From NCBI RefSeq assembly GCF_964204645.1, contig NC_134027.1, positions 18,500,560 to 18,564,559 of the forward strand: a stretch of 64,000 nt of DNA, given 5' to 3'. This document shows positions 1 to 64,000 of this stretch, piece by piece. Made by a program: the position numbers and the translations under genes. The stretch is from Tubulanus polymorphus. Lineage: Eukaryota > Animalia > Nemertea. How positions within the stretch are numbered: the first letter of the stretch is position 1; each line of letters starts with the position of its first letter. Under the pieces are notes generated by a model. It was not told the DNA's origin and did no database searches. It saw nothing but the letters and a program-made list of their open reading frames with translations.

Positions 1-530
1 TTTTCGTTAAAGGGGCTGTTGCAAGAATGCATATAATCAGCTGATGATCGTAAGAATTGGAAGCGTACCAGTCGTGCTAGTTCTCGGCTGTCTTTAATAC
101 GAATAGCCAATTGAATGGATGTAGGCGGAGCTATAGACTTGTCACTGCACATCAAACCCACATGTTTTTAAATTCTCTCAACTGGGAAGGAGGGGCTTTA
201 CTTGGTGTACTACAGTACGATGTTTCGATTGAAAAGATGACAAGTCAAATCTCTCAGGGGAGGGGATATGAGGTTTTGATTGAAATAACAATAAAAGCCT
301 GTCGGATATGGTACATTATTCAACATAGATTAGTATAAGAAGGATAATTTGAGCCCAAGTGTCAGCACCTCGGAAATCGCATACCTCAGAAAAAATTTTG
401 CAGTCCCAAGAATTCCGAGGTAAGCGGAGTCTACTGTAGACAGACAGCCATATTTGATAACATCATGACCTTGTTTGATCACATGGTACACCATCCCATT
501 TCACATTCTCATATGAAAAATAAAGCACTA

Positions 531-955
531 GGGAGTGTTCACAAATTACGTACCTCAAAATCTCCCGTTTTTCTAACCCCCTTGTACCACCTTTGTACCA
601 AATTCACTGACCCCCCTCTTATATTGATGCAAAGAACACAGATCAAAACAAAATATAAATACCTGATTCCAATGATGTACCAACAAGTGCGTGAAAGATC
701 GATACTGGTACCAGAAACAAACTCCTGGTACCTCTACATTTTGTTATACCAAGCACACAGAACAAAAGTCTGATATGAAATAAATGACACAACACAAGAA
801 TTAAGCAAGTATCAATCTTGGTATGTACCAAGATTGATTAATACCCCCTCCCTTAAAGTAAGTACCTTTTTTGCTGACCCCCTCTCCCATGTACCACTTA
901 ATACCAAAATTCAGAAATCCCTCCCAATTAAGGTATGTAATTTATGAATGCTCCC
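531..955. mobile_element. PIF/Harbinger-like MITE, copy 1
   Basis: TIRs GGGAGTGTTCACAAATTACGTACCT / AGGTATGTAATTTATGAATGCTCCC; 3-bp TSD CTA; related copy in opposite orientation at 12779-13206. Confidence 0.75.
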
Positions 956-1454
956 CTACATGGAATATTATATCAGTTGGTAGACAGAAATATACATTTT
1001 CAGAATCCAAGATGGCCACCAATTGTGGTATGTCAAGTGTTCACAAGAAGCCTGAGTGGCGAAGCAGGCTAGAAAATTAAATAATTTTCTGATAACTCAT
1101 GAACACTCCACAATAGATGGTTGAGGTTAGATATACTCGGTCAGAGTCCTAAAAGTTAAGTCAAGAATCTGAAAGCGTTAAAGAGTAACACGGTCCTGAA
1201 TAATTCGAGGTCTCAATAGGACAGTACCAGTTGCCATCCCTTGTTCAAGTGTTCAGTACTTTGCTTTTATGGAAAGAAAATTAAAATCTTCTAACTTAAC
1301 CTACAGGCACTGATGTCCCCGTGGTGGCAGATAATATATGGAAAAAATTAAATTGTCTCACAACAAAAGGTTTGGTTTTCCATGGCTTGTATGAACCCTG
1401 ATTTGATATAATCACGCCTACTGGCCTGATTTTAATCATGTGTTCCGAAATCTC

Positions 1455-1686
1455 TTACGATTCATCTTTATCAGTTTCTGCATCAGATGCAGCATCTTCA
1501 GATTCATCTAAACTTTCATCATCGTCCTCACGATCTGATGTGTTACTTGTATTTACAGAATTCGTCGAAGATGAATTTGAATTTTGAATTTTTGGTTTAT
1601 AATCAGTTATTATAACGGTCACATTGTTTACGGTTACTGCCATATGCTGAGCACTTGTGCGGTCTATATTTTTCAAACGAGGTGAC
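1455..1686 (-). CDS. RYBP: Duplicate (distal) copy of the RYBP/YAF2 terminal coding exon
   Basis: Acceptor ttttatctttcatacag then [32 protein letters not shown]...stop (YAF2/RYBP C-terminal RING1-binding motif); identical to 5563-5794. Confidence 0.9.
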
Positions 1687-4252
1687 CTGTATGAAAGATA
1701 AAATACATGTACAATGAAGCTGGTCATCTATCTGTAACAAGTTCCTAATATTTCAAACAAAAAGAGAAAAGTTATGTCAATTTGATTACCGGTAAGTTAT
1801 TTGAAACTTGTTCATATTATATAGGACTATGCATAAAATAATAGCTAAGCTTGGTACTAAGTATCCTCGGCATTACATACAAGCGTTTTGCCGAAGTCAA
1901 ATTTGGCCTGACCAAAAAAGTCAGACCAGGCCCCCCAAGAAAAGTTGTGTTACTAATTAAAACATGTGAATTGAGATTCCGCAAGTGATTCACTTGCGCG
2001 CGGTGAATCCCCCGACCATTTCCAAGACCATTTACCTGTATTCTTTGTTAAAACTACAGTTTAAACTACAGAATTGAATGACGTGAAATTTTGCTATTGT
2101 TTCTTTTAAACATAAACTTATGATAATAGTCTGGAGTTATGTTTTGAATGAAATTGAACAAAATTTGGCTTAGGCTACTCTTTATTCTATAATACTTTTA
2201 TGAAATAACTGTTATAACTCGAAAGTTTCTTCTTTACAAACATAAACATGAAATGAAATTCTTAATATGGACTTTCCTAAATTCATATGATGGTGTATGT
2301 TTAGTTTAATCCAGTATAAAAATTAACTGTCAGTATATATACTCAAGAGTCTGAGCATAAATAATTCATAAGGATTTCATCATAGACCTACTCCTTATTC
2401 TAAAGATTTAGAATACTGAACTGTCAATCAATATGACCTACGGTATATGTAACTCTGCATGCAGCCCCCTTTCCCCCACTTGGCACTGTAATAAAGTTTC
2501 TCATAATGTACACACGGAATTCTTCTCAGCTGTTCTCGATCCTGTTTCTAGTGGAATCTTTACCACAGTTAGACAATCTATTTTGATAAATAGAACAATT
2601 TCCAAAATTCACTGTCCTTCCTATAAAATTCATTGCCTTTCACGGCTGTGAATCATTTTTCAATTCACTGCTTTCACAGTCCGCGACGAAACCTGGCAGT
2701 GGAATAATTTGCAGTTTCCAAGAAAACTTTATCTAGGCCACACGCAAGGCGTGCTTTTCATATACATGCACAGATCAATACACCTCATAGCTGTGAGTAT
2801 ACTTTATGCGCTAGCTTGCTGCTAAGTATTTTCAGGTCACAAGAAATTACAATTAATTACAAATTCTATCAAACAGAAAACAAAGGACTCATATTCTGCT
2901 GATGAAATGTCAAACTTGTACGCGCCAGCTAGCAGCGTGTTACAGTATCAATAGTAGTCTATACTTTAGTAGTGTGAGCATGTGTGTGTTTGTGTGTGTT
3001 CGCTAACACTTCAATGTCAATCAAAACAATCACCAGGTATTAAAATGAAACCATACCTATGGCGTATATGTGAAATAATCATATCCTCACCAGCAATGAG
3101 CATTTGGAATTGGCCAATGAAACATTCGCCATTTTGGCTTTCCCATATTTATTTTGGTAGCGCCGGAATTCCCCCGTATATCCCAAAAAGAGCCAATCAC
3201 ATTCGCTCGTAGAGACAGCACCCCCCCCCCCCCATCGAGGTCATTGCAATTTTATACGCAAGAGCCAAGAATTTTCCCGCCCAAAACATTTTTCGTAGAA
3301 CTCTAACAAAGTTGACCTAGTCATCGACGGAGGTTCGCCATGTCTTCAATCGCATCGGTTATACGTCGTTTAAGAGAACCAATGAAACAAGTGTTTACAC
3401 AAAAAAACGTACCGCGATTTTAAATAATTGGCTCAATGCCATCTTCAATATCGCTAACAAAGGTAAACCAAAAAGTAACTCGAAGAAGCCGTAAATTAGT
3501 CATTTATCCTTGAGTCCGTGCGTATAGTTCACATACAACCCGGGGTGGCGCTATTTGTGATGCCAACTATGACAATCAATGCAAGCACGTGTGAGCACTA
3601 GAACGTGAAGCCTATGTATAATCAATAGAATAAACATCATATGTTCACTGCATTCACAGACCTACAGCGCTACTCACTTATATATCATTATCGTGTCATA
3701 TACAACGGTAGCAACTGTATACGATGGTAAGAGTTTATTAATTCAAATCACTCCCAAAACGATAAAATATCGCATGAAATGCCTAGTGAAATGACTGGAA
3801 GCGACGAGCGTTTGTCAGAGATGACGTCAGAAATGCACACCTTCTAACATAAACAATTACAGTGAGCACGTGCTGAAATTGCCGATTTAAAAGTCGTATT
3901 TCTCAGTAATGGCTGAACCAAAATTCAAACCAGTTGCATATTTGATATTTGTGAATACATGACATTTGAAAATGACTTAAACATAATATTCTATGTTGAC
4001 AGCATTTGCTCTTTAAAGTTATAATGTCTACATCAGAATATATTAGACCAGTTGCATTTGTGTTTTAGAGGAGAATATTGAATAGTTACCGGGACTGTAA
4101 TATGCTAGAATGAAATCAAATGTTTGTCTGGGGTTAAATTAGTACTTAAGTGTTCATATATCAATTTTATATTTGATTATTAACCCTTTTATAGACACCG
4201 TTTACGGATGTCAAGGAGCCGTGTTTGAAACTGGTGCATTTCATATTTTATG

Positions 4253-4693
4253 AAGGGTTTCCAGTGGTAAGGCCTGGGTAAAAAAAATTACTAAGAAGGA
4301 CTTTTTCAGCAAATTTCAGACCCAAAAGGAAGGACTTTTGGACTCAGAAAGAAGTTCTTTCCAGTGAAATGAGGGCCCATAAGGGCACATTTTGGCAATG
4401 CCTTCACTGGGATATTAGTCATTTAGACCAGTCATACATTTCAGGGTGATTCCATAATACTTTCCTGTAGGCTATATTCAATCTTACTGACAATTGAATT
4501 AACAGGCCTGAGTAATAAAATGTTTCAACAGTCGAATTCGCGACAAAATTCACGACAGAATTTGCAAATTTGGAAGGACTATTTTATCAAAAGGAAGGAC
4601 TTAGCGTCAATAAGATGGACAAAAATGATGTTTGTCCAAACTTTTTCCAAAAGTAGGACAAAGAAGGACTTAGAAGGACCGCTGGAAACCCTG
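4253..4693. mobile_element. MITE with (C/A)AGGGTTTCCAG TIRs and internal AAGGAC repeats; second copy at 8361-8801 through the duplication
   Basis: AAGGGTTTCCAGTGGT ... ACCGCTGGAAACCCTG inverted termini. Confidence 0.55.
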
Positions 4694-5562
4694 AGTCGAT
4701 TTATTTGTATTTCTTTAGGTATTTCTATAATGTATTCAACGCTCTGTAGTATGATTGTACTGTGTTTGAAGCATATCAAATCCTGCAATTCATCATTTTG
4801 TTAAGCAACATTTTGCATGCTAATGAACAGCACTGTATTCAAACCTGTGAATTCTTGGCTAGGTATCGGTCTGGTTCTTTCTATACGTACTTGTACGGTA
4901 CAGTAATTGTAAATATTCATATCAATTTGAATTTGCTGAATTTCTAACTAAATGTTGGCCTTTTTGAATGCGAATTGTTAGTCTAAATTTTGTAGAAATT
5001 GTAGCAAACTTCACTCAGTCATTTTGTCGTTGTTCTGTCGTAAATAAATGAGCGTATTGGAGCTATGCATAATCATTGTCGTCGTTTGTTTTTGAGAATT
5101 AAGAAAACCACCTACATGGCTTTTACCAAAATTTATGTATTTTTGCTATTAAATTAAAAAACATAAACTAAACATACGGTTTCCTTTGAACAGACTTTCT
5201 TTAAATTTTAAAAAGACTCATTTTTATGTTTTTCACTAGAGCAAACTTAAACAAACCTAAAAGTTAAGTCAAGAATCTGAAAGCGTTAAAGAGTAACACG
5301 GTCCTGAATAATTCGAGGTCTCAATAGGACAGTACCAGTTGCCATCCCTTGTTCAAGTGTTCAGTACTTTGCTTTTATGGAAAGAAAATTAAAATCTTCT
5401 AACTTAACCTACAGGCACTGATGTCCCCGTGGTGGCAGATAATATATGGAAAAAATCAAATTGTCTCACAACAAAAGGTTTGGTTTTCCATGGCTTGTAT
5501 GAACCCTGATTTGATATAATCACGCCTACTGGCCTGATTTTAATCATGTGTTCCGAAATCTC

Positions 5563-8500
5563 TTACGATTCATCTTTATCAGTTTCTGCATCAGATGCAG
5601 CATCTTCAGATTCATCTAAACTTTCATCATCGTCCTCACGATCTGATGTGTTACTTGTATTTACAGAATTCGTCGAAGATGAATTTGAATTTTGAATTTT
5701 TGGTTTATAATCAGTTATTATAACGGTCACATTGTTTACGGTTACTGCCATATGCTGAGCACTTGTGCGGTCTATATTTTTCAAACGAGGTGACCTGTAT
5801 GAAAGATAAAATACATGTACAATGAAGCTGGTCATCTATCTGTAACAAGTTCCTAATATTTCAAACAAAAAGAGAAAAGTTATGTCAATTTGATTACCGG
5901 TAAGTTATTTGAAACTTGTTCATATTATATAGGACTATGCATAAAATAATAGCTAAGCTTGGTACTAAGTATCCTCGGCATTACATACAAGCGTTTTGCC
6001 GAAGTCAAATTTGGCCTGACCAAAAAAGTCAGACCAGGCCCCCCAAGAAAAGTTGTGTTACTAATTAAAACATGTGAATTGAGATTCCGCAAGTGATTCA
6101 CTTGCGCGCGGTGAATCCCCCGACCATTTCCAAGACCATTTACCTGTATTCTTTGTTAAAACTACAGTTTAAACTACAGAATTGAATGACGTGAAATTTT
6201 GCTATTGTTTCTTTTAAACATAAACTTATGATAATAGTCTGGAGTTATGTTTTGAATGAAATTGAACAAAATTTGGCTTAGGCTACTCTTTATTCTATAA
6301 TACTTTTATGAAATAACTGTTATAACTCGAAAGTTTCTTCTTTACAAACATAAACATGAAATGAAATTCTTAATATGGACTTTCCTAAATTCATATGATG
6401 GTGTATGTTTAGTTTAATCCAGTATAAAAATTAACTGTCAGTATATATACTCAAGAGTCTGAGCATAAATAATTCATAAGGATTTCATCATAGACCTACT
6501 CCTTATTCTAAAGATTTAGAATACTGAACTGTCAATCAATATGACCTACGGTATATGTAACTCTGCATGCAGCCCCCTTTCCCCCACTTGGCACTGTAAT
6601 AAAGTTTCTCATAATGTACACACGGAATTCTTCTCAGCTGTTCTCGATCCTGTTTCTAGTGGAATCTTTACCACAGTTAGACAATCTATTTTGATAAATA
6701 GAACAATTTCCAAAATTCACTGTCCTTCCTATAAAATTCATTGCCTTTCACGGCTGTGAATCATTTTTCAATTCACTGCTTTCACAGTCCGCGACGAAAC
6801 CTGGCAGTGGAATAATTTGCAGTTTCCAAGAAAACTTTATCTAGGCCACACGCAAGGCGTGCTTTTCATATACATGCACAGATCAATACACCTCATAGCT
6901 GTGAGTATACTTTATGCGCTAGCTTGCTGCTAAGTATTTTCAGGTCACAAGAAATTACAATTAATTACAAATTCTATCAAACAGAAAACAAAGGACTCAT
7001 ATTCTGCTGATGAAATGTCAAACTTGTACGCGCCAGCTAGCAGCGTGTTACAGTATCAATAGTAGTCTATACTTTAGTAGTGTGAGCATGTGTGTGTTTG
7101 TGTGTGTTCGCTAACACTTCAATGTCAATCAAAACAATCACCAGGTATTAAAATGAAACCATACCTATGGCGTATATGTGAAATAATCATATCCTCACCA
7201 GCAATGAGCATTTGGAATTGGCCAATGAAACATTCGCCATTTTGGCTTTCCCATATTTATTTTGGTAGCGCCGGAATTCCCCCGTATATCCCAAAAAGAG
7301 CCAATCACATTCGCTCGTAGAGACAGCACCCCCCCCCCCCCATCGAGGTCATTGCAATTTTATACGCAAGAGCCAAGAATTTTCCCGCCCAAAACATTTT
7401 TCGTAGAACTCTAACAAAGTTGACCTAGTCATCGACGGAGGTTCGCCATGTCTTCAATCGCATCGGTTATACGTCGTTTAAGAGAACCAATGAAACAAGT
7501 GTTTACACAAAAAAACGTACCGCGATTTTAAATAATTGGCTCAATGCCATCTTCAATATCACTAACAAAGGTAAACCAAAAAGTAACTCGAAGAAGCCGT
7601 AAATTAGTCATTTATCCTTGAGTCCGTGCGTATAGTTCACATACAACCCGGGGTGGCGCTATTTGTGATGCCAACTATGACAATCAATGCAAGCACGTGT
7701 GAGCACTAGAACGTGAAGCCTATGTATAATCAATAGAATAAACATCATATGTTCACTGCATTCACAGACCTACAGCGCTACTCACTTATATATCATTATC
7801 GTGTCATATACAACGGTAGCAACTGTATACGATGGTAAGAGTTTATTAATTCAAATCACTCCCAAAACGATAAAATATCGCATGAAATGCCTAGTGAAAT
7901 GACTGGAAGCGACGAGCGTTTGTCAGAGATGACGTCAGAAATGCACACCTTCTAACATAAACAATTACAGTGAGCACGTGCTGAAATTGCCGATTTAAAA
8001 GTCGTATTTCTCAGTAATGGCTGAACCAAAATTCAAACCAGTTGCATATTTGATATTTGTGAATACATGACATTTGAAAATGACTTAAACATAATATTCT
8101 ATGTTGACAGCATTTGCTCTTTAAAGTTATAATGTCTACATCAGAATATATTAGACCAGTTGCATTTGTGTTTTAGAGGAGAATATTGAATAGTTACCGG
8201 GACTGTAATATGCTAGAATGAAATCAAATGTTTGTCTGGGGTTAAATTAGTACTTAAGTGTTCATATATCAATTTTATATTTGATTATTAACCCTTTTAT
8301 AGACACCGTTTACGGATGTCAAGGAGCCGTGTTTGAAACTGGTGCATTTCATATTTTATGAAGGGTTTCCAGTGGTAAGGCCTGGGTAAAAAAAATTACT
8401 AAGAAGGACTTTTTCAGCAAATTTCAGACCCAAAAGGAAGGACTTTTGGACTCAGAAAGAAGTTCTTTCCAGTGAAATGAGGGCCCATAAGGGCACATTT

Positions 8501-11500
8501 TGGCAATGCCTTCACTGGGATATTAGTCATTTAGACCAGTCATACATTTCAGGGTGATTCCATAATACTTTCCTGTAGGCTATATTCAATCTTACTGACA
8601 ATTGAATTAACAGGCCTGAGTAATAAAATGTTTCAACAGTCGAATTCGCGACAAAATTCACGACAGAATTTGCAAATTTGGAAGGACTATTTTATCAAAA
8701 GGAAGGACTTAGCGTCAATAAGATGGACAAAAATGATGTTTGTCCAAACTTTTTCCAAAAGTAGGACAAAGAAGGACTTAGAAGGACCGCTGGAAACCCT
8801 GAGTCGATTTATTTGTATTTCTTTAGGTATTTCTATAATGTATTCAACGCTCTGTAGTATGATTGTACTGTGTTTGAAGCATATCAAATCCTGCAATTCA
8901 TCATTTTGTTAAGCAACATTTTGCATGCTAATGAACAGCACTGTATTCAAACCTGTGAATTCTTGGCTAGGTATCGGTCTGGTTCTTTCTATACGTACTT
9001 GTACGGTACAGTAATTGTAAATATTCATATCAATTTGAATTTGCTGAATTTCTAACTAAATGTTGGCCTTTTTGAATGCGAATTGTTAGTCTAAATTTTG
9101 TAGAAATTGTAGCAAACTTCACTCAGTCATTTTGTCGTTGTTCTGTCGTAAATAAATGAGCGTATTGGAGCTATGCATAATCATTGTCGTCGTTTGTTTT
9201 TGAGAATTAAGAAAACCACCTACATGGCTTTTACCAAAATTTATGTATTTTTGCTATTAAATTAAAAAACATAAACTAAACATACGGTTTCCTTTGAACA
9301 GACTTTCTTTAAATTTTAAAAAGACTCATTTTTATGTTTTTCACTAGAGCAAACTTAAACAAACTTCGCTTATAAATATTGACAATCCTACAGTTCAGGT
9401 TATAGAAACCTCATAGAATTTTTAGGTCTACAAATTAATGACTAACTATCTTGGAAATTGCATTTTAATCTTTTATCCATGAAGTTAACCCGTTTCATAG
9501 GTATCATCAGCAAATGCATTTATTTTTGACCCAAAGAAACGTTATTGCAGATATATCATTCATTTAAATATTGCCACTAATCATATTTTAACATCATTTG
9601 GGGTAATACAGCTTCCATTGATCGTCTGGTTAAATTACAAAAGAAAGCGATTCCTATAATTTTAAGTAGATAACTTAGCCCATACCTCTCCCTTATTCAA
9701 AGCTAAAAAAATCTTAACATTAAATGACAAATTTTTGGCAAGGTTGAGAGTTTATATATCTTTATATGAATAACAAACTACCTGATATCTTCAAAAATTA
9801 CTTCCCTCCATTTGTGAATATGCAATGTTCTCGATCTGGTAGCAACAGAAACATTCGATATGAACAGTTTAACGTATTGGAACTCAAGAATTTCACTATG
9901 TAGTGTCAATTACTCCTCAAACAGTTTTTATGCACATATGAAAAAAGTGTCAGGGCAGATTTGGGCGGCTTGAGGATAAATAGGCTTGAGTCCTAATGGG
10001 TTATATGGACCATAATAAAATCTTCTATGAAAGTAAATGGACCCAAAATTTGGAATAGTTAATCACTTCATTTAAAAACCCTGCCATCCATTAAAATCTT
10101 CAAACCAATTTCAACGGACAACCATTTTTACATTGACCGCTTGAGGCTGCCGATAAAATACACGCCGGCCCTACACAGATCATAGATAGCTTTGTCATTC
10201 CACCAGCATCCCCATGTCAGGGTCTTACATTTATATCGGACTTCCAATCGTGTATACCTCCGCCATTTTGACCGAATAATCCGATTTACTCATCATTTCT
10301 ATTTATACCTGCCGCTTCTGATAAAATTATACATCCATTATTATTACAATACGTCTTCTAATGATATTCAATGCAATATAATATTTAGACGTTCAAAAAG
10401 AGGTCATTATATAATCACAGGAAGACATTCTACATCTTTGCCAATAATATTTTGCAAAATAGCTTGTATGTGTACACATAGACCTGTGACGTTTTGCACA
10501 TCGATTAACCGTCGTGAGTTGTAAAATGACGCTGAATGGTTAACATTGTTTAGGTTTCATAATGGTAACGTTTTATAAGGCATCAAAAAAGTATGAGTGT
10601 TCCTAGGTTATCATTTCAGAGACTAAACTTTCTACCTTATACTTTAACATTCTTTCGACACCAATAAATATCATGTAGTTATTATGTTTTCTCAGTTCTT
10701 TGTAAATCTTGCTTGTTATTATATCATAATAGGCGCCCTCATGATTATCATCATTATGATGACCATGAATTTGTCAATAAAGTCAAAGTTAAAAGCAAGC
10801 TGAACCAAAGAATGCAAAAATAGGCCAATGTTCAATGATCTTTTTTAACTTAGAGAAATATCAAATTTTTAAAATATGAAATGTCACCCTCTTGACAAAA
10901 GTGTGATTAATGAAATGAAGATGTGAATTAATTTCATCGCTTAAAGAACGTGAATAAAGGTTTTTTATTTTGCATTTAGACCTATTTAAGTGTGCTACTT
11001 TTTTATTGATTTTAGGTGACTTTCGAGTCATATTAGTAGCTACGTCATTTAAGCTAAAAATCAAAATTAGATTGAAGATAAATGAATATGAGTCCATTTG
11101 AGACAATTACCAGCACAGTTCTTTCTTGGATACTAGGGGCCAGTTGAGCAACTGATCCTGCAGATTATTGCGTTATTTCTGAAGCATTTAATTTTCCAGC
11201 AAAATTGTTATTTTCTTTTTAGCTCAATGCCAGTTTGGTTTTGATGGAAAATTGGAAACTCTTTGAAAAGCATTCATGTGCAAAACTAAATTACAGTCAT
11301 ATCATGAAGACAGCCTGATAATTGATTGAAAACCATGTAAAAATTGCCAATTAAATTGCTTCACGAATTAATTAGGAAAAAATACTTTTGGGACGCATTG
11401 TACACTGGTCGTATTTTTACCAAGTGATATGGTTGTAATTCTAACTGAACTTACCTGAGTCTGCTACTGTGTGACGATGAACCTGATGCTGAATTGGACA

Positions 11501-14500
11501 ACTCTTTCCTTTCTTTTTTGCTCAGTTTTTCTTTTTTCGGAGGTGGTGGTGGTGCGTATTGTTGGGCTACCTGGGCAACCAAATGTGGATTTAATCTTGG
11601 TTTTCTAGAATTAAACAAAACTGTCATATAAATTTGTGCCCATCCTTTAAGTGAAAGAAATCCTCCGGTCCGCATTTTATAAATACCCCAGATCAAATGA
11701 TGTCGTACTGGGAATACCATTTTTCCATTCATTGCAGTATTACTCAGATAAGGTAATAGCGTTGATCGCAGATCATTGCGTTTTTATTTTTTGTTTTAAA
11801 TTAAAACGAAATAGAAACATGTATCAAACTAGTAACTACCGTGATTCAACGCATTTTGTGTACACGCATCAAATGCACACACAAATCAATAACAGCTCCC
11901 TTCTTTTCGAGTGCAAATTTCAGTATTTGGATGATTTACAAGCTTAAAATATATTGTTTCATTAATAACGCCTAATAGATGCGATTTGAAAGATTTCAAC
12001 TAAACGCAAGTGAAAACGAAGTTGAGATTCTTCTAGGCTGTACTGAATATCGGCAACTTGGAGCTGGCCGTTATCAGCCAAGGGCGTACAGGCTAGGTAA
12101 CGAGGGGTCCAGGGATACCATGCCCACTTCGTGTAATGCTTAAAATCTGACGATTTCAATATTCAATCAACACCCCTAGTGAACAACAGCAACTTATCAC
12201 AATCTTAGACCTTGTAATGAGCTTGAATTTTGCAATTGATTATGACTAGGCATAGGCCTATGAGCACGAATGTGAACATGGAAATTTCATGTTATTCTGC
12301 TATTTACACCCCTGGGGAACATTCAGGAAGCAAAGGCCTTGAAACTCACCATAATCAGATTCAGAGGGTATGTCATAAGCAACAAAAATTTAGCAATTGA
12401 TTGTGGTTATAAAATATGCATGCACCAATATAAATAGAACAAGAAACTTGGGATCCAGGAACACCATTCCCACTTGGAAAGTGGTCTGAAATGCTCGACA
12501 ATCTGACAACTTCTAAACTCAATATACAGAAACCAATGACTTTGAAACCGACTACAAGATCCCCAAGGGGCACTATTGCCAGCCTGTGAGATTTCATAAA
12601 ATGGCAAATGATGCATTCTGTGGGTTATGTCAAAATACACTCTCAGTTCAGAGTCAATACCTGTAATTCAGGCAGTGCAATCATGTTAATTTACGCAGTA
12701 CAATCATGTTTTTATTTAAGTAGCATAGACAGGGAGCTGACAGGAACAAATAATCCCTCAAATAAATCTTTTACCTTGGGGAGCGTTCATAAATTACGTA
12801 CCTCTATTGGGGGAGGGGGTTACTGGATTTTGGCACAAAGTAGTACATGGGGGAGGGGGTCAGCAAAAAAGGTACGTACTTTGAGGGAGGGGGTATTAAT
12901 CAATCTTGGTACGTACTTTTTGCACCCAAACCCAAATGAAAATAGCCGATAATGGTGTTTTATCGGCTTTTACTATCGGGTATATAAAATCAATAAACAA
13001 CAATACTTGCTTAATTCTTTAGTAGTGTCATTTATTGCATATTGGACTTTCGTTCTATGTGTGCTTGGTATAAATAAGGGGGGTCATCTGTGCCATGGCA
13101 CGTACCTAAGACTAGAAGGGTCAGTGAATTTGGTACAAAGGTGGTACAAGGGGGAGGGGGTCAGAAAAACGGGAGATTTTTAGGTACGTAATTTGTGAAC
13201 GCTCCCTTGGTCGTATTGATTTGAATGCGGAATAGAATTGAATTCTGAAATTTGCTCAGTAAAACAAAATACCATTGGATTTGATGTTTTATTTGTTCAA
13301 TTTGTCAGATTTGAAAAGATTTGTTCAGAAAATAACAGAATTATGACTGTGAAACTGTAGATGTTGAGATTCTATCACGAAGCTGCGCCAAGCGAGTATA
13401 CGTGTTGCGTAGATTCTCATGTGATGGACTAGACTTCTCCGATAAAATCGTCAAAAAGAGCTACGAAACCAATTCAAAATATAGTTTTGATCATCTCAAA
13501 AAAAAATAAAACACTTGGAACCTTCTACAATTTGGAGTTTGCAAGAGTAGGGGATCTCTGTTTAAATGTAGTTCTAGGATGAATACAAGTCACCCAAATT
13601 TCAGTGCATTTTGCCTTTGAGATAGGTGACCCAACACTAGCGCCACTAACGGCAGTGGCTAACATTAAAATCATCTGAATAGAAGTATTAAGTAAAATTG
13701 AATTGGATTTTATATTTTTTTGCAGAATAAAATTTGATTGAATTTGCAGTTCGAGCACATGGCTTATTAGCTCATCAAGGTCATCCATGCGAAAAAATCA
13801 ATTTTCCCGGACTTTGCATGATTGTCAATGATATTTTCAGTAGTGCAAGTAAAAATATTCCTCCCTAAGACCAAATCAACTAAAGATTTCACAGAAACCG
13901 ATCTTGAAATAAGATAAGTAATAGGCTGGCCTCATATCTCATGAGCTATGTCATCGAGTGTGGTGAAAAAAATATGCAAAGATCCCAATAAAAATGGATA
14001 TACAAAGTGATTCAACTTCAATTTTACTTACACTCAAACCCATCAAGTATCAGAGAGACAACACACAATTCACAAATTTAATTACACAGTAGAAAAGTTA
14101 CAAATTCAAGAACACAATATACTTTTTTATATCAACAAACAGAAATAACAAGAGTAAATATAGCTGCAAAGCAGCGATAACGGGTTTTCTAAGCTGCAAC
14201 TGCATTCGTACTATCGTAGAACATTGGCTAGATATTGTTTCTTCGCACGATCATATGGGGAGACACCATATTGAATCCGTCGAATAACACAGACTTAATA
14301 TGTGATACTGTGAAAATAATAGAAACGGGAAAAACTTGTTAATTCTAAATATCATTTAAAATTCAATTATCATGTCAAATTACTTCCAAATACTCAATTC
14401 TTGACTCAAATTATCTTCTAGGTATTGAGTTAGAGGCTGTTTTGCACTGTAAATACATAAATTCATGTCTGATTCTATGTAAAATAATCACTTGTCTACT

Positions 14501-17500
14501 GTTTACTAATATTTTTCACAATGTTTAAAATCATTATTTGGATTTAAGTTTGAATTGTCTTAGATCATCCTTGCTTACCCGGGATTGATTGCCTCCTGCC
14601 GAAGCTCATGCCTAAACAAAGCCTGGCCGCAGACCGTTTATTAGTCTATTATTACACTTCCAAAGATTCCTTTTGTAGACAGTTTGCCACCAAGCCGCCA
14701 CCAGCCTATGTATTAAGCCAATCAGATGCCTTGTTTTTCACCAGCAAGTTCATTCTATCAATACCAAACATCCGATTCACTAGATAATTGGCTATTAAGA
14801 GGCAACCTGTCCACCAAAGAAACCTTAGATGGAAGTAATACACCAGTAAATGTCTGAGGGCAGGGGTTTGTCTTGGTGTGAGCTTCGGCAGGAAGCAATT
14901 AAACCCCTGCAAGCGAGGATGCTTTAAGTTACGGTACTCAAGTTAGCAAAAAGATGTAACAATGATAGCATAATTTGGCTATCATATTTGAATCTAAATG
15001 TATTTTATTAGTCTAATTTGAGCAAGAACAGAATTCCTGGTGGGGTAGGTGCTCAAAAGCAGTCATGTTATTGTTGGGAATCGACAGATTTGATTAAGAT
15101 GGCATCTCCGTGAAATAACTAATCCGAACTAGTTATAGCGTTAACTATGCAGGAGGGAAGGCCTATGAGTGACAAGTCAGTCCGACGAGTCACGAAATGG
15201 GAACTTCAATTCAATGAAATTGATGTCCGCTGGTTTTAACTATCATAAAATCAATAATCATAAACGGCACCATCACTTACTATCGCTGCTGCTACAGTCA
15301 GTCTTAATCGATGCAGTAGGTAGGTATTTTCAACTAACTTTAGGCTTTTTTAATATTGGCGACAAGATCACACCGACGCTGAAATTTTCTGATGCTAAAT
15401 AGTATGACCACCGATGTGGCACACACGCCCTAATGGACCAGACCAATTCAATTCAAAATAAAACTATGGGCCCAGGGACACTATGCCCACTTGAAAAGTG
15501 ATTTCAAATGCAGGGATGAAAACAGAGGCGTTTAAAAAACGCGGAAAAATTTGAAATAAAAGTATTAGACGCTATCTATTGCTGGCCAAGCCAGCAGTCG
15601 CCAGCACCGAAGGTGCGAAGTCCCTAAAGGGGGGTTTGGAGGACCTTCTCGGAGAAAATTTTGAAATTTCAAGGAGTTTTTGGCGCACATGAGGCCCATT
15701 TTCCTATGACAAAATAAGACTGCTGCCACGCGGTTGATCATTCGTTGTTTATGTCTTCAGTACATAAAAAGGATGGCTCCAACAATATGCAAATCACTAG
15801 AACATGTTCATACTTAAATGAACTTGTCAATAAATAGTAGAGTCCCAAGAGGAGCCCCTATCTATAATCTTCCAATCTATCACTCAAGCCAAGCGTATTG
15901 TGCCTGAATCAAAACAATGACTACTTTTATTGAGCACGTAGGCTATGCTTTGTTGGATGAATTGAAGCGCGCGACCGCAGATTCCAAAGAAAGATTTCCT
16001 GCCCAGTGCTATTGCATGTTTATATATTATTGATCTGCACAGTGGTTCTAGCCAACAGCGGTGTTTTGCAATGATCTTGCAAAAAAAGATTTCAGAGATC
16101 GTTATAAGATGCTTTTACGGTCTGTTCTTTAAGTATGCTACGATCTAACTAACAACTTTTCCCCAAGACCCTTAACCCCCCCCCCCCCCACCCCTATAAT
16201 TTTCTCAATAGATCTATATCGATCAAAAGAATGATAACAAGAAAATTAATTTTAGAAAATTATTTGACGCCTGCGAAAAAAATGTAGAATTTCTGGGCTA
16301 AGCTAATGTGGAATTGCAAATTTGAAATCGAAGTTTTAAGAAATTTAGGGAATGATGAGATTTGGCGATTGGGTAGATGATACAGGTCTTCGACTCTAGT
16401 AGTGGTTTAAATTTTTTTATAGAAAATTCTCAATAATTGATCGCGAACTTGCGACCGACTTCATTTACTTATGCCTCTAAGCTGGTCTGCAACTTCATTG
16501 CCTCCATGTTTGAAGAAAGAGCTCTTCTGATATCTGCTTCATCATGACTTCGAGCATATCGTGTGGCCTAGCCAGCTGGCCCGGGCCACGGGTTTGGCTG
16601 TCACTCGATATCCTAGAGTCTTGAGTCTGGGTGGGTTGAAGTAGACATTGTCATTTAAAATAACATGCTTATGTTGTTCTGTATGAATTACCCGTGTGTC
16701 ATGTATGTTGTATTAATTTATTTTAAAATTTGTATTTATTGAATTTGGGAATTTTATCCCGGAATTTCAATGTAATAAGGATCAATAAAGAATTGAATTG
16801 AATTGTCACCTAATACACATGCCATCAGAGGACGCGGAGCCGTATATGACAGCTATGCTATTATAAATTGCTAATCTCACGAAACCTGCATACTCCTAAT
16901 ATCAAACATATTTTCTAAAACGTTTGAATATTGAAATTATATGTTTACACATTTTCATATTGACCGCTTGTAGCCGCTGATGAAATTCACGCCGGCCCTA
17001 CACACATCGTAGATAGCTTCGTCATTCCACCGGCATGCCCACGTCAGGGTCTGACTTTTATATCAGACTTCCATATCGTGTATACATCCGCCATTTAACC
17101 GAATAATCCGATTTACTTATCATTTCTATTTATGCCTGCCGCTTCTGATATAATCATACATCCTTTACTATTACAATACGTCTTCTAATGATATTCAATG
17201 CAATATAACATTTCGACGTTCAAATATAGGTCATTATATAATCACAGGAAGCCATTCTACATCTATGTCAATAATATTTTGCCAGATAGCTTGTTTGTGT
17301 ACACATAGACCTGTGACGTTTTGCACATCGATTTACGGCTGTCGTTTGTAAAATGACGCTGAATGGTTAACATTGTTTAGGTTTCATAATGGTAACGTTT
17401 TATAAGGCGTCAAAAAATTGACTATATGCAAAATCCAATGACCTTCAAACTTCCTACAATCATAGAACCTGTAATGGGCTACAATCTTGCAATGGATAAC

Positions 17501-20500
17501 GGTAACAAAGTATGCCTACCGGTAGGTACCAACATAATAAGTAATTTCTAAGTTATTCTACTCTTCAACACCCCCAGGTGACCATATAGAATAACTAATG
17601 ACCTTGAAACTCACCACAATCATAGAACATGTCATGAATTACAACTTTGCAATTGATTGTGGTAACGGTTAGTTCAATGGCGGACAACTTGATGGTCGAG
17701 TGTTGATCGAGTTCCATTAAAACTCTTAACATTCTGGACATTTTTGCATCCTGATAGGACTGAAAATATATACGATAAGTCTGCAATTTTATATCAATTC
17801 TGCTGATGTGAAAATTTGAACATAGAACGTGTCAGCAGTTACAATTTTGTAATTGATTGTGGTAACAAAATATGCCTAGTTACCAATATGATATGGAAAT
17901 ACTATGTTATTCTACTATTTAATGCTCCCTGGTGATCATATGCAAAGCCCAATGACCTTGAAACTCACCACAATTATAGAACATGTCATAAGCTACAACT
18001 TTCCAATTGATTGTGGTAACAAAATATGCATAGGTACGAATATAACATAGAAATACTAAGTTATTGCATTGTTCAATGCCCCCTGGTGGCCATATGCAAA
18101 AACCAATGACCTTGAAACTCACCACGATTACAGACCATGTCATGAGCTACAACTTTCCAATTGATTGCAGTAGCAAAATATGCATAGGTACGAATATAAT
18201 ATAGAAATACTAAGTTATTGTATTGTTCAACGCCCCCTGGTGGCCTGGCCATATACAAAAACCAATGACTTTGAAACTCACCACGATCATAGACGATGTC
18301 ATGAGCTACAACTTTCCAATTGATTGTGGTAACAAAATTTGCTTATGTATCAATAGGCCTATAATGTGGAAAACCTTTTTTTCACCTACGAATGAGTACT
18401 GATGACACCCCAAGATAGCCGCCAATTGCGTCATAATTGCCTGATCAAATAAACCTGTCTCGGGTATAAGAGATCCCTTTCCAAAGAATACCCATCACAA
18501 ATTGCAATGAAAAATGGCAAACCATTAGGAAGCTACAGGACTCAGAATTCTGGCCAAAATTGACATTTTTGGGCACAAAAAAGCTCACAGGACAGCCATC
18601 TTGAGTCCGATCAACCCAATTTTTCTCATGCTGATGGGCCCTTGGGGGATACAAATATATACAAACGATCAAGGTAATTGATAAACGCGTCTTCAAAATT
18701 TCCATCGAAAACTTCGAAAATGTGTAAAAAGTGCTGATTTTGGCGAACAACAATGGCTGCCAGTCGGCCATCTTGAATCTGACAGGGCCAGTCTTTGAGC
18801 TGAAAATGTGTCTAGGTAGATACATGTATAAACCAAATATCAAGACATTACCTTGAATCACCCAGGGGGCGTTGAATATTTCAATACCTTAGTATTTTTC
18901 ATAATAAAAAATACTAAGTTATTGAAATATCCAACGCCCCCTGGTGGCCATATACAACAACCAATGGCCTTAAAACTCACCAAAATCATAGAATACGTTA
19001 TGAGCCACAACTTTCCAATGGATTGTGGTAAGAAAATATGCTTAGGTATCGATATAATGCGGAAAAACTTTTTCCCACTTACGAATGAGTACTGATGGTA
19101 TAGATAGTCTCAGGTATGAAACATCCCTTTCCAAAGAATACCCATCATAAATTGCAATGAAAAATGGCAAACCAGTAGGAAGCTACAGGACTCAGAATTC
19201 GGACCAAAATTGACATTTTTGGGCACTAAAAAGGTCATAGGACGGCCATCTTTAGTCCGAATGACCCAATTTTTCTATGCTGATGGACACTTGGGGGATT
19301 CAAATATATTCGTAAGAACAAGGTTATCAATCAAAGCATCATCAAAATTGCCCTCGAAAACTTCAATAAAGGACCATGGGTCCAGTAGGATCAACTGAGT
19401 TAGACATTTTAGTTTTGAATACAAAAATCGATTTGTTCTTGGATTTGCAATAACGAACAGCTGATAAAGATAAAATCATGGTGCACTTTGTAGCAAGCAT
19501 GTTCAACTTTGATGATATACATGCCATGGTAATGGGTTTTTAGGTCAAAATTTTGAGGTCAAAATGCTTCAAAATATCAGAATGTGAAATTACTTCCGGG
19601 TTTAGATTATCGAGTATCAGCAGTTGACGTTCGTTAAGGACTATGGCGAGGCGCACTGCGAGGCGCTTGTACATAGAAACAATTTCTAAATGCGAGATAG
19701 GTCGGGCTGTCAACTAGTCGCCTATGGCAGTTCCCCAGTGTCGAATACAGTTGCCTATGACAAGTTAAGGGTAACCAGAAAGAAACTTTCCATGATGGGT
19801 TTCTGTGTAATTGTTTCTGTTTCATTCACCGAACTCGCTGTCAACAAGGTATATTTCTAAAAGGAAATATACTGCGACAGGTGGTTTTGCAAAGTCATTA
19901 AAAATCAAGATCCTATTGTATCTAAGGATACAATTATTCCGATTTTGGAGAGAGAGAAGTCATAAAGAATGAATAAATTAATGAAGATTACAAAATCGGA
20001 AGTAACAAACGAACAGTTTAAAAGCGGAAGCACCCGTCGCGATAAAATGAAGATTTAAATATTACAAAATCATTATGAAAAACGAAATGAAAAGAAACAA
20101 ATGCTACCGTTGATAGTATTCACGTACAAATTGTAGAATGAGAATAGAAAATTTAATCGAATACAAGTTCCGAGAAGAGCAAAGAGATTTAGACAATCAA
20201 TTCGGCGGCTTGAAATAAAGAAACTGCTTAAAAAATGAATAAACTCGAATGCAAGATCTTTGCTTTCGAATAATTTGTTAATTACAAGGGTAGACCTAAG
20301 GTTCATAAAAATCTATATTTTTGAATTTTGAAATCAGGGGATCTAAAAATAGTATTCATCATTACGGGACGTCGATTCAGAAATTAATTTTTCAGGGAAG
20401 AGCCGATCAGCCTTCCAGAAAGGGAATGCGCATCATCCGTGAGTGTCGCAAAAAATTATCTCATTGCTAATTAAAGTTGAAAAATAACGTGTACGTTGTT

Positions 20501-21813
20501 TTCTGAATACTAAAAGATTCTTGATTTTATTTGTGTTCTGTCTACTTAATTGCGGAAATCCGATGTATTTGCAGTACTGGGAACAATAGAGTAACAATTA
20601 AGTATATTTGATGAGTATCAATAAAGTATATTTGAACTTGAATTTGAGCCCACTAGGTGGTGGTATTGGAAGACACCAGGTGGTTCGATCAACTTAATAT
20701 GCTCCAGCGCCGTGGCGCTGTCGCAAAAAGGCGATTCTCGATATAAATAGTAATGGGTTTTCCCCGCGGGATACCCGCTTTGGGAAAGGCACCTGAATCG
20801 ATGCTACGAGTTCGAATCCCAAAATTTAGACGTAATTTATTATTCTTTGAAATAAATTCTTAGAATTTCTATTTATGATAGGATGTGCAGGTTTTGATTT
20901 GGTAATGATGTTAATAAAAGTTAACCTCTTAAGGTATTGTTTTCTATCTATTATTTGTGACGGATTAGTTTCGATGCTTCTCACAACCCGCCCCACCACG
21001 TGTCACTTATTCACGGACACGCGGATTGTATCATTTGTAATAGGCTACCACATGAAAGAGTCCATGGCCTACCGTAGAATAGTAGGGCCTACCGATCACG
21101 CTATGTGCGATGAAAGTAGTGTTTGAATAAAACAAATTTTTAATGAAATAAACATTATTTATCATAATTAATCAATAGATCAGGTGCCGCCTAAATAATT
21201 GTTTGTTTCGTGAAATTTGTACAAAACTTTGCGACTTCGTCATGTCTTGTGACCCTGAAAATACTAGAAGAATCATCGGTAAGCTTATAAAACGGCGAGG
21301 TCAACATAGTAACAACAACTTCGGGGATTGAAAAAAAAAACTCGAAAGAATTATTTCTTATACTGATGAGTTATACTGATGGGGAGTAGCGACCGTCATT
21401 GACACCGGTTATTTATCCATTCACCATCAAATGTGACGAGCCCAATAAATGATTGCGCATAGATTCGGCCTCTCAGCATTTAGCACAGCAGTTCCGAGAA
21501 GTGTTAAGACCGATCAGCGCGCGCGCTATCTAAAACCGGTGCTAGTACGATCAATATCTACAGGTATATACGTGGTCAGTATTACACAGCGAGTACCAGT
21601 ATGTTGATCGAGCGTCGTCGTAGCAACGCGCTATACAGCGGCTTGAACTAGCGAGTAACGTTAATTATCTTTTAACCAAATTAGAGCACTTATAACCATC
21701 GGAATCAAATATAAACCAAGCTGCACCATCTACATCAAGTAGAGAATACCTGTGTGAAATTACAGAATTATCGGTCCACACAAACAGCTTAAATCGTGTC
21801 ATAAAGAAACAGC

Positions 21814-21845
<32 letters not shown>

Positions 21846-24744
21846 TGACGACGATGCCATAGATGGGTTCGTCTGACGACGAAACCCATCAAAAAGCGAA
21901 ATCTTTGACATGCAGACATTACATACTGCTACACTATTATCTGTAGTTCACAATATCCAATCTTTGTAATCCAAGGTTCTTACAGATCTGAAAATCCAAA
22001 AAATTCCCTGATAATTCCCTGATCCTTGACCCAAAATTCCATGATCATCAGCAGCAAAAACGAGGTACCAAAAATTCAAATTTACTGATTGAATTTTAAG
22101 GATCCTCAATGGGGGCTGTTTGTTACTCATCACCAGGCCTGTACACTAAGTTTTTAAAGGGGTTCTACTCAGAAAAAAAGAATAGCAATGTCACCAAAAA
22201 GGCTACCAACATGGCGCTGGCAGGATGGATGACAAATCTTCTCCCCCAGAAAATTTTGAAAATGTACTGTTTTTTGGTGCATTTTCCAAGCAATAAATTA
22301 AGTCTTGATGCAAATTGCTTTGAATCAAAAAATTTAATGTGCTTCTAGATATTTTCATGGACTCCTTAGCCAGAAATCTTTTTAGTCAGCTTTTGTGCCC
22401 TATGCCGTTTTTTGAATGCATTTCAATTGATTTTGGTTATGAAAACTACCCCAACCGGCTAATTGCTACTACCAATTACGCCATATTTCTAAAATATGAT
22501 CATGGAATTTATTCAGAACTCAGGGACTTTATCATAGAGGTATAACTAAGATCCCTATGTCTTGCCCAAAAAACTATTGTAATGTAAACTAATTAAAGGC
22601 TATATGAACTACTATCAGCCATTACATTGTAATTTGATGTTCTCATAATTAAGATTAGGCCTATAATTGTACCATAACAATAGAACATTCAAGAGCACAG
22701 TGTAATGTTTATTCTGTGATTGCAGCTTTGTGGTGACAAACTATGCTGTAGGCCTAATGCAATTCACAACTTAGAATTAGAAAAGGAGCTATCTGAAAAC
22801 AGAGCTCCAGAAAAATTCCCTGACTTTTCCCTGATTTTAAAGGAAAGAGTCAGAATTCCCTGATTTTCACTGAAGGGAAAAATAATTCTGAAATTCCCTG
22901 ATTTCCCTGCTCCGTAAGAACCCTGGTTATCATTATGAACCTACCACATTCATCATTAAATTCATAAGACAGAAAGCTGCTGGCATGTAGATAACATGAA
23001 TGAATTCACAGAAATGATTTTCTAAAGGCTGGCTTGTACCGACGAGCGACTTGATGTCTATCGACACAACTGGGTTTATCGCCGATTATAGCCGAATCAG
23101 CGGCCTATGCTCCTAAATCCGTTCGACATAAGCCAGTTTGTGATGGCAACCTGACATCTACCGACTCGTCACAAGCAATATGGCTAGTTGCCCATGTTCA
23201 ACACCGGCCTACGGTTGGCTGACAGTTGCTTTCGACTGACATAGGCAAAGGAATTCTAGCCAATCAGAGACCGAATATTCATAGTACAAACTTTAACCGC
23301 TAGTTAGGCCTATAGCATCATTAGTATCATGTCAGAAACATTCAAATTCAAGTAGTTTCAAACATAAACAAACAGCATAGCAGTATTCTGAATACCAATC
23401 CTTGTTAGGCTAAGGGTTCCCTACGTCTGACGCTAAACTGGCAATGTTCAATTTCAAGAAATTTCACAAAATGGAGGATTTTCTCTCTAAAATTCAACTA
23501 GACTAAAGGAGTTTATTTGCCAATCCATCTAACTGGTACTGAACTGGAATAATATCAGATATTCAGTTGTTGTCCGAGATTTTTGGCATTCTGTTAAGAC
23601 CTAAATGAGGTATGTACCTCAAAAAGTAAGTGAAATATCCCAGAAAAGCAGGTGTAGACGCTGTTTTGGGAACGACGGATGGGTACTAAAGTCTATCTAT
23701 TTTTGATTGTCCACGATCTTTTTGGGATATTTTGCTTACTTTTTGGTGTGCATACCTCAAATAGGTCTTAATCGAATCAGTAGGGTTGCGCAGTTATAAA
23801 TTATCATTTTTATGACCATTTCGTACAGAGTTGAAGGATTGATGAATATTCTCGAAAATTGAGCTATAAATCGGCAAGAAAGACCGCCATTTTGTTCTAG
23901 TTTGTTTACTTCATTATGCAAATGAGCAGTGTGTACCATATGATCTGGGTAAGTTTATTCTTCATGGGGAGAGTACATTGCTTGCACGTGTTTCACGACG
24001 CGAGCACGGCCGCAATGGTTCCGCTATCATAGGCCTAAATCATTTCCGAACTGTTTTGTTTTAACAGCTTGGATAAAGCCATGTTTATCTACCAAAACAG
24101 CTTTCTAGGGTAATATCTTGAGTCGTTGATTGGTCTATTGGCGACAAGGAGCTCCTTCATCCCCCATGATATAATTGACGCATCCTCGCCTCATTGCGCA
24201 TTGTGTGCAATGGCTAAATATGCATTAAGAAATAAACAAATACGAACAAAGCGGAGGTCTTTCTCCCCGATTTTCGAGAGTATTCATCAATCCTTCAAAA
24301 GTGTAAAATGGATGTAAAAACGATGATTTAGGCCTATCTGGACTCTGCTGATTCGATTAAGACCTCAATTTGATGTATGCGCACCGAGAATTAAAGGAAA
24401 TATCCCAAAAAGATTGTGGACAATAGAAAATAAATAGACTTTAGACTAGCCAATGGGCAAACTCCTGTGCATTTACCTACCTAGTTGATGTTCCTTTTCT
24501 AACATCACACATTTCACATTTAAATGCTTCTACCGGATTCTGAAACGTACAAACGCTGCAATCCCATTTTCCTTCATCGTGTTTTTTATTTCGTTTTGTT
24601 CTTTAAAAAAGGAATTTAAAACGGAGTGACTTAACAATTCGACACTAAACCTAAACGTACCAATATATATTTCTTGATTGAATTTGGATTGGAAGTGGAT
24701 AATCATTTTGGTTTATACCTGCTTGATCCTCTTTTTTCCTCCAT
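5563..24744 (-). CDS. RYBP: RYBP/YAF2 (RING1 and YY1 binding protein), ~175 aa; coding exons 24744-24719, 24600-24481, 11604-11455, 5794-5563
   Basis: Spliced translation [75 protein letters not shown].../[32 protein letters not shown]; RanBP2-type zinc finger plus YAF2/RYBP C-terminal motif; all introns GT-AG and phase 2; 528 nt in frame. Confidence 0.95.
9370..10790 (+). mobile_element. Degenerate CR1/L2-group LINE 3' fragment, interrupted by a dispersed repeat
   Basis: Broken translation resembling the ORF2 C-terminus (FLGLQIN..LSWKLHF, IWGNT, LQKKAI, AHTSPLF); AATAAAGTCAAAGT-type tail near 10777. Confidence 0.65.
10133..10590 (+). repeat. Dispersed ~455-bp repeat, copy 1 (copy 2 at ~16960-17417)
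   Basis: Clear collinear similarity between the two loci, from TTGACCGCTT to AAGGC(A/G)TCAAAAAA. Confidence 0.85.
12779..13206. mobile_element. PIF/Harbinger-like MITE, copy 2
   Basis: TIRs GGGAGCGTTCATAAATTACGTACCT / AGGTACGTAATTTGTGAACGCTCCC; 3-bp TSD TTG. Confidence 0.8.
14566..14921. mobile_element. MITE with ~43-bp imperfect TIRs
   Basis: CATCCTTGC...TGCCTCCTGCCGAAGCTCA / TGAGCTTCGGCAGGAAGCA...GCAAGCGAGGATG. Confidence 0.65.
17420..19100 (+). repeat. Tandem ~160-bp core repeats (CAATGACCTTGAAACTCACC...ACAACTTTCCAATTGATTGTGG...GCCCCCTGGTGGCC); degraded relatives at ~12150-12620
   Basis: At least six recognisable units. Confidence 0.85.
19848..20730 (+). repeat. Dispersed host repeat; uninterrupted paralog of the Polinton target site
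   Basis: Matches the reverse complement of 60536-60938 and continues into sequence matching 41848-41867 and 42181-42216; single GACACC at 20672-20677. Confidence 0.85.
21972..22925. mobile_element. hAT-like non-autonomous element
   Basis: CAAGGTTCTTACAGA ... TCCGTAAGAACCCTG termini with subterminal AATTCCCTGA repeats at both ends. Confidence 0.6.
23596..23770. mobile_element. Palindromic MITE (partial second copy ~24358-24445)
   Basis: TAAGACCTAAATGAGGTATG...AATATCCCAGAAA / TTTTGGGATATT...CATACCTCAAATAGGTCTTA. Confidence 0.6.
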
Positions 24745-26159
24745 AACCTCATCAAAATCAGCCCACAGATAAAACCTGCCGATTTTAAAGATTATCTTCG
24801 TACAACACTGTACCCCGTGAATATACGTATTTGTAACAATAATCGTGAAAACTTTATACAAAGGCCGAGAATCTACATTTTCATGGATCGATCGTGTCGC
24901 TGCCTATCGGTTAGTGGGGGCACTGAATTAATTGACATTGGCGGTCCTGATTCCACGGGATGGCATTCCCGTGTGGGTAGTAGGCCTACCAATCGGAAAT
25001 ACGTTTTGGTGTGAGAAAAAAACTTGTGGATCGGGAAGTACAGTCATCTTTCTTCATTTATTTGAATAAAGGGATATCTCAAGCGGTCAAGTAAAAAATT
25101 TCCCCGCGTATATTCTTTTTTAATAAAAAAAACTTGCGTTGTCGCAAAGGGACTTGTAGTCACAATTGATAGAATGCACTGACCGACCCCAGTATCCCTA
25201 TAAAAAAAAACAGTTTCCAGGCGCGGATCCAGACTATCGCACATGCAGCGCACGTACCGGTACGGTGGTAGTCGCAGTTTTCATATTCATAAATGCCCTT
25301 GAAAAATTTATGTTTCGGGAAAAAAGTAAATAAAAGGGCACACAATTTGTGCGCCATAAAAAAAATAATTGCTTTTCTGTACTAGGCCTAAAGCAAAATA
25401 TGAATGAAATAAATTGCCCAAAATCATGAAGAGCAATCTAAGGCATTTTTTTTTTTACTCAAAGGGGCAACTATACTAAAAGAGACATTATAATTGTTGC
25501 TCTATAAATTTAATCGAAAAATGGCAAATTTCGCCAGAAATCTAAAAAAGGCATAAACAAATTGAATGTGAAGGCAAATTTAGTGGCATGATACCAATGA
25601 ATGGCACTCAAACTCAAACTCGCTCGCTGGGCATTAATACTGGCCCTTTTCAAAATTGGTGCCCTTTTTCACTTTGCTGTTGTCACTGTATGGGGCCCCG
25701 GATCCGCGCCTGGTTCACCCTTGTTTTTTTATTACACAGGGATACATGGGGTCGGTCATTGATATATTGCATCATCAATGGGAAATCAGCTCCGGTCACA
25801 TCTCCGTCACATATTCATCTCCATCACGCTACCAAATGTACTACACACAGATTCAATTGTGACCGAATTGAACGTGGCGGGAGATGAATAACTTCTTGTA
25901 AAACTGTATCTAATTTTCTAATCATTGAAATGATATGTGCGAATTTCAATTTCAAATTCAATTTCAATTTGTTCATCATAAATCCAAAGTGTAAGATTTT
26001 GAATGAAGAAAAACAAAGGCCTACCGTAATTAACAACAAGCAGACAAAAACAAAAAGGATGCGCAATGAGAAAAACAATGAATGGGGAGAGAGAAGTAAT
26101 ACAATATCTTATATACCGTACATACAGTATTCTCTAAGTGATTTATAAGTCCTAATATA

Positions 26160-26339
26160 ATGGTGGCTGATTCGGGCCATACTAAAAAGTTTTTCTGTAC
26201 GGCTAAAGCAACGATAAAAAAATGTTCACATTGGCCCGTTTTTTGGTGCTCGCGCGAGAATTCAAAAAGTGAAAATTTTTTTATCGTTGCTTTAGTCGTA
26301 CAGAAAAATTTTTTAGAATGGCCCGAATCAGCCACCATA
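26160..26339. mobile_element. Fully palindromic 180-bp MITE; same terminus recurs at ~30317
   Basis: ATGGTGGCTGATTCGGGCCAT ... ATGGCCCGAATCAGCCACCAT; 8-bp direct repeat CTAATATA on both flanks. Confidence 0.85.
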
Positions 26340-27467
26340 CTAATATAGTAAATTTTGCGATATTTAAGAAGATTGGTTTATAGGGATAAGTTAAGGCCGA
26401 AAGAAAAGTGTTTAGATTTACAATATCATATTTAAATCTTAAGTTATCCTGCAGTTTACAATAAAAAAGAAAATGGGATTCGTCGCCGACAGTGTTACAG
26501 TGAGGGCAAATACGATTTGATTGAACAATGCCAAGTCTCCTTCCTTTTTCAATGTAAAGGAGAAGCCTCTGTGTTAAGCGTATATCTTATTGATTTAAAA
26601 TCATTATACACTGTAGCCTATCTTTTTTGCATGGAAATACTGTCAAAATTAAATAGCATTTCTTTGACGCCTGCTAAGGTTCGTGGTGTAATTCATGCCT
26701 GAATTCAGAGACCTTCATCCATTCCTTGCATGGGTTTTATTCCCTACCGCTTACATAAACCCTTCAATGGTCAACCCTTCAATGGTCTAATTATTGCCCA
26801 AGGTTTCTTTGGACAGGTAGCCGCTACTAAGCGGCCACCAGTCTGTAATGTATGTTATGTAACATTGAATTGTAACAGCTGCCGCGAACCGAAACGTAGA
26901 GCTTTCGAAGCAGCGGCGGATCCAGGATCTGAGCGTTCTTATTTTCCCGAATACGGTCGAGCCCCGGCTTGGAAGTTGTCGGTTGCAATAATCTACTCAT
27001 TTCCTCTTGTATTAGTTTTAAAATGCAGGACAATTGCACAATAGTGCACATCGAATTTGAAATAGGTACATGTATTCTGACGGGATGACCCCTAGATCCC
27101 CCACCCTCCGTTCGCGCCTAATACAAGACAGCCCGGATCCACCCAAATGTACTATGAAATAAGATTAAATTTTGAATAATTTGATGCATGATGATTTGGC
27201 CTAGACCCTGATTATTAACGCAATACGTAACGTCGCAGGTAGCGTGTTTTTTTTTCTTATAAAATCACTGTTACTGTTACACTGTACTGTTATCACATGA
27301 CGACGGTGCGCAGACGATTCGCTTGGGGCTATGATTGATGAAGTATCGAGCTAAGCAGTAACGCAAAGTTTCCATTTTCATACTGTGTCAGCATTGCCCA
27401 TTAGATATCATTTTATTATGCGGCAAAATTGGATTTAATTGGAATAAAACAAATCGGGTGATAACAT

Positions 27468-28503
27468 ATGTTTAACATGAAATTAGAACGATTGTTGGTT
27501 ATCTATTTATACGTTTTATCAAGGAGTTATTTCGTATCGGGTACTGGCTACAGACGAACATACAAATCTTCAATGATCAATACAACTGTGATATTGATAA
27601 CTCACATCAGATCTTCTATTGAATGTTCTAAAGTATGTACATTGAACTTAAAATGTTCAGCATTTTCTTTTGATAAAATACTGAATACCTGTAACTTATA
27701 CACTGGTACCGTACATTTCGCAGCTGAAACCGATCCGAAACTTGACAAGAAATACATGAAGGTAATTTGTCTATTTCTTCAAAACCATCAATTTCTGTTA
27801 AAACTATCAAATATAATTATGTTATAGATTCAGTTCCAAATAACTGAATTACTGAACCAATCTACTAATTTCATATTTTTGTCTATGTCAATAAATGCTA
27901 TTTAGTGGTTTGTGTTTATCAGAAAATTGATTGGCAACCGAGCGGTTTAATGACAACTACGACAGAAACTTCACTCACAGTGCAATATTACGGTCATATT
28001 GCAGAGAGTGTTCGGCCATCAACAGCTAAAACACGGTGTAAAACAAAACATGGTGCATCGGCAACTTTAGCTAACATTTTATCAAATGAGGAATTAGACT
28101 TAGCTAGGACAGAAATGTTGCGAGTCGGAGGTAAGGTTTACTTACGTATCACATGCTTTTCATTCGGGGATTCAATGCTAGGTACACGAGGGTGGTTGAT
28201 AACAATAGTTTGCTGGTTAGTTTTTTGCTGTTTTTGTCTAAACTTGTATCATATTTATAAATCATTATAGGTACAAATTTTTGGGTTGATATTTACCGAC
28301 CTAGTGGTTCAAATAAATTATCAGAACTGCGCTGGTTCAACGGAGGAGGCCCGTCAGTTGAAACCAACTGGTGGTCAAAGCACGATGACAGTACTTCGTA
28401 TAGTAAATGCGCACGATTTAAAAAGGGTTCAACAGAACCAACGTTCTACTTGAGGATAAAAAGTTGCAGTAATGAATATGGATATCTATGTGAAATTCGA
28501 TGA
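27468..28503 (+). CDS. Secreted PAN/apple + C-type lectin-like domain protein, ~244 aa; exons 27468-27761, 27923-28130, 28271-28503
   Basis: Hydrophobic N-terminus; PAN pattern SSIECSKVCTLNLKCSAFSFDKILNTCNLY; CTLD pattern AKTRCKTKHGASATLANILSNEE..FWVD..RWFNG..KCARF..IKSCSNEYGYLCE; GT-AG introns of phase 0 and 1 keep frame (735 nt). Confidence 0.85.
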
Positions 28504-28609
28504 CATTTACAGATCACACTGCACGTTATTATTGTATTGTGTATAGACACCTACGATTTACTATTTGTGCTGTCTGGCAACATGTGTTACTTGTATCCCA
28601 TCCTGTTTT

Positions 28610-28922
28610 CTTGTCTTAAGACGTGGCATCTGAATATTTGCCGGAACTTGTGGTTAAGTCAAGTGTGAGGACCACCAGATCTACAGACTCAAATCTAGTA
28701 GCTGCCAAGAGAACCTGGACCAATTTTGGTGACGGTAGTTTCTCTTCTTGAACAATTACCATCAGATATCAGATTAGTTGATGACATCGTCTCATTTAAT
28801 AGCTTAGTTAAAAAAGCATTGTTATTCCTTAGAGCGTTTGGAGAGACAGCGCAGTGAGCGAAGATTTTTCGGAATAGCGCTATATAAGTGCTTATCATCA
28901 TCATTATCATTATCATTATCAT
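28610..28922 (+). mobile_element. L2/CR1-type LINE 3' end
   Basis: AGAGCGTTTGGAG...AGCGCTATATAAGTGC followed by an (ATC/ATT)n tail. Confidence 0.55.
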
Positions 28923-29430
28923 AAGGGTTTTCTGACTTTCGTCGAAAACCCTCTTGAAATTCTGTTGATTATTATTATTATTATATATTTTCCGCCGATT
29001 TCGTCCAATAAAATTCATCTTCATTCAGATTCGGCAACTGACAGCTTCGAAACGAAATGTATAAATTGATACTGTAATAACGGTCTCTCTGAACCAACAG
29101 ATTGTCTGCATGTACTTTCCATCCTATTTGAAACTTAAAATTACTTATTAGGTTACTGTAAATAAAGAATTGAATTGAATTGTTAGACAACAAGCACCGG
29201 CGAAATAACAGTTTGTGACGTCATTTAGTAAGTAAATAAAGGAGGGCTCCGAGAATTTCCAAATCATGGGGGACTATACTAGGGTTAGACCATTCAACCA
29301 AAAAGAGGATTGCTCCGATAAAATCCAAATCATCTCATTTTATTTTTTCCATCGAATACCCGGTAATTAATTTTTCCTTTCGATCACATGCATCCAGAAA
29401 ACCCGTTATCGCTGCTTTGCAGCCATATTT
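28923..29430 (+). mobile_element. HINE-like non-autonomous Helentron
   Basis: 5' hairpin AGGGTTTTC-TGACTTTCGTC-GAAAACCCT plus (ATT)n; 3' end CCCGTTATCGCTGCTTTGCAGCCATATTT, shared with the reverse complement of 14155-14185. Confidence 0.55.
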
Positions 29431-29464
29431 ATCATTATCATTATTATTATTATTACTATTATTA

Positions 29465-29495
<31 letters not shown>

Positions 29496-29515
29496 AATTA
29501 TTATTATTATCATTT
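29430..29515. repeat. (ATT/ATC)n microsatellite
   Basis: Directly visible. Confidence 0.95.
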
Positions 29516-30899
29516 TAAAACAAGATCATCCGTTAGGCCTTTAAAAAACTTAGGGTTAAGACACACTTCGGTTAAGCATGCTTGTTTCCTTCCATGGGTG
29601 AATAATGGATGCCTCATAAATCCCCTATTTCACCAGGTGCCAATATTGCCTTAGCAAAATATATGTACTTTTTGTTATCAGTGATGTGATTGATAAGCTA
29701 ATCTCGATTGTGTATTTTGAACGCAATATGTTGTTCATTTTGGAACAAAGCGAATAATGACCAAAGGCTACGAAGCATGCCAAGTGCACATGGATATGGA
29801 ATAAATGTTCTTTGCTACTCCATGGATTGGGGGATTTAAAAGAAATTATGTTCGCTGTCGTTTTGGATCGATAGTTTGATTCCACATTATTTCGTCGTTT
29901 GCTGCAAAACCTGGTTAGTTTATATGATGCACGTATAAACTATAGACATCCATGGCGATGAGACACTTGTAATGTTCGTTTGTCGCACGGTTACGTAGAT
30001 TGTCCTGTGCTGTTTTAGGCAGCCTGTACAGAATTCGCCATTAGGTGCACGTTTCACTGGGGCACGGATATGGTTAAAATCAAAAGTTGTTTGTCCCGGG
30101 TTCAGGTCACAGAGACCAGATTATACGATATTCACACTAATACGTAGACGAAATCGGCCAGGTCCTATATTCCTCAGAGTAACTGTTGTGGGTCTGAAAT
30201 CTAGAAATCGTGATCAATTTACAGACAAAACACGATATATTACACATGAAAAAGTATTTTCTCGTGATTTCCAAAGATATCTCCGACGAAGAAACTGTTT
30301 AAGGTAAGGTTTCCGTATGGTGGCTGATTCGGGCCAAGTAAAAAAGGTCACTTCACGTTAACGCAATACAAAAATTAAAAAAATAGTTTCGAAAATTGTC
30401 GCGCAACAACGTTTTGGTGCGTTTCAGCGCGGTAGTTCTCATTTTTGTGCGGTAATTTTCGTTTTATGCCGCCGAAAAGGGAGGCTAAAACGTGACGACA
30501 TATCTTTTGTATGGCGTATTGCATGACATTTCTTTGTGTGGATCAGTACATATGACTTACCGTGCCTGCAAGCTTACCGTATAATTGTGTCACTTGACGT
30601 AGGTAAACAAGTTCGATTTCAATTAACGTTTGACTTTTCTGCAGTGCTTATTTTCATAAGTTCTTTCTAAAGTCGACATACCGTTTTGAATTGTAGCAAC
30701 TTACATAAATGGTTTAATGGTTTCTACTGTATTACACGTATTTGTTTGATAAGCTATGTGATAGGTGTATGCAGCTATACTGATCTTGAGGTTGCTTAAC
30801 ATATGAAAACTTTTAATTGGTTTCATGGATTAGCTCGACTGTAATAGCTATTCTATTACTAATATCACAACTGCTCCCCGAGAGGGACTGAAATTGTTC

Positions 30900-32340
30900 C
30901 ATGCAAATAGAATAAGCATTAACAAAAAATTGACCAATAACAATTATCACTAAAAGCCTGAGACTGTAGGTTCGATCTAATCGGATTAACAGAAACTTAA
31001 ACCAGTAGCAAATATGATCATCATTTTCAAAAGCAGAAAAAAATAGTAGAGGAGGTAGATCAGTTTGTAATGTAAAGAATTACTCAAATTATCTGGTAAT
31101 AATTTTATCTTTTGTCTCTCCAGTAAAAATGGTGTTCTAATAGACAAACCAACTCGCATTACGTCATCCACTCTGATAGATGATATTTTCATAAACTTTG
31201 ATAACAGTTGTACTAGCAAATCAGGCATATTGATGTCTGACATTTCTGATCACATGCCAATATTCATTTCCATTGATATAAAAATCACCCACGTGAAACC
31301 AAAATATGTCAGAGGAATTATATCGAACCATTTAGAAGGCGGCTTATGACAGAAAATTGGCATAGGGTATTACTCCAAAATGACACTGACTTAGCATATA
31401 CAAATTTCATTGAAAAATTCAAACAGCTGATTGTTTTGATATGTATCCATATGACTAAAGGTCTTCTAGCATTTTTAAAACAAAACACTATTTGTAAAGG
31501 AAATATATCTAAAATGACACCTGCATCTAGTTATGTTTACAAAAATTATCGCTATAAATTATCGGAAATAAGCAAAAAAAATATACGATACTCGAAAGTT
31601 TTAGGAATCGGCAAATGATTGATAAGCAACTGTAGAAAACTATAAACTCTTGCATGAATAAACAAAATACTAAAAATGAATATTCTGATCAATTCAAAAA
31701 TGAAGATGGGTTCTTAATAAATAATCAAGAAAACACTGAACGGTTTAATATTTTTTCATAAATTTAATTTTTAAGAGTGTATTTATAGTGTCAGTAACTA
31801 CGAGAGTAATCGAAATGATTGAGAAAAACTTCAAATCCATGCATAGTTGCGGAATTGATGATATTAGCCAGAAAATCGTCAAAAACGTAATTGTTTTTCC
31901 TCTAAATGCATATTTTCAACTGTAGTTTAAACTCCGCGAAAATACCGGAAAGTATGAAAATGTCTGTCTGCTGTCGTCCCTGTACATAAAAAGATGATAA
32001 AGATCTATTCAACAGAATTAAAGGTTCATTTCAATATTGCCCCAATATGACAAAAATTCTTGAAAAAAAATAATATAGAACCGTTTTCTACATCGGCACA
32101 AAGTATTAAGTGATAGTGAAATTGGATTTCGACGAAACCATTCAACGGTAATGGCACTAACTTTTGTTACTAATAGAGTTATTGACACGCTAGTTAGAGG
32201 GGAAATAACGATTGGTATATTTCTAGATCAAAAGCGTTTTATACGATTTATCACACAATCATGTTATCCAAACTAGAATATTTTGGCATTAGAAGTGCGC
32301 TGATTTGGTATCAAGACTACTTTACTATTAAAGATACAGT
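30900..32340 (+). pseudogene. Degenerate CR1/L2-group LINE ORF2 (end of APE endonuclease to start of RT)
   Basis: PTRITSSTLIDDIFIN..SGILMSDISDHMPIF at ~31150-31265; IGFRRNHST..ITIGIFLD..LSKLEYFGIR at ~32120-32295; many stops and frameshifts. Confidence 0.85.
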
Positions 32341-32369
32341 TTGTATTTCATCCCCAGGAACTGATTAGC

Positions 32370-32690
32370 GGCAAAAATCCCCTAGGTAAAAATCCCCTTG
32401 GAAAAAATCCTCTGGGGATATTCCAGTTCGAAAATAAGATATTACAAATAAAGAATTCGTCTTTCTTATTAATTCTCAAATATGTTTTATTCTTAGAGTT
32501 TACTTATCCCAACGAAAGATTGCGCAGTTCTAACATACTTCAGTCTCATTGCAAATGAATAAAATTGAGGAGAGATTTTGCTTTGAAATGTTCTTGAAAA
32601 TCGCCAAGTGGAAATTTTTACTACTTTGAATATTTTGGGATTTTTACCTAAGGCCTTTTTACTTAGATTTTTACCCAGGGGATTTTTACC
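32370..32690. mobile_element. Small foldback-type MITE with subterminal tandem repeats
   Basis: Repeated GG(C/T)AAAAATCCCCT at the left end; inverted AGGGGATTTTTACC repeats at the right end. Confidence 0.6.
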
Positions 32691-35600
32691 TACAACCCCA
32701 GAAACTATAAGGCTTAAAGATGATACCTTGTTTCTCCACCTTTTCTACCCACCAAAAGTGACCAGGCAGGGAGGTGTCTTTTTTAATTTGTTTTTTTTTA
32801 ACAAAGATTTATGGAAACACTGCACCCGGCGGGCAGTATTTTGTTTTTATTGAAAACAAATTTATGTAACTTAAAAGAGAGATTAAAATTTCCAAATATG
32901 GATACAAAATGGCAGGGAAAGATCCGGGTTATGACCTACTGACTGCATATTAATGTTTTCAAATGAAATATTGTCACCGGTACAAAATGACAAGAAAAAG
33001 TACGTCGTATTAGTGAATTTAGTCACGGAGACGGAGTGGACGTTCCCCGTCGTTTAACTGTATTTCTATTTTATACAAATACATGTACATGTACGAAGTA
33101 AAATGGTTTGACTCGCTCAGTCTTTAGTAGAAAAAAATATGAACACTCAACTCCTTCCGTGGCCCCAAGCGTGAGAACGAAGTTCCTAGATACATGTACA
33201 TGGTAACCCAAAGTTATTTTTCTAAAATGTTTTGGGAAACCAATAGGGCCCTATAGATTTTGTATGGATTCCATAGCATCACGTTCAATTCAATCACCGT
33301 GAACATCAAAGGCCTTGAACCTTCTCTAGCGCTACTGTCGCTTAAAGGCTCAGACACACTGGGCGAATTAGTCGACAGAAATCGCCTTTCATAACTCACG
33401 TGAATCGTTGAAGAGGCGTGATTGGTCGGGCGAATACGGCGCTCGAGATAAACGATCGCCGTAGCCTGACACACTAGGCTAAATCGCCGGCGACGAAATT
33501 CAACATATTGGATTCGGGTGATAAGCCTTTTTACAGTTTCCAGCGCCATTTTTAGGTACCCACCGGGTCCGCATTGTTGAATTTTTTGTCCCCATTTTTC
33601 TCCGGTTTGATTTTTTAATTTCGTTCATATCTCTGGATTTGATTAAGATAGAAACAAAGTAAAAATATCGACGAACTCGGCTGATAATAAACTTTTTTAT
33701 GATATCACTCATTTATCAAGTTAATGCAACAATGTGCGCTGGTGAAGTTATAAACATTGATATCGTCTTCCCGATAATTCAACTTGAATTATTGCTCATC
33801 TGATTCAAAAGTTCGTAATTCTTACAAATTTTAATCTACATTTTTGAAATTTTCAGGATCAATAGCCATCTATATGTGGTCTTATATACCTTTTACCATT
33901 TTCAATTATGTTTATTAGTTTTTAAGTAATTGCGAGTCAAACTTCCAAAACACGTTTTCTAGAGTATCATGTTTGCATATTTATATCAAGAAATTTGCCA
34001 ATTTAACCGGTACTACATTGTTAAAATCCAAATGTTCAGTAACTATGGAAACAAGGGCACCTAGTTATTTGAAAAAATGGTAAATAGAGATATATTTCTT
34101 GTAACACAGGGACAGACTACGGGTTTGTTGGGTCGGTAGTCCGACCTTGATTCAATTTCAATTAATTTTATTTTATCTATTAAAAGTAATTAATTTCCGG
34201 TTTACTATGCCCTATGCCCTAGTATCGCCACCTAGAGATATTTTTATGCTTCGATGTCTTTTTTACGAAAACACGAGTTTATCTTTCTGATAAACAGCGC
34301 CACCTACTGACATTATCACGCATTGATGTCATTTTCACGTACACAGGAAGTTTGTCTTTTTGGCGGGGATGGCCGCCCATACACCAGACCTGCCCAAAAT
34401 TTAACCATACGTGCCTTAATTTCTACTTCTAGGCCTCCCTAATTCGCCGTAGACCATCACGCTTGGGGTGCCGCGAATTAGTTTTTAGAATGTATTTACA
34501 GAATGTAAGATGTACCTTTTCGATGATTTTAATATTTTCGTTTCCCCAGATTTCACAGCCGTATAGGTTTAACTAACGTATCAAAGAGCTGGATGCTCAC
34601 ATCAATGTTTAAAATTCTTGGGTTTTTCTCAATACGTGATATTAAAATTACTCTTAAATACTTAAAGTGATCGACAATCTCGAATATAGACGGGCGCCCA
34701 AGGCGCCCGGAGGACGTCCCTTTGATAAACGCGTATATGTGGATTCTAGAAAGTGTCTTTTCAACCGAATCTGAGCTCAGACCACTATTCCAAAATCTTC
34801 TATATCCTATAGTAAAAACAAGAAATTCGAGAGTTTAGTTCATATATAAGCGCGTAAATTCAGGGGAAATCCTGCTTATGGCTCATAGGCCAGCATCTTA
34901 GCTACGCATTGAAGTGGTTTTCGCCCCACATACCCAACCTAACTTTTGAAATAATCAAACCTTTAGAAAGGAGGGGTATCCCAGTACAGGTATGCCAGTA
35001 CATCCGAGCCAAATATCTAAGGGAATCCCCCACCGTGTTTGGTACCCTTACTCCAAGCAAAAAAAGTCCATGGAATCCCTTATTTCATCATCAAGCTGTC
35101 TCTCAGGATCAATGGATTTCATACATATAACCGAAATTCGTTACCTATCCCATTTACAGAAATTATGGCAACATTTATGGGGGACCTCTTCTTCACTCTA
35201 GGTACTATTTTTGGGGTCCGGCCCTACGCATCTTCGAGCTACGAACCTAATTGTGGTCTGATGCCATCTGACTTACTGACAAAGTCAGAAAAAAATGACG
35301 TCAGAGTAGGCCTATGTCCGGTTTGAAGTTCATGGGGAAATCGGAAGTAGAATTACGTCACGCTAAAATCCGGCAACTTTTGGATCGGGTGATTTCAGAA
35401 TGTATTCATTTCGTGAAATTTCGACCAAGATTGGATCGTTGAATCATTTAACAATGAACCGCGTTGATCGAACGAGTTCAAAATAGCTGAAATTCCCTTA
35501 GCAACCGGAGCGAATTCATAATAACAAACGCGCCCGGTCCGGCAACGCGCACGGGTTCGAATCCCGGTGAATTACGCTCTAGCGCGCACGTACAGCAGTC

Positions 35601-37880
35601 AACCCCAGCCGCAGCAGTGAAATATTTAATTATCTTATCAATTAAATAACTCTAAAACAGCGATGAGAGTCGCGTTAGACTGAGTCGTGCGATTTGCTTA
35701 AAATTTCACGGCAGCGCGGCGGATCGCCGATCGGTCTCGCTCGAGCAGCAGCCCCAACATCGCGGTCGGCAACAACATTAAGCCTCCGCCCCTTCTTTCA
35801 CCAAATAAGGAATTCGGTACCGCTACCCACGTGCACGGCTTATTTACTTGAGCCGTAGATTCCCGGTACTCGACATTACCGGAGGATTAGAAACAAATAA
35901 ATATTTTTCGTAAGAGAAATCAATTTTTGTATTGACATTTGAATTTTCCTGCTTGATTAATTCGATTCTTTCTGGCAGAAAATAATTTTCCGATTGATGC
36001 GTTTTCAACGCGTCTTCCATTTTTCTCCGTAATTAAAAAACTCGTAGTAATCCTCTTGTCCTTTTGTTTTCGGATGGTGCTAATTTCTAAATTAACAACC
36101 AGGTCAAAATTCTTCAATCTTGCAAAAACCAGTCTCATTCTGAGTCAGTTTCACTTCGAAATGTCGGTTACATAGTGGTTTTGCAAAGTGTTTTAAACCA
36201 TTGAATAATTCTTGATACACTAATCTAAATCGAAATAGTTTTTAGCAGTGATAAACAGAGCCACGGGTAAGCCAAAGACCAAAAATTAACATTAATAGAC
36301 GGACGCCGGGCGCCGAAGGCGCCCGGAGGACGTCCCTTTGGTAAACGCGTATATGTGGGTACTACGAAGTGTCTTCTTAACCGATTCTGACTAGCTGACA
36401 AAGTCAGAAAAGAGCTCAGACCACTATTCCAAAATCTTCTATATCCTATAGTAAAAACAAGAAATTCGAGAGTTTAGTTCATATATAAGCGCGTAAATTC
36501 AGGGGAAATCCTGCTTATGGCTCATAGGCCAGCATCTTAGCTACGCATTGAAGTGGTTTTCGCCCCACATACCCAACCTAACTTTTGAAATAATCAGACC
36601 TTTAGAAAGGAGGGGTATCCCAGTACAGGTATGCCAGTACATCCGAGCCAAATATCTAAGGGAATCCCCCACCGTGTTTGGTACCCTTACTCCAAGCAAA
36701 AAAAGTCCAGGGAATCCCTTATTTCATCATCAAGCTGTCTCTCAGGATCAATGGATTTCATACATATAACCGAAATTCGTTACCTATCCCATTTGCAGAA
36801 ATTATGGCAACATTTATAGGGGACCTCTTCTTCACTCTAGGTACAATTTTTGGGGTCCGGCCCTACGCATCTTCGAGCTACTAACCTAATTGTGGTCTGA
36901 TGCCAAAAAAATGACGTCACTTGACGTCCGGTTTGAAGTTCATGGGGAAATCGGAAGTAGAATTACGTCACGCTAAAATCCGGCATTCCACTAACTAAAA
37001 TACGGTAACTTATGGATCGGGTTATTTCAGAATGTATTTATTTCATGAAATTTCGAACAAGATTGGGTTGATGAATAGTTTAACAATGAACCGCGTTGAT
37101 CGATCGAGTTGAAAATAGCTGAAATTCCCTTAGCAACAGGGGCGAATTCATAATAACAAAACGCGGCCGCGGCCCGTTGCCACGCGGTTCGGCGCGCAGG
37201 TTCGAATCCCGGAGAATTAGGCTCTCGCGCGCGCAGCTGTCATTCTCAGCGGCAGCACTGAAATACACTTTTCTAATCAAAAGTAACGACCCTAAAAACT
37301 GCGAGAGTCGCGTTAGAGTCGTAAAATTTCTCGGCCAGCGCGGCGGCGGATCGGCACGGCGTAGTCTCGCTCTCGAGCAGCAGCAACATCGCGGTCGGCA
37401 AAAACATTAGTCTCCGCCCCTTCTTCACCAAATAAGGAATTCGGAACCGCTGGCCGCGTGCACTGCTTATTTTGAACCGTATTCCAGGCGGATTAGAAAG
37501 AAATGTATATTTTTCGCAAGAGAAATCAATTTTTGTACTGACATTCGCATTTCCTGCTAATTCGAGTTTTTTCTAGCAGAAAATAATTTTCCGATTTGTG
37601 CGTTTCAACGCGTATTCGATTTTTTTTTCTTTTTGAAGGTAATTAAGAAATGCGTTGTAATCTTCTCTCATCTTCCTTTTATTTCCAAATGGAGCTAATT
37701 TCTAAATTAACTACCAGGTCAAAATTCTTCAATATTGCAAAAACCCCTCTCAGTTCCCACCATAGAAATGTCATTGGTTACATTATGGTTTCACAAAGAG
37801 TTTTAAACCATTAAAAAATGACACTTTATCTAAATCGAAAGAATAATCTTTTTAGCAGACAGTGGTACCGAGACCTGATT

Positions 37881-39435
37881 GGTTCAACTCCAGAATAGGT
37901 CAATATAGTTCCATCGTGGAGGATTTTCTTTAATGAAGTGAGTGGTTCGGTTTCTAATTGCCGACCTATTTTACTCGTCGACAATTCCGACGATTTAGAA
38001 TTGCCGACCTATTTTACTCGTCGACAATTCCGACGATTTAGAATTGCCGACCTATTTTACTCGTCGACAATTCCGACGATTTAGAATTGCCGACCTATTT
38101 TACTCGTCGACAATTCCGACGATTTAGAATTGCCGACCTATTTTACTCGTCGACAATTCCGACGATTTTAAATTGCCGACCTATTTTACTCGTAGACAAT
38201 TCAGACGATTTAGAATTGTTGAAGGGAAGATAAATTTTCAAGCAACGACACGGCCACTTGATGCCGATTGCAGTTTTTATCTATAAAGGGTAATCTACAC
38301 ACGGTCCTTCATCCCAGCCATTTTATATCAGGGTAATCCACACAAACACCCAGCCCCTCGATCCCAGCCACCTTATTCAAGGGTAATCCACGCAAACACA
38401 CAGCCCCTCGATCCCAGCTACCTTATTCAAGGGTAATCCACGCAAACACACAACCCCTCGATCCCAGCCACTTTATATCAGGGTAATCCGCGCACACACA
38501 CAGCCCCTCGATCCCAGCCACTTTATATCAGGGTAATCCACGCACACACACAGCCCCTCGATCCCAGCCACTTTATATCAGGGGTAATCCACGCAAAAAC
38601 ACAGCCCCTCAATCCCAGCCACCTTATTCAAGGGTAATCCACGCAAACACGCAGCCCCTCGATCCCAGCCACTTTATTCAAGGGTAATCCACGCAAACAC
38701 ACAGCCCTCGATCCCAGCCACATTATATCAGGGTAATCCACGCACACACACAGCCCCTCGATCCCAGCCACATTATATCAGGGTAATCCACGCACACACG
38801 CAGCCCCTCGATCCCAGCCACATTATATCAGGGTAATCCACGCACACACGCAGCCCCTCGATCCCAGCCACATTATATCAGGGTAATCCACGCACACACG
38901 CAGCCCCTCGATCCCAGCCACATTATATCAGGGTAATCCACGCAAACACACAGCCCCTCGATCCCAGCCACTTTATATCAGGGTAATCCGCGCAAACACG
39001 CAGCCCCTCGATCCCAGCCACTTTATATCAGGGGATATTATTATATAAAAGATATTGCAATTCTAAATCGTCGGAATTGTCGACGAGTAAAATAGGTCGG
39101 CAATTCTAAATCGTCGGAATTGTCGACGAGTAAAATAGGTCGGCAATTTAAAATCGTCGGAATTGTCGACGAGTAAAATAGGTCGGCAATTCTAAATCGT
39201 CGGAATTGTCTACGAGTAATATAGGTTGGCAATTCTAAATCGTCGGAATTGTCGACGAGTAAAATAGGTGGGCAATTCTAAATCGTCGGAATTATCGACG
39301 AGTATAATAGGTGGGCAATTCTAAATCGTCGGAATTGTCGACGAGTAAAACAGGTCGGCTACCTGGCTCGCGGAAGAATACGTGCTATGTACTCAGCCTG
39401 GGCAGATCTACTTTTACCTGTTCTGGAGTTGAGCC
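37881..39435. mobile_element. Mutator/Foldback-type non-autonomous element
   Basis: TIRs GGTTCAACTCCAGAATAGG / CCTGTTCTGGAGTTGAGCC; exact 9-bp TSD GACCTGATT (37872-37880, 39436-39444); inverted arrays of a 43-bp unit. Confidence 0.9.
38287..39033. repeat. 50-bp minisatellite (~15 units) in the centre of the foldback element
   Basis: GGGTAATCCACGCACACACGCAGCCCCTCGATCCCAGCCACATTATATCA repeated. Confidence 0.95.
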
Positions 39436-41357
39436 GACCTGATTTAAAAGAAATTTTTCAAGTTTTTTTCTCGCAAAAATTGAAATATTAAATTTCATTT
39501 GATCTTATAATATAAGATTAAAGAATTATGAGGTTTGATTCATTTCTGAAATTTGGGCTTATAATATATCAAGCCCAAATTTCAGAAATGAATCAAATTT
39601 ACAGTTACAGAGTTACAGTTTCATCTTCTTTCTTCCCACCCCTTAACTCGAGCATTAATTTTAATTTTTCCAAGTTTTGACTAAGTTGATTTAATTTCTT
39701 CATTAATTCATTGCTTTGGGTTCAACTACAGTACAATTTCAATATGAAATATTGGAGTTGATTCTCTTTCCAGTTTCATTAACTACATTTAAGTGTGCTC
39801 CTTGTCACTGACAATATTTTGAGTGTTTTCGACTTCGTTACCCCGTACTTGAGTTTGTTTTCCCCAATCGCTATCATTTCTTACTATGAAAAATTGAATC
39901 AAGCTGTGACGAGGCGTCCGTCACTTAGATTTCATCTATTACATATTAGACGGACGCCGGGCGCCGCAGGATCGGGTGATCGGGTGGATCGGGTGATTTC
40001 AGAATGTATTTATTTCGTAAAATTTCGACCAAGATTGGATCGTTGAATCGTTTAACAATGAACCACGTTGATCGAACGAGTTCAAAATAGCTGAAATTCC
40101 CTTAGCAACCGGGAGCGAATTCAAACGCGCCCGGTCCGGGGCATCGCGCACGGGTTCGAATCCCGGAGAATTACGCTCTAGCGCTCACGTATAAGTACAG
40201 CAGTCAACCCCAGCCGCAGCACTGAAATATTTAATTATCTTATCAAATTAAATGACTCTAAGACAGCGATGAGAGTCGCGTTAGACTGAGTCGTACGATT
40301 TGCTTAAAATTTCACGGCAGCGCGGCGGATCGCCGATTGGTCTCGCTCGAGCAGCAGCCCCCACATCGCGGTCGGCAACAACATTTAGTCTCCGCCCCTT
40401 CTTTCACCAAATAAGGAATTCGGTACCGCTAGCCACGTGCACTGCTTATTTACTTGAGCCGTAGATACCCGGTACTCGTTATTCCCGGAGGATTAGAAAC
40501 AAATAAATATTTTTCGTAAGAGAAATCAATTTTTGTATTGACATTTGAATTTTTCCGCTGATAATTAATCAATTCGATACTTTCTGGCAGAAAATAATTT
40601 TCCGATTGATGCGTTTCAACGCGTCTTCCATTTTTCTCCGTAATTAAACAATTCGTAGTAATCTTCTTGTCCTTTTGTTTTCGAATGGTGCTAATCTCTA
40701 AATTAACAACCAGGTCAAAATTCCTCAATCATGCAAAAACCAGTCTCAGTCTGAGTCAGTTTCACTTCGAAATGTCGGTTACATATAGTGGTTTTGCAAA
40801 GTGCTTTAAACCATTGAATAATTCCTGCACTAATCTAAATCGAAATAGTTTTTAGCAGTGATAAACAGTGCCACGGGTAAGCCAAATACCAAAAATAATA
40901 AATAATTCAGTTGGGAAATTGGGTCAAGTCTTTTTCTGGCAGAATATTGAATTTCATTATCTTAAAAGCCCAAATTTTCTATAACCAGAAATGAATCAAA
41001 CCTTAGAGTTGCAGTTTCATCGTCTTTCCCCCTCCCCCAACCCTCTTGCATTATTTTTCATTTTTACAAGTTTTATCTAAGAATTGATATGCTTCGGGCC
41101 CACAATTTCAATATGAAATAGAATTGATCAAAGTTACTTTCCAGTTCCATGGGATTGACTACGATTAATTTTCTCTGTGTTCCTAGTCACTGACACTATT
41201 CTGAGTGTATTTCGTTATACACTCAAAATACACAATACATACACAATGTACCAAAATACACGAGGTTGTTTTCGAATCGAAATGATTTGTTAGTATAAAA
41301 AATTAAATCAAGCTGTGACAAAGCGTCCGTCACTTAGATTTCATCTATTACATATTA

Positions 41358-41570
41358 TCTCCTGCGAGACGGAAAATAAAATTTCTACGTGATTTCCCTT
41401 TTTCGAAAACAATAACTTTAGTTTTGTCAGTATTGATTGTGAGCCTCCACCTTCTACAGTACATTACAAGGTTGTCTAGTGCATGTTGTAGTGAGGTCGC
41501 TGAGTCTGAAATCAGAACGGTGTCGTCTGCATAAAGCAGAGCCAACAAGCTCAACCAATCCGTGTTTTCG
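41358..41570 (-). pseudogene. Non-LTR reverse transcriptase fragment
   Basis: LLALLYADDTVLISDSATSLQHALDNLVMYCRRWRLTINTDKTKVIVF (YADD motif and downstream RT subdomains). Confidence 0.9.
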
Positions 41571-41683
41571 TTATAACCTGAAAGTGGCCATGTTTGTTTC
41601 TGCTGTTTCGCGTAAATCCCGCTCGGAGTGGGGCCAATACGTCGAGAAATCACTGCATACTCCAGGGGCGGTTCTAGGTTGCC

Positions 41684-41946
41684 TTTAAAATTCAAATTAT
41701 TGATATCTTAGAATAAATATTTAGTTATAATATAAAATACACACGGTTACGAAAATATATTATAGTTTTAAATTACTTTTAATGTTTTGTTTTTTAATGA
41801 GCTCGACCGTTCGACCTTTGGCTTGAAAGCCCATTACCCCTATTACTGACACCAGGCGGTTTGGTCATGTTGGTAAGTTGTACCATGTTGACAGAGAAAT
41901 AGAGAGTATGCGCTAGCCATACGACTGGTCGGTGTAGGAACGTCTA
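41684..41946 (-). repeat. 263-bp inverted duplicate of 42486-42748 (host flank + TSD + first 164 bp of the Polinton TIR)
   Basis: Reverse-complement match including the junction ATTACT|GACACC; one mismatch noticed. Confidence 0.95.
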
Positions 41947-42179
41947 GACTACTTATAGCTTTACCTGAACATACCCTACTAAAATGCCTCACCTTACCAT
42001 AACCCTAACCCTTCACCTAACCCTAACCCCGCTAGACCCTAACCCTAACCCTCTGTACCCTCTTGACCCGCTCGACCTTGCCCTCTGGACCCTTAAAATG
42101 CCGTTATATTGTTTTGTATATTAGCCATGTACTATACCAAAAACTGAGAAATTCTCTATCAACATGGTACATTTTGCCA
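41871..42179. mobile_element. MITE with internal (CCCTAA)-like repeats, nested in the host repeat
   Basis: TIRs TGGTAAGTTGTACCATGTTGACAGAGAA / TTCTCTATCAACATGGTACATTTTGCCA; absent from the paralog at 20690. Confidence 0.75.
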
Positions 42180-42584
42180 TCTTAATATGCCCCAGCGCCG
42201 TAGCGCTGTCGCAAAAATGATTTCATTCAGTAGGAGTACAGGGGCGGACCCAGAGGGCAAACTTGATTGCCTTCTTAGATTTAATAGGGCATATTATTGT
42301 AATCATAAGAGAAATTGTCTGCACTTGTATCAGCGAGCCACGCAGCGGCGACGCCCAATTCCATCGGTAAACCACCACTTTGTTTTTGAAAGCATGCCAG
42401 AGGCAATCATTTTTTTCTCAGAGTTTAAAAAAAAATCATATACTTTGATAGTTGAAGGGCATTTAAAAATGTTGACTGCCTACAATAGACGTTCCTACAC
42501 CGACCAGTCGTATGGCTAGCGCATACTCTCTATTTCTCTGTCAACATGGTACAACTTACCAACATGACCAAACCGCCTGGTGTC

Positions 42585-43474
42585 AGTAATAGGGGTAATG
42601 GGCTTTCAAGCCAAAGGTCGAACGGTCGAGCTCATTAAAAAACAAAACATTAAAAGTAATTTAAAACTATAATATATTTTCATAACCGTGTGTATTTTAT
42701 ATTATAACTAAATATTTATTCTAAGATATCAATAATTTGAATTTTAAATGCATATTGTATTAAATCAATTGGTCGCTCCGCTCCGCGACCGCTCCGCTCC
42801 GCGACCAATTGATTTATTTACAATACACAAATTCATATAATCAAATATATTTTAATAATAATTATTATTCTATTATTCAACTGAAATACACACGGTTATG
42901 AAAATATATTATAGTTTTAAATTACTTTTAATATTTGTTTTTAATGAACTCGACCATTCAACCTTTAACCTGAAAGCCCATTACCCCTATTACTCTTAAA
43001 ATAATCATATAAATGAATAACATTTAAATTGACAGATTATTCAATATAAAAGTATATATTTACAACATTATTTCAATATTCATATTTGTGTGAGTTAGAT
43101 TTTTAAACATTAAAAGTGTTAGTAAAGTGTGATTGAAATAATACATGATATAAATCATTGAACTTCTAAAATCAATTTTAAAAAAAAAATTATTTAGTAT
43201 TAAAATGGAAGCAAGTAAGTACTACTGTCCAACATGTAATATCAATATAGATAAATCCCAAAAAGCAAGACACAATAAAACTAAAACACATTTAGAGAAT
43301 AAATTGAAATTAGAATATGAAGATGATATATTAGAAACTAAATTAGATGAATTAAAGAATTAAAAAGAAACATACAAATGTGATACATGTAATCAATCAT
43401 TCAGTGATAAAAGATATTATAAAGAACATTTAAAATCTAAAAGTCATATTAGAAATATGAATAATGATATTTTA
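42585..43474 (+). repeat. Left TIR (~890 bp)
   Basis: Reverse complement of 59652-60535 with a handful of substitutions and indels. Confidence 0.95.
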
Positions 43475-43559
43475 AGGAATGAAAAAGGATGACGTTAGTC
43501 GAAGAAATGGAAGAGGATTCTAAAATGTTAATCAATTTTAATAAAAATATATATTATAA

Positions 43560-44342
43560 ATGGAGGAACAATCACAAGCTATAAATATAAACAATAATGG
43601 TGTAATAAATATATGCTATAAGAAATGTAATAAGTGTGAATTGAATAAATCATTAACAGAATTTCAAAAAAATAAAACTAAAAAAGATGGCAAACAAACA
43701 TATTGCAAAAGCTGTACTACACTATACAATAACAAATTTCTTGAAAATAATCCAAATTATTCAACACAATATTATATGGATAATATTGAAAAATTCAAAG
43801 TTAGAAATAAACAATGGAGAGAAAATCACTCAGATTATATAACAGAATATATGAGAGAATGGAGGGATAATAATGGAGAATATTATAAAGCGTATCAAAA
43901 TAATTATAAGAAAGAAAGATATCAAACAGATTTTAATTACAAATTGAAAAAATGTTTAAGATCTAAAGTATCAAAATTATTCAGTAAAGAAAACCACTCA
44001 GTTACACTAGCACATTTATTGGATTGTTCAGATAAATTTTTCAAATCATGGATAATATATCAATTCGATGATAAACTGAATATAAATAATTATGGCAATT
44101 ATTTTCATATTGATCATGTGTTACCAATATCTAAATTTGACATGAATGATGAATATGATAAAAAGTTAATTTGGAATTGGAAAAACCTGAGACCTCTTGA
44201 AAAGAAGGAAAATATGATTAAACATGACAAACTAGATTTACAGTTATATTTAGAACAGTTAATAAAAGTAAAGAAATTCATTGAATTATGGAACAATAAT
44301 CCAAATAATGAACAATATGTTGAATCTTTATTGAGTGGTTAA
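43560..44342 (+). CDS. HNH endonuclease with N-terminal CxxC..CxxC zinc ribbon, 260 aa, intact
   Basis: KCNKC..EF.KN..KDG..YCKSC; HIDHVLPIS...WNWKNLRPLEKKENMIK. Confidence 0.85.
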   Translation: MEEQSQAININNNGVINICYKKCNKCELNKSLTEFQKNKTKKDGKQTYCKSCTTLYNNKFLENNPNYSTQYYMDNIEKFKVRNKQWRENHSDYITEYMREWRDNNGEYYKAYQNNYKKERYQTDFNYKLKKCLRSKVSKLFSKENHSVTLAHLLDCSDKFFKSWIIYQFDDKLNINNYGNYFHIDHVLPISKFDMNDEYDKKLIWNWKNLRPLEKKENMIKHDKLDLQLYLEQLIKVKKFIELWNNNPNNEQYVESLLSG

Positions 44343-44601
44343 AGATTAATATATCTCAAATAAAATATAATGAAAATTACATACCTTCAACTAGCCATTA
44401 TTTCTATTTTAATTTTTAATATTTTCTTTTACAATTCTTTTCAAAAGAGAATAATTTATATCACAAATAAAAAATACTAAAAAAAACAATAACTAATACT
44501 AAAATTCTTTACCTTTAACTAAGCTAGTATGAATCTAAAGAGATACTGGTATCATTTTATAATACTTATAATATTTTTCTTATTAAATTTCTCTAATATA
44601 A

Positions 44602-45204
44602 ATGTCAAAGAAATCTAATAAGAATAGTATTGATATTGAAAAAACATTAGATGATTTGGGTATAAGTGATAATAAAGATACAGTTGTAACTAATTGTGCT
44701 CAAGTTAATTGTAATATAGATTATGAATACTATTTATATTGTAAGCATCATCTAGAACTATTGATTGCCGGTGGAAAAACTAAAGAGTTTTTAAATAGAA
44801 TTATTACTTTTCAAGAATTAGATGCTATGAAACCCGATAAAGTAATAAAATATTTTAAGATTTATGAAGAGGCAAGATTGGCCCGAATAAATGATTCTAT
44901 TTCAGATGGTATTGTCAAATGTTATTCTAAGTTATGTAACCAGTTAATACCAATTGATGATGAAAATAAATTATATAGTGATTTGAAAAATGACTATTTA
45001 GTTATGACTGAATTACAAAAATGGGTTGGATATGCTTCATTTCAATTAGGATCGGTTATGACATTAATTTCTACTGGCGTCATAACATTTTCGAACATCA
45101 AACCTATGGAATATAAATCAGGTAAGAACGAAACAGATGTACTACAACCAAACAGTGAAACAGAAAATGAATCAGAACAAAAATTAACTAAAATAAATGA
45201 GTGA
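44602..45204 (+). CDS. Polinton hypothetical protein, 200 aa, hydrophobic segment near the C-terminus
   Basis: Intact ORF; TAAATG start; GYASFQLGSVMTLISTGVITF. Confidence 0.8.
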   Translation: MSKKSNKNSIDIEKTLDDLGISDNKDTVVTNCAQVNCNIDYEYYLYCKHHLELLIAGGKTKEFLNRIITFQELDAMKPDKVIKYFKIYEEARLARINDSISDGIVKCYSKLCNQLIPIDDENKLYSDLKNDYLVMTELQKWVGYASFQLGSVMTLISTGVITFSNIKPMEYKSGKNETDVLQPNSETENESEQKLTKINE

Positions 45205-45557
45205 TGGAGTTAAGAAAAAGGCTAGATCCGAGAAACAAATTAAATGGGCAAGAGAATTAGGTAAAAGATCTTCAGAATTAAAAAAAAGCTAAGAAAAAGA
45301 AATTAACTGATATAAATGAATCACCTGATATTGATTCAAATAATAATCCATCTAATTCTTCTAATGCTGGAAGTAATTATAAATTATATATTACAATTGG
45401 ATTAGTAACAGTTATTATATTATCCGGTGTAATATATAAATCAAAATTCAAATCTGATGATAAAGATGATTCCAATGACAATAAACCTATCATACCAGAA
45501 AATAAGTCAAATCATAAAGTCATTGAAACTAAATCTAAATTATTATTAATGGATTAA
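45197..45557 (+). pseudogene. Small basic membrane protein (~119 aa), +1 frameshift in an A-run at ~45280; missed by the ORF track
   Basis: MSDGVKKKARSEKQIKWARELGKRSSELKK/AKKKKLTD...YKLYITIGLVTVIILSGVIYKSK...LLLMD*; TAAATG start; fills the gap between neighbouring genes. Confidence 0.75.
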
Positions 45558-45563
45558 AAGAAG

Positions 45564-46682
45564 ATGAAAAAAGAACAATATTTAAGAGATTTATATTATA
45601 ACCCAGAAAGTGAAGTATCATATTCTAACGTTTCAGAATTATGGAATAAAATTAAATCTGATAATGAAAATGGTGCCGTACGGCACCCACACGGTGATAT
45701 AAAATATAGTGAATTGAAATCATGGTTACAAAATCAACCAACATATCAAATCCACAAGAAAATGGATAAAACTTATTTAACAAGAAAAGTTATGGTTTCA
45801 TATATTGATCAACAATGGCAAGCAGATTTAATTGACATGAAGAACTTAGAGGAATACAACAAAGGATATTTCTGGATACTGAATGTTATAGACATATTCA
45901 GTAGATACGCATGGTCAGTAGATACGCAATCAAAAATAAAACTGGTATAGAAGTAACAAATGCTTTTAAAAATATATTTGAAGAAGCTATTCCAGTTAAG
46001 ATACAATTTGATGAAGGTAAGGAATTTTATAACAAACATTTTAAAAAACTATTATCTGATAACGATGTAGATTATTTTTCAACACACTCAGATAAAAAAA
46101 GCATCTATTATAGAAAGATTTAATGAAACATTGAAAACTAGAATGTGGAAATATTTTACTGCTAATGAAACATATAAATATTTCGATGTATTAGATGATT
46201 TAGTGAAAGGTTATAATAATTCTAAACATAGTTCTATAAATATGAAACCTATACAAGCTAGAAAAGAAGATAATTCAGAAATAGTATGGAATAATTTATA
46301 TGGAGCGTTTGTTACACATGATTTCGGTGAACCTAAATTTAAAATAGGACAACACGTAAGAATATCTAAATATAGAAAAACCTTTTATAAAGGTTATACT
46401 CCAAATTTTACTGAAGAAATATTCAAGATTAAAAAGATAATATTAACTAAACCATTTGTTTATAAACTAGAAGATCTAAAAGATGAAGAAATATTAGGTT
46501 ATTTCTATGAACAAGAATTATCACTTGTACCAAATCCAGATGAAATAGAATACAAAATAGAAAAAGTATTGAAAACAAAAACTCTTAAAGGAAAAAAGTA
46601 TTCTTTGGTGAAATATAAAGGATATGATGATAAATTTAATGAATGGATTTTATCTAGTAAAATTAAAAAAATAAATGAATAA
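45564..46682 (+). pseudogene. Retroviral-like (RVE) integrase with C-terminal chromodomain; two frameshifts (~45920, ~46100)
   Basis: QQWQADLIDM, VIDIFSRYAW, IQFDEGKEF, ASIIERFN (DDE triad); YKIEKVLK..LVKYKGYDDKFNEWI. Confidence 0.95.
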
Positions 46683-47286
46683 AGATTTATTTATATTTGA
46701 ACCTCATAATATGTTAGTTACTGGAGTAACCAATTGTGGTAAAACACATTTCATATTAGATTTGTTAGAAACTATTTATAAGAATCATTTTGATAATATA
46801 ATATTATTCTGCCCCACTTATGAAATGAATAAAACATGTAATAGAGACATAGTTAAGATGAAAAAGTTTATTAAATTAGATCCTAAAACAGTAAAAGAAA
46901 ATTTAGATAATTGTATAAAAATAGCAATTGATACTTATAAAGGATCAAATACATTATTCATTGTAGATGATTGCGCAAATTTACATGATTCAAAAGTTAG
47001 AGAAAGTGAGTTATGTTATCTAGCTTTCTCTGGAAGACATTTCGGGATAACAACATGGGTTTTAAATCAAAAATATAATTCAATTGTTAAAGACTTTAGG
47101 GAGAATATAAGATTTCTAGTTTTATTGCACAATAAAGATAGAAAATCTATGCAACAATCATTGGAAGAAAATCAAATTATACCAACTGAATTACATGATG
47201 AATATATGAATAAATTAAAGAATAATAAAGGTTCAAAATTATTACTGAGACTACAATTTCCCTATGAATATAAATTTATAAAATAA
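46675..47286 (+). CDS. A32/FtsK-like genome-packaging ATPase, 203 aa, intact
   Basis: Walker A GVTNCGKT, Walker B FIVDD, SGRH motif, downstream LNQ..FREN. Confidence 0.93.
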   Translation: MNKDLFIFEPHNMLVTGVTNCGKTHFILDLLETIYKNHFDNIILFCPTYEMNKTCNRDIVKMKKFIKLDPKTVKENLDNCIKIAIDTYKGSNTLFIVDDCANLHDSKVRESELCYLAFSGRHFGITTWVLNQKYNSIVKDFRENIRFLVLLHNKDRKSMQQSLEENQIIPTELHDEYMNKLKNNKGSKLLLRLQFPYEYKFIK

Positions 47287-47310
47287 AATTTATAATTTGG
47301 AATATTATAG

Positions 47311-47678
47311 AAACTAATTTATATATCTATGTACTAGACGTACGAGTAAGAAAGTAAGATTCTTGCCAAGAAAGTAAGAATCTTGGTAAGAATTCTTACG
47401 TACGTCTAGTATATAGATATATAAATTAGTTTTATAATAATTATTCTAAATTTAAATTATGAAAATGAATAAATTATATGTTTTTTCTTAATAATAATAA
47501 AAATAGATTATATAATAACTATTTCTATACTTAGATTGATAATTTTATGTTTTTAATTTTTATGAAAACTATTATATATATATATATATATATCTATGTA
47601 CTAGACGTACGAGTAAGAAAGTAAGATTTTTTTGGATTCTTGGATTCTTGGATTCTTACTCGTACGTCTAGTATATAG
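47311..47678. terminator. Two related long hairpins between the convergent gene blocks (47311-47432, 47594-47678); putative terminators
   Basis: 34-bp and 26-bp stems, each with one G-T mismatch, sharing the core CTATGTACTAGACGTACG/CGTACGTCTAGTATATAG; function inferred from position. Confidence 0.5.
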
Positions 47679-47702
47679 TTATTTAAATTAGTTTTATAAT
47701 AA

Positions 47703-48911
47703 TTATTCTAATTTTGTTTCTAATACATTTATAAAATCATCTCTGTTTATATCTAATTCACCAAAACTCTTAGGTAGATTTATTAATTTTAATTGAGCCA
47801 TCTTAACATAATTATTAGTAGGTAAATTAGCTTTTTCTCTTAATTTTTCTAAGTATTCATCAAAATCAGCATAATCAAAATCAAAATGATGTCCAAAATT
47901 ATTTATCAGATAACTTAAATCTATTTTTCTTAAATACAATAATTTATATATTTGTTTAGGATTATCTTCTGCATAAGCTAATAATTTATCAAATAACAAC
48001 TTATAGAATATATAATATTGGTTAGTTTTAGGATTAAAATATTTGATATATTTATTTTGGTTATTTAACAATGGTATCATACTCACCATTTTATAAACAT
48101 TAATTAGATGTAACTTTGATTTATAATGAGTATTTTCATCAACAGGTTCAATTTTCTTATTACAATATTGGCACATTTTATTTCTTTCTATTTCTTCTAA
48201 TTTCTTTTCATGTTCTTCTAACTTCCTTTCATTTTCGATATGCGCTTGAGATTTTTTATGTTTAGAAAAATTACTTTTAGAAATATCTAAATCACAAATG
48301 TTACAATGTTTTTTAGAATCATCAATTTTTTCATTATCATTAGTTTCAATTGTATCAACATTATCTGTTATATTATCTATGGTATCATTTGTTTCAATTG
48401 TATTAACATTATCTATGATATTATCTATTATATTATTATCAGATATATTATTATCATTATTTTTCTTTTCTTTTTCTATATGTTTATTTGATTTCTTATG
48501 TGATGCCCAATTTCTATATGATATATATTTCTTACATACATCACAATATTTTTCATTTGTCTTTTTGGTTTTGATATCAGGTTCAATCTTATCATTATTA
48601 GATGTAGTAGGTATTACATTATTAGATGTAGAAGGTATTACATTATTAGATGTAGAAGGTATTACATTATTAGATGTAGTAGGTATTACATTATTAGATG
48701 TAGTAGGTATTACATTATTATCAATTACATTACTTAAATTATCAACAACACCACTTTTATTATTATTGATTTCTATTAGTTTAGTTTTATAAATTTTGAA
48801 AATAGGATCAAATATCAAAGCTATATTACAAGGTATTACATAATATAAACCATCATTATTTTCATGTGTATCGATGTATGGAATATGTTTATATACTTTA
48901 CCTCCTTCCAT
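47703..48911 (-). CDS. Protein with three matrin/U1-type C2H2 zinc fingers and a 5x NNVIP(T/S)TS repeat, 402 aa
   Basis: YCDVCKKY..SHKKSNKH, HCNICDLD..KHKKSQAH, MCQYCNKK..THYKSKLH; 24-bp tandem repeat at ~48595-48735. Confidence 0.85.
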   Translation of the reverse strand: MEGGKVYKHIPYIDTHENNDGLYYVIPCNIALIFDPIFKIYKTKLIEINNNKSGVVDNLSNVIDNNVIPTTSNNVIPTTSNNVIPSTSNNVIPSTSNNVIPTTSNNDKIEPDIKTKKTNEKYCDVCKKYISYRNWASHKKSNKHIEKEKKNNDNNISDNNIIDNIIDNVNTIETNDTIDNITDNVDTIETNDNEKIDDSKKHCNICDLDISKSNFSKHKKSQAHIENERKLEEHEKKLEEIERNKMCQYCNKKIEPVDENTHYKSKLHLINVYKMVSMIPLLNNQNKYIKYFNPKTNQYYIFYKLLFDKLLAYAEDNPKQIYKLLYLRKIDLSYLINNFGHHFDFDYADFDEYLEKLREKANLPTNNYVKMAQLKLINLPKSFGELDINRDDFINVLETKLE

Positions 48912-48941
48912 TTATTATATAAATTTTTATTATAGTTAAAA

Positions 48942-50189
48942 TTAATACATAACACTATTTAATTGAGAATTTACAATATATAATTGCGCGTCAGATATAA
49001 TATAAATGTGCATTTTAAAATTTTTGATTCCTTTATTCTTTGTCATGAATAATTGTATTCCATCTTTAGTGTTTTGTAATTTTTTTCCAGAACCGTGTAA
49101 TGAATTATCCTCTGTTGTTCTAAAATCTAACCATAATGCATATTTATTACCGGTATAATAATCAATTTGATTAATATTACAATTTTCAGATGATTTTACT
49201 TTTTCATTCATAAAATGTTTTCTAATTTCTGGCCATTGATCAATCATTCTCATTCCTTGACAAAATATTTTATTTGCTATTCCTTCGATAGTTATTTCTA
49301 CTTTTGTTATTTCAGGATTATAATAATTATCAACATTTATTGCGCCATTAGTATATGTTGCAATGGTAAAAAATATTAATATACCTTTAATAGATCTTCT
49401 TGGGAAGTTAATATTCTCATTAATTATTTCATCATTTGCATTAATAGTTACGGTTTTAAATTTATCAATATAATCATATAATAATGAAAATCCTTGATTG
49501 TATTTAGTTTGAATTATACTTGAAATATTTTCATCAGTTACTGTATCATATTCTAAACATATATTCGATAATTTATAACTCATATCTTTATTAACGCTAG
49601 ATATTACAATTTCATTAACAGGAGCAAATGTTATTTCGAATATAACGTCTTCTTGAATTGCGTATTTATATAAAGGTGCATTGTTATTTATCAATTCAAA
49701 GTCTAATGGAATTTTATATTTGCTTCCATATATACTTTTTATCAATTTATCTACAGCATTAGTTAATATTGCATTATGTGCTTCTGATCTTAATTCATTT
49801 TGGTTTTCTGATTGGATACCTTGAAATATCATATTATTTCTGTTTTCTTTAGTTAACCATAAATCTTTATAATGCATAAATAAATTATAATCATCTAATG
49901 AGAAAACTGTTTCTGGACCAATCTTTATTGTTAATTTTTTAATCAAATATCTTCCAACATTATCAACAACATAATTATTATTATTACCGGTTACTTTTAT
50001 ATCGGCTGATAAATAAATACTATTTGGAACATAAAAAGTATTTTGTGTTAATCGAGGAATTCTAACATATAAAGTTTCATCGGGATTAATATTAGAAGGG
50101 TTATGAGTAATTATATGATGTGATCTTTCTGCTTTGATAGCATTAGATATTCTATGATTCTTAGAAGGATTGATATAACTCCCACTCAT
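48942..50189 (-). CDS. Putative double jelly-roll major capsid protein, 415 aa, intact
   Basis: Size, beta-strand-rich pattern (LYVRIP..FYVPNSIYLSADIKV, LIKKLTIKIG, YKIPLDF, LSNICLEYD, YALWLDFRT..HGSG) and position in the structural block; fold not computed. Confidence 0.8.
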   Translation of the reverse strand: MSGSYINPSKNHRISNAIKAERSHHIITHNPSNINPDETLYVRIPRLTQNTFYVPNSIYLSADIKVTGNNNNYVVDNVGRYLIKKLTIKIGPETVFSLDDYNLFMHYKDLWLTKENRNNMIFQGIQSENQNELRSEAHNAILTNAVDKLIKSIYGSKYKIPLDFELINNNAPLYKYAIQEDVIFEITFAPVNEIVISSVNKDMSYKLSNICLEYDTVTDENISSIIQTKYNQGFSLLYDYIDKFKTVTINANDEIINENINFPRRSIKGILIFFTIATYTNGAINVDNYYNPEITKVEITIEGIANKIFCQGMRMIDQWPEIRKHFMNEKVKSSENCNINQIDYYTGNKYALWLDFRTTEDNSLHGSGKKLQNTKDGIQLFMTKNKGIKNFKMHIYIISDAQLYIVNSQLNSVMY

Positions 50190-50209
50190 TTATTTAACAA
50201 AAAAATTAA

Positions 50210-51867
50210 TTATTTATTTTTTATCATGTTTACTAACCCAAAAATAATTGCACTTACAACTGTAATTAAAAATAAAATAATATGTTCAGCAGCAAACTTA
50301 ATAATGTTTCCTGCAGATTTCAATATAAAACCAACAATTGATGCAATAAATCCTGGCAATGCACAGATTTTTTAGATAGTTCCCATAAATATTTTGCTAA
50401 TTTCTTTAAACCATCCTTAACTTTATCTTGTATAGAATTATTATCTGGGGGTTTATCTGGTTTATTTGGAGTAGGAGTAGATTTCAAAGCATTTGATATT
50501 GCTAAACCTATTGTTGTAAATAACATAGTTACAGCTGTTAGAATTGAAAGAATTGTTATTCCTTCTAACTTAAATAATAATCTTATTCTATCTTTTAGTG
50601 ATATGTCAGAATTTGTTTTTATCAACAAATCTTTAAAAACAACTTTTAATTTTTTAATATGATTAAGATCATATGATTTTAATAATGTATCTCTTTCTTT
50701 TTTCTGTAATTCTTTGTTATATTTTAAATCATCTATTTCTTTTTCTAAAGCTAACTTTCTGCTTTCATAATCAGCTTCCTCTATTACTTGAAGATTTTTA
50801 TTTAATTCTAATTGTTTTAATTCTTCATTTGCATTAGCTAATTCTTTTTCTAACATGGTTATTTTAGAAAATCTCATCTTAATATTAGCAATTTCACCAG
50901 CTGATATTTGTACCCCTTTAATTTCTCTACGTGCTTTTTCAGGAAATTGTTTTAATTCTTCATCAGTTAAATCAAGTAATCCTTTTTCTAGTAAAGATTG
51001 TATTCGATTTATTCCAGTACTATTCATCTCTTCTTCTGAATCTCTTAATCTATCAATTTGTTTTTCTAATACTAATTGTAATTGACTTGAATCATTATCA
51101 ATTGGTTGAGTGTCTCTTCTCGATGTTTCGGGTGTTGAAGATCTTAATTTATCTAATCGATCTCTATGATCTTCCATTTCTGGATCAACATCATTAGGAT
51201 TTAAATTTGGATTTTTAAATGGTGAATATTTGTTAATATCAAATTTAGGAATTGGTTCTTCTTCATCTATTCTATCGAGTGCATTCCATATAATTCTGAG
51301 AAATTCTGTGCCACCTTTTGAATGTTCAATTGAAGATCTTGCTAACATTTTAGGTTCAAAAATATTTTCTTGACCAATTCTAGATAATTGTATTGATACA
51401 GTTTTGTTATTTAATTCAACATTATAATACCATGAATCATTTTTGAATTCTAAATTATTCATGAAAAATGGGTCATCATTTATAATTTGTTTTACAATTT
51501 CTTCTGAACCAATTTCATCTATTACATCTTTTGATATTAATTCGTTAACAATTGTATATATTACTCTATTTTTCATTAATTTTAATTGAGATTTCATAAG
51601 AGGATCAGTTGTATTTACTAATCTTTTCATTAAATCCTTTCTAGATGTTGCGGTTCTAATAACTAACCTTTCGGAAGCTGTCATATATTCTTTAAATTCT
51701 TTACGCGTTTCATAATCATAATCATCATCTTCACCTAAATTAGAATTACGTCCTGGCTCATTACCATCATCAAAACTTGTTTCACTAAAATCAGGTGGTT
51801 GTTCATCAGTTATGCCAGGTTCATCTAAAGTATCCATTGGAAAATCTTCTCCACCTTTTACATCCAT
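50210..51867 (-). pseudogene. Large acidic/coiled-coil protein with C-terminal membrane segments (~552 aa); frameshift at ~50365
   Basis: ORF 50320-51867 continues in another frame as ALPGFIASIVGFILKSAGNIIKFAAEHIILFLITVVSAIIFGLVNMIKNK*; also GITILSILTAVTMLFTTIGLAI. Confidence 0.8.
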
Positions 51868-51882
51868 TTACATAACAAAAAA

Positions 51883-53208
51883 TTAAAATTTGAAATATAA
51901 TATTCGTCCGATTACAATTCCTATACAAGTTAAAGCTAATTTAGCATTTTCATGGGACTTATTATCATCATTTAGTTTAATTATATCATGTTGAATAATA
52001 TCAGTTTTTATATTTTCTGTAGTATTGTAATCTTTTATTTTAGAATCATTATTTAATTCAATATTATTAGTTTTAGTTTCAGTTGATTGAATGTGTTTTT
52101 TATTTTTTTCGCCTTCCATTAATTTTGGAGCAGTAATAATCTTTTTATTTATATCATTCAATCCAAATGAATTATTTATTGTTGCGGTTTTAATTAGATT
52201 ATTATAACCAATTATGTTTCCCATCTTTAATACTAAATCATTAAAAATAATTAATAGATTAGGGCCTATACAATAATTTAATCTAATATGTGATTTATCT
52301 AAATAATTTTGATATCTTACAATGTTCTCCGGAATCGATCTATTTTTATCATTATGAATGGAATCTTCAAATAATACTTTAAATTGTTTCTGCGCATCGA
52401 ATGAAGTGTTATCATTTCCAATTATTGGGGATCTTGTTTCAACTTGCGCACCTAAAATACATATCAGATAAGTTCTAATAGATTGATTTATTCTTTGTAT
52501 ACCAGCTTTAGTAAAACCTTCACTATTTTCTAAAATAAAATAAACCCAACCATTATTGTTTTGTTGTTGTATATTATTATAATATTTTGGTAATTCATTC
52601 CAATTTAGTGTTCTTATATCTGAATTTGTCATTATTTTTCCAAATTCTTTAGTATATAATATTCCTAATCCACCCATTGTTCCAATTTTTGCTCTAAAAT
52701 CTTTATTTGAATTAATATTAAATTCATTACATATTTTATAAAACTTAGAAAAATTAATATTATTATTCAATTCTTTAAAATATTTTGAACCTGGTAAAGG
52801 ACATTCTAATTCATGTAATATAAATTTTATTTAAAAATATGTATGAAATCTAAAAAGTGATAACATCAATGGTAAACTTGGTTTGTTTAAATGATCATTC
52901 CAACTAATTCCACAACCTGTTGTTGCACAATAAACAGCAAAATTTAATTGGTTCTGCCAATACTTCATATTAGATTTTAATAACCATTGTTTTGCCTCAT
53001 TTAAATTTTTGAAATTAATTGTATACACATGAAATATATTTTCCATCTTTACATGAAAATTATTACTTTCAGTAACATAAATATATAAATCAATTAATGA
53101 ATTTAAAACTTCATTTCTATATGTAATATCTTTATTAAAATGTATTGCTGGAATACTATATTTAATTGATTTATTATATTGGAAAGCTTTTGGAAAACTA
53201 TCTGCCAT
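51883..53208 (-). pseudogene. Polinton hypothetical protein (~441 aa) with C-terminal TM anchor; in-frame premature TAA at 52831-52833
   Basis: ORFs 52831-53208 and 51883-52770 are in the same frame and bridged by 20 open codons; ends LALTCIGIVIGRILYFKF. Confidence 0.8.
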
Positions 53209-53224
53209 TTATATAATTAAAAAA

Positions 53225-53658
53225 TTAATAATTAACTAATTCTTTTAATAATTTATCTTGTTCTTCAACTGTTATATGACCATTTAAACTTATTATATAA
53301 TCTAGTGTATTCTTCAATTTATTAATTTCTTTTATATTAGTTTTAATTTTTCTTTATTACTTTTTATATTTAATTTTGAACTTATACCAGTTAAAACACT
53401 TGAACTTAATCCTAATACACCAATTGATATAGCTAAAGGTGTTAATGGACTGAATATTGCTAGAAATGTTATTACAGAACTAATTGTAACCGAACCACTT
53501 ATAATCAAATAATATATAATTTTACTTTTTAAATATTTTTTCTTTTTTATCTTTAAGTCACTTTCAAATTCTAATATTTGTTTTTCTAAATATATTTTTA
53601 ATTTAGTTTTATTTATATCATGAGGAATAATATCAATATTATCAACTTTATCTTCCAT
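53225..53658 (-). pseudogene. Two-TM small membrane protein with coiled-coil flanks; frameshift at ~53340
   Basis: IIYYLIISGSVTISSVITFLAIFSPLTPLAISIGVLGLSSSVLTGI; continues in another frame as NIKEINKLKNTLDYIISLNGHITVEEQDKLLKELVNY*. Confidence 0.75.
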
Positions 53659-53681
53659 TTATTTAGCAAAAAAAAAAATTA

Positions 53682-54104
53682 CTAATTAGTAAATTTATAT
53701 GCTACAAATATAACAATAACTGTTCCACCTAAAATCCAAATTATTTCATATTTCTGTTGTTCTTTACTTGGGGTATAATAATCTGATAAATTAGGTTTGT
53801 ATAGATGTAATTTTTCTTTATTGGTTACCGCGTTATATAAACTCATTGCATCATCAACTGATTGAAAATCTCTATGTGAAATCTTCTGATCATATAATTC
53901 CTTGTTAATATAATCCATATAGTTTTGTCTCTTTTCTCTATATTCTTCAGCTTGTTTATTATATTTCTCTAATGCTAAGTTATGTCTTTTCTGTTCTGTT
54001 AATGATCCATTTTTATCAATATGTTTAAATAAATAACCACCACCAGTAAATGCTAAAGCGTTAACAATTGCCGATCCTATGATAGTTATAACTGCAGAAG
54101 CCAT
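53682..54104 (-). CDS. Small membrane protein, 140 aa (hydrophobic N-terminus, coiled coil, C-terminal TM)
   Basis: MASAVITIIGSAIVNALAFTGGGYLF ... IIWILGGTVIVIFVAYKF. Confidence 0.85.
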   Translation of the reverse strand: MASAVITIIGSAIVNALAFTGGGYLFKHIDKNGSLTEQKRHNLALEKYNKQAEEYREKRQNYMDYINKELYDQKISHRDFQSVDDAMSLYNAVTNKEKLHLYKPNLSDYYTPSKEQQKYEIIWILGGTVIVIFVAYKFTN

Positions 54105-54128
54105 TTATTTAGTAAAATAATTATGCAT

Positions 54129-54350
54129 TTATATGGGAGGAATATATTTTTGTTTTTCTAAATAATCAATAGTTAAATTAGATAAAGTAACTGCTAACGT
54201 TAATTTTAAAATATCATTTATATCAAATCTATCAACATTAACACTTCCCATTTTAAATACTTTTTTTAATACCATTGAATAACCAACAGTTCCAACAGAT
54301 AGTAATGCTCCATTATATAATCCAGTTATTATCCACTTATTATCACTCAT
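54129..54350 (-). CDS. Small hydrophobic protein, 73 aa
   Basis: Intact ORF; TAAATG start overlapping the upstream stop; two hydrophobic stretches. Confidence 0.8.
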   Translation of the reverse strand: MSDNKWIITGLYNGALLSVGTVGYSMVLKKVFKMGSVNVDRFDINDILKLTLAVTLSNLTIDYLEKQKYIPPI

Positions 54351-54707
54351 TTATTTATCAAAAAAATTACTATCATCAAAATATTTAGTTATCTTATTTA
54401 TGATTAATTCAACATTTATTTCATTACTAGTTTCATTTGTATATATTTCAATTATTATTTTTTTAATATCATCGATGATCAAATCTTCATCTAATTCATA
54501 AAATCTTAAAGATTCTCTAATTAAATTAGTAATCTTTTCTACATTTAAAGTTTCTTTATCTATTGTTGTTTCATACTCAAATGTTGTTTCATTAGAAAAT
54601 GTAATATTTTTGATATGTGTAATTACATCATTAATGTTAAATTTCATTTCTTTCTCATGTTTAAAATCAAACCCAAAACATATACTCGGTTCAACAGTTA
54701 TATTCAT
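54351..54707 (-). CDS. Acidic hypothetical protein, 118 aa
   Basis: Intact ORF in the gene array; TAAATG start. Confidence 0.75.
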   Translation of the reverse strand: MNITVEPSICFGFDFKHEKEMKFNINDVITHIKNITFSNETTFEYETTIDKETLNVEKITNLIRESLRFYELDEDLIIDDIKKIIIEIYTNETSNEINVELIINKITKYFDDSNFFDK

Positions 54708-54723
54708 TTATATAATGAAAAAA

Positions 54724-55481
54724 TTACTCTTTACATCTTATAACTAATTCATAAATTACAGGAAAGTTATTCAAATCAATTAAATATCCATTATGATTTC
54801 TTATTTCTGATTTAAAATTATTAAATTAAGGAATGCAAGGTTTAAAATCACATTCTGTTAAATTATAATTTATTTGAGTTCCAAATTGTTTAACATTTTT
54901 TAGCGGTAAAATATTTAGTATACTAGAACTACAAATTGTTTCTTTAGTTGCTTCGAAAGTTTTTGTAGGCTCGATTAAATTGCAATAAATATAAAAGTGT
55001 GTAAAAGGTATTATATTTGAATTACCATCTATGTTTCCTGTAACAGTATCTGGTGCAATTCCTAGCAATTTAGCTAATGGTTTTTTACCATAAATGCATG
55101 TTGACTTTCATCATACACCTTTCTTTTAATTTTATTTGTGCTATAACTTTTTATAAATCTAATTAAAAATTTATCATCTCTTCTAATTTTCAACCGTGCT
55201 ATTCGGTTAATTTCTTGAGCTAATGTTTCTAAATTATATAATCCTGGTTTTAAAATTATATGAAACCATTTATCTACATTTCCAATATGAATTAAAAAAG
55301 TATTATCTTCAATAGTTTTATCCGTTATATTAAAAAAAGAATTACATAAACTTATATTAACTAATTTTAAATCTACACAATTCTTAAATTCTCTATCTAA
55401 TTGAACTAGTAAATTATGAGATTTATAATTAGTAAGTTTTCTTGAATCAACAAATATTCTGTATTCTTTTAATTCCGCCAT
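54724..55481 (-). pseudogene. Putative minor capsid (penton, single jelly-roll) protein; frameshift near 55080-55130 and stop at 54826
   Basis: IFVDSR..NSFFNIT..LKPGLYN..LAKLLGI..FYIYCNLI..ILNILPL..IRNHNGYLIDLNNFPVIYELVI, a typical PLV/virophage penton pattern. Confidence 0.75.
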
Positions 55482-55498
55482 TTATTTTACATATTTTC

Positions 55499-55852
55499 TT
55501 ATTCGAAATCTATTTCATGGTGCCCCTTTTCATTCTTACCTTTGTATACGAAATAGAAATCACCAGAACATAATTCTTCTAGATCTTGACTTGATAATCT
55601 ATGAAATCTATCCGGTAAATATGTTCTGAATTTATATGTATTTCCTTTTAATCCTTCATATTCTAAGTGTATAACTAATTTATCTCCATATTTGTTAGTA
55701 ACTCTATCAATATTTGTAATTAGATATTTCTTATGGATTATTAATTCTTTTAACTTCTTAAATTTATAATCTACTGATTTGACATTTGAAGTATCTTTTA
55801 TTCTATCTAGAAATAATTTGTTGTTCTCACTGTGTGCTTGTTTACTCTCCAT
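55499..55852 (-). CDS. Small protein downstream of pPolB, possibly an OB-fold ssDNA-binding protein, 117 aa
   Basis: KKLKEL..KYLI..V.NKYGDKLVIHL..FRTYLPDRF beta pattern and acidic tail; function inferred. Confidence 0.55.
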   Translation of the reverse strand: MESKQAHSENNKLFLDRIKDTSNVKSVDYKFKKLKELIIHKKYLITNIDRVTNKYGDKLVIHLEYEGLKGNTYKFRTYLPDRFHRLSSQDLEELCSGDFYFVYKGKNEKGHHEIDFE

Positions 55853-55881
55853 TTTAATAACATATTTTTATTAAAATTTGA

Positions 55882-58800
55882 TTAACACGTTAGGTTTCTT
55901 TTCATTATCTCGTTCTCTTTTGTTTCTTCTCTTTTAAATTTTAAGTATTCATCTAAATTACAACCATAAGCAACTGTATGAATTCCATCATCTAAAATAT
56001 ATCTTTTATCATCAAATGGGTTTAGACTTATCTTTTCAATTTCTTCAATAAACATTTCATGATCTTCAGATCTTAAACATCTCATCTTATGTTTTCTAAC
56101 TTCTTCATTGAATATACAATTGATGTAATCTTTGAAATGAATATTCTTTTCTACTACACTTTTAGTTATTCCTTTTAACTTTTTAGCTTCATGTTCTTTA
56201 GTTTTATATGAATACATTTTAGATCTAATACCGATGAATTCAATCATTTCTTCACCACCTAATTCATCTTTGAATTTACCGGGAACTTTTTTATTATCAT
56301 TGCTAAACAATTCATGATCTTTAGGATAATTACTGAAATCAAAATGATGTTTTAATGTTTTTAAATCATCAGTTATGTTATCAGTTTTTATCTTTAATAT
56401 GTAACTGTCAGTATCAAAATATAATATTTCTATATGTTTTTCTCCAAAAAGTGGTTGTAATACATTATAATAGAATTCATACATTAGTAATTTTGATAAT
56501 TCTAAAACTGAAGCGCCAACATAGATTGGTTTATTAAATTTCATTGATGTTCTTCACATTTTAACTGCAGCTAAATTTTCATCAAATATTCTGTTACCAA
56601 TGAACTTAGGATATGTTTGTAAATGTCTAATTCTTTTACCATTACTAACTAACTCAATATCATTTCTATTTCTAATATTTTCACAAGTCTTACCATAGAA
56701 TGCATTATTCATTAACTTAAAGAAATCTTTTTCGAAATCAGTTTTAGCTTCAGTTCACTGTTTGGTGTTAAAATCTATATATTTTTCTAACCACTTAGAT
56801 TGGCTGAATGAAATATATCTATGTACTTTTTTTAGAATCATTCCTTGATTCAAATAAAACTTTAACATTCTATAATGTACTACATAATTATATTTATCTT
56901 CTTGAGTTACCATTAACTTTTCTGTATGAATATGATTTTCGGGTTTAATTCTCTTTTGGTAATTTGATAATTCTTCATGTGTTACAGTTTTATGTTCGGG
57001 GCAGTATACTAGATTTCTAGATTTAAATTTTTTATCTTCAGGATATTCTAAATCTACAACAAAGAAGTAACCAGTATCTGAATCATCTGCAATATCTAGA
57101 ATTCTTTTCTTCCAATCAAATTTATCATTATTTTCATTCTGTAAAACTTCAGTTAATTCAAATACTCCATAAGGTTGTGGTTCCATCATTGCCCAACCAT
57201 ACAAATTATTTGCATCTATATATAATAACTTATATCCAGGGTTATCATTTACATTGAAATATCTATCACCTAATACACCTGAAACTCCTCCTCTTATAGA
57301 TTTTTCAAATAATAGTAATTGATCTATATTTGTTAACAAATCCATTTTTATATCTGTAAATTTTAATCCACAATCCCATGTTAAACCTGGTGATGAATAA
57401 CAATGACAAGGATCAATGTTAAAATATTCTAGGTTTACATCTCTAAACCTTTCGAATATATCGGTTAATAATAATACATCTGATTTTAGATATGAATCTA
57501 CTAATTGTCCATGATTTTTCATTCCAAAATGATTCCAAATATTCAATGTTCTATTATATACTTCATCTTTAACATATTCATTTTTTAATTCATGATAGAA
57601 TTGTTCTTTCAATAATTCAGTTATATTGAAATCATTATGTGATTTATAAAATGAATATGGAATTGCTCCTTTATATCTCATTAATTGAAAATCATCATTA
57701 TTTGGGTAGTGTTGCTTTAATATTCTTAATTCATCATCAACTAATGATTTTGATAAGTTATCTAATGAACTATTTAAAAATCTATATGAATCTATAAATC
57801 TTAGGCAACCAAATTGGAATGATATATAATTCTCAGATGTTTTAGCTAACATTCTAAATTTATAAGTTGGTATTTTATCTTTTGATCTATTTGAATTTAA
57901 TCTTTCTATTTCGTTATTAATTTCTTCTATTTTATGACATAACTGTTTGATGAATAAATGTGCATCATATCCTGATAGATTATGAAATATAACTGGTACA
58001 AAGTTAATTTTCTTAGCTTGCAAGTTACAATTCTCATGTGCGGCGCCTCTAAACTTTCCATTCAAATGATCATGGTCTCTTACTTTTCTATCTCTAAAAT
58101 TAAATATCTTTTCACAATAATAACATTTATCTGCAAACTCAAATGCTTCTTTATCTTTTTCTGTCATTATAATTTCTATATTCTTATTTAACTTTTCATT
58201 AAATCTTATTTCATATTCAATTAATAAGTCACAAAAATGATTGATAATATTTTCATTTCTATAATGATAATATTCACTTTTAATTAGTTCTGGATAATCA
58301 GATTTAATATATAACCCGAAAGCTGCAGCTGATTGATGAATCTTTTTAATAGTATTTGTTATTGGTGGTTCTTCTGAAAAATAATTTTCATTAGAATTTA
58401 ATTTCTTTCTTTTATAATATATTTCTTTTCTATCTTGATCAGTTAATTCTTTATTTAATGATTCAAAATCTCCATACATTACAAATGGTACTTTATTTTG
58501 TAATCATATTTTTTGAATTCTAATATTTTATCCTTTTCATTTGGTAAAACTAATTTACAATAATCATGATTTTCACATAATTGTTTATGATTCAGTAATT
58601 TACTTTCATTACTAATTCTATGTAAACATTTTCTACAAAGATATATTTTATGGTGATCACTTTCTGATTTAAAAAATAAATCGATTTGTTTAATCCACAT
58701 ATAATGATTCTCATAATATAGTATATCTATTACATCGTTTGAATCATAATCTTTTGATAGATATAAAGGTTCTAATGTATAATGTTTTATATTGTTACCT

Positions 58801-59921
58801 TTTGTATTTGGTAATTTGATTAAATCAAATACATTTATCTTTATATTATTATCTCTTTCTATTTTTGGGATGTTTTTAATTATTACAGGATACTTATCTA
58901 TCTTATAATTATTTTCAAATTGTTTATAATGAGTTAATCTAAAACTATGTTGTTTATAATCTTCAACTGGGTGTAAACAACTTATTATAGCCCATAGAAA
59001 ACATTTATCATCTTCATTTTGTACATTTATTACAGCATTAGTTTTAAATGGTAGTTTAATATAACTCGATGCTTCAATATCTGGTTCTTTATAATATGAT
59101 ACATTATTTTCATCAATTGGTTTTGATTTAGTTAACTTATTATATTTTGTGTTATAAACATGTAAAGTCATAAATATTATTTCATCAAATATTAAACCAG
59201 ATCCTTCAAAATATTTCTCGTCTATTTTAGTTTTTACTTCATTATAACATTTATCTAATTTATCATCTATATGTTGTTTTGAAATAATATGTTGTGAATG
59301 AGAATTTATATTATATATTGGTTTATCTTCAGATTTTATAAACTTTACTTTAGAAGATATACTTATTTTAGGATATTCAACATCTGTAATTATTTTTATT
59401 ATTTCTTTCATATTTTCTAAATGTTTTTTATTTTCTTCTAATGTTTTTCCTTTATGAAATTTAAACTCAATAGCTGCTGGGCCAATATCACTTTTAAATG
59501 CTTCGGTTATCTCTATATCTTTTTTATTATCCAATGAATTAATATATTATCTTACATCTTCCATGTATGGTCTTTTATTGTTTAATTTATTTTCTATGCT
59601 TTTAATTGTCTTCTGTTTCTTATCATTATCTTTATCAAAATAATCTTCACCTAAAATATCATTATTCATATTTCTAATATGACTTTTAGATTTTAAATGT
59701 TCTTTATAATATCTTTTATCACTGAATGATTGATTACATGTATCACATTTGTATGTTTCTTTTTCATTCTTTAATTCATCTAATTTAGTTTCTAATATAT
59801 CATCTTCATATTCTAATTTCAATTTATTCTCTAAATGTGTTTTAGTTTTATTGTGTCTTGCTTTTTGGGATTTATCTATATTGATATTACATGTTGGACA
59901 GTAGTACTTACTTGCTTCCAG
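55882..59921 (-). pseudogene. polB: Protein-primed family B DNA polymerase (N-terminal zinc fingers, OTU-like protease region, exonuclease with EndoVII insertion, polymerase); start mutated, 3 stops, 1 frameshift
   Basis: NVQNEDDKCFLWAI..ENHY; VPFVMYGDFES; CYYC..VRDHDHLNGKFRGAAHENCNL; FHNLSGYD; LYIDANNLYGWAM; KLMNNAFYGK; YFDTDS; stops at 59547, 56755 and 56554, frameshift at ~58492. Confidence 0.97.
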
Positions 59922-60535
59922 TTTAATACTAAATTTTTTTTTAAATTGATTTTAGAAGTTCAATGATTTATATATGTATTATTTCAATCACACTTTACTA
60001 ACACTTTTAATGTTTAAAAATCTAACTCACACAAATATGAATATTGAAATAATGTTGTAAATATATACTTTTATATTGAATAATCTGTCAATTTAAATGT
60101 TATTCATTTATATGATTATTTTAAGAGTAATAGGGGTAATGGGCTTTCAGGTTAAAGGTTGAATGGTCGAGTTCATTAAAAACAAATATTAAAAGTAATT
60201 TAAAACTATAATATATTTTCATAACCGTGTGTATTTCAGTTGAATAATAGAATAATTATTATTATTAAAATATATTTGATTATATGAATTTGTGTATTGT
60301 AAATAAATCAATTGGTCGCGGAGCGGAGCGGTCGCGGAGCGGAGCGACCAATTGATTTAATACAATATGCATTTAAAATTCAAATTATTGATATCTTAGA
60401 ATAAATATTTAGTTATAATATAAAATACACACGGTTATGAAAATATATTATAGTTTTAAATTACTTTTAATGTTTTGTTTTTTAATGAGCTCGACCGTTC
60501 GACCTTTGGCTTGAAAGCCCATAACCCCTATTACT
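59652..60535 (-). repeat. Right TIR (~884 bp)
   Basis: Reverse complement of 42585-43474. Confidence 0.95.
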
Positions 60536-62240
60536 GGTGTCTCCCAATACCACCGCCTAGTGGGCTCAATTCAAGTTCAAATATACATTATTAATACTTA
60601 TTAAAATATACTTTATTGTTACTTCATTCAATGCAAATACATCAGATTTGCACAATTAAGTCGACAGTACACAAATAGAATTAAGAATCTATAAGTATTC
60701 AGAAGAAAACGTACCTTATTTTTCATTCATCAACTTTGTGTCTTTATTTTAAGCCGCCGGATATTGATTGACTAAATCTCTTTACTCTTCTCTCGTGACT
60801 TATATTGACTTATTTATTCATTGTTTATGACTTCTCTCTCTTCGGAAGAATTATATCCTTAGAGGCTTTTAATCTTGATCGCTAATGACTTTGCGAAACC
60901 ACTTGTCGCAGTTTATTTCCTTTTAGAAATATACCTCGTCAAAACATCTTTTACAGTCTTTAACATGCATTGAATATCTTGGAAGATTGACACGAAGGAC
61001 CAAGGCAGACAGGTCTTGAGTGCTGTGTCAAAGTTCACGCAAAACAACACCATATTCAATATATTTTTTTTCAAACGAATTTATCCGACACAAGTGTTTA
61101 CTCATCACTGCTCACCTAGTTTGATAAAACATTTCAACTTTGTATATCCAAACTCGTTACCTGGAAAAAAAGAACGGAAAGGAAGATATTCCGGCACCCA
61201 CCCGAACGGTTTTTATATTATTTTGAAAGAGTAATCCAAGAACTAATTTCCACCTCTACTCACCTCTACTCACCTGTTTTTATAATACCTGATGAGGGGA
61301 AATGTTCCCGATGGATTCGTTATTTTCTATTAAATAAACTTGACCCATTTGAGAATGAAATTTATTCTGTTAACGCTATTTATGGGTATTCAGGAAATAT
61401 TTTATCAAAAAAGGAATTAAACTGAAATATTCTGAGACGGAGGTATTAATTCTTTATGTACTACACGTACTTATAGTGTTTGCCAGTGGCGATTTAATTT
61501 TGACGATTTATTTTGATAAAGCTGGTGCAAACAAATGCAATATTTTGGAATGTGAGGATCCTGCTAAAGTAAGAAACGACGAAATTACAAAATATAAAAC
61601 GAAATTACGAATCGAAATTACGGAACGCAAAATGAAAATATAGCTTCAAGTTGGTGCACTGTTATTGATTTTCTTGAGAGCTTTCTTCAATGCAATCCAA
61701 TTTAACTATTTCTAAAGTATTTCTGGAATGTGTGGGGGTCGGCTAATCGCGACTTGTGGTTACGGAAAACGAGAAATCGAGTAAACGAGGTAATGAAGAG
61801 TGCTACCTGTTTTATTGCAGAAAAGTCGTACGGGCATATGGACTTACAGTATTAACCGGAAGTGGCATTTCCGTTAAACACAATTCGCTACTTTTGACTG
61901 ATCGATAAAAATGACGCAAGAATCTTCGACATGCTTTTGATTTTGCAAATCGATGCTGCAAGATGACGGATTATGTATGACAACCTTTGATACAGAATAT
62001 ATGAGCGTCTTGCATGGAATACTTGGTAGATTCCGTCCCTAACAATGTCGGACAAATATTTTATCACCAAAAGTCTTAAATAAAGAAAATTATATTTCCT
62101 ACGTAAGTCGGCCGTGTTGTTGATCCGTCGTTAAAAAGAAAAAATAAATCTGTTCGATTCTTTCTCCCTAGCGGGGCCTGTTGCGTGATCACGGCTTAGA
62201 CTTAAGACCAGTCTAAGACCAACTTAGTTCTGTAGCCAAT

Positions 62241-62514
62241 AGCCGCGATCACACGGACACGATTTGGCCCGGGCCAAATTGGCACGGATCAGGCTAGGGC
62301 CAAATTTGGCCCATGCCTAATTAGAGAGCGCGTTCACACGCAAACCATTCACTCGATACTAAACAATGCTAAAATAAAGCGAAGTGGATCATTTCCGGTG
62401 TCATTTGCAATTCAAACGCAATCATCTAGTGCTAAAATTTGGCTCGGACCAGTTCCGATGTTTTTGGTCAGGCCAAATTTGGCCCGGGCCAAAAATGCTC
62501 GTGTGATCGCGGCT
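62241..62514. mobile_element. Harbinger-like MITE nested in another small element (~62173-62592)
   Basis: TIRs AGCCGCGATCACACG / CGTGTGATCGCGGCT; TSD AAT; internal TTTGGCCCGGGCCAAA palindromes. Confidence 0.75.
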
Positions 62515-63023
62515 AATGTTACAATTTAAGGCCAGTCTTAAGATTCTTTAAGACTACATTTGAACTTAAGCCACAACTGTGCAGCCAGCCTCAGGTGTTC
62601 CTACAACACGTGTTGTTATCAAATCCGTTGACTAGATATGTCTTGCACTTGTTCACCACGGTAAAAAAAAAACAGAATAGAAATAGAAATTAGCAATAAG
62701 TAGTCAAAAATATATGATTTTATTTTACGTAATCGATTTACATATTAAAATAAATTTGATTTGCGGAAAGTTAAGAGCATTTTACATCATTAAAAAGTAG
62801 ACAAATATATTTCAAAATCTATCGGCATGATTTACACAATGAAAACAGTCAAATGTGAATTCAAACATGGCCTCTAGCATGTAAACTATAAGTTATCGAA
62901 TGACGTACGTATTATTCAGTTATATTACGTATATGTGTTAGGGATTAAGCGGGTATTGCCACCAAGTGAGAAGGCGCCCCTCTAGAGCAGTGAATTCCCG
63001 AAGCGTGACGATTATACATCAGT

Positions 63024-63849
63024 TTACCTCCCGAGTAAACCCATATTTCCACCGTGTCCGTTTCTTCGCCCACGCTTATCTGCGTCCATTTCCTCTGCAT
63101 ATGTACTTCTCAATTTCAATGATTTCTGAAGATTGGCGATTAATTGTTGGAACAATGCCAATCTTTCGTTTTCCAGTTCATCTAATTCCTTGTAAATGTC
63201 ACCTTTTTCTGTAATCAATTTGATAGAATACATGTAACACAACATAACGCCATTTTCTTTAAGACGTATTCGTATTATAGCTTTTGAAACATTATCTTTT
63301 CTCGTTAATTCAAACATGCGTGTGATGATGAATGCTGTACTCAAAAACCAAATAAGAAGACTTATAGTGAATAGATATTGAATTAGGGATTTATCATACA
63401 ATGTATTCAGTGTACGTATACAGAAATGAAAACGGCCTATCAAAACAAAGTGATTGATCTGTCTAGTAAAGCATTAATCATTATTCTCTCCTTCGCTCTC
63501 CCTCCGTCACCACTCCTAGTTAATCCATCTTACAAAATCAAATTACGTCTTACCAGGTCTCGAGCGTTGAGACAATTGGTCAATATTGGGATTTTCGCTC
63601 TTTCTAACATCATCTTTTTTTCCAGTGACAAATTTTTTCACCTTTTCCCAAAGGCTTTTTGCTTGAAATGTTAAAGATTTCAACACACATTCAATCTGTC
63701 ATTAAATGATTAAATTGCACAGTCATTAAACGAATTAGTGTCGTTAATAGTTAAACCCCCATTATTATAAGCTAAATGTACAAAAATGTTTATTTTACCC
63801 GTTTCTGATCTCTTCTTATCATCACTGCCCTCGTCACTTCTCTTGTCAG
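63024..63849 (-). CDS. 3' exons of a host gene (63849-63799, 63661-63554, 63208-63024), possible secreted peptide precursor; 5' part outside the window
   Basis: Three exons joined by phase-1 GT-AG introns give one frame: DKRSDEGSDDKKRSETAKSLWEKVKKFVTGKKDD...EEMDADKRGRRNGHGGNMGLLGR*. Confidence 0.6.
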
Positions 63850-64000
63850 CTGAAATAGAATTATCTGATATCTTAGACTTGTCTTTTCAGGACTAATGGA
63901 GGACACAAGTTATAAAATCAATGATCACATAACTTTCAAAATTCGTCATATATATAAAAATTGTTTAATTACTTTTAGCGAACTGAAGCACACTAAAACT

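Follow-up and report, generated by a model that had tools for sequence, protein, structure and literature searches.

Limits, gene content and copies of the element

The window, meaning the whole stretch of 64,000 nucleotides analysed here, holds a Polinton/Maverick element of 17,951 bp with a GC content of 23%, delimited by its terminal inverted repeats (TIRs) and a target-site duplication. The extent of 43200..59925 proposed in an earlier, sequence-only reading lies inside this element, but the true limits are wider (42585-60535) and are flanked by GGTGTC duplicates. TIRs starting with 5'-AG and a 6-bp target-site duplication are Polinton hallmarks, and the core genes for a DNA polymerase B of the protein-primed type (pPolB), rve integrase, double jelly-roll major capsid protein (MCP) and A32 ATPase are all present. 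The features are as follows.

42579..42584, + strand: left target-site duplication, GGTGTC
42585..60535, no strand: whole Polinton/Maverick element
42585..43474, + strand: left TIR, beginning AGTA; also carries the 5' end of pPolB as a copy, whose start at 43205 reads TAAAATG
43560..44342, + strand: ORF of 260 aa without a Pfam match, resembling an HNH endonuclease by eye; TAAATG start, A-run upstream
44602..45204, + strand: 200-aa conserved ORF, common to sister Polintons; TAAATG start
45197..45292, + strand: short truncated ORF; TAAATG start
45564..46682, + strand: rve integrase with chromodomain, in three ORF pieces; no TAAATG (present in relatives L001 and L002)
46675..47286, + strand: A32-like packaging ATPase (Pox_A32 E=5.5e-12); TAAATG start overlapping the integrase end, A-run upstream
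47703..48911, - strand: 402-aa zinc-finger/repeat ORF; TAAATG start, A-run upstream
48942..50189, - strand: double jelly-roll MCP; T7 run and TAAATG
50320..51867, - strand: structural-block ORF, conserved, of coiled-coil/membrane type; T6 run and TAAATG
51883..53208, - strand: conserved structural-block gene, two ORFs in the window copy; T6 run and TAAATG at 53208
53332..53658, - strand: membrane-type ORF; T11 run and TAAATG
53682..54104, - strand: small conserved membrane ORF, which we take to be PW-like; T-run and TAAATG
54129..54350, - strand: 73-aa conserved ORF; T7 run and TAAATG
54351..54707, - strand: 118-aa ORF; T6 run and TAAATG
55074..55481, - strand: truncated ORF with weak similarity to DUF5901, perhaps a minor capsid protein; A-run and TAAATG
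55499..55852, - strand: 117-aa ORF, homologue in L001 only; TAAAATG
55882..59921, - strand: pPolB with endonuclease-VII domain, several ORF pieces (DNA_pol_B_2 E=1.2e-9)
59652..60535, - strand: right TIR
60536..60541, + strand: right target-site duplication, GGTGTC

The MCP matches the capsids of PBCV-1, SGIV, mavirus and Sputnik, and its predicted model has a pLDDT of 85. The integrase pieces of the window match Pfam weakly; the integrases of L001 and L002 score above the Pfam cut-off. Both ORF pieces of the gene at 51883..53208 belong to one family. Pfam searches detected no adenain-like cysteine protease, a gene that most group 1 Maverick-Polintons have, in 20 window ORFs or 31 sister ORFs, although diverged ones may escape such searches, and no RNA polymerase or capping domains in the 20 window ORFs. 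This gene content fits the published description of a group 2 Maverick-Polinton (Polintoviricetes), with which the element shares the TIRs, the 6-bp duplication, pPolB, rve integrase, ATPase, double jelly-roll MCP and an undetected protease. A further group 2 trait, the replacement of pPolB by an SF1 helicase, is found in one sister element.

The window copy is a decayed member of a multi-copy family. Its host, likely an animal, carries about 100 copies of the family or more. Reads leave the element at position 60535 into varied flanks (719 reads), and no read-end pile-up was reported at the terminus, which is compatible with the presence or absence of free linear copies. Scans of viral_contigs with the MCP, an MCP alignment and a pPolB piece returned no relatives, and a scan of genome_contigs returned two sister-type loci.

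TAAATG at gene starts in the window and in a capsid clade

Thirteen of the 16 gene starts in the window copy read TAAATG. The start of pPolB in its left-TIR copy reads TAAAATG, and at 45564 the integrase begins with neither of the two motifs. This is what the sequence-only reading had described; its 14 listed ATG coordinates are all correct (13 preceded by TAA, with TAAAATG at 55852), and the four T-run contexts that it quoted are exact to the letter. At the 55852 gene, L001 reads TAAATG, as do roughly one third of the reads from other copies. TAA precedes far fewer of the other ATGs in the element (41/740, Fisher p=1.4e-13), of the out-of-frame sense ATGs (18/282, p=5e-12 against gene starts) and of the non-gene sites that form the first ATG after a stop (41/506, binomial p=3e-12). 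A comparison with internal in-frame ATGs, which had been suggested as a test, is invalid because an in-frame TAA is impossible within an ORF, so that the result (0/69) is given by construction. The TAA serves as the stop of the preceding gene in one of 13 window cases (54350), and the motifs at 45197 and 46675 sit in the final codons of the preceding ORF.

In an MCP tree from a quick IQ-TREE run, the window copy belongs to a clade with an SH-aLRT support of 99. Homology-checked starts of this clade read TAAATG in 45 of 52 cases (37/43 without the window), as opposed to 5 of 332 in sister Polintons, where the inclusion of conserved antisense shadow ORFs dilutes the counts. The MCP-only comparison is unaffected by this dilution: TAA stands ahead of the MCP start at 13/14 clade loci and at 0/46 other loci with a closed start. 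The window integrase is among the seven of 52 clade starts that lack TAA. Several clade loci are near-duplicates, and all clade counts represent one evolutionary event, as the motif arose once on the tree. Sister elements share the gene set of the window copy but do not have the TAAATG motif.

The motif is clade-wide and independent of AT content. AT-rich sisters (26-38% GC) have TAAATG at 1 of 41 starts and AAA-ATG at 21 of 41, while clade members of 36-44% GC keep TAAATG at 9 of 11 ORF starts. Base composition and stop-start packing, the two alternatives named in the sequence-only reading, were both examined and neither accounts for TAAATG. The elements of the clade come from many unrelated samples and span 20-44% GC, yet have a single motif, which is kept across capsids of 50-76% identity and despite shuffling of the gene order. 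It also stands before accessory genes of narrow distribution (one or a few loci), such as the deoxynucleoside kinase of clade member L001 and the HNH-like ORF at 43560, which has homologues in three clade loci and none in sisters. No earlier description of a TAAATG motif in Polintons came up in targeted literature searches.

An upstream element at fixed spacing and its known counterparts

The start motif has a second part, whose fixed position the sequence-only reading had not noted. T occupies position -12 in 15 of the 16 window starts and in 58 of 61 distinct clade starts, compared with 44 of 117 non-start TAAATG sites (p=4e-15). Around this peak, T is found at -13 in 47 and A at -18 in 43 of the 61 clade starts. 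T-runs precede 23/30 starts of the structural block and 8/20 others (p=0.016, with loci that are not independent), and an A-run precedes 5/6 ATPase starts. The T-runs were also considered as trans-splice acceptors, which was rejected by eye since no AG follows them. On coding strands TTTTTNT occurs 5 times in sense and 50 times in antisense orientation; this rarity was left out as evidence because A-rich coding strands explain it.

The likeness to vaccinia late promoters claimed in the sequence-only reading is supported by this two-part layout, which lies near the published consensus T-N9-TAAATG (PMC11423596 Table 1), although the strongest T is at -12 and that of the consensus at -13. In the vaccinia P11 promoter the T-run ends at -12 (PMC7117657). 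As in orthopoxviruses, TAAATG holds the start codon, a conserved upstream T lies in a T-rich stretch, there is a spacer of 6-8 nt, and there are T-rich and A-rich upstream classes, towards which late and intermediate poxvirus promoters, respectively, tend (PMC11980589). By contrast, the Polinton motif belongs to an 18-kb element that integrates and in which no RNA polymerase was detected, and its A-run lies nearer to the initiator (about -18 to -13) than in the vaccinia intermediate consensus TAAAAA-N14-TAAA (PMC11423596).

Small integrating dsDNA elements with a jelly-roll capsid, an A32 ATPase and a nucleocytovirus-type promoter motif shared with a helper are known from protists. Like the window Polinton, mavirus has an rve integrase and pPolB. 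Promoter sharing with the helper virus is established for mavirus and CroV (10.1101/068312) and for PgVV (Gezel-14T) and PgV (10.1101/2022.07.28.501842). These systems differ in their protist hosts, their Mimiviridae-type helpers and their motifs (TCTA, AAAATTGA), and their helper dependence is experimental, whereas the window Polinton has a likely animal host and a hypothetical helper. For the entomopoxvirus-associated PLVs the proposed association is based on their occurrence within occlusion bodies (Barth et al. 2024, PMC11296320); the word "promoter" is absent from the main text and supplement of that study, and at least two of these PLVs have no detectable integrase, unlike the window Polinton. 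The yeast cytoplasmic linear virus-like elements (pGKL) are DNA elements that also have a TAAAN initiator, at which, in yeast as in vaccinia, slippage yields poly(A) leaders, but they carry genes for an RNA polymerase and a capping enzyme of their own (PMC6211774). The window Polinton codes for a capsid. The pGKL elements are not known to have one.

Reading of the signal and its consequences

As the layout resembles poxvirus late promoters and is missing in sister Polintons, these Polintons probably make use of a large DNA virus's transcription machinery. As in mavirus, the two-part motif is probably a post-replicative promoter, recognised by the RNA polymerase that a co-infecting nucleocytovirus supplies. 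Under this model, the viral polymerase and not host Pol II would read the A at -18 and the T at -13/-12. By analogy with vaccinia and the yeast elements, transcription would start within AAA, where slippage of the polymerase would produce a poly(A) leader that is not templated and masks the unfavourable T at -3. Integrated copies may, like mavirus, stay silent until the helper brings its polymerase or late factors.

The pox-like helper polymerase proposed in the sequence-only reading is supported in its general part, i.e. a nucleocytovirus-type promoter on an element with no detectable RNA polymerase of its own. The pox identity is not established, because TAAATG also marks the start of about half the genes in an iridovirus-related lineage (89 of 189 ORF starts), although that lineage has no fixed T at -12 (29/62 vs 78/197). 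The spacing appears closest to that of poxvirus late promoters; the motif type is common to two nucleocytovirus groups, neither of which is tied to the host of the window. A scan of viral_contigs for the motif gave 57 loci, mostly single chance or phage matches and non-pox nucleocytoviruses, in which the absence of poxviruses is uninformative. A VLTF3-like gene was found at one of 80 loci, a sister, and is absent from the clade and the window. The gaps of 19-30 nt between head-to-head genes were not counted as promoter evidence: the sisters are packed just as closely (median tandem gap 11 nt), and tight packing is therefore no argument for a promoter type.

Other readings of the motif have to be weighed. 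We regard it as unlikely that host Pol II, perhaps with a zinc-finger activator from the element, starts beside the ATG and makes very short leaders, with the element being autonomous and nuclear. Autonomous germline transposition would fit the high copy number and the clean target duplication, and about 100 or more copies would be less surprising if insertion could proceed without a rare co-infection, which counts against a helper. The element also has zinc-finger ORFs, one type of which is restricted to the clade, and the helper virus is hypothetical. Start signals close to the ATG do exist, such as the mammalian TISU element and protist initiators. However, T is found at -3 in 46 of 52 clade starts, whereas sisters have A there in 157 of 332, and T at -3 is a poor start context in animals unless a leader is added. 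The persistence of one motif in elements of such different GC content from unrelated samples also speaks against host recognition, and to our knowledge no Pol II core promoter has this layout.

It is quite improbable that the TAA serves translation of a read-through or polycistronic RNA, acting in termination-reinitiation or as a block to upstream extension. The tight packing of the genes and the TAA that is always in frame with the ATG would suit such a role, but the TAA doubles as the stop of the preceding gene in just 2 of 45 tandem cases, 17 TAAATG starts belong to head-to-head pairs with no co-oriented gene upstream, TAA makes up 45/46 adjacent stops vs 47/64 gene stops (p=1e-5), and T at -12 is left unexplained. 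Even less probable is a relic, in which the ancestor of the clade needed a nucleocytovirus polymerase and today's copies multiply with no promoter role for the motif. This would agree with the decay of the window copy and its integrase start without the motif; on the other hand, the motif is kept over diverged capsids, accessory genes and shuffled gene order, which implies continuing selection. Almost no credence can be given to the motif as the AATAAA polyadenylation signal of the preceding gene or an AT-rich by-product. The window element is AT-rich and AATAAA does overlap the motif at 27 of 62 clade starts, but AATAAA is missing at the other 35, -5 is A or T about equally, and the motif occurs at head-to-head genes; together with the counts for AT-rich sisters and GC-richer clade members, this largely refutes the idea.

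Animal Polintons, whose virions have never been seen, could be nuclear viruses that act autonomously, plain transposons or virophages that need a helper. A clade-specific promoter code, scorable on sequence data alone, separates a likely helper-dependent clade from Kozak-type sisters with the same core genes, and a helper-type promoter may account for the apparent silence of Polintons. More speculatively, and with considerable doubt, a clade of animal Polintons could have taken up, throughout the genome and in a single step, the late-promoter code of a cytoplasmic pox- or irido-like virus; its members would then be virophages whose hundreds of germline copies act as an inducible antiviral defence, the first in animals, and the promoter would point to an undiscovered large DNA virus. 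The code provides a search image for this helper virus and makes the helper question testable.

Gene starts of the Polinton and their immediate context

The start motif TAAATG, which includes the initiating ATG, was followed up in the following element of the window:

42585-60535: Polinton/Maverick of 17,951 bp and 23% GC, bounded by terminal inverted repeats (TIRs) of ~890 bp, with GGTGTC duplicated at the target site

It encodes a broken B-family DNA polymerase of the protein-primed type (pPolB), a broken rve integrase with a chromodomain, an A32 ATPase and a double jelly-roll major capsid protein (MCP) of 415 aa (structure model, pLDDT 85) that matches the capsids of PBCV-1, iridovirus, mavirus and Sputnik; no match to a protease or RNA polymerase family appeared among 20 ORFs of the window. 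All start coordinates listed by the sequence-only reading were correct on re-check and its count stands, with TAAATG at 13 of 16 starts, TAAAATG at two and neither at the integrase. This is far above background, as TAA precedes 41/740 other ATGs of the element, 18/282 out-of-frame sense ATGs and 41/506 sites that are the first ATG after a stop but begin no gene (against these three rates, p lies between 1e-13 and 5e-12).

One simple explanation, named in that reading among its possible refutations, is the tight packing of stop and start codons, yet at only one window start is the motif TAA also the stop of the upstream gene. Across the clade described below, the upstream stop coincides in only 2/45 tandem cases and 17 motif starts belong to head-to-head pairs, so neither packing nor dependence on an upstream stop accounts for the motif. 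An origin from the AATAAA polyadenylation signal is likewise rejected, with an overlap in only 27/62 starts, as is a generic in-frame stop before the ATG, for which TAG and TGA would be expected too (p=1e-5). Two window motifs lie within upstream coding sequence; two unrelated upstream ORFs share their last four residues, KINE (45197-45204 and 46675-46682), because both run through the start motif of the next gene.

Read depth in a DNA run under the same species label is ~450-990 in most Polinton bins against ~2-7 in quiet flank bins, and 719 reads cross the right end into varied flanks; the family therefore numbers on the order of a hundred copies or more, most of them 90-99% alike. Run X1 is an exact match to the flank and possibly derives from the sample of the window itself. 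At 43538, 422 reads from other copies diverge from the window sequence, their loose end also carrying TAAATG, which suggests an exchangeable gene slot adjoining the TIR. A GC-rich tandem repeat with a flanking short palindrome (42768-42810, mirrored near 60310-60352) within the otherwise AT-rich TIR is a candidate replication or packaging signal. Overlapping the left TIR is a small element whose inverted ends measure 267 bp (41680-41946 and 42486-42752); it encloses TAACCC-type repeats near 41995-42050, and its left end matches TIR sequence, shared with 60368-60536. This element may be a non-autonomous derivative or reflect a nested rearrangement. The flanking DNA consists of repeats with few genes and includes a reverse-transcriptase remnant and a PAN-domain fragment, which make an animal host likely. 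A satellite block (37905-39402) is built of 43-bp and 50-bp units in inverted symmetry, and a duplication spaced 4.1 kb lies near 1148/5256.

A two-part motif in one capsid clade

Searching metagenomes with 53 aligned capsid proteins turned up 135 relatives, of which the best 80 loci were taken further. Quick maximum-likelihood inference on 83 capsids places the window with L001-L013 and L015 (SH-aLRT 99); L058 was assigned to this clade on 57% identity alone, and the sequences of L067 and L073 were not complete enough to be placed. The MCP start was inspected in 73 loci, and among the 60 with a closed start TAA precedes it in 13/14 clade loci against 0/46 others. When starts were filtered by N-terminal alignment to a homologue <90% identical (388/948 ORFs passed), TAA was found at 45/52 clade starts, which reflect a single gain on the tree and include near-duplicate loci, at 0/4 in three intermediate loci and at 5/332 in sister Polintons, a set that includes antisense shadow ORFs. 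Base composition does not explain the difference: sisters of 26-38% GC have TAA at 1/41 filtered starts and favour AAA-ATG instead, and clade members of 36-44% GC retain the motif at 9/11 ORF starts. In relatives the motif also stands at the start of the integrase gene and of accessory genes, among them a deoxynucleoside kinase (L001:10343-10981, minus strand). Several Bartonella isolate assemblies list a clade capsid protein (cluster P0046), probably as carried-over arthropod DNA. In the sister L037, an SF1-type helicase (9970-13596, minus strand) occupies the place of pPolB in others.

A spaced upstream element accompanies the motif. Among 61 distinct clade starts, compared with 117 non-start TAAATG of the same loci, T stands at -12 in 58 (against 44), T at -13 in 47 (against 39) and A at -18 in 43 (against 39). 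T-runs precede 23/30 structural-block starts against 8/20 others, and an A-run precedes the ATPase start in 5/6, in loci that are not independent.

Likeness to nucleocytovirus promoters

The vaccinia late consensus is given as T-N9-TAAATG (PMC11423596), and the T-run of the P11 promoter ends at -12 (PMC7117657); the clade motif is a close fit, its strongest T position being one base off. Late promoters are described as tending to be T-rich upstream and intermediate ones A-rich (PMC11980589), and vaccinia's own A32 gene is of the intermediate class. The initiator is reportedly recognised by the viral polymerase itself (PMC12917281), and slippage there gives poly(A) leaders (PMC6211774; PMC5294985). 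In its two-part layout the clade motif comes close to poxvirus late promoters. A viral-contig scan for the motif (57 loci) led to a further nucleocytovirus lineage (16 loci):

L138, L140-L153 (IMG/VR records): nucleocytovirus lineage, uncultured and related to iridoviruses, with TAAATG starts

Its capsid is nearest to that of Singapore grouper iridovirus (E=2e-115), and TAAATG begins 89/189 ORFs from 15 loci that overlap in part (17/23 in L143). TAAATG is not pox-specific, and helpers outside Poxviridae are therefore possible. This lineage has no fixed T at -12 (29/62 starts against 78/197) and thus fits the clade less well than poxviruses do; an A-rich stretch lies at about -23 to -17. A gene of the sister Polinton L051 (5749-6387, minus strand; Pfam E=1.3e-16) codes for a late transcription factor resembling poxvirus VLTF3. 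It is found in only 1 of the best 80 loci, and the gene divergent from it is one of the five sister starts with TAAATG.

Proposed reading by a helper polymerase

Integrated in many copies and with no detectable polymerase of its own, an element with this motif, spacing and clade restriction may be served by a nucleocytovirus. The two-part motif would then be a post-replicative promoter for the helper's polymerase; messages would begin in AAA and acquire a poly(A) leader, masking the T at -3, and integrated copies would remain inactive until infection by a helper, as described for mavirus (10.1101/068312) and PgVV (10.1101/2022.07.28.501842). We consider this helper-polymerase reading somewhat favoured; it is weakened by the lack of an observed helper, by the large number of copies, by the offset of one base and by the 7/52 clade starts that lack the motif. 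That the putative helper is specifically pox-like, as first proposed, is rather doubtful, and protection of the host by the element is less likely still.

Targeted searching of literature outside subscription journals found no description of the TAAATG motif in Polintons. PLVs have been proposed as entomopoxvirus hyperparasites, promoters being unmentioned in the accessible text (Barth et al. 2024, PMC11296320), and the word "promoter" is absent from the available main texts of the coral polintovirus paper (PMC11131425), the 2026 PLV framework, the endogenous dsDNA survey and the egovirus preprint. The clade-wide promoter-like code in Polintons is real and apparently undescribed, and it is likely to be a variation on the known virophage pattern, with probable dependence on a helper.

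What the first reader, a model, noticed from the sequence alone, without database searches (positions are those of the whole stretch)
42585..42994. Each TIR starts with a 410-bp foldback that repeats the terminus internally
Seen: the first ~115 bp (AGTAATAGGGGTAATGGGCTTTC...CATAACCGTGTGTATTT) recur inverted at ~42884-42994, ending CCCCTATTACT. An inner stem AATCAATTGGTCGC...GCGACCAATTGATT surrounds a GC island with repeated GCTCCGCTCCGC. The same structure is at 60126-60535, so the element has four terminus sequences. The other strand reads GCGGAGC, matching the very stable GCGNAGC mini-hairpin. Inference: hairpin-ended replication intermediates or a second priming origin; the 410-bp unit could also move alone as a MITE.
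Basis: partly seen in the sequence, partly recalled or inferred. Interest (0 to 1): 0.7.

Follow-up and report, generated by a model that had tools for sequence, protein, structure and literature searches.

The report
Strand-specific snap-back ends of a Polinton
Both ends of this virus-like jumping element (a Maverick/Polinton) carry a 410-base mirror-image segment, shared across the family's many copies, that is predicted to fold back best on one particular DNA strand and likely gives the single-stranded copying intermediate a ready-made double-stranded end from which copying would restart.

Summary
A 17,951-bp Maverick/Polinton (pPolB, rve integrase, ATPase, double-jelly-roll capsid, 6-bp TSD, ~890-bp TIRs) begins each TIR with a 410-bp foldback that repeats the first 113 bp internally. 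New here: all 9 mismatched pairs in its stems are G·T on the strand whose 3' end is the element end and A·C on the other (P=0.004). That same strand carries two GCGNAGC mini-hairpins as a Y-shaped 'rabbit-ear' cap. Reads of the same species show the unit is family-wide (about 50 times flank depth), with two matched changes in both arms (unphased). They give no sign of frequent flip/flop isomers or an abundant solo MITE (at most about 16% of ends, if the table ranks by reads). Best reading: a kept single-stranded-DNA telomere structure, likely a local substitute for the 18-kb panhandle as duplex origin for protein priming (0.45). Rivals are parvovirus-like self-priming (0.2) and end-capping or repair only (0.17). 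The function is untested. I found no printed description for a pPolB Polinton; one unchecked scan note reports a similar module in another genome. New variant of a known kind.

The parts
42585..60535 (.). Maverick/Polinton element, 17,951 bp, about 22% GC against about 36% in the flanks, termini 5'-AG...CT-3'
42579..42584 (+). 6-bp target-site duplication, left copy (GGTGTC)
60536..60541 (+). 6-bp target-site duplication, right copy (GGTGTC)
42585..43474 (+). left TIR (890 bp); 4 substitutions and 3 small indels against the right TIR
59652..60535 (-). right TIR (884 bp)
42585..42697 (-). outer arm (true terminus) of the left foldback; the minus strand has its 3' end here
42884..42994 (-). inner inverted copy of the terminus; pairs flush with the 3'-terminal base; all 7 substitutions are G·T on the minus strand
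42750..42828 (-). inner stem (42750-42776 with 42801-42828), with 2 G·T pairs on the minus strand, closing the Y-shaped cap
42780..42786 (-). mini-hairpin ear 1, GCGGAGC in this copy; the GCGAAGC loop in 1014 of 1047 reads; its closing pair is G·T in 652 of 1034 reads
42791..42797 (-). mini-hairpin ear 2, GCGGAGC
60126..60535 (+). right foldback unit (inner terminus 60126-60236, ears 60323-60329 and 60334-60340, outer arm 60423-60535); the plus strand (3'-terminal here) folds better, -127.5 against -116.0 kcal/mol
41680..41946 (-). inverted duplication of the left junction in the host flank: 99 bp of flank plus 168 bp of TIR, ending at the base of the inner stem; fifth terminus copy
55882..59951 (-). 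protein-primed DNA polymerase gene, in several ORF pieces in this copy; DNA_pol_B_2 E 1.2e-9, EndoVII-like domain E 2e-5, N-terminal zinc fingers starting inside the TIR
45558..46682 (+). retroviral-type integrase with chromodomain, in 3 ORF pieces (rve E 0.004 and 0.006, below the curated cut-off)
46675..47286 (+). packaging ATPase (Pox_A32, E 5.5e-12)
48942..50189 (-). [quoted passage not shown]
43560..44342 (+). 260-aa ORF with an HNH-like motif (motif recalled; no Pfam hit)

Best explanation
Each end of this Polinton carries an internal inverted copy of its terminal 113 bp and a GC cap, which are predicted to fold as single-stranded DNA on the strand that ends in the 3'-OH, and which likely rebuild a short double-stranded terminus where the terminal-protein/pPolB would start second-strand synthesis without needing the 18-kb panhandle. 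Steps: (1) Shown: the architecture, the G·T polarity (9 of 9), GCGNAGC loops on the same strand, a family-wide distribution and one dominant orientation. (2) Established for protein-primed replicons: strand displacement releases a full-length single strand, and panhandles are the popular but unproven route to re-initiation (PMC11886824). (3) Inferred: the 3' end anneals 300 nt away, flush with the inner copy, under a Y-shaped mini-hairpin cap; the 5' end forms the weaker A·C version, which an oncoming polymerase would open more easily. (4) Inferred: protein priming on the folded 3' end displaces the inner copy and gives a normal monomer, so no nickase is needed and no flip arises; the outer/inner differences at positions 25-64 would keep the inner copy from acting as an integrase end. 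(5) Speculative by-product: if a polymerase extends the free 3'-OH instead, the result is a hairpin-closed or palindromic derivative.
For: All 7 outer-arm substitutions and both inner-stem non-Watson-Crick pairs are G·T on the 3'-terminal strand (binomial P=0.016 and 0.004), and the 3'-terminal strand folds 11-13 kcal/mol better at each end. The family's variant spectrum over this 1.2 kb shows no strand bias that could make this by mutation alone: 47 against 39 places, P=0.45. The internal palindromes between the gene blocks have their G·T pairs on the plus strand, so the polarity belongs to each structure. GCGNAGC is a DNA-specific fold: Tm 73 C for N=G and 76 C for N=A; only GNA loops of 64 tested form it; r(GCGAAAGC) melts at 39 C (PMC13037366 passages). 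It lies only on the G·T strand. Family-wide in run X6: core depth about 1,115-1,130, inner arm 1,050-1,325, TIR interior 1,025-1,530, flank 17-38. 539 reads join 43003-43029 to 43119-43161, so copies with different downstream indels keep the inner terminus. Contigs of 2 other studies match it too. Two matched changes occur in partner positions: 42600 G>A (776 of 2573) with 42979 C>T (510 of 1532), and a 1-base insertion in the A-run at 42663-6 (197 of 1674) with one in its partner T-run at 42915-8 (113 of 1055). Common single-arm variants at 42610 and 42693 also give G·T on the minus strand, and 42609 restores a pair. One orientation: 1,666 loose-ended reads lie before 42584/42585, and no row lies behind 42994 among the six shown (smallest 320).
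Against: No experiment shows folding or priming. The perfect TIR duplex (-478 kcal/mol for 410 bp) is far more stable than both foldbacks together (about -245), so the fold can only be a kinetic or protein-held state. The matched arm changes are unphased, and reads can cross-map between 92%-identical arms. Some common variants do not fit: 42662 T>A (516 of 1626) gives A·A unless its partner also changes (no partner row among the 40 shown), 42749 T>A (818 of 960) hits the base of the inner stem, and 42780 G>A (652 of 1034) weakens one ear. With RNA parameters the same strand also folds better (-214 against -180), so G·T polarity alone does not separate DNA from RNA. The variant-spectrum control is not polarised in time. 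No relative with an intact end was found outside this species (0 of 6 loci reach a terminus), so conservation across species is untested here.
Confidence: 0.45

Rival explanations
1. Parvovirus-like self-priming: the flush 3'-OH is extended by pPolB or a host polymerase to give a hairpin-closed duplex, which is then resolved asymmetrically (by an element nuclease, or by protein priming at the embedded terminus of a head-to-head dimer).
For: The 3'-terminal base pairs with 42994 and leaves the rest of the element as template. The Y-shaped cap resembles parvovirus 'rabbit ears' (PMC4513846 passage). The element has an EndoVII-like domain and an HNH-like ORF. Terminal palindromes were proposed to prime replication in Halocafeteria virophages/PLVs. 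Unchecked scan notes report giant palindromic Maverick derivatives.
Against: Rolling hairpin replication gives flip and flop ends (PMC11575299). Here both TIRs share one orientation, and flipped ends are at most about 16% if the table ranks by reads. No Rep/NS1 family hit in the ORFs scanned, and HUH-like motifs occur only outside the coding frames. The element already has a protein-primed polymerase. Endonuclease domains in pPolBs are commonly read as intein relics (PMC11161782). Single-orientation resolution at the left end of autonomous parvoviruses is recalled and keeps this rival alive.
Confidence: 0.2
2. Telomere cap and repair template only: the fold hides the free 3' end from exonucleases and damage sensors, and lets a nibbled end be rebuilt from the inner copy; replication still starts at duplex ends or the panhandle.
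For: The first 24 nt of the arms are identical and the arms appear to change together, as repeated copying between arms would give. Mini-hairpins resist nucleases. Streptomyces 3' overhangs fold Palindrome I onto IV over G·A-closed hairpins.
Against: Repair by copying should erase the outer/inner differences, yet outer-type ends appear to stay outside across many insertions. A cap needs far less than 111 bp.
Confidence: 0.17
3. The structure acts in RNA or in transcription (outward read-through transcripts forming long hairpins, or a promoter/terminator element) rather than in DNA replication.
For: G·U pairs would fall on the outward strand, and that strand folds better as RNA too. Genes start inside or just after both TIRs.
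Against: The GNA tri-loop motif is a DNA fold, and the RNA analogue is far weaker. The repeated sequence is exactly the replication/integration terminus, flush to the last base. A 111-bp RNA duplex would invite silencing (inference).
Confidence: 0.08
4. The unit is, or is the source of, an independently mobile 410-bp MITE moved by the Polinton integrase.
For: It has two correctly facing AG...CT ends.
Against: Depth over the core equals depth over the TIR interior, and no loose-end row behind 42994 is among the best supported. There is no solo unit in the 64-kb window; the fifth terminus is a junction duplication that includes the TSD and flank.
Confidence: 0.05
5. Neutral relic: an old template-switch duplication of the end, carried along and homogenised between TIRs without function.
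For: The middle parts of the loop are variable, and such inverted duplications do happen here (41680-41946).
Against: 9 of 9 G·T polarity, a symmetrical cap of DNA mini-hairpins on the same strand, and matched changes in both arms.
Confidence: 0.05

Closest known systems
Polintons/Mavericks (Polintoviricetes; adintoviruses) - PMC8097293, PMC10748475, PMC11161782, PMC8502044 (passages)
   Same: pPolB, rve integrase, packaging ATPase, double-jelly-roll capsid, TIRs within the 46-1,500-bp range, 6-bp TSD, AG...CT ends, about 18 kb.
   Different: The passages searched describe no internal terminus copy or hairpin in the TIRs ('hairpin' and 'palindrom' occur 0 times in PMC8097293 and PMC10748475; 'hairpin' 0 times in PMC8502044). 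The end is AGTAAT, not the vertebrate (AGT)2. No Ulp1/adenain protease was found.
Terminal palindromes of Halocafeteria seosinensis virophages and PLV subtype 4 (bioRxiv 10.64898/2026.07.28.741278, passages)
   Same: Palindromes within the TIRs next to the TSD, proposed to fold and prime replication.
   Different: Those are about 52 nt (subtype 5) and are preferentially in elements without pPolB. This one is 410 nt, branched and strand-polarised, and sits in a pPolB element.
Streptomyces archetypal telomeres (Tap/Tpg; PMC4513846, passages)
   Same: A protein-primed linear replicon whose 3' single strand folds its terminal sequence onto an internal complement, over two hairpins closed by sheared G·A pairs.
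   Different: There the pairing is 13 nt, the overhang comes from an internal origin and dedicated Tap/Tpg proteins act. Here it is 111 bp, in an integrating eukaryotic virus-like element, with no Tap homologue seen.
Parvovirus/AAV terminal hairpins (PMC11575299, passages)
   Same: A Y/T-shaped terminal foldback whose 3' end pairs flush and could prime synthesis.
   Different: No Rep/NS1 nickase, no frequent flip/flop, a dsDNA element with a protein-primed polymerase, and a much longer hairpin.
GCGNAGC mini-hairpins in the phage G4 origin, RSF1010 ssiA and N4 vRNAP promoters (PMC13037366, passages)
   Same: The same 7-nt DNA motif (GCGGAGC is the N4 promoter loop), on a strand that is single-stranded in use.
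   Different: Those are prokaryotic primase or polymerase sites. Here two ears cap a long terminal stem in a eukaryotic element.
Casposon TIRs (PMC4046053, passages)
   Same: Self-synthesising elements, some with internal palindromes in their TIRs.
   Different: Unrelated by descent and Cas1-integrated. The palindromes are shown only in a supplementary figure that I did not see.

Membership tests
Polinton/Maverick | [quoted passage not shown] | tested here: met
   DNA_pol_B_2 E 1.2e-9, above the curated cut-off, in one ORF piece; the gene is in pieces in this copy
Polinton/Maverick | retroviral-type (rve) integrase | tested here: met
   Two adjacent pieces hit consecutive parts of rve (profile 6-45, E 0.004; 43-93, E 0.006; each below cut-off), followed by a chromodomain; a 6-bp TSD is present
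Polinton/Maverick | packaging ATPase and double-jelly-roll capsid protein | tested here: met
   Pox_A32 E 5.5e-12; the capsid model matches PBCV-1, iridovirus and mavirus capsids
Polinton/Maverick | long TIRs, AG...CT termini, 6-bp TSD | tested here: met
Polinton/Maverick | Ulp1/adenain maturation protease (typical, not part of the name-giving definition) | tested here: inconclusive
   No Pfam hit in the 18 and 12 ORF pieces scanned (one piece in both) and no motif in a coding frame; a broken or divergent gene could be missed
Parvovirus-type rolling-hairpin replicon | terminal hairpin with flush 3' end | tested here: met
   Predicted only: the 3' base pairs with 42994
Parvovirus-type rolling-hairpin replicon | flip and flop end isomers | tested here: not met
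   Both TIRs have the same orientation; no flipped-end row among the best supported (bound about 16%; 382 loose-end rows and 51 joint rows not shown)
Parvovirus-type rolling-hairpin replicon | Rep/NS1 HUH nickase | tested here: not met
   No Pfam hit; HUH-like motifs only outside the coding frames
MITE | two correctly facing transposon ends around a short non-coding core | tested here: met
MITE | many solo copies, each with its own TSD | tested here: not met
   No depth excess over the core and no best-supported loose ends behind 42994; none in the window. Rare solo copies are not excluded, as no genome is held
Streptomyces-type folded 3' telomere | terminal sequence pairs with an internal complement over hairpins with GNA loops, on the 3' strand | tested here: met
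   In form only, by prediction
Streptomyces-type folded 3' telomere | Tap/Tpg end-patching proteins and overhangs left by an internal origin | not tested
   No directed search was made; the Pfam scans showed no such family
GCGNAGC mini-hairpin DNA | GCGNAGC motif on the folding strand | tested here: met
GCGNAGC mini-hairpin DNA | measured high melting point and nuclease resistance in this context | not testable with these tools
   Needs oligonucleotide melting and probing

The most novel reading that the evidence does not exclude
A class of pPolB Polintons replicates through a single-stranded intermediate whose 3' end folds into a parvovirus/Streptomyces-like rabbit-ear telomere. This local duplex end replaces the textbook 15-20-kb racket/panhandle for re-initiation. 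It might also form within an ordinary lagging-strand gap to mark the end for excision, and accidental extension of its 3'-OH would explain giant palindromic Maverick derivatives.
Probability: 0.3. Interest if true: 0.8.

Novelty: new variant of a known kind. Interest (0 to 1): 0.55.

Why it matters
How Polintons copy and excise themselves rests on an untested model, a single-stranded racket held by TIRs 15-20 kb apart, and direct evidence for panhandles is lacking even for PRD1 and adenovirus (PMC11886824). A strand-polarised terminal fold names which strand is single-stranded and what its end looks like, and it can be tested with plain oligonucleotides and with long reads. It would also be a convergence with parvovirus and Streptomyces telomeres in an integrating eukaryotic element.

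Tried and rejected
No whole genome is held, so the search for solo units with TSDs could not be run. IMG/VR gave nothing for the capsid, the core 19-mer, a pPolB piece or the capsid alignment. Metagenome loci L001-L004 (72-76% capsid identity) and L005-L006 (34-36%): 0 of 6 reach a terminus or hold a GCGNAGC motif. No RNA holder listed. Run X5 holds a share of only 0.06; when laid it gave one 136-bp piece over 42938-43073 with 4 differences, and I draw no habitat from it. Read data come from one lay-on only, whose tables are cut to the best-supported rows, so phasing of arm variants and an exact count of flipped or solo ends stay open. The PDB sequence search with the capsid alignment gave 0 hits; the fold search was needed. 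Rejected: assembly artefact (reads and contigs of 3 studies cover the unit); one-off rearrangement; strand-biased deamination as the cause of the G·T polarity (47 against 39 places; also, by inference, the 5'-end TIR is single-stranded longest and should show it instead). Kapitonov and Jurka 2006 and Krupovic and Koonin 2015 were not held under the ids tried; what I say of the racket model comes second-hand from PMC4046053 and the Halocafeteria preprint. Scan look-ups by sequence and by place found nothing.

Full report
Observation. The sequence is as described. Positions 42585-42697 recur inverted at 42884-42994, with 7 substitutions and two 1-nt bulges. A 16-bp perfect inner stem (42761-42776/42801-42816) encloses the GC island. 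The right-hand unit, 60126-60535, differs at 2 of 410 bases. The terminal 19-mer occurs 5 times in the window against 0.02 expected. Both strands fold far better than shuffles (z -26.9 and -21.0).

Context. The unit opens the ~890-bp TIRs of a 17,951-bp AT-rich element flanked by a GGTGTC duplication. The element encodes a protein-primed polymerase, an rve integrase with chromodomain, an A32-type ATPase and a double-jelly-roll capsid protein (model pLDDT 84, Foldseek E 4e-16). It is a Maverick/Polinton. Polymerase and integrase are in pieces in this copy. No protease was found. The host is an unidentified eukaryote, probably an animal (inference).

The fold is strand-specific. In the outer stem all 7 substitutions are A·C on the plus strand and G·T on the minus strand at the left end; the 2 non-Watson-Crick pairs in the extended inner stem are the same (P=0.004 for 9 of 9 under a coin-flip model). 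The minus strand is the one whose 3' end is the left terminus. At the right end the same holds for the plus strand (-130.5 against -117.6 and -127.5 against -116.0 kcal/mol). Only 2 of the 7 lie in CpG. Among the variant places of run X6 over this 1.2 kb, changes that would give G·T on the plus strand (47) and on the minus strand (39) are balanced (P=0.45), so a strand-biased mutation process is not evident. Two palindromes in the element's middle have their G·T pairs on the plus strand.

The cap. On the same strand the layout is stem - 3 nt - GCGGAGC - 4 nt - GCGGAGC - 3 nt - stem: a symmetrical Y with two ears. The two further overlapping GCGGAGC matches share bases with the stem. The motif is absent from the 16-kb interior, and 0 of 20,000 shuffles of the unit held four. 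GCGNAGC is a DNA-specific mini-hairpin with Tm 70-76 C; of 64 loops tested only GNA forms it, so the complementary strand cannot (PMC13037366, passages). ViennaRNA does not model this bonus, so the true strand difference is probably larger than computed (inference). In the reads, 42783 is T in 1014 of 1047, giving the most stable loop (GAA) in one ear, and 42787 is T in 915 of 1041. The perfect 16-nt tandem duplication seen here is therefore a private feature of this copy. Against a rigid reading, 42780 is A in 652 of 1034 reads, which turns that ear's closing pair into G·T.

Family-wide, not one-off. Raw reads of the same species label (X6, 12% of the run read) cover the flank at 17-38 times and the unit at 1,000-1,300 times, so there are about 50 TIR copies per flank copy. 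1,666 reads run from the terminus into diverse flanks (agreement 0.35). Core, inner arm and TIR interior have similar depth. 539 reads join 43003-43029 to 43119-43161, which shows that copies with other indels just inside still carry the inner terminus. Contigs of two other studies overlap it too. Two changes appear in partner positions at matching frequency: 42600 G>A 30% with 42979 C>T 33%, and a one-base insertion in the A-run at 42663-6 (12%) with one in the partner T-run at 42915-8 (11%). These are unphased, and cross-mapping between arms is not excluded. Of the other arm variants shown, 42610 and 42693 give G·T on the minus strand, 42609 restores a pair and 42662 gives a mismatch unless its partner changes too. 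40 variant rows were shown and 116 were not.

Flip/flop and MITE. Flipped insertions or solo units would both give reads that run from 42994 into host DNA. No such row is among the six shown for X6 (smallest 320 reads; 382 rows over all runs not shown), and no strand-changing joint is among 15 shown (51 not shown). If rows are ranked by reads, such ends are at most about 16% of termini. A 50:50 flip/flop and an abundant MITE are therefore not supported; rare events are not excluded. The fifth terminus in the window (41680-41946) is an inverted duplication of the left junction that includes 99 bp of flank. It stops at the base of the inner stem, which is suggestive of a polymerase stalling there but is a single post-hoc case.

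Mechanism. Protein-primed replication displaces a full-length single strand. Re-initiation on it is usually drawn as a TIR panhandle, for which direct evidence is lacking (PMC11886824, passages); the same model is assumed for Polintons (PMC4046053; PMC4061559). Here the 3'-terminal base is predicted to pair flush with 42994, giving a 111-bp duplex end 300 nt away instead of 18 kb away. Two uses are geometrically possible: protein priming on the folded end, which yields a normal monomer in one orientation without a nickase, or extension of the 3'-OH, which yields a hairpin-closed duplex that needs resolving. The single orientation, the outer/inner differences and the lack of a Rep-type gene favour the first (0.45 against 0.2). 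A pure cap or repair role gets 0.17. That the unit is a selected single-stranded DNA structure of the 3' strand, in any of these three roles, I put at about 0.8. The full TIR duplex is much more stable than the two foldbacks (-478 against about -245 kcal/mol), so the fold must be kinetic or protein-held.

Comparison and novelty. The element is a member of the Polinton class. The end works like parvovirus and Streptomyces 3' telomeres in form, but it is a member of neither (see the membership tests). Six searches aimed at Polinton TIR structure turned up no description of an internal terminus copy in a pPolB Polinton. The nearest is the 52-nt terminal palindromes of Halocafeteria virophages/PLVs, mostly without pPolB. 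I saw passages only (find mode) of 10.64898/2026.07.28.741278, PMC8097293, PMC6431247, PMC13037366, PMC4513846, PMC11575299, PMC4046053, PMC4061559, PMC8502044, PMC11161782, PMC10748475 and PMC11886824, and no supplements. The founding Polinton papers and Repbase were not available, and these or the unseen supplements (casposon TIR figure, vertebrate Maverick alignments, the preprint's tables) may already note such structures. An unchecked note of this scan (e1-1168279) reports a 0.6-0.7-kb snap-back module with arms changing together in another genome's Polinton, which suggests recurrence but is not evidence.

Verdict. Real, family-wide and probably functional; a new variant of a known kind; function inferred, not shown. 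Interest 0.55.

Noticed in passing
window 41680-41946: Inverted duplication (267 bp, 2 differences) of the element's left junction, 539 bp upstream; it includes the TSD and 99 bp of flank and ends at the base of the inner stem.
   Followed up: partly
window 47285-47460 and 47555-47700; L002 3760-3822, L003 3120-3178, L004 3183-3255, L001 9082-9359: Long palindromes at or near the point where the two gene blocks converge, with G·T pairs on the plus strand in the window (3 and 2, against 0 on the minus strand). Palindromes of unrelated sequence lie at a comparable place in relatives; possibly transcript 3'-end hairpins like those of mimivirus (recalled).
   Followed up: partly
window 43205-43474 and 59652-59920: The inner third of the TIR is coding: a zinc-finger N-terminus (zf_UBZ/C2H2 hits) lies upstream of both the polymerase at the right end and the HNH-like ORF at the left end.
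   Followed up: partly
window 43004-43160: A segment just inside the inner terminus is absent or replaced in many other copies (skips of 115-157 bp, 539 reads). At 43474/43475 and 43538 many reads diverge, so TIR length and the adjoining gene vary in the family.
   Followed up: no
window 42641: 446 reads share only the first ~57 bp of the terminus and then diverge (agreement 0.76): a related subfamily with a different TIR.
   Followed up: no
window 37948-39359: A separate foldback-type repeat: inverted arms made of 43-bp tandem units around a 50-bp array of about 15 copies.
   Followed up: no
window 34773-40785: Near-identical segmental duplications (spacings about 1.6 and 4.6 kb) just upstream of the insertion.
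   Followed up: no
window 12191-19276: A dispersed array of ~154-160-bp diverged repeats (6-8 copies).
   Followed up: no
L005, L006: Polinton-type capsid genes (34-36% identity) on short contigs filed in two bacterial MAGs; probably mis-binned eukaryotic viral DNA.
   Followed up: no

What the first reader, a model, noticed from the sequence alone, without database searches (positions are those of the whole stretch)
43525..55885. Second shared upstream motif marks the DNA-metabolism genes, suggesting a temporal promoter class
Seen: HNH has TGTTAATCAATTTTAATAAAAATATATATTATAAATGG. The 55852 gene has TGTTAATCAAATTTTAATAAAAATATGTTATTAAAATGG. pPolB (left TIR copy) has AAATCAATTTTAAAAAAAAAAATTATTTAGTATTAAAATGG. 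The first two are nearly identical although 12 kb apart on opposite strands. All three have an A-rich core where structural genes have a T-run. Inference: this resembles the poxvirus intermediate (A-rich core + TAAA) versus late split, which would give replication-first, capsid-later expression.
Basis: partly seen in the sequence, partly recalled or inferred. Interest (0 to 1): 0.7.

Follow-up and report, generated by a model that had tools for sequence, protein, structure and literature searches.

The report
Two start signals in a Polinton
In a decayed virus-like transposon (Polinton), the DNA-copying genes sit behind an A-rich start signal and most virion-module genes behind a T-rich one; the A-rich signal recurs in two relatives, and the pair likely times gene expression and resembles poxvirus promoters, but no RNA data or helper virus confirms this.

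Summary
The motif is real. In this decayed Polinton (42585-60535), a strict A-core + TAAA(A)TG pattern occurs only before pPolB (both TIR copies), HNH and gene 55852: 4 hits against 0.15 expected, though the pattern was drawn post hoc. It matches 4 of 6 upstream regions of the same genes in two relatives. Gene 55852 is predicted to be an OB-fold SSB (best PDB match PRD1 P12, weak), so 'DNA metabolism' holds for the trio.

Three corrections:
(1) The HNH/55852 near-identity is likely partly shared descent: both follow a pPolB-tail-like TGT-TAA, and HNH follows pPolB in both relatives.
(2) Looser A-cores also front a zinc-finger gene, the likely penton, the ATPase and 45197, while integrase has neither signal.
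(3) In vaccinia, replication genes are early, not intermediate.

The T-run class fits vaccinia late geometry in 7 of 7 sites; the A class fits intermediate only partly. Timing and reader are untested. A replication-gene promoter class is published for Gezel-14T, and this scan noted a two-class code in another genome (e1-7769700). Verdict: new variant, moderate interest.

The parts
42585..60535 (.). Polinton/Maverick element, decayed copy; AG...CT ends; 6-bp target-site duplication GGTGTC at 42579-42584 and 60536-60541
   Evidence: sequence; pPolB, rve, A32 ATPase and capsid Pfam hits
42585..43474 (+). Left terminal inverted repeat (partner 59652-60535); carries the pPolB upstream region and the first ~270 nt of pPolB
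   Evidence: (I1, I2)
43177..43207 (+). A-core class site, left TIR copy of the pPolB upstream region
59919..59945 (-). A-core class site, right TIR copy, in front of the broken pPolB frame
43507..43531 (+). pPolB-tail-like relic (one frame reads RILKC-stop; pPolB ends read RILAC, RILSC and RNLTC-stop)
43537..43562 (+). A-core class site before HNH
43560..44342 (+). HNH / endonuclease VII-like gene, 260 aa; 41-52% identical to the HNH that directly follows pPolB in L001 and L002
   Evidence: PHROG 1035 E=1e-15
55850..55887 (-). pPolB Cys-stop plus A-core class site before gene 55852
55499..55852 (-). Predicted OB-fold single-stranded DNA-binding protein, 117 aa
   Evidence: model pLDDT 78; top PDB row PRD1 P12 E=0.011; viral SSB E=2e-4; OB folds Z 4-6; Phi29_Phage_SSB lead 0.84 for homologue P0001
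55882..59921 (-). pPolB with endonuclease VII insert, broken into several frames in this copy
48909..48941 (-). Looser A-core site before the zinc-finger gene 47703-48911 (ranks 2 of 15 in likeness to the relatives' replication-gene upstreams)
55479..55501 (-). Looser A-core site before gene 55481 (likely minor capsid/penton by recalled signature; only a DUF5901 lead in calls)
46655..46677 (+). Weak A-core site before the packaging ATPase, encoded in the integrase tail; a similar one lies before 45197
50187..54725 (-). Seven T-run + TAAATG sites (starting at 54725, 54368, 54122, 53680, 53226, 51884, 50207) before MCP and six neighbouring genes: the contrasting class
47311..47688 (.). Two related strong hairpins (47311-47432, 47584-47688) just after the stops of the two convergent gene arms; candidate terminators
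   Evidence: z -14.8 and -9.3

Best explanation
This Polinton carries two classes of gene-start signal that share a TAAA(T) element at the ATG and differ 9-14 bases upstream (A-run before pPolB, the predicted SSB and HNH; T-run before MCP and its neighbours); they are likely promoters of an earlier and a later class, likely read by the RNA polymerase of a large DNA helper virus with poxvirus-like promoter grammar. Shown: the two sequence classes, the genes behind them, and recurrence of the A class in two relatives. Inferred: that they are promoters; that transcription starts in TAAA; that a parasite entering a helper's factory after the helper's DNA replication would use the intermediate-type class as its earliest, making polymerase, SSB and a zinc-finger protein before capsid; and that a helper exists. 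HNH likely acquired its signal by sitting in, and moving with, the spacer behind pPolB, so it is not an independent vote.
For: Strict pattern: 4 hits in the element vs mean 0.15 (max 2) in 500 shuffles, 0 in 42.6 kb of host flank, 3 of 3 replication genes in L001 and 1 of 3 in L002. In L001 the three sites lie in three different spacers (order SSB-pPolB-HNH), and within-element likeness (33.8) is about equal to between-element likeness (32.2, 32.8), so recent copying does not explain the class. Scored only by likeness to the relatives' six upstreams, the window trio ranks 9 of 455 possible trios. TAAA fronts 15 of 16 genes, against 69 of 756 ATGs overall. Vaccinia late features (T at the 10th base upstream; T-rich core 5-7 bp before TAAAT; PMC11980589 and PMC5294985 passages) are met by 7 of 7 T-class sites. 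Nine of nine replication-gene sites lack that T when the right TIR copy is used, 8 of 9 with the left. A- and T-runs are depleted inside the ORFs, so runs at starts are not background. AATAAA (101 vs 110 expected) and GTAAG (13 vs 13) are not avoided in ORFs, which is compatible with non-nuclear transcription. No RNA polymerase or TBP family hit among the 20 ORFs scanned. Precedent: virophages share helper promoters.
Against: The strict pattern was written after seeing all three elements. A rigid weight matrix trained on the relatives ranked HNH 1, ZnF 2, 55481 3, MCP 4, pPolB 5 and 15, SSB 10 of 17. Loose A-cores front the ATPase, the likely penton, ZnF and 45197 (3 of 4 vs 4 of 12, P=0.19); integrase has neither class. 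L002's SSB has a T-class-like site. The conserved A block spans about -10 to -22, whereas the vaccinia intermediate core is -26 to -13 with a 12-bp spacer and no consensus. Vaccinia replication genes are early. Only two relatives were obtained, pPolB 79% identical to each other, and neither contig reaches structural genes, so conservation of the T class is untested. The central hairpins look more like mimivirus/Sputnik 3' signals than anything poxviral. No helper was identified.
Confidence: 0.4

Rival explanations
1. The two classes are real promoters but are read in the host nucleus by host RNA polymerase II, possibly with an element-encoded activator (the A-class zinc-finger protein is a candidate) switching on the T class.
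For: The element integrates (TSD, rve integrase) and is high-copy in the host (depth about 500-900 over most bins from 12% of run X6). ZnF 48911 carries an A-class-like site. Earlier scan notes describe Polintons with host-type promoters or their own TBP (unchecked).
Against: The conserved block abuts the ATG, leaving no room for the usual TATA-to-start distance plus a leader (established knowledge). Poly(A) and splice-donor words are not avoided in ORFs. No TBP hit.
Confidence: 0.25
2. The A-rich sites are copies of one spacer spread by rearrangement of the replication module; differences from the T class reflect ancestry or strength, not timing.
For: HNH follows the pPolB stop in 2 of 2 relatives. 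The 25 nt ending at 43531 rank 3, 4 and 26 of 1800 TAA-ending 25-mers against the three pPolB ends. At two positions of the pPolB tail (55894-55895), 369 and 364 of 373 reads carry letters other than this copy's, and these agree with the stretch before HNH. The left arm is rearranged among family copies (joint 43316-44236; 714 reads with other sequence before 43475).
Against: This explains the HNH/SSB pair, but not the pPolB and SSB sites of L001, which lie in other spacers. No excess of within-element likeness. In the 462 reads that diverge after 43538 the tool still reports an A-run and a TAAATG-type start, so the shape survives turnover of the letters.
Confidence: 0.2
3. The A-core is a host polyadenylation signal of the upstream gene, or an A-rich translation leader.
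For: AATAAA lies 9 nt after the pPolB stop and ATTAAA in the L001 pPolB-HNH spacer; AATAAA or ATTAAA lies within -9 to +60 of the stop in 12 of 15 genes checked.
Against: The motif also stands where no gene lies upstream (L001 SSB, TIR copies). AATAAA occurs 101 times inside ORFs, as expected by chance. It keeps a fixed distance to the next ATG, not to the previous stop.
Confidence: 0.1

Closest known systems
Vaccinia intermediate and late promoters (PMC11980589, PMC12917281, PMC5294985; passages read)
   Same: TAAA/TAAAT at the start codon; T-run 6-7 nt upstream and T at the 10th base in one class, no such T and an A-rich block in the other.
   Different: The A block sits about 3 nt closer than the vaccinia core and has a consensus. 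Vaccinia intermediate genes are not replication genes. The element encodes no detected RNA polymerase or transcription factors.
Gezel-14T/PgVV (bioRxiv 10.1101/2022.07.28.501842; passages read)
   Same: A Polinton-like element with a helper-type motif before its DNA polymerase, recombinase and a homing endonuclease, i.e. a replication-gene promoter class.
   Different: The motif there is mimiviral early AAAATTGA, no late motif was found, the host is an alga and the helper is isolated. Here it is a pPolB+rve Polinton with two classes and no known helper.
Mavirus/EMALEs and Sputnik (PMC8547959, PMC6723459; passages read)
   Same: Integrated pPolB+integrase element whose genes share an upstream motif; hairpin 3' signals in Sputnik.
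   Different: One late motif (TCTA or mimivirus late) in protist hosts; no replication-versus-capsid split reported in the passages seen.
Entomopoxvirus-associated PLVs (PMC11296320; listing and word search only)
   Same: Shows that poxviruses can have Polinton-like hyperparasites.
   Different: Its text has 0 occurrences of promoter, motif, transcription or upstream; kinship to this element was not tested.
Iridovirus IIV-6 delayed-early AAAAT motif (PMC5294985 section 6, read whole)
   Same: An essential AAAAT at -19 to -15 of the transcript start of the DNA polymerase gene; AAAAT ends the A-run in most sites here.
   Different: A five-letter word in 77% AT DNA is weak evidence; no TAAATG/T-run pairing is described there.
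PRD1 P12 / phi29-type SSBs (PDB 9gfq; PMC11886824 seen as listing and abstract start)
   Same: Small OB-fold protein beside a protein-primed polymerase.
   Different: 12% identity, TM 0.35, E=0.011; DNA binding untested.

Membership tests
Polinton/Maverick | TIRs with AG...CT ends and 6-bp TSD (feature recalled) | tested here: met
Polinton/Maverick | pPolB and rve integrase | tested here: met
   PF03175 E=1e-9; rve E=0.004 plus chromodomain; both genes broken
Polinton/Maverick | Packaging ATPase and double jelly-roll MCP | tested here: met
   Pox_A32 E=5e-12; Capsid_N only E=0.007; 577 MCP homologues; MCP fold not modelled
Polinton/Maverick | Minor capsid (penton) | tested here: inconclusive
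   55481 by recalled signature; DUF5901 lead; single-sequence model pLDDT 38; no longer homologues
Polinton/Maverick | Adenain-like protease | tested here: inconclusive
   no Pfam hit and no match to two simple motifs in six frames; several ORFs unassigned
Poxvirus late promoter | TAAAT(G) at the start codon | tested here: met
   7 of 7 T-class sites
Poxvirus late promoter | T at 10th base upstream within a T-run 5-7 bp from TAAAT | tested here: met
   7 of 7 (definitions)
Poxvirus intermediate promoter | TAAA initiator and no T at the 10th base | tested here: met
   9 of 9 replication-gene sites with the right TIR copy, 8 of 9 with the left
Poxvirus intermediate promoter | AT-rich core at -26 to -13 with 12-bp spacer | tested here: inconclusive
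   conserved block about -10 to -22; positions 15-19 upstream are 43 of 45 AT vs 30 of 35 in the T class, in 77% AT DNA
Poxvirus intermediate/late promoter | Initiation in TAAA by viral RNA polymerase after DNA replication, with stage-specific factors | not testable with these tools
   needs 5' end mapping and infection time course
Virophage (helper-dependent) | Promoter shared with an identified helper virus; replication depends on it | not testable with these tools
   no helper at hand
PRD1 P12/phi29-type SSB | OB fold | tested here: met
   (Z 4-6 only; fold class, not family)
PRD1 P12/phi29-type SSB | Cooperative ssDNA binding | not testable with these tools
   bench assay

The most novel reading that the evidence does not exclude
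A high-copy, integrase-bearing Polinton of an animal is an endogenous virophage of a poxvirus-like giant virus and has copied its helper's whole post-replicative cascade: intermediate-type promoters for polymerase, SSB and a regulator, late-type promoters for the virion. Upstream motifs could then predict which Polintons depend on which helper.
Probability: 0.25. Interest if true: 0.8.

Novelty: new variant of a known kind. Interest (0 to 1): 0.5.

Why it matters
Whether animal-type Polintons transcribe autonomously in the nucleus or lean on a large DNA virus is open. A gene-by-gene two-class signal with poxvirus-like geometry makes this testable with short reporters and 5' end mapping. The work also assigns a predicted SSB to a widespread unannotated small protein family (120 cluster representatives; nearest Atlas clusters mostly arthropod), which links Polinton replication to PRD1/phi29-type protein-primed replication. 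Helper-shared promoters in virophages and a replication-gene class in Gezel-14T are already published, which limits the surprise.

Tried and rejected
- Poxvirus early terminator TTTTTNT: it looked depleted in ORFs (11 vs 24), but controls showed general avoidance of homopolymer runs, stronger for A-runs. Rejected.
- Concerted evolution of the motif within elements: not seen.
- RNA structure at the two motifs: none (z 0.65 and -0.02).
- Relatives in viral contigs: none with MCP, SSB, MCP alignment or pPolB alignment; the deep SSB alignment gave no usable pattern.
- A strict A-class pattern in viral contigs gave 0 matches, which says little about helpers.
- Genome contigs gave two fragments under 800 bp at 37-40% identity, with no pPolB in those assemblies; not used.
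- No whole genome is held. No RNA holder listed.
- Penton identity of 55481 was not confirmed by homologue search, PDB, NCBIfam or folding; no paper holds 'DUF5901'.
- Pfam and PDB sequence searches with the SSB alignment gave nothing significant.
- Literature searches for a TAAATG or two-class promoter in Polintons/adintoviruses listed no such paper. The library lacks most subscription journals, I read only passages, and no supplements were opened (bioRxiv supplements are closed), so motif figures there could bear on novelty.
Full report
Setting. The finding lies in an AT-rich island (21-28% GC against about 36% in the flanks). It is a Polinton/Maverick at 42585-60535 with ~890-bp TIRs, AG...CT ends and a 6-bp target duplication. 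It encodes pPolB with an endonuclease VII insert, rve integrase with chromodomain, an A32 ATPase and an MCP. pPolB, integrase and several other genes are broken in this copy. The family is high-copy in public DNA of organism A. The host is likely an invertebrate animal (nearest Atlas clusters arthropod and mollusc), but this is not established.

Observation. Two of the three quoted strings match verbatim and the third has one A too many. HNH vs 55852 is the best of 120 upstream pairs, and 0 of 1000 shuffled sets reach its score. TAAA fronts 15 of 16 genes, against 69 of 756 ATGs overall. At 9-14 nt upstream of it, the trio is A-rich and seven genes from 54707 to MCP are T-rich.

Are the genes DNA-metabolism genes? 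pPolB is. The HNH gene hits PHROG 1035 at E=1e-15. For 55852 I collected homologues and folded an 89-row alignment (pLDDT 78). No PDB match passed E 0.001, but the top row is PRD1 SSB P12 (E=0.011, TM 0.35) and most listed rows are SSBs. A staphylococcal phage SSB matches at E=2e-4, VIA returns OB folds at Z 4-6, and the Atlas gives Phi29_Phage_SSB as a lead for a homologue (0.84, 44% of members). It is a predicted SSB, and in both relatives it abuts pPolB.

Relatives. One metagenome scan confirmed 2 loci among 590 candidate stretches. Both read SSB-pPolB-HNH. A strict pattern (TTTA, two A/T, four or more A, 5-13 nt, TAAA(A)TG) was written after seeing these. It hits 4 places in the window element (both TIRs, HNH, SSB; 0.15 expected), 3 of 3 genes in L001 and 1 of 3 in L002, and nothing in 42.6 kb of flank. 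L002's HNH has the A-run without the TTT; L002's SSB has a T-class-like site, a counter-example. Scored only by likeness to the six relatives' upstreams, the window trio ranks 9 of 455 trios; single ranks are HNH 1, ZnF 2, SSB 3, 55481 4, 44602 5, pPolB 6 of 15. A rigid matrix did worse: MCP 4, pPolB 5 and 15, SSB 10 of 17. Neither contig reaches structural genes, so conservation of the T class is untested.

Why HNH and SSB look identical. The relatives' polymerases end RILAC-stop and RILSC-stop, followed directly by HNH; the stretch before the window's HNH reads RILKC-stop in one frame. Those 25 nt rank 3, 4 and 26 of 1800 TAA-ending 25-mers against the three pPolB ends. Likely HNH moved to the left arm with the post-pPolB spacer, and SSB took the slot behind pPolB. 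Reads add that this copy is a minority: most differ at 43527 (625 of 790) and 43532 (574 of 761), 462 diverge after 43538 into another HNH-slot variant that keeps an A-run and a TAAATG-type start, and depth falls from about 1000 to about 20 inside this HNH's 5' part. The near-identity is therefore weak evidence, while the retained shape supports function.

How exclusive is the class? The strict form is confined to the trio (3 of 4 DNA-metabolism genes vs 0 of 12 others, P=0.007, post hoc). The loose A-core also fronts the zinc-finger gene 48911, gene 55481 (penton by recalled signature, unconfirmed), the ATPase and 45197 (3 of 4 vs 4 of 12, P=0.19), and integrase has neither class. Gene 44602 is intermediate between the two.

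Comparison with poxviruses. By passages of PMC11980589 and PMC5294985, late promoters have TAAAT(G), a T at the 10th base upstream, and a T-rich core 5-7 bp away; 7 of 7 T-class sites fit. Intermediate promoters have TAAA and lack that T; 9 of 9 replication-gene sites fit (8 of 9 with the left TIR copy). The vaccinia core lies at -26 to -13 with a 12-bp spacer and has no consensus (PMC12917281 passages); the block here is about -10 to -22, so the fit is partial. Vaccinia replication genes are early, and its intermediate genes are DNA-binding, packaging and core proteins. The analogy works only for a parasite to which the intermediate machinery is the first available; this is inference. The ORFs avoid neither AATAAA nor GTAAG. 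An apparent avoidance of TTTTTNT was generic homopolymer avoidance. Two strong hairpins close the convergent arms, closer to the mimivirus/Sputnik hairpin signal (PMC6723459 passages), so the helper, if any, need not be a poxvirus. The iridovirus AAAAT motif is another weak match.

Known cases. Gezel-14T carries its helper's early motif before TVpol, Yrec and a homing endonuclease (passages). Mavirus, EMALEs and Sputnik carry late motifs (passages). Entomopoxvirus-associated PLVs exist, but that paper's text has no promoter analysis by word search. PMC8502044 and the Halocafeteria preprint were seen as passages only. Six searches listed no paper on a TAAATG-type or two-class code in Polintons. 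This scan's notes include a two-class code in a PLV of another genome (e1-7769700, unchecked) and no look-alike of this element.

Verdict. A recurrent A-core signal at the replication module, distinct from a T-run class, is likely real (about 0.8). That it encodes timing is about even. That a pox-like helper reads it is 0.25 to 0.4. New variant of a known kind; interest 0.5.

Noticed in passing
window 47311-47432 and 47584-47688: Two related near-perfect hairpins (z -14.8 and -9.3) 15-25 nt after the stops of the convergent ATPase and zinc-finger genes; candidate bidirectional terminators like the mimivirus hairpin signal.
   Followed up: partly
window 42586-42993 (and right TIR): The TIR is internally palindromic: arms 42586-42641/42938-42993 and 42639-42697/42884-42942 around a GC-rich 16-nt direct repeat at 42774-42805. 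L001 1-460 has a similar nested inverted-repeat layout before its SSB.
   Followed up: no
window 41680-41946 and 42486-42752: A 267-bp inverted duplication spanning the left junction (host flank, TSD and first ~167 bp of the TIR) lies 640 bp outside the element.
   Followed up: partly
window 43316-44236: Many family copies join 43316 to 44236, skipping most of the HNH gene (147 reads in X6); 714 reads have other sequence before 43475. The left arm and TIR length vary among copies.
   Followed up: partly
window 45186-45204, 46664-46682, 54351-54368: Start signals are written into the tails of upstream genes: 44602 and integrase both end KINE-stop, and 54707 ends NFFDK-stop, encoding the T-run site of 54350.
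   Followed up: partly
window 42585-60535: No adenain-like protease gene was recognised, although most adintoviruses carry one; several ORFs (44602, 54707, 51867, 53658, 54104, 54350) are unassigned.
   Followed up: partly
window 48569-48744: 24-bp tandem repeat (NNVIPTTS units) inside the zinc-finger gene; read depth over 47332-48539 is about 40 against about 600 elsewhere, so this part is a minority variant or poorly mapped.
   Followed up: no
P0049 cluster: MCP homologues at 54% identity are filed under several Bartonella isolates on 0.5-1.6 kb contigs, probably host or vector DNA in those assemblies.
   Followed up: no
window 37905-39402; 1148-9000; ~42000-42060: Host flank holds 43- and 50-bp tandem arrays in inverted arrangement, a 4108-bp tandem duplication, and TAACCC-type repeats.
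   Followed up: no

Follow-up and report, generated by a model that had tools for sequence, protein, structure and literature searches.

Does a Polinton whose capsid genes are interspersed with genes for predicted membrane proteins build a lipid-containing particle? Polintons occupy a position between tectiviruses and giant viruses, which both have internal membranes, and no report of a lipid-containing Polinton or PLV virion was found in the literature searched. The question is raised by a 64,000-nucleotide stretch of the Tubulanus polymorphus contig NC_134027.1 (positions 18,500,560 to 18,564,559; hereafter the window), in which 42585-60535 is a single decayed copy of a multi-copy Polinton. 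The initial annotation read seven TM-like genes and a missing maturation protease as the marks of a distinct lineage with an internal or external lipid membrane or its own entry apparatus, which would fit assembly in a cytoplasmic virus factory. The same hexamer flanks both ends of the element as a 6-bp target-site duplication (42579-42584 and 60536-60541, both +), and the 890-bp left terminal inverted repeat (TIR; 42585-43474, +) has 98.9% identity to the right TIR (59652-60535, -). The first ~410 bp of the left TIR form a palindrome (80% identical), and the repeat contains a short zinc-finger ORF (43205-43363). Long TIRs, the 6-bp duplication, a DNA polymerase B of the protein-primed type (pPolB) together with an rve integrase are all present as Polinton hallmarks. 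The element is ~22% GC and occurs in high copy number at diverse genomic sites, its sibling copies being viewed through reads. The major capsid protein (MCP), A32-type ATPase and C8 genes are intact ORFs in this copy; the genes at 45197, 50210, 51883 and 53225 and those for the integrase, penton and pPolB are broken.

The MCP gene (48942-50189, -) has 577 homologues and matches Pfam Capsid_N at E 0.007. Pfam DJR-like_dom (PF21738) gave no match to this MCP, whereas the MCP of control Maverick L084 matches at E 7e-56, and a profile of the window-family MCPs did not match control Maverick MCPs. A comparison by eye with PMC4028283 Fig. S3 finds the motifs NPS..P.ETLY..IP.L, NVGR.L, KY.IPLD and ALW.D.R...DNS.HG.G..L.NT.DG in common with Polinton-3_NV and in the same order. 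P3_NV MCPs are a metazoan group outside Maverick groups 1/2 and are placed beside PgVV in the literature. Neither the MCP nor its alignment retrieved relatives from a viral-contig database, and PDB sequence searches with profiles of MCP, C2, C8, U200 and the ATPase returned nothing below E 0.01. Judged by its sequence, the capsid protein belongs to the Polinton-3_NV type and lies outside Maverick groups 1/2. The proposed distinct lineage is thus set apart from those groups, but it is one already known.

The remaining core genes are an A32-type packaging ATPase (46675-47286, +; Pfam Pox_A32, E 5.5e-12), an rve integrase with a C-terminal chromodomain (45564-46682, +; Pfam rve weak at E 0.004, Chromo E 3e-5; 71% identical by tblastn to L002, an intact relative), pPolB (55882-59951, -; Pfam DNA_pol_B_2, E 1e-9), which is broken into pieces, and a predicted penton or minor capsid protein (54730-55481, -), whose family profile matches the ~250-290-aa ATPase-adjacent gene of control Polintons at E 1e-15 to 3e-4. 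An HNH/endonuclease-VII-like nuclease (43560-44342, +; PHROG 1035, E 1e-15) and a zinc-finger protein with 24-bp repeats (47703-48911, -) occupy variable slots in which accessory genes turn over among relatives; the HNH slot shows low read depth and loose ends. The acidic soluble protein U118 (54351-54707, -) is found only in this copy and L001, and no family match was found for the small soluble protein U117 (55499-55852, -). Pfam identified no RNA polymerase gene among the element's ORFs. Cluster C21 of the relatives was set aside as a fiber-like protein.

None of the element's coding frames shows an H..D..Q-x-CG pattern, and the two largest gaps without an assigned gene measure 416 and 259 bp. 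Among 21 window ORFs and 53 ORFs of relatives, Pfam detected no protease; these negatives were discounted because Pfam also missed 5/5 control proteases, and an adenain profile was built from control loci instead. This profile recovers 11/19 controls at E<=5e-31 (6/6 and 5/5 in leave-one-out analysis), and its best E values of 4.3 in the window and 0.49 in 83 related loci mean that no adenain was detected. This agrees with the absence of adenain claimed for the element, but "protease-less" is too strong a term. The pPolB N-terminus (piece 58479-59411) keeps the Cys (DDKCFLW) and His (ENHYMW) of the vOTU domain described in PMC11071308, with the Cys aligned in 5/7 rows and the His in 7/7; two relatives are truncated before the Cys. 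The absence is also already published, since Polinton-3_NV has an MCP and ATPase and no protease (PMC4028283 Table S1) and PLVs are generally without it (PMC4642659). The missing adenain is by itself not new, and in this respect the gene set agrees with an already characterised group, whereas the membrane module was not found described in the literature searched. Cluster C10 of the relatives (~215 aa), which is protease-sized, is a two-TM SLATT-like protein.

Gene order and coordinates of the seven putative membrane-protein genes were correct as first given, with five of them between the MCP and penton genes. Each family was scored for Kyte-Doolittle 19-mers of >=1.6, and the number of members passing was compared with the number expected from shuffles. 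The negative controls were MCP (0/53), ATPase (0/40), integrase (0/10) and penton (2/19). Five families hold as predicted TM proteins. U130 (45197-45557, +) has a basic/coiled N-terminus and one TM, and 18/23 members pass (0.7 expected). C2 (50210-51867, -) is a long predicted coiled coil with 2-3 C-terminal hydrophobic segments; all 23/23 members pass (8.3 expected), and this copy is broken near the C-terminus. C3 (51883-53208, -) consists of a ~350-aa globular domain, a low-complexity stalk and a C-terminal anchor; 15/21 pass (4.1 expected), with the anchor reaching only 1.49 in this copy, which also has one in-frame stop. The SLATT-like two-TM protein (53225-53658, -) passes in 19/19 cases (4.9 expected), and its match to Pfam SLATT_fungal is weak (E 0.12 here, 0.0013 in L001). 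C8 (53682-54104, -), with 669 clusters at E<=1e-10, combines an N-terminal hydrophobic helix, a predicted coiled coil and a C-terminal TM (19/23 pass, 1.2 expected). The other two of the seven fared less well. U200 (44602-45204, +) is a conserved all-helical protein with a borderline hydrophobic C-terminal helix; 23/29 members pass (7.7 expected) through an N-terminal hydrophobic extension that is missing from the window protein (best 19-mer 1.34) and its three closest aligned relatives. C9 (54129-54350, -) is conserved, 73 aa long and weakly hydrophobic in two stretches; it is unsupported as a classical TM protein, with 4/22 passing against 6.5 by chance. A 29-codon hydrophobic ORF upstream of 44602 was rejected, as it is without conservation in L001, L002 and L004.

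The module of predicted membrane proteins is genuine and extends across the lineage. C2, C3, C8, C9, U200 and U130/U160, six of the seven families, occur together in 13/15 related loci of at least 8.7 kb, spanning 20-60% GC and interleaved with the MCP, penton and ATPase genes. The module is kept where a helicase-type replicase substitutes for pPolB (L036, L037). TM-like ORFs number 71/169 in these 13 loci, which are not independent, versus 11/211 in 18 control Polinton/PLV loci, and profiles of C2, C3, C8, C9, U200 and U160 matched 0/18 control loci. A SLATT homologue is present in control Maverick L084. Pfam did not detect PLA2X, GasderminX or cupiennin, the membrane-active accessories of Maverick groups 1/2, among these families, and PHROG and PDB gave no match to known virion membrane proteins above noise. 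No description of the module was found in the Polinton/PLV literature searched; the orthogroup tables of two 2026 preprints may already hold its families.

Structures were modelled for U200 (pLDDT 77.6) and, from the intact relative L001, for C3 (pLDDT 82.4), and neither matches a known virion membrane or fusion protein. The U200 search returned generic helical matches only (best Z 5.5, rmsd 2.2, 58 aligned), apart from a weakly similar fold in BFVD, that of an uncharacterised iridovirus protein (E 0.34). An unknown ORF that folds as a cysteine protease had been named as evidence that would overturn the first interpretation; U200 is not such a protein, as its model has no strands and the His/Cys of most relatives are missing from the window protein. 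For C3, searches of the PDB, BFVD and VIA gave no match (best Z 3.5, rmsd 3.6, 95 aligned), and the ESM Atlas gave no usable one. An alignment of 136 sequences shows C94, C99, H106, H122 and C160 of C3 conserved in 96-100% of aligned rows, as they would be if C3 were a membrane-anchored cysteine hydrolase of new fold replacing adenain, in which case the module would not be protease-less. We regard this as highly improbable: the model puts C94 at a helix end and H122 inside a helix, unlike the papain/adenain active-site arrangement, no protease fold was matched, and a Cys/His metal site or disulfides fit equally well.

The predicted membrane proteins suggest that the virion likely contains lipid, and two other roles for them were weighed. 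The capsid may be naked and the membrane proteins non-structural, acting as egress pores, in abortive defence against a helper or in host-membrane remodelling. This is unlikely but a serious contender: SLATT and holin-like proteins occur across polisuviruses, where they are read as defence or egress factors (10.64898/2026.10.13.758929), and such pore formers occur in Tetraselmis PLVs; the Gezel virion proteins named in the available part of its description are the MCP, mCP, fiber, lipase and two unknowns; and no structural match to virion membrane proteins emerged here. The joint conservation of six families among the capsid and ATPase genes argues against it, as does the turnover of accessory genes in the HNH and zinc-finger slots instead, and in this clade the membrane genes use the start motif of the MCP. 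An outer envelope that displays C2, C3 and C8 as a surface entry complex, like the signal-peptide-less membrane proteins of the poxvirus mature virion, is very unlikely. The ectodomain-stalk-anchor layout of C3 with three conserved cysteines and the hydrophobic helix, coiled coil and TM of C8 would suit such a role, but neither class I-III fusogens nor the entry proteins of poxviruses were matched, only 1 Met-Gly start occurs among the TM families, and a fiber gene beside the penton gene in many relatives suits exposed vertices.

Most genes of this element have a common start motif, which the initial annotation did not report. TAAATG occurs at 13/16 true start codons versus 54/756 ATGs in the element and heads the genes for the HNH nuclease, U200, U130, ATPase, zinc-finger protein, MCP, C2, C3, SLATT-like protein, C8, C9, U118 and penton; the integrase, the TIR-borne ORF and U117 are without it in this copy. 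All 13/13 TAAATG starts of the element have T at -12. Clade relatives have this T at 41/42 starts versus 25/81 non-start TAAATG sites (Fisher p 5e-14), and divergent loci at 21/21. Within the MCP subclade of the window, as defined by a quick-search MCP tree, TAAATG stands at 50/53 starts, compared with 0/222 in other clades. It also precedes the nucleoside-kinase gene and the first integrase-related ORF of L001, so virion genes are not strictly the only ones to carry it. In vaccinia late promoters, TAAAT overlaps the ATG and a conserved T lies ~10 nt upstream among less conserved Ts, according to the available part of a review (PMC11980589). Counted back from the T of TAAAT, the conserved T here lies 9 nt upstream, and the review's wording makes it the 10th, so that the spacing differs by about one base; the present putative promoter also belongs to an integrated element without an RNA polymerase gene. 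The motif does not single out Poxviridae, because yeast cytoplasmic plasmids use TAAAN (PMC6211774) and TAAATG heads 7/7 ORFs of the adenain-bearing control L093. No description of a TAAATG/TAAAT motif in polintons was found in the literature searched, and the pairing of TAAATG with an invariant T at -12, which resembles the late promoter of vaccinia, appears to be new here.

The TAAATG starts likely serve as late promoters for a poxvirus-like helper that reads them in the cytoplasm. It is distinctly less probable, and doubtful, that the motif is a signal which the host reads in transcription or translation, or a side effect of close gene packing in AT-rich DNA, in an element that replicates autonomously in the nucleus. 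The low GC content, a looser T-A(n)-TG at 45/206 control starts and the precedent of TsV-N1, an autonomous nuclear PLV, speak for it. Equally AT-rich sister loci, however, have TAAATG at 0/37 starts, and clade members L007 and L008 retain it at 40-44% GC. A stop-start junction occurs at only 1/13 TAAATG sites, a T at -3 makes for poor Kozak context, and true starts are set apart from non-start sites by the second fixed T, at -12. It is from the promoter motif only that we infer a likely helper-dependent (virophage) lifestyle; virophages and Gezel use helper promoters (10.1101/2022.07.28.501842, available part). The cytoplasmic factory first proposed from the membrane genes gains independent support from this poxvirus-late-type motif, but the motif is confined to the window's subclade. 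Module and motif are not tied together, as the former is lineage-wide, and sister clades that keep the TM module without TAAATG show that it does not require a poxvirus-type factory.

The lack of a maturation protease, the membrane-gene block and the poxvirus-late-like starts lead to our preferred reading, to which we assign a probability of about 0.45: a Polinton-3_NV-type element without adenain whose membrane proteins likely line or anchor lipid in the particle and whose TAAATG starts are likely late promoters for a poxvirus-like helper. Such a Polinton would likely contain lipid, and the subclade, in the manner of virophages, would likely borrow an RNA polymerase of the poxvirus-like, cytoplasmic kind. 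Two of the seven genes make weak TM candidates, which counts against this reading. The integrated copy would be silent until a cytoplasmic large DNA virus provides late transcription, and MCP, penton, ATPase and membrane proteins would then be produced together. C2, C3 and U130, predicted to be tail-anchored with large N-terminal domains and no N-terminal signal segment, would enter the ER-derived factory membrane, and C8 would likewise insert. The capsid would enclose this membrane, as in tectiviruses and NCLDVs, and the ATPase would fill the particle. Entry would be the task of the membrane proteins instead of protease-matured core proteins, and the rve integrase would re-insert progeny genomes. 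More broadly, and more tentatively, a widespread animal Polinton-like lineage may build membrane virions, with one subclade an endogenous virophage of a poxvirus-like virus, present in hundreds of copies in its host and carrying that virus's late promoter on every virion gene. A lineage with a fixed membrane-protein gene block is a concrete candidate for a lipid-containing Polinton and points to the proteins that a search should target. The motif makes it testable whether animal Polintons act as virophages, and it predicts both the helper type (poxvirus-like late transcription) and a signature in the RNA, namely 5' poly(A) leaders that begin within TAAAT. The hundreds of genomic copies may form an inherited antiviral reservoir like mavirus.

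The nearest described elements are Polinton-3_NV and Polinton-N1A_NV of Nematostella (PLV-like, PgVV-related MCP), which have the same MCP motifs, an ATPase and no protease. A penton-like gene is detectable here, whereas PMC4028283 Table S1 lists it as "-" for P-3_NV and "+" for N1A_NV, and the TM block and TAAATG are undescribed in the available part of the literature on Polinton-3_NV. Maverick groups 1/2 (adintoviruses, Polintoviricetes) likewise have pPolB with vOTU, rve plus chromodomain, TIRs, a 6-bp duplication, an A32 ATPase and penton, but the present element shows no adenain, DJR-like_dom MCP or PLA2X/pX match. The Aquintoviricetes PLVs (Gezel-14T/PgVV, TsV) have a minimal morphogenetic module without protease, replicase swapping, a SLATT gene, a fiber gene (in relatives here) and, in Gezel, helper-promoter use according to the available part of the source. 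The element differs from them in that it likely has an animal host, combines pPolB with rve, carries five to seven genes for membrane proteins and has a poxvirus-late-type rather than mimiviral early motif. The entomopoxvirus-associated PLVs AHEV_PLV1/2, CBEV_PLV1 and Ca_PLV1 are proposed poxvirus hyperparasites, and all four, unlike this element, have genes for a protease of adenovirus type and for a pX-like protein (PMC11296320). The words "promoter" and "TAAAT" are absent from the available main text of that study, in which the MCPs of AHEV_PLV2 and Ca_PLV1 branch beside the P3_NV clade.

The virion genes lie in an 18-kb island of ~22% GC surrounded by DNA of ~37% GC. The element (42585-60535) ends in 890-bp TIRs, 98.9% identical to each other, and is flanked by a 6-bp target-site duplication. 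Its genes include pPolB, an rve integrase with a chromodomain, an A32 ATPase, an MCP and a predicted penton, a content that identifies it as a Polinton. In the window copy, seven of the genes are broken. Read depth in a sample of ~12% of one DNA run of the species (X6) is ~500–990 across the MCP and small-gene block versus ~2–6 on the single-copy flank, and 1181 reads continue past the right element end into unlike sequence (agreement 0.35), indicating a family that is scattered over many sites and has roughly one to a few hundred members. Of 54009 aligned reads, only 2002 are at least 99% alike, so the copies have diverged. Relatives are located on megabase contigs, and one cluster of C3, a module gene of the element, carries a bivalve name; both observations point to an animal as the likely host.

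Homologues of the MCP number 577. The window MCP is not matched by the Maverick MCP Pfam family, which matches a control MCP at 7e-56. By-eye comparison with Fig. S3 of PMC4028283 finds ordered motifs common to the window MCP and that of Nematostella Polinton-3_NV, a type that the available text of PMC11296320, PMC10120064 and PMC4028283 places outside Maverick groups 1 and 2, adjoining PgVV. These MCP motifs, rather than a tree with Polinton-3_NV, suggest that the element belongs to the Polinton-3_NV lineage. No obvious MCP motif match to the window was seen by eye in the Hexonrif element as presented in the accessible part of PMC11071296. Several features vary among the relatives. The closest long relative, L001, carries a deoxynucleoside kinase (10343-10981; Pfam dNK, E 2e-31) whose start codon lies in TAAATG. 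A vOTU-bearing helicase-type replicase replaces pPolB in L036 (9279-12458) and L037 (9970-13596), where the virion and TM module is the same. A phage-tail-fiber-like gene that is absent from the window adjoins the penton in GC-rich relatives L029 (913-1788), L018, L030, L037, L062 and L063. An MCP cluster 54% identical to the window MCP (P0046) is filed under several Bartonella genomes on 0.5–1.6-kb contigs, probably as carry-over of eukaryotic host DNA.

The initial annotation described a membrane-protein-rich virion module without the adenain-type maturation protease, and the absence of adenain holds. Pfam was too insensitive for this test, missing 5/5 control proteases, so profiles were built from the proteases of control loci fetched via pPolB. 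At E 5e-31 or below, the combined profile recovers 11/19 control loci (leave-one-out, 6/6 and 5/5). Neither the window (E 4.3) nor any of 83 related loci (best E 0.49) gives a hit; these loci comprise 3 genome matches and the top 80 of 132 matches from metagenomes. No free gap exceeds 416 bp, the two largest unassigned gaps in the element being 416 and 259 bp. On this profile evidence, the absence of adenain is a trait of the lineage and not a deletion confined to the window copy. It is already known for the lineage: Table S1 of PMC4028283 lists the protease as absent in Polinton-3_NV, N1, N1A and N1B, and PLVs in general lack one according to the text available from PMC4642659 and 10.64898/2026.06.19.733378. 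The term protease-less is nevertheless too strong because pPolB retains the Cys and His of the vOTU domain, described in PMC11071308. The HNH and zinc-finger slots hold other sequence in sibling reads, and some copies may carry a protease there.

A cysteine protease fold in one of the uncharacterized ORFs was one way in which the annotation could have failed. The U200 (44602) model consists only of helices (pLDDT 77.6). Apart from generic matches, its fold search gave a single weak lead (E 0.34), an iridovirus protein that is itself uncharacterised. U200 is not an adenain. C3 (51883-53208) was modeled from the intact L001 homologue with a 136-sequence alignment (pLDDT 82.4). The model has a globular domain of ~350 residues, a disordered stalk and a C-terminal helix, and fold searches of PDB, BFVD and VIA gave no match. 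Three Cys and two His are 96–100% conserved in C3; these could form a metal site or disulfides, and a catalytic centre is less likely.

Seven genes had been credited with TM-like segments, and family-wide hydropathy (Kyte-Doolittle 19-mer of at least 1.6, a simple rule that yields predicted segments) backs five of them. Pass rates are well above shuffles for C2 (50210-51867; 23/23), the SLATT-like gene (53225-53658; 19/19), C8 (53682; 19/23), U130/U160 (45197; 18/23) and C3 (15/21). C9 (54129) falls below chance (4/22), and the U200 family passes (23/29) only through an N-terminal extension that the window copy and its closest aligned relatives lack. The negative controls were MCP (0/53), ATPase (0/40) and integrase (0/10). 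Six families occur together in 13/15 loci that are at least 8.7 kb long; the exceptions are L024, which starts at the MCP, and the decayed locus L068. TM-like ORFs account for 71/169 in those 13 loci versus 11/211 in 18 control loci (the 733-kb contig L102 omitted), a difference whose strength the p-value exaggerates because the related loci are not independent. The only family profiles that match control loci are SLATT, penton and ATPase, plus one weak MCP match. N-terminal hydrophobic segments are rare (C2 0/23, C3 0/20, C9 0/22, U160 1/20) and the anchors of these proteins are central or C-terminal, a position that would fit cytoplasmic insertion better than secretory glycoproteins.

TAAATG occurs at 13/16 true start codons of the element versus 54/756 background ATGs; the exceptions are the integrase, the TIR ORF and U117 (55499..55852). 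Only one of the 13 sites is a stop-start junction. All 13 have a T at −12, as do 41/42 TAAATG starts in clade relatives (window excluded) versus 25/81 non-start sites, and 21/21 in divergent clade loci. A quick MCP tree places the window in a 14-row clade (SH-aLRT 99); with two loci added by identity, the 16 loci have TAAATG at 50/53 starts versus 0/222 in the other 49 loci, including 0/37 in AT-rich loci outside the clade. In the vaccinia late promoter, TAAAT overlaps the start codon and, among weaker Ts, the 10th upstream nucleotide is a conserved T (PMC11980589, available text). The element's T lies 9 nt upstream of the T in TAAAT and 10 nt upstream of the first A, the base treated as the start site in the accessible part of PMC6211774. 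Starts in the AT-rich sister loci L024, L025, L050 and L082 read T-A(4–6)-ATG instead, perhaps a different initiator. TAAATG is found at 18/206 control starts overall and at 7/7 in L093, so the helper may be poxvirus-like without being a poxvirus. L093 is an adenain-bearing Polinton with T at −12 in 4 of these 7 starts, and it may be another case in which this type of promoter is used.

A search of the element's ORFs revealed no RNA polymerase gene. The start signal common to virion and membrane genes in the window subclade suggests that a cytoplasmic helper polymerase likely activates them jointly and at a late stage. The membrane proteins would then likely insert into a factory membrane that the capsid encloses, and the A32 ATPase would package the DNA. 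Tectiviruses and NCLDVs provide the analogy, having a capsid-enclosed membrane and ATPase-driven DNA packaging. The strongest competing explanation has a naked capsid, with the membrane proteins acting non-structurally in pore formation or egress, and the SLATT and holin-like genes of polisuviruses are interpreted in this way in the available text of 10.64898/2026.10.13.758929. Virophages and Gezel exploit the promoters of their helpers (10.1101/2022.07.28.501842, in part), and PLVs associated with poxviruses exist, although the main text of PMC11296320 is silent on promoters. Helper-driven late transcription is probable and a lipid-containing virion is favored with somewhat more reserve; the probability that both hold is roughly 0.45. 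Sister clades have the TM module without the promoter motif. The module is therefore the older of the two, and a poxvirus-type factory does not account for its origin.

The initial annotation is partly confirmed. Two features appear undescribed: the membrane-protein genes conserved as a block and, most notably, the poxvirus-late-type motif specific to one clade. The literature searched contains no description of either, and subscription papers and bioRxiv supplements, outside its scope, may bear on novelty. They make two questions directly testable, namely whether any Polinton has a membrane and whether one from animals lives as a virophage.

Each TIR begins with a ~410-bp imperfect palindrome (42585-42994 and 60126-60535; 80% identity) with a GC-rich centre. 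The genome ends could therefore fold into long hairpins, structures for which a protein-primed element should have no use, and opposite-strand joints occur in this region in X6 reads. The left junction, with ~100 bp of flanking DNA and ~170 bp of the TIR (42486-42752), recurs as an inverted copy at 41680-41946. On the right, ~150–190 X6 reads enter the same flank (60536-60600) versus 2–6 for single-copy DNA, indicating that the target site is either repetitive in its own right or favored for insertion. Host DNA at 1148-5555, 17400-19300, 37900-39400 and 62160-62550 contains a 4,108-bp-spaced duplication, 154–160-bp repeats, inverted 43- and 50-bp tandem arrays and a very high-copy short repeat.
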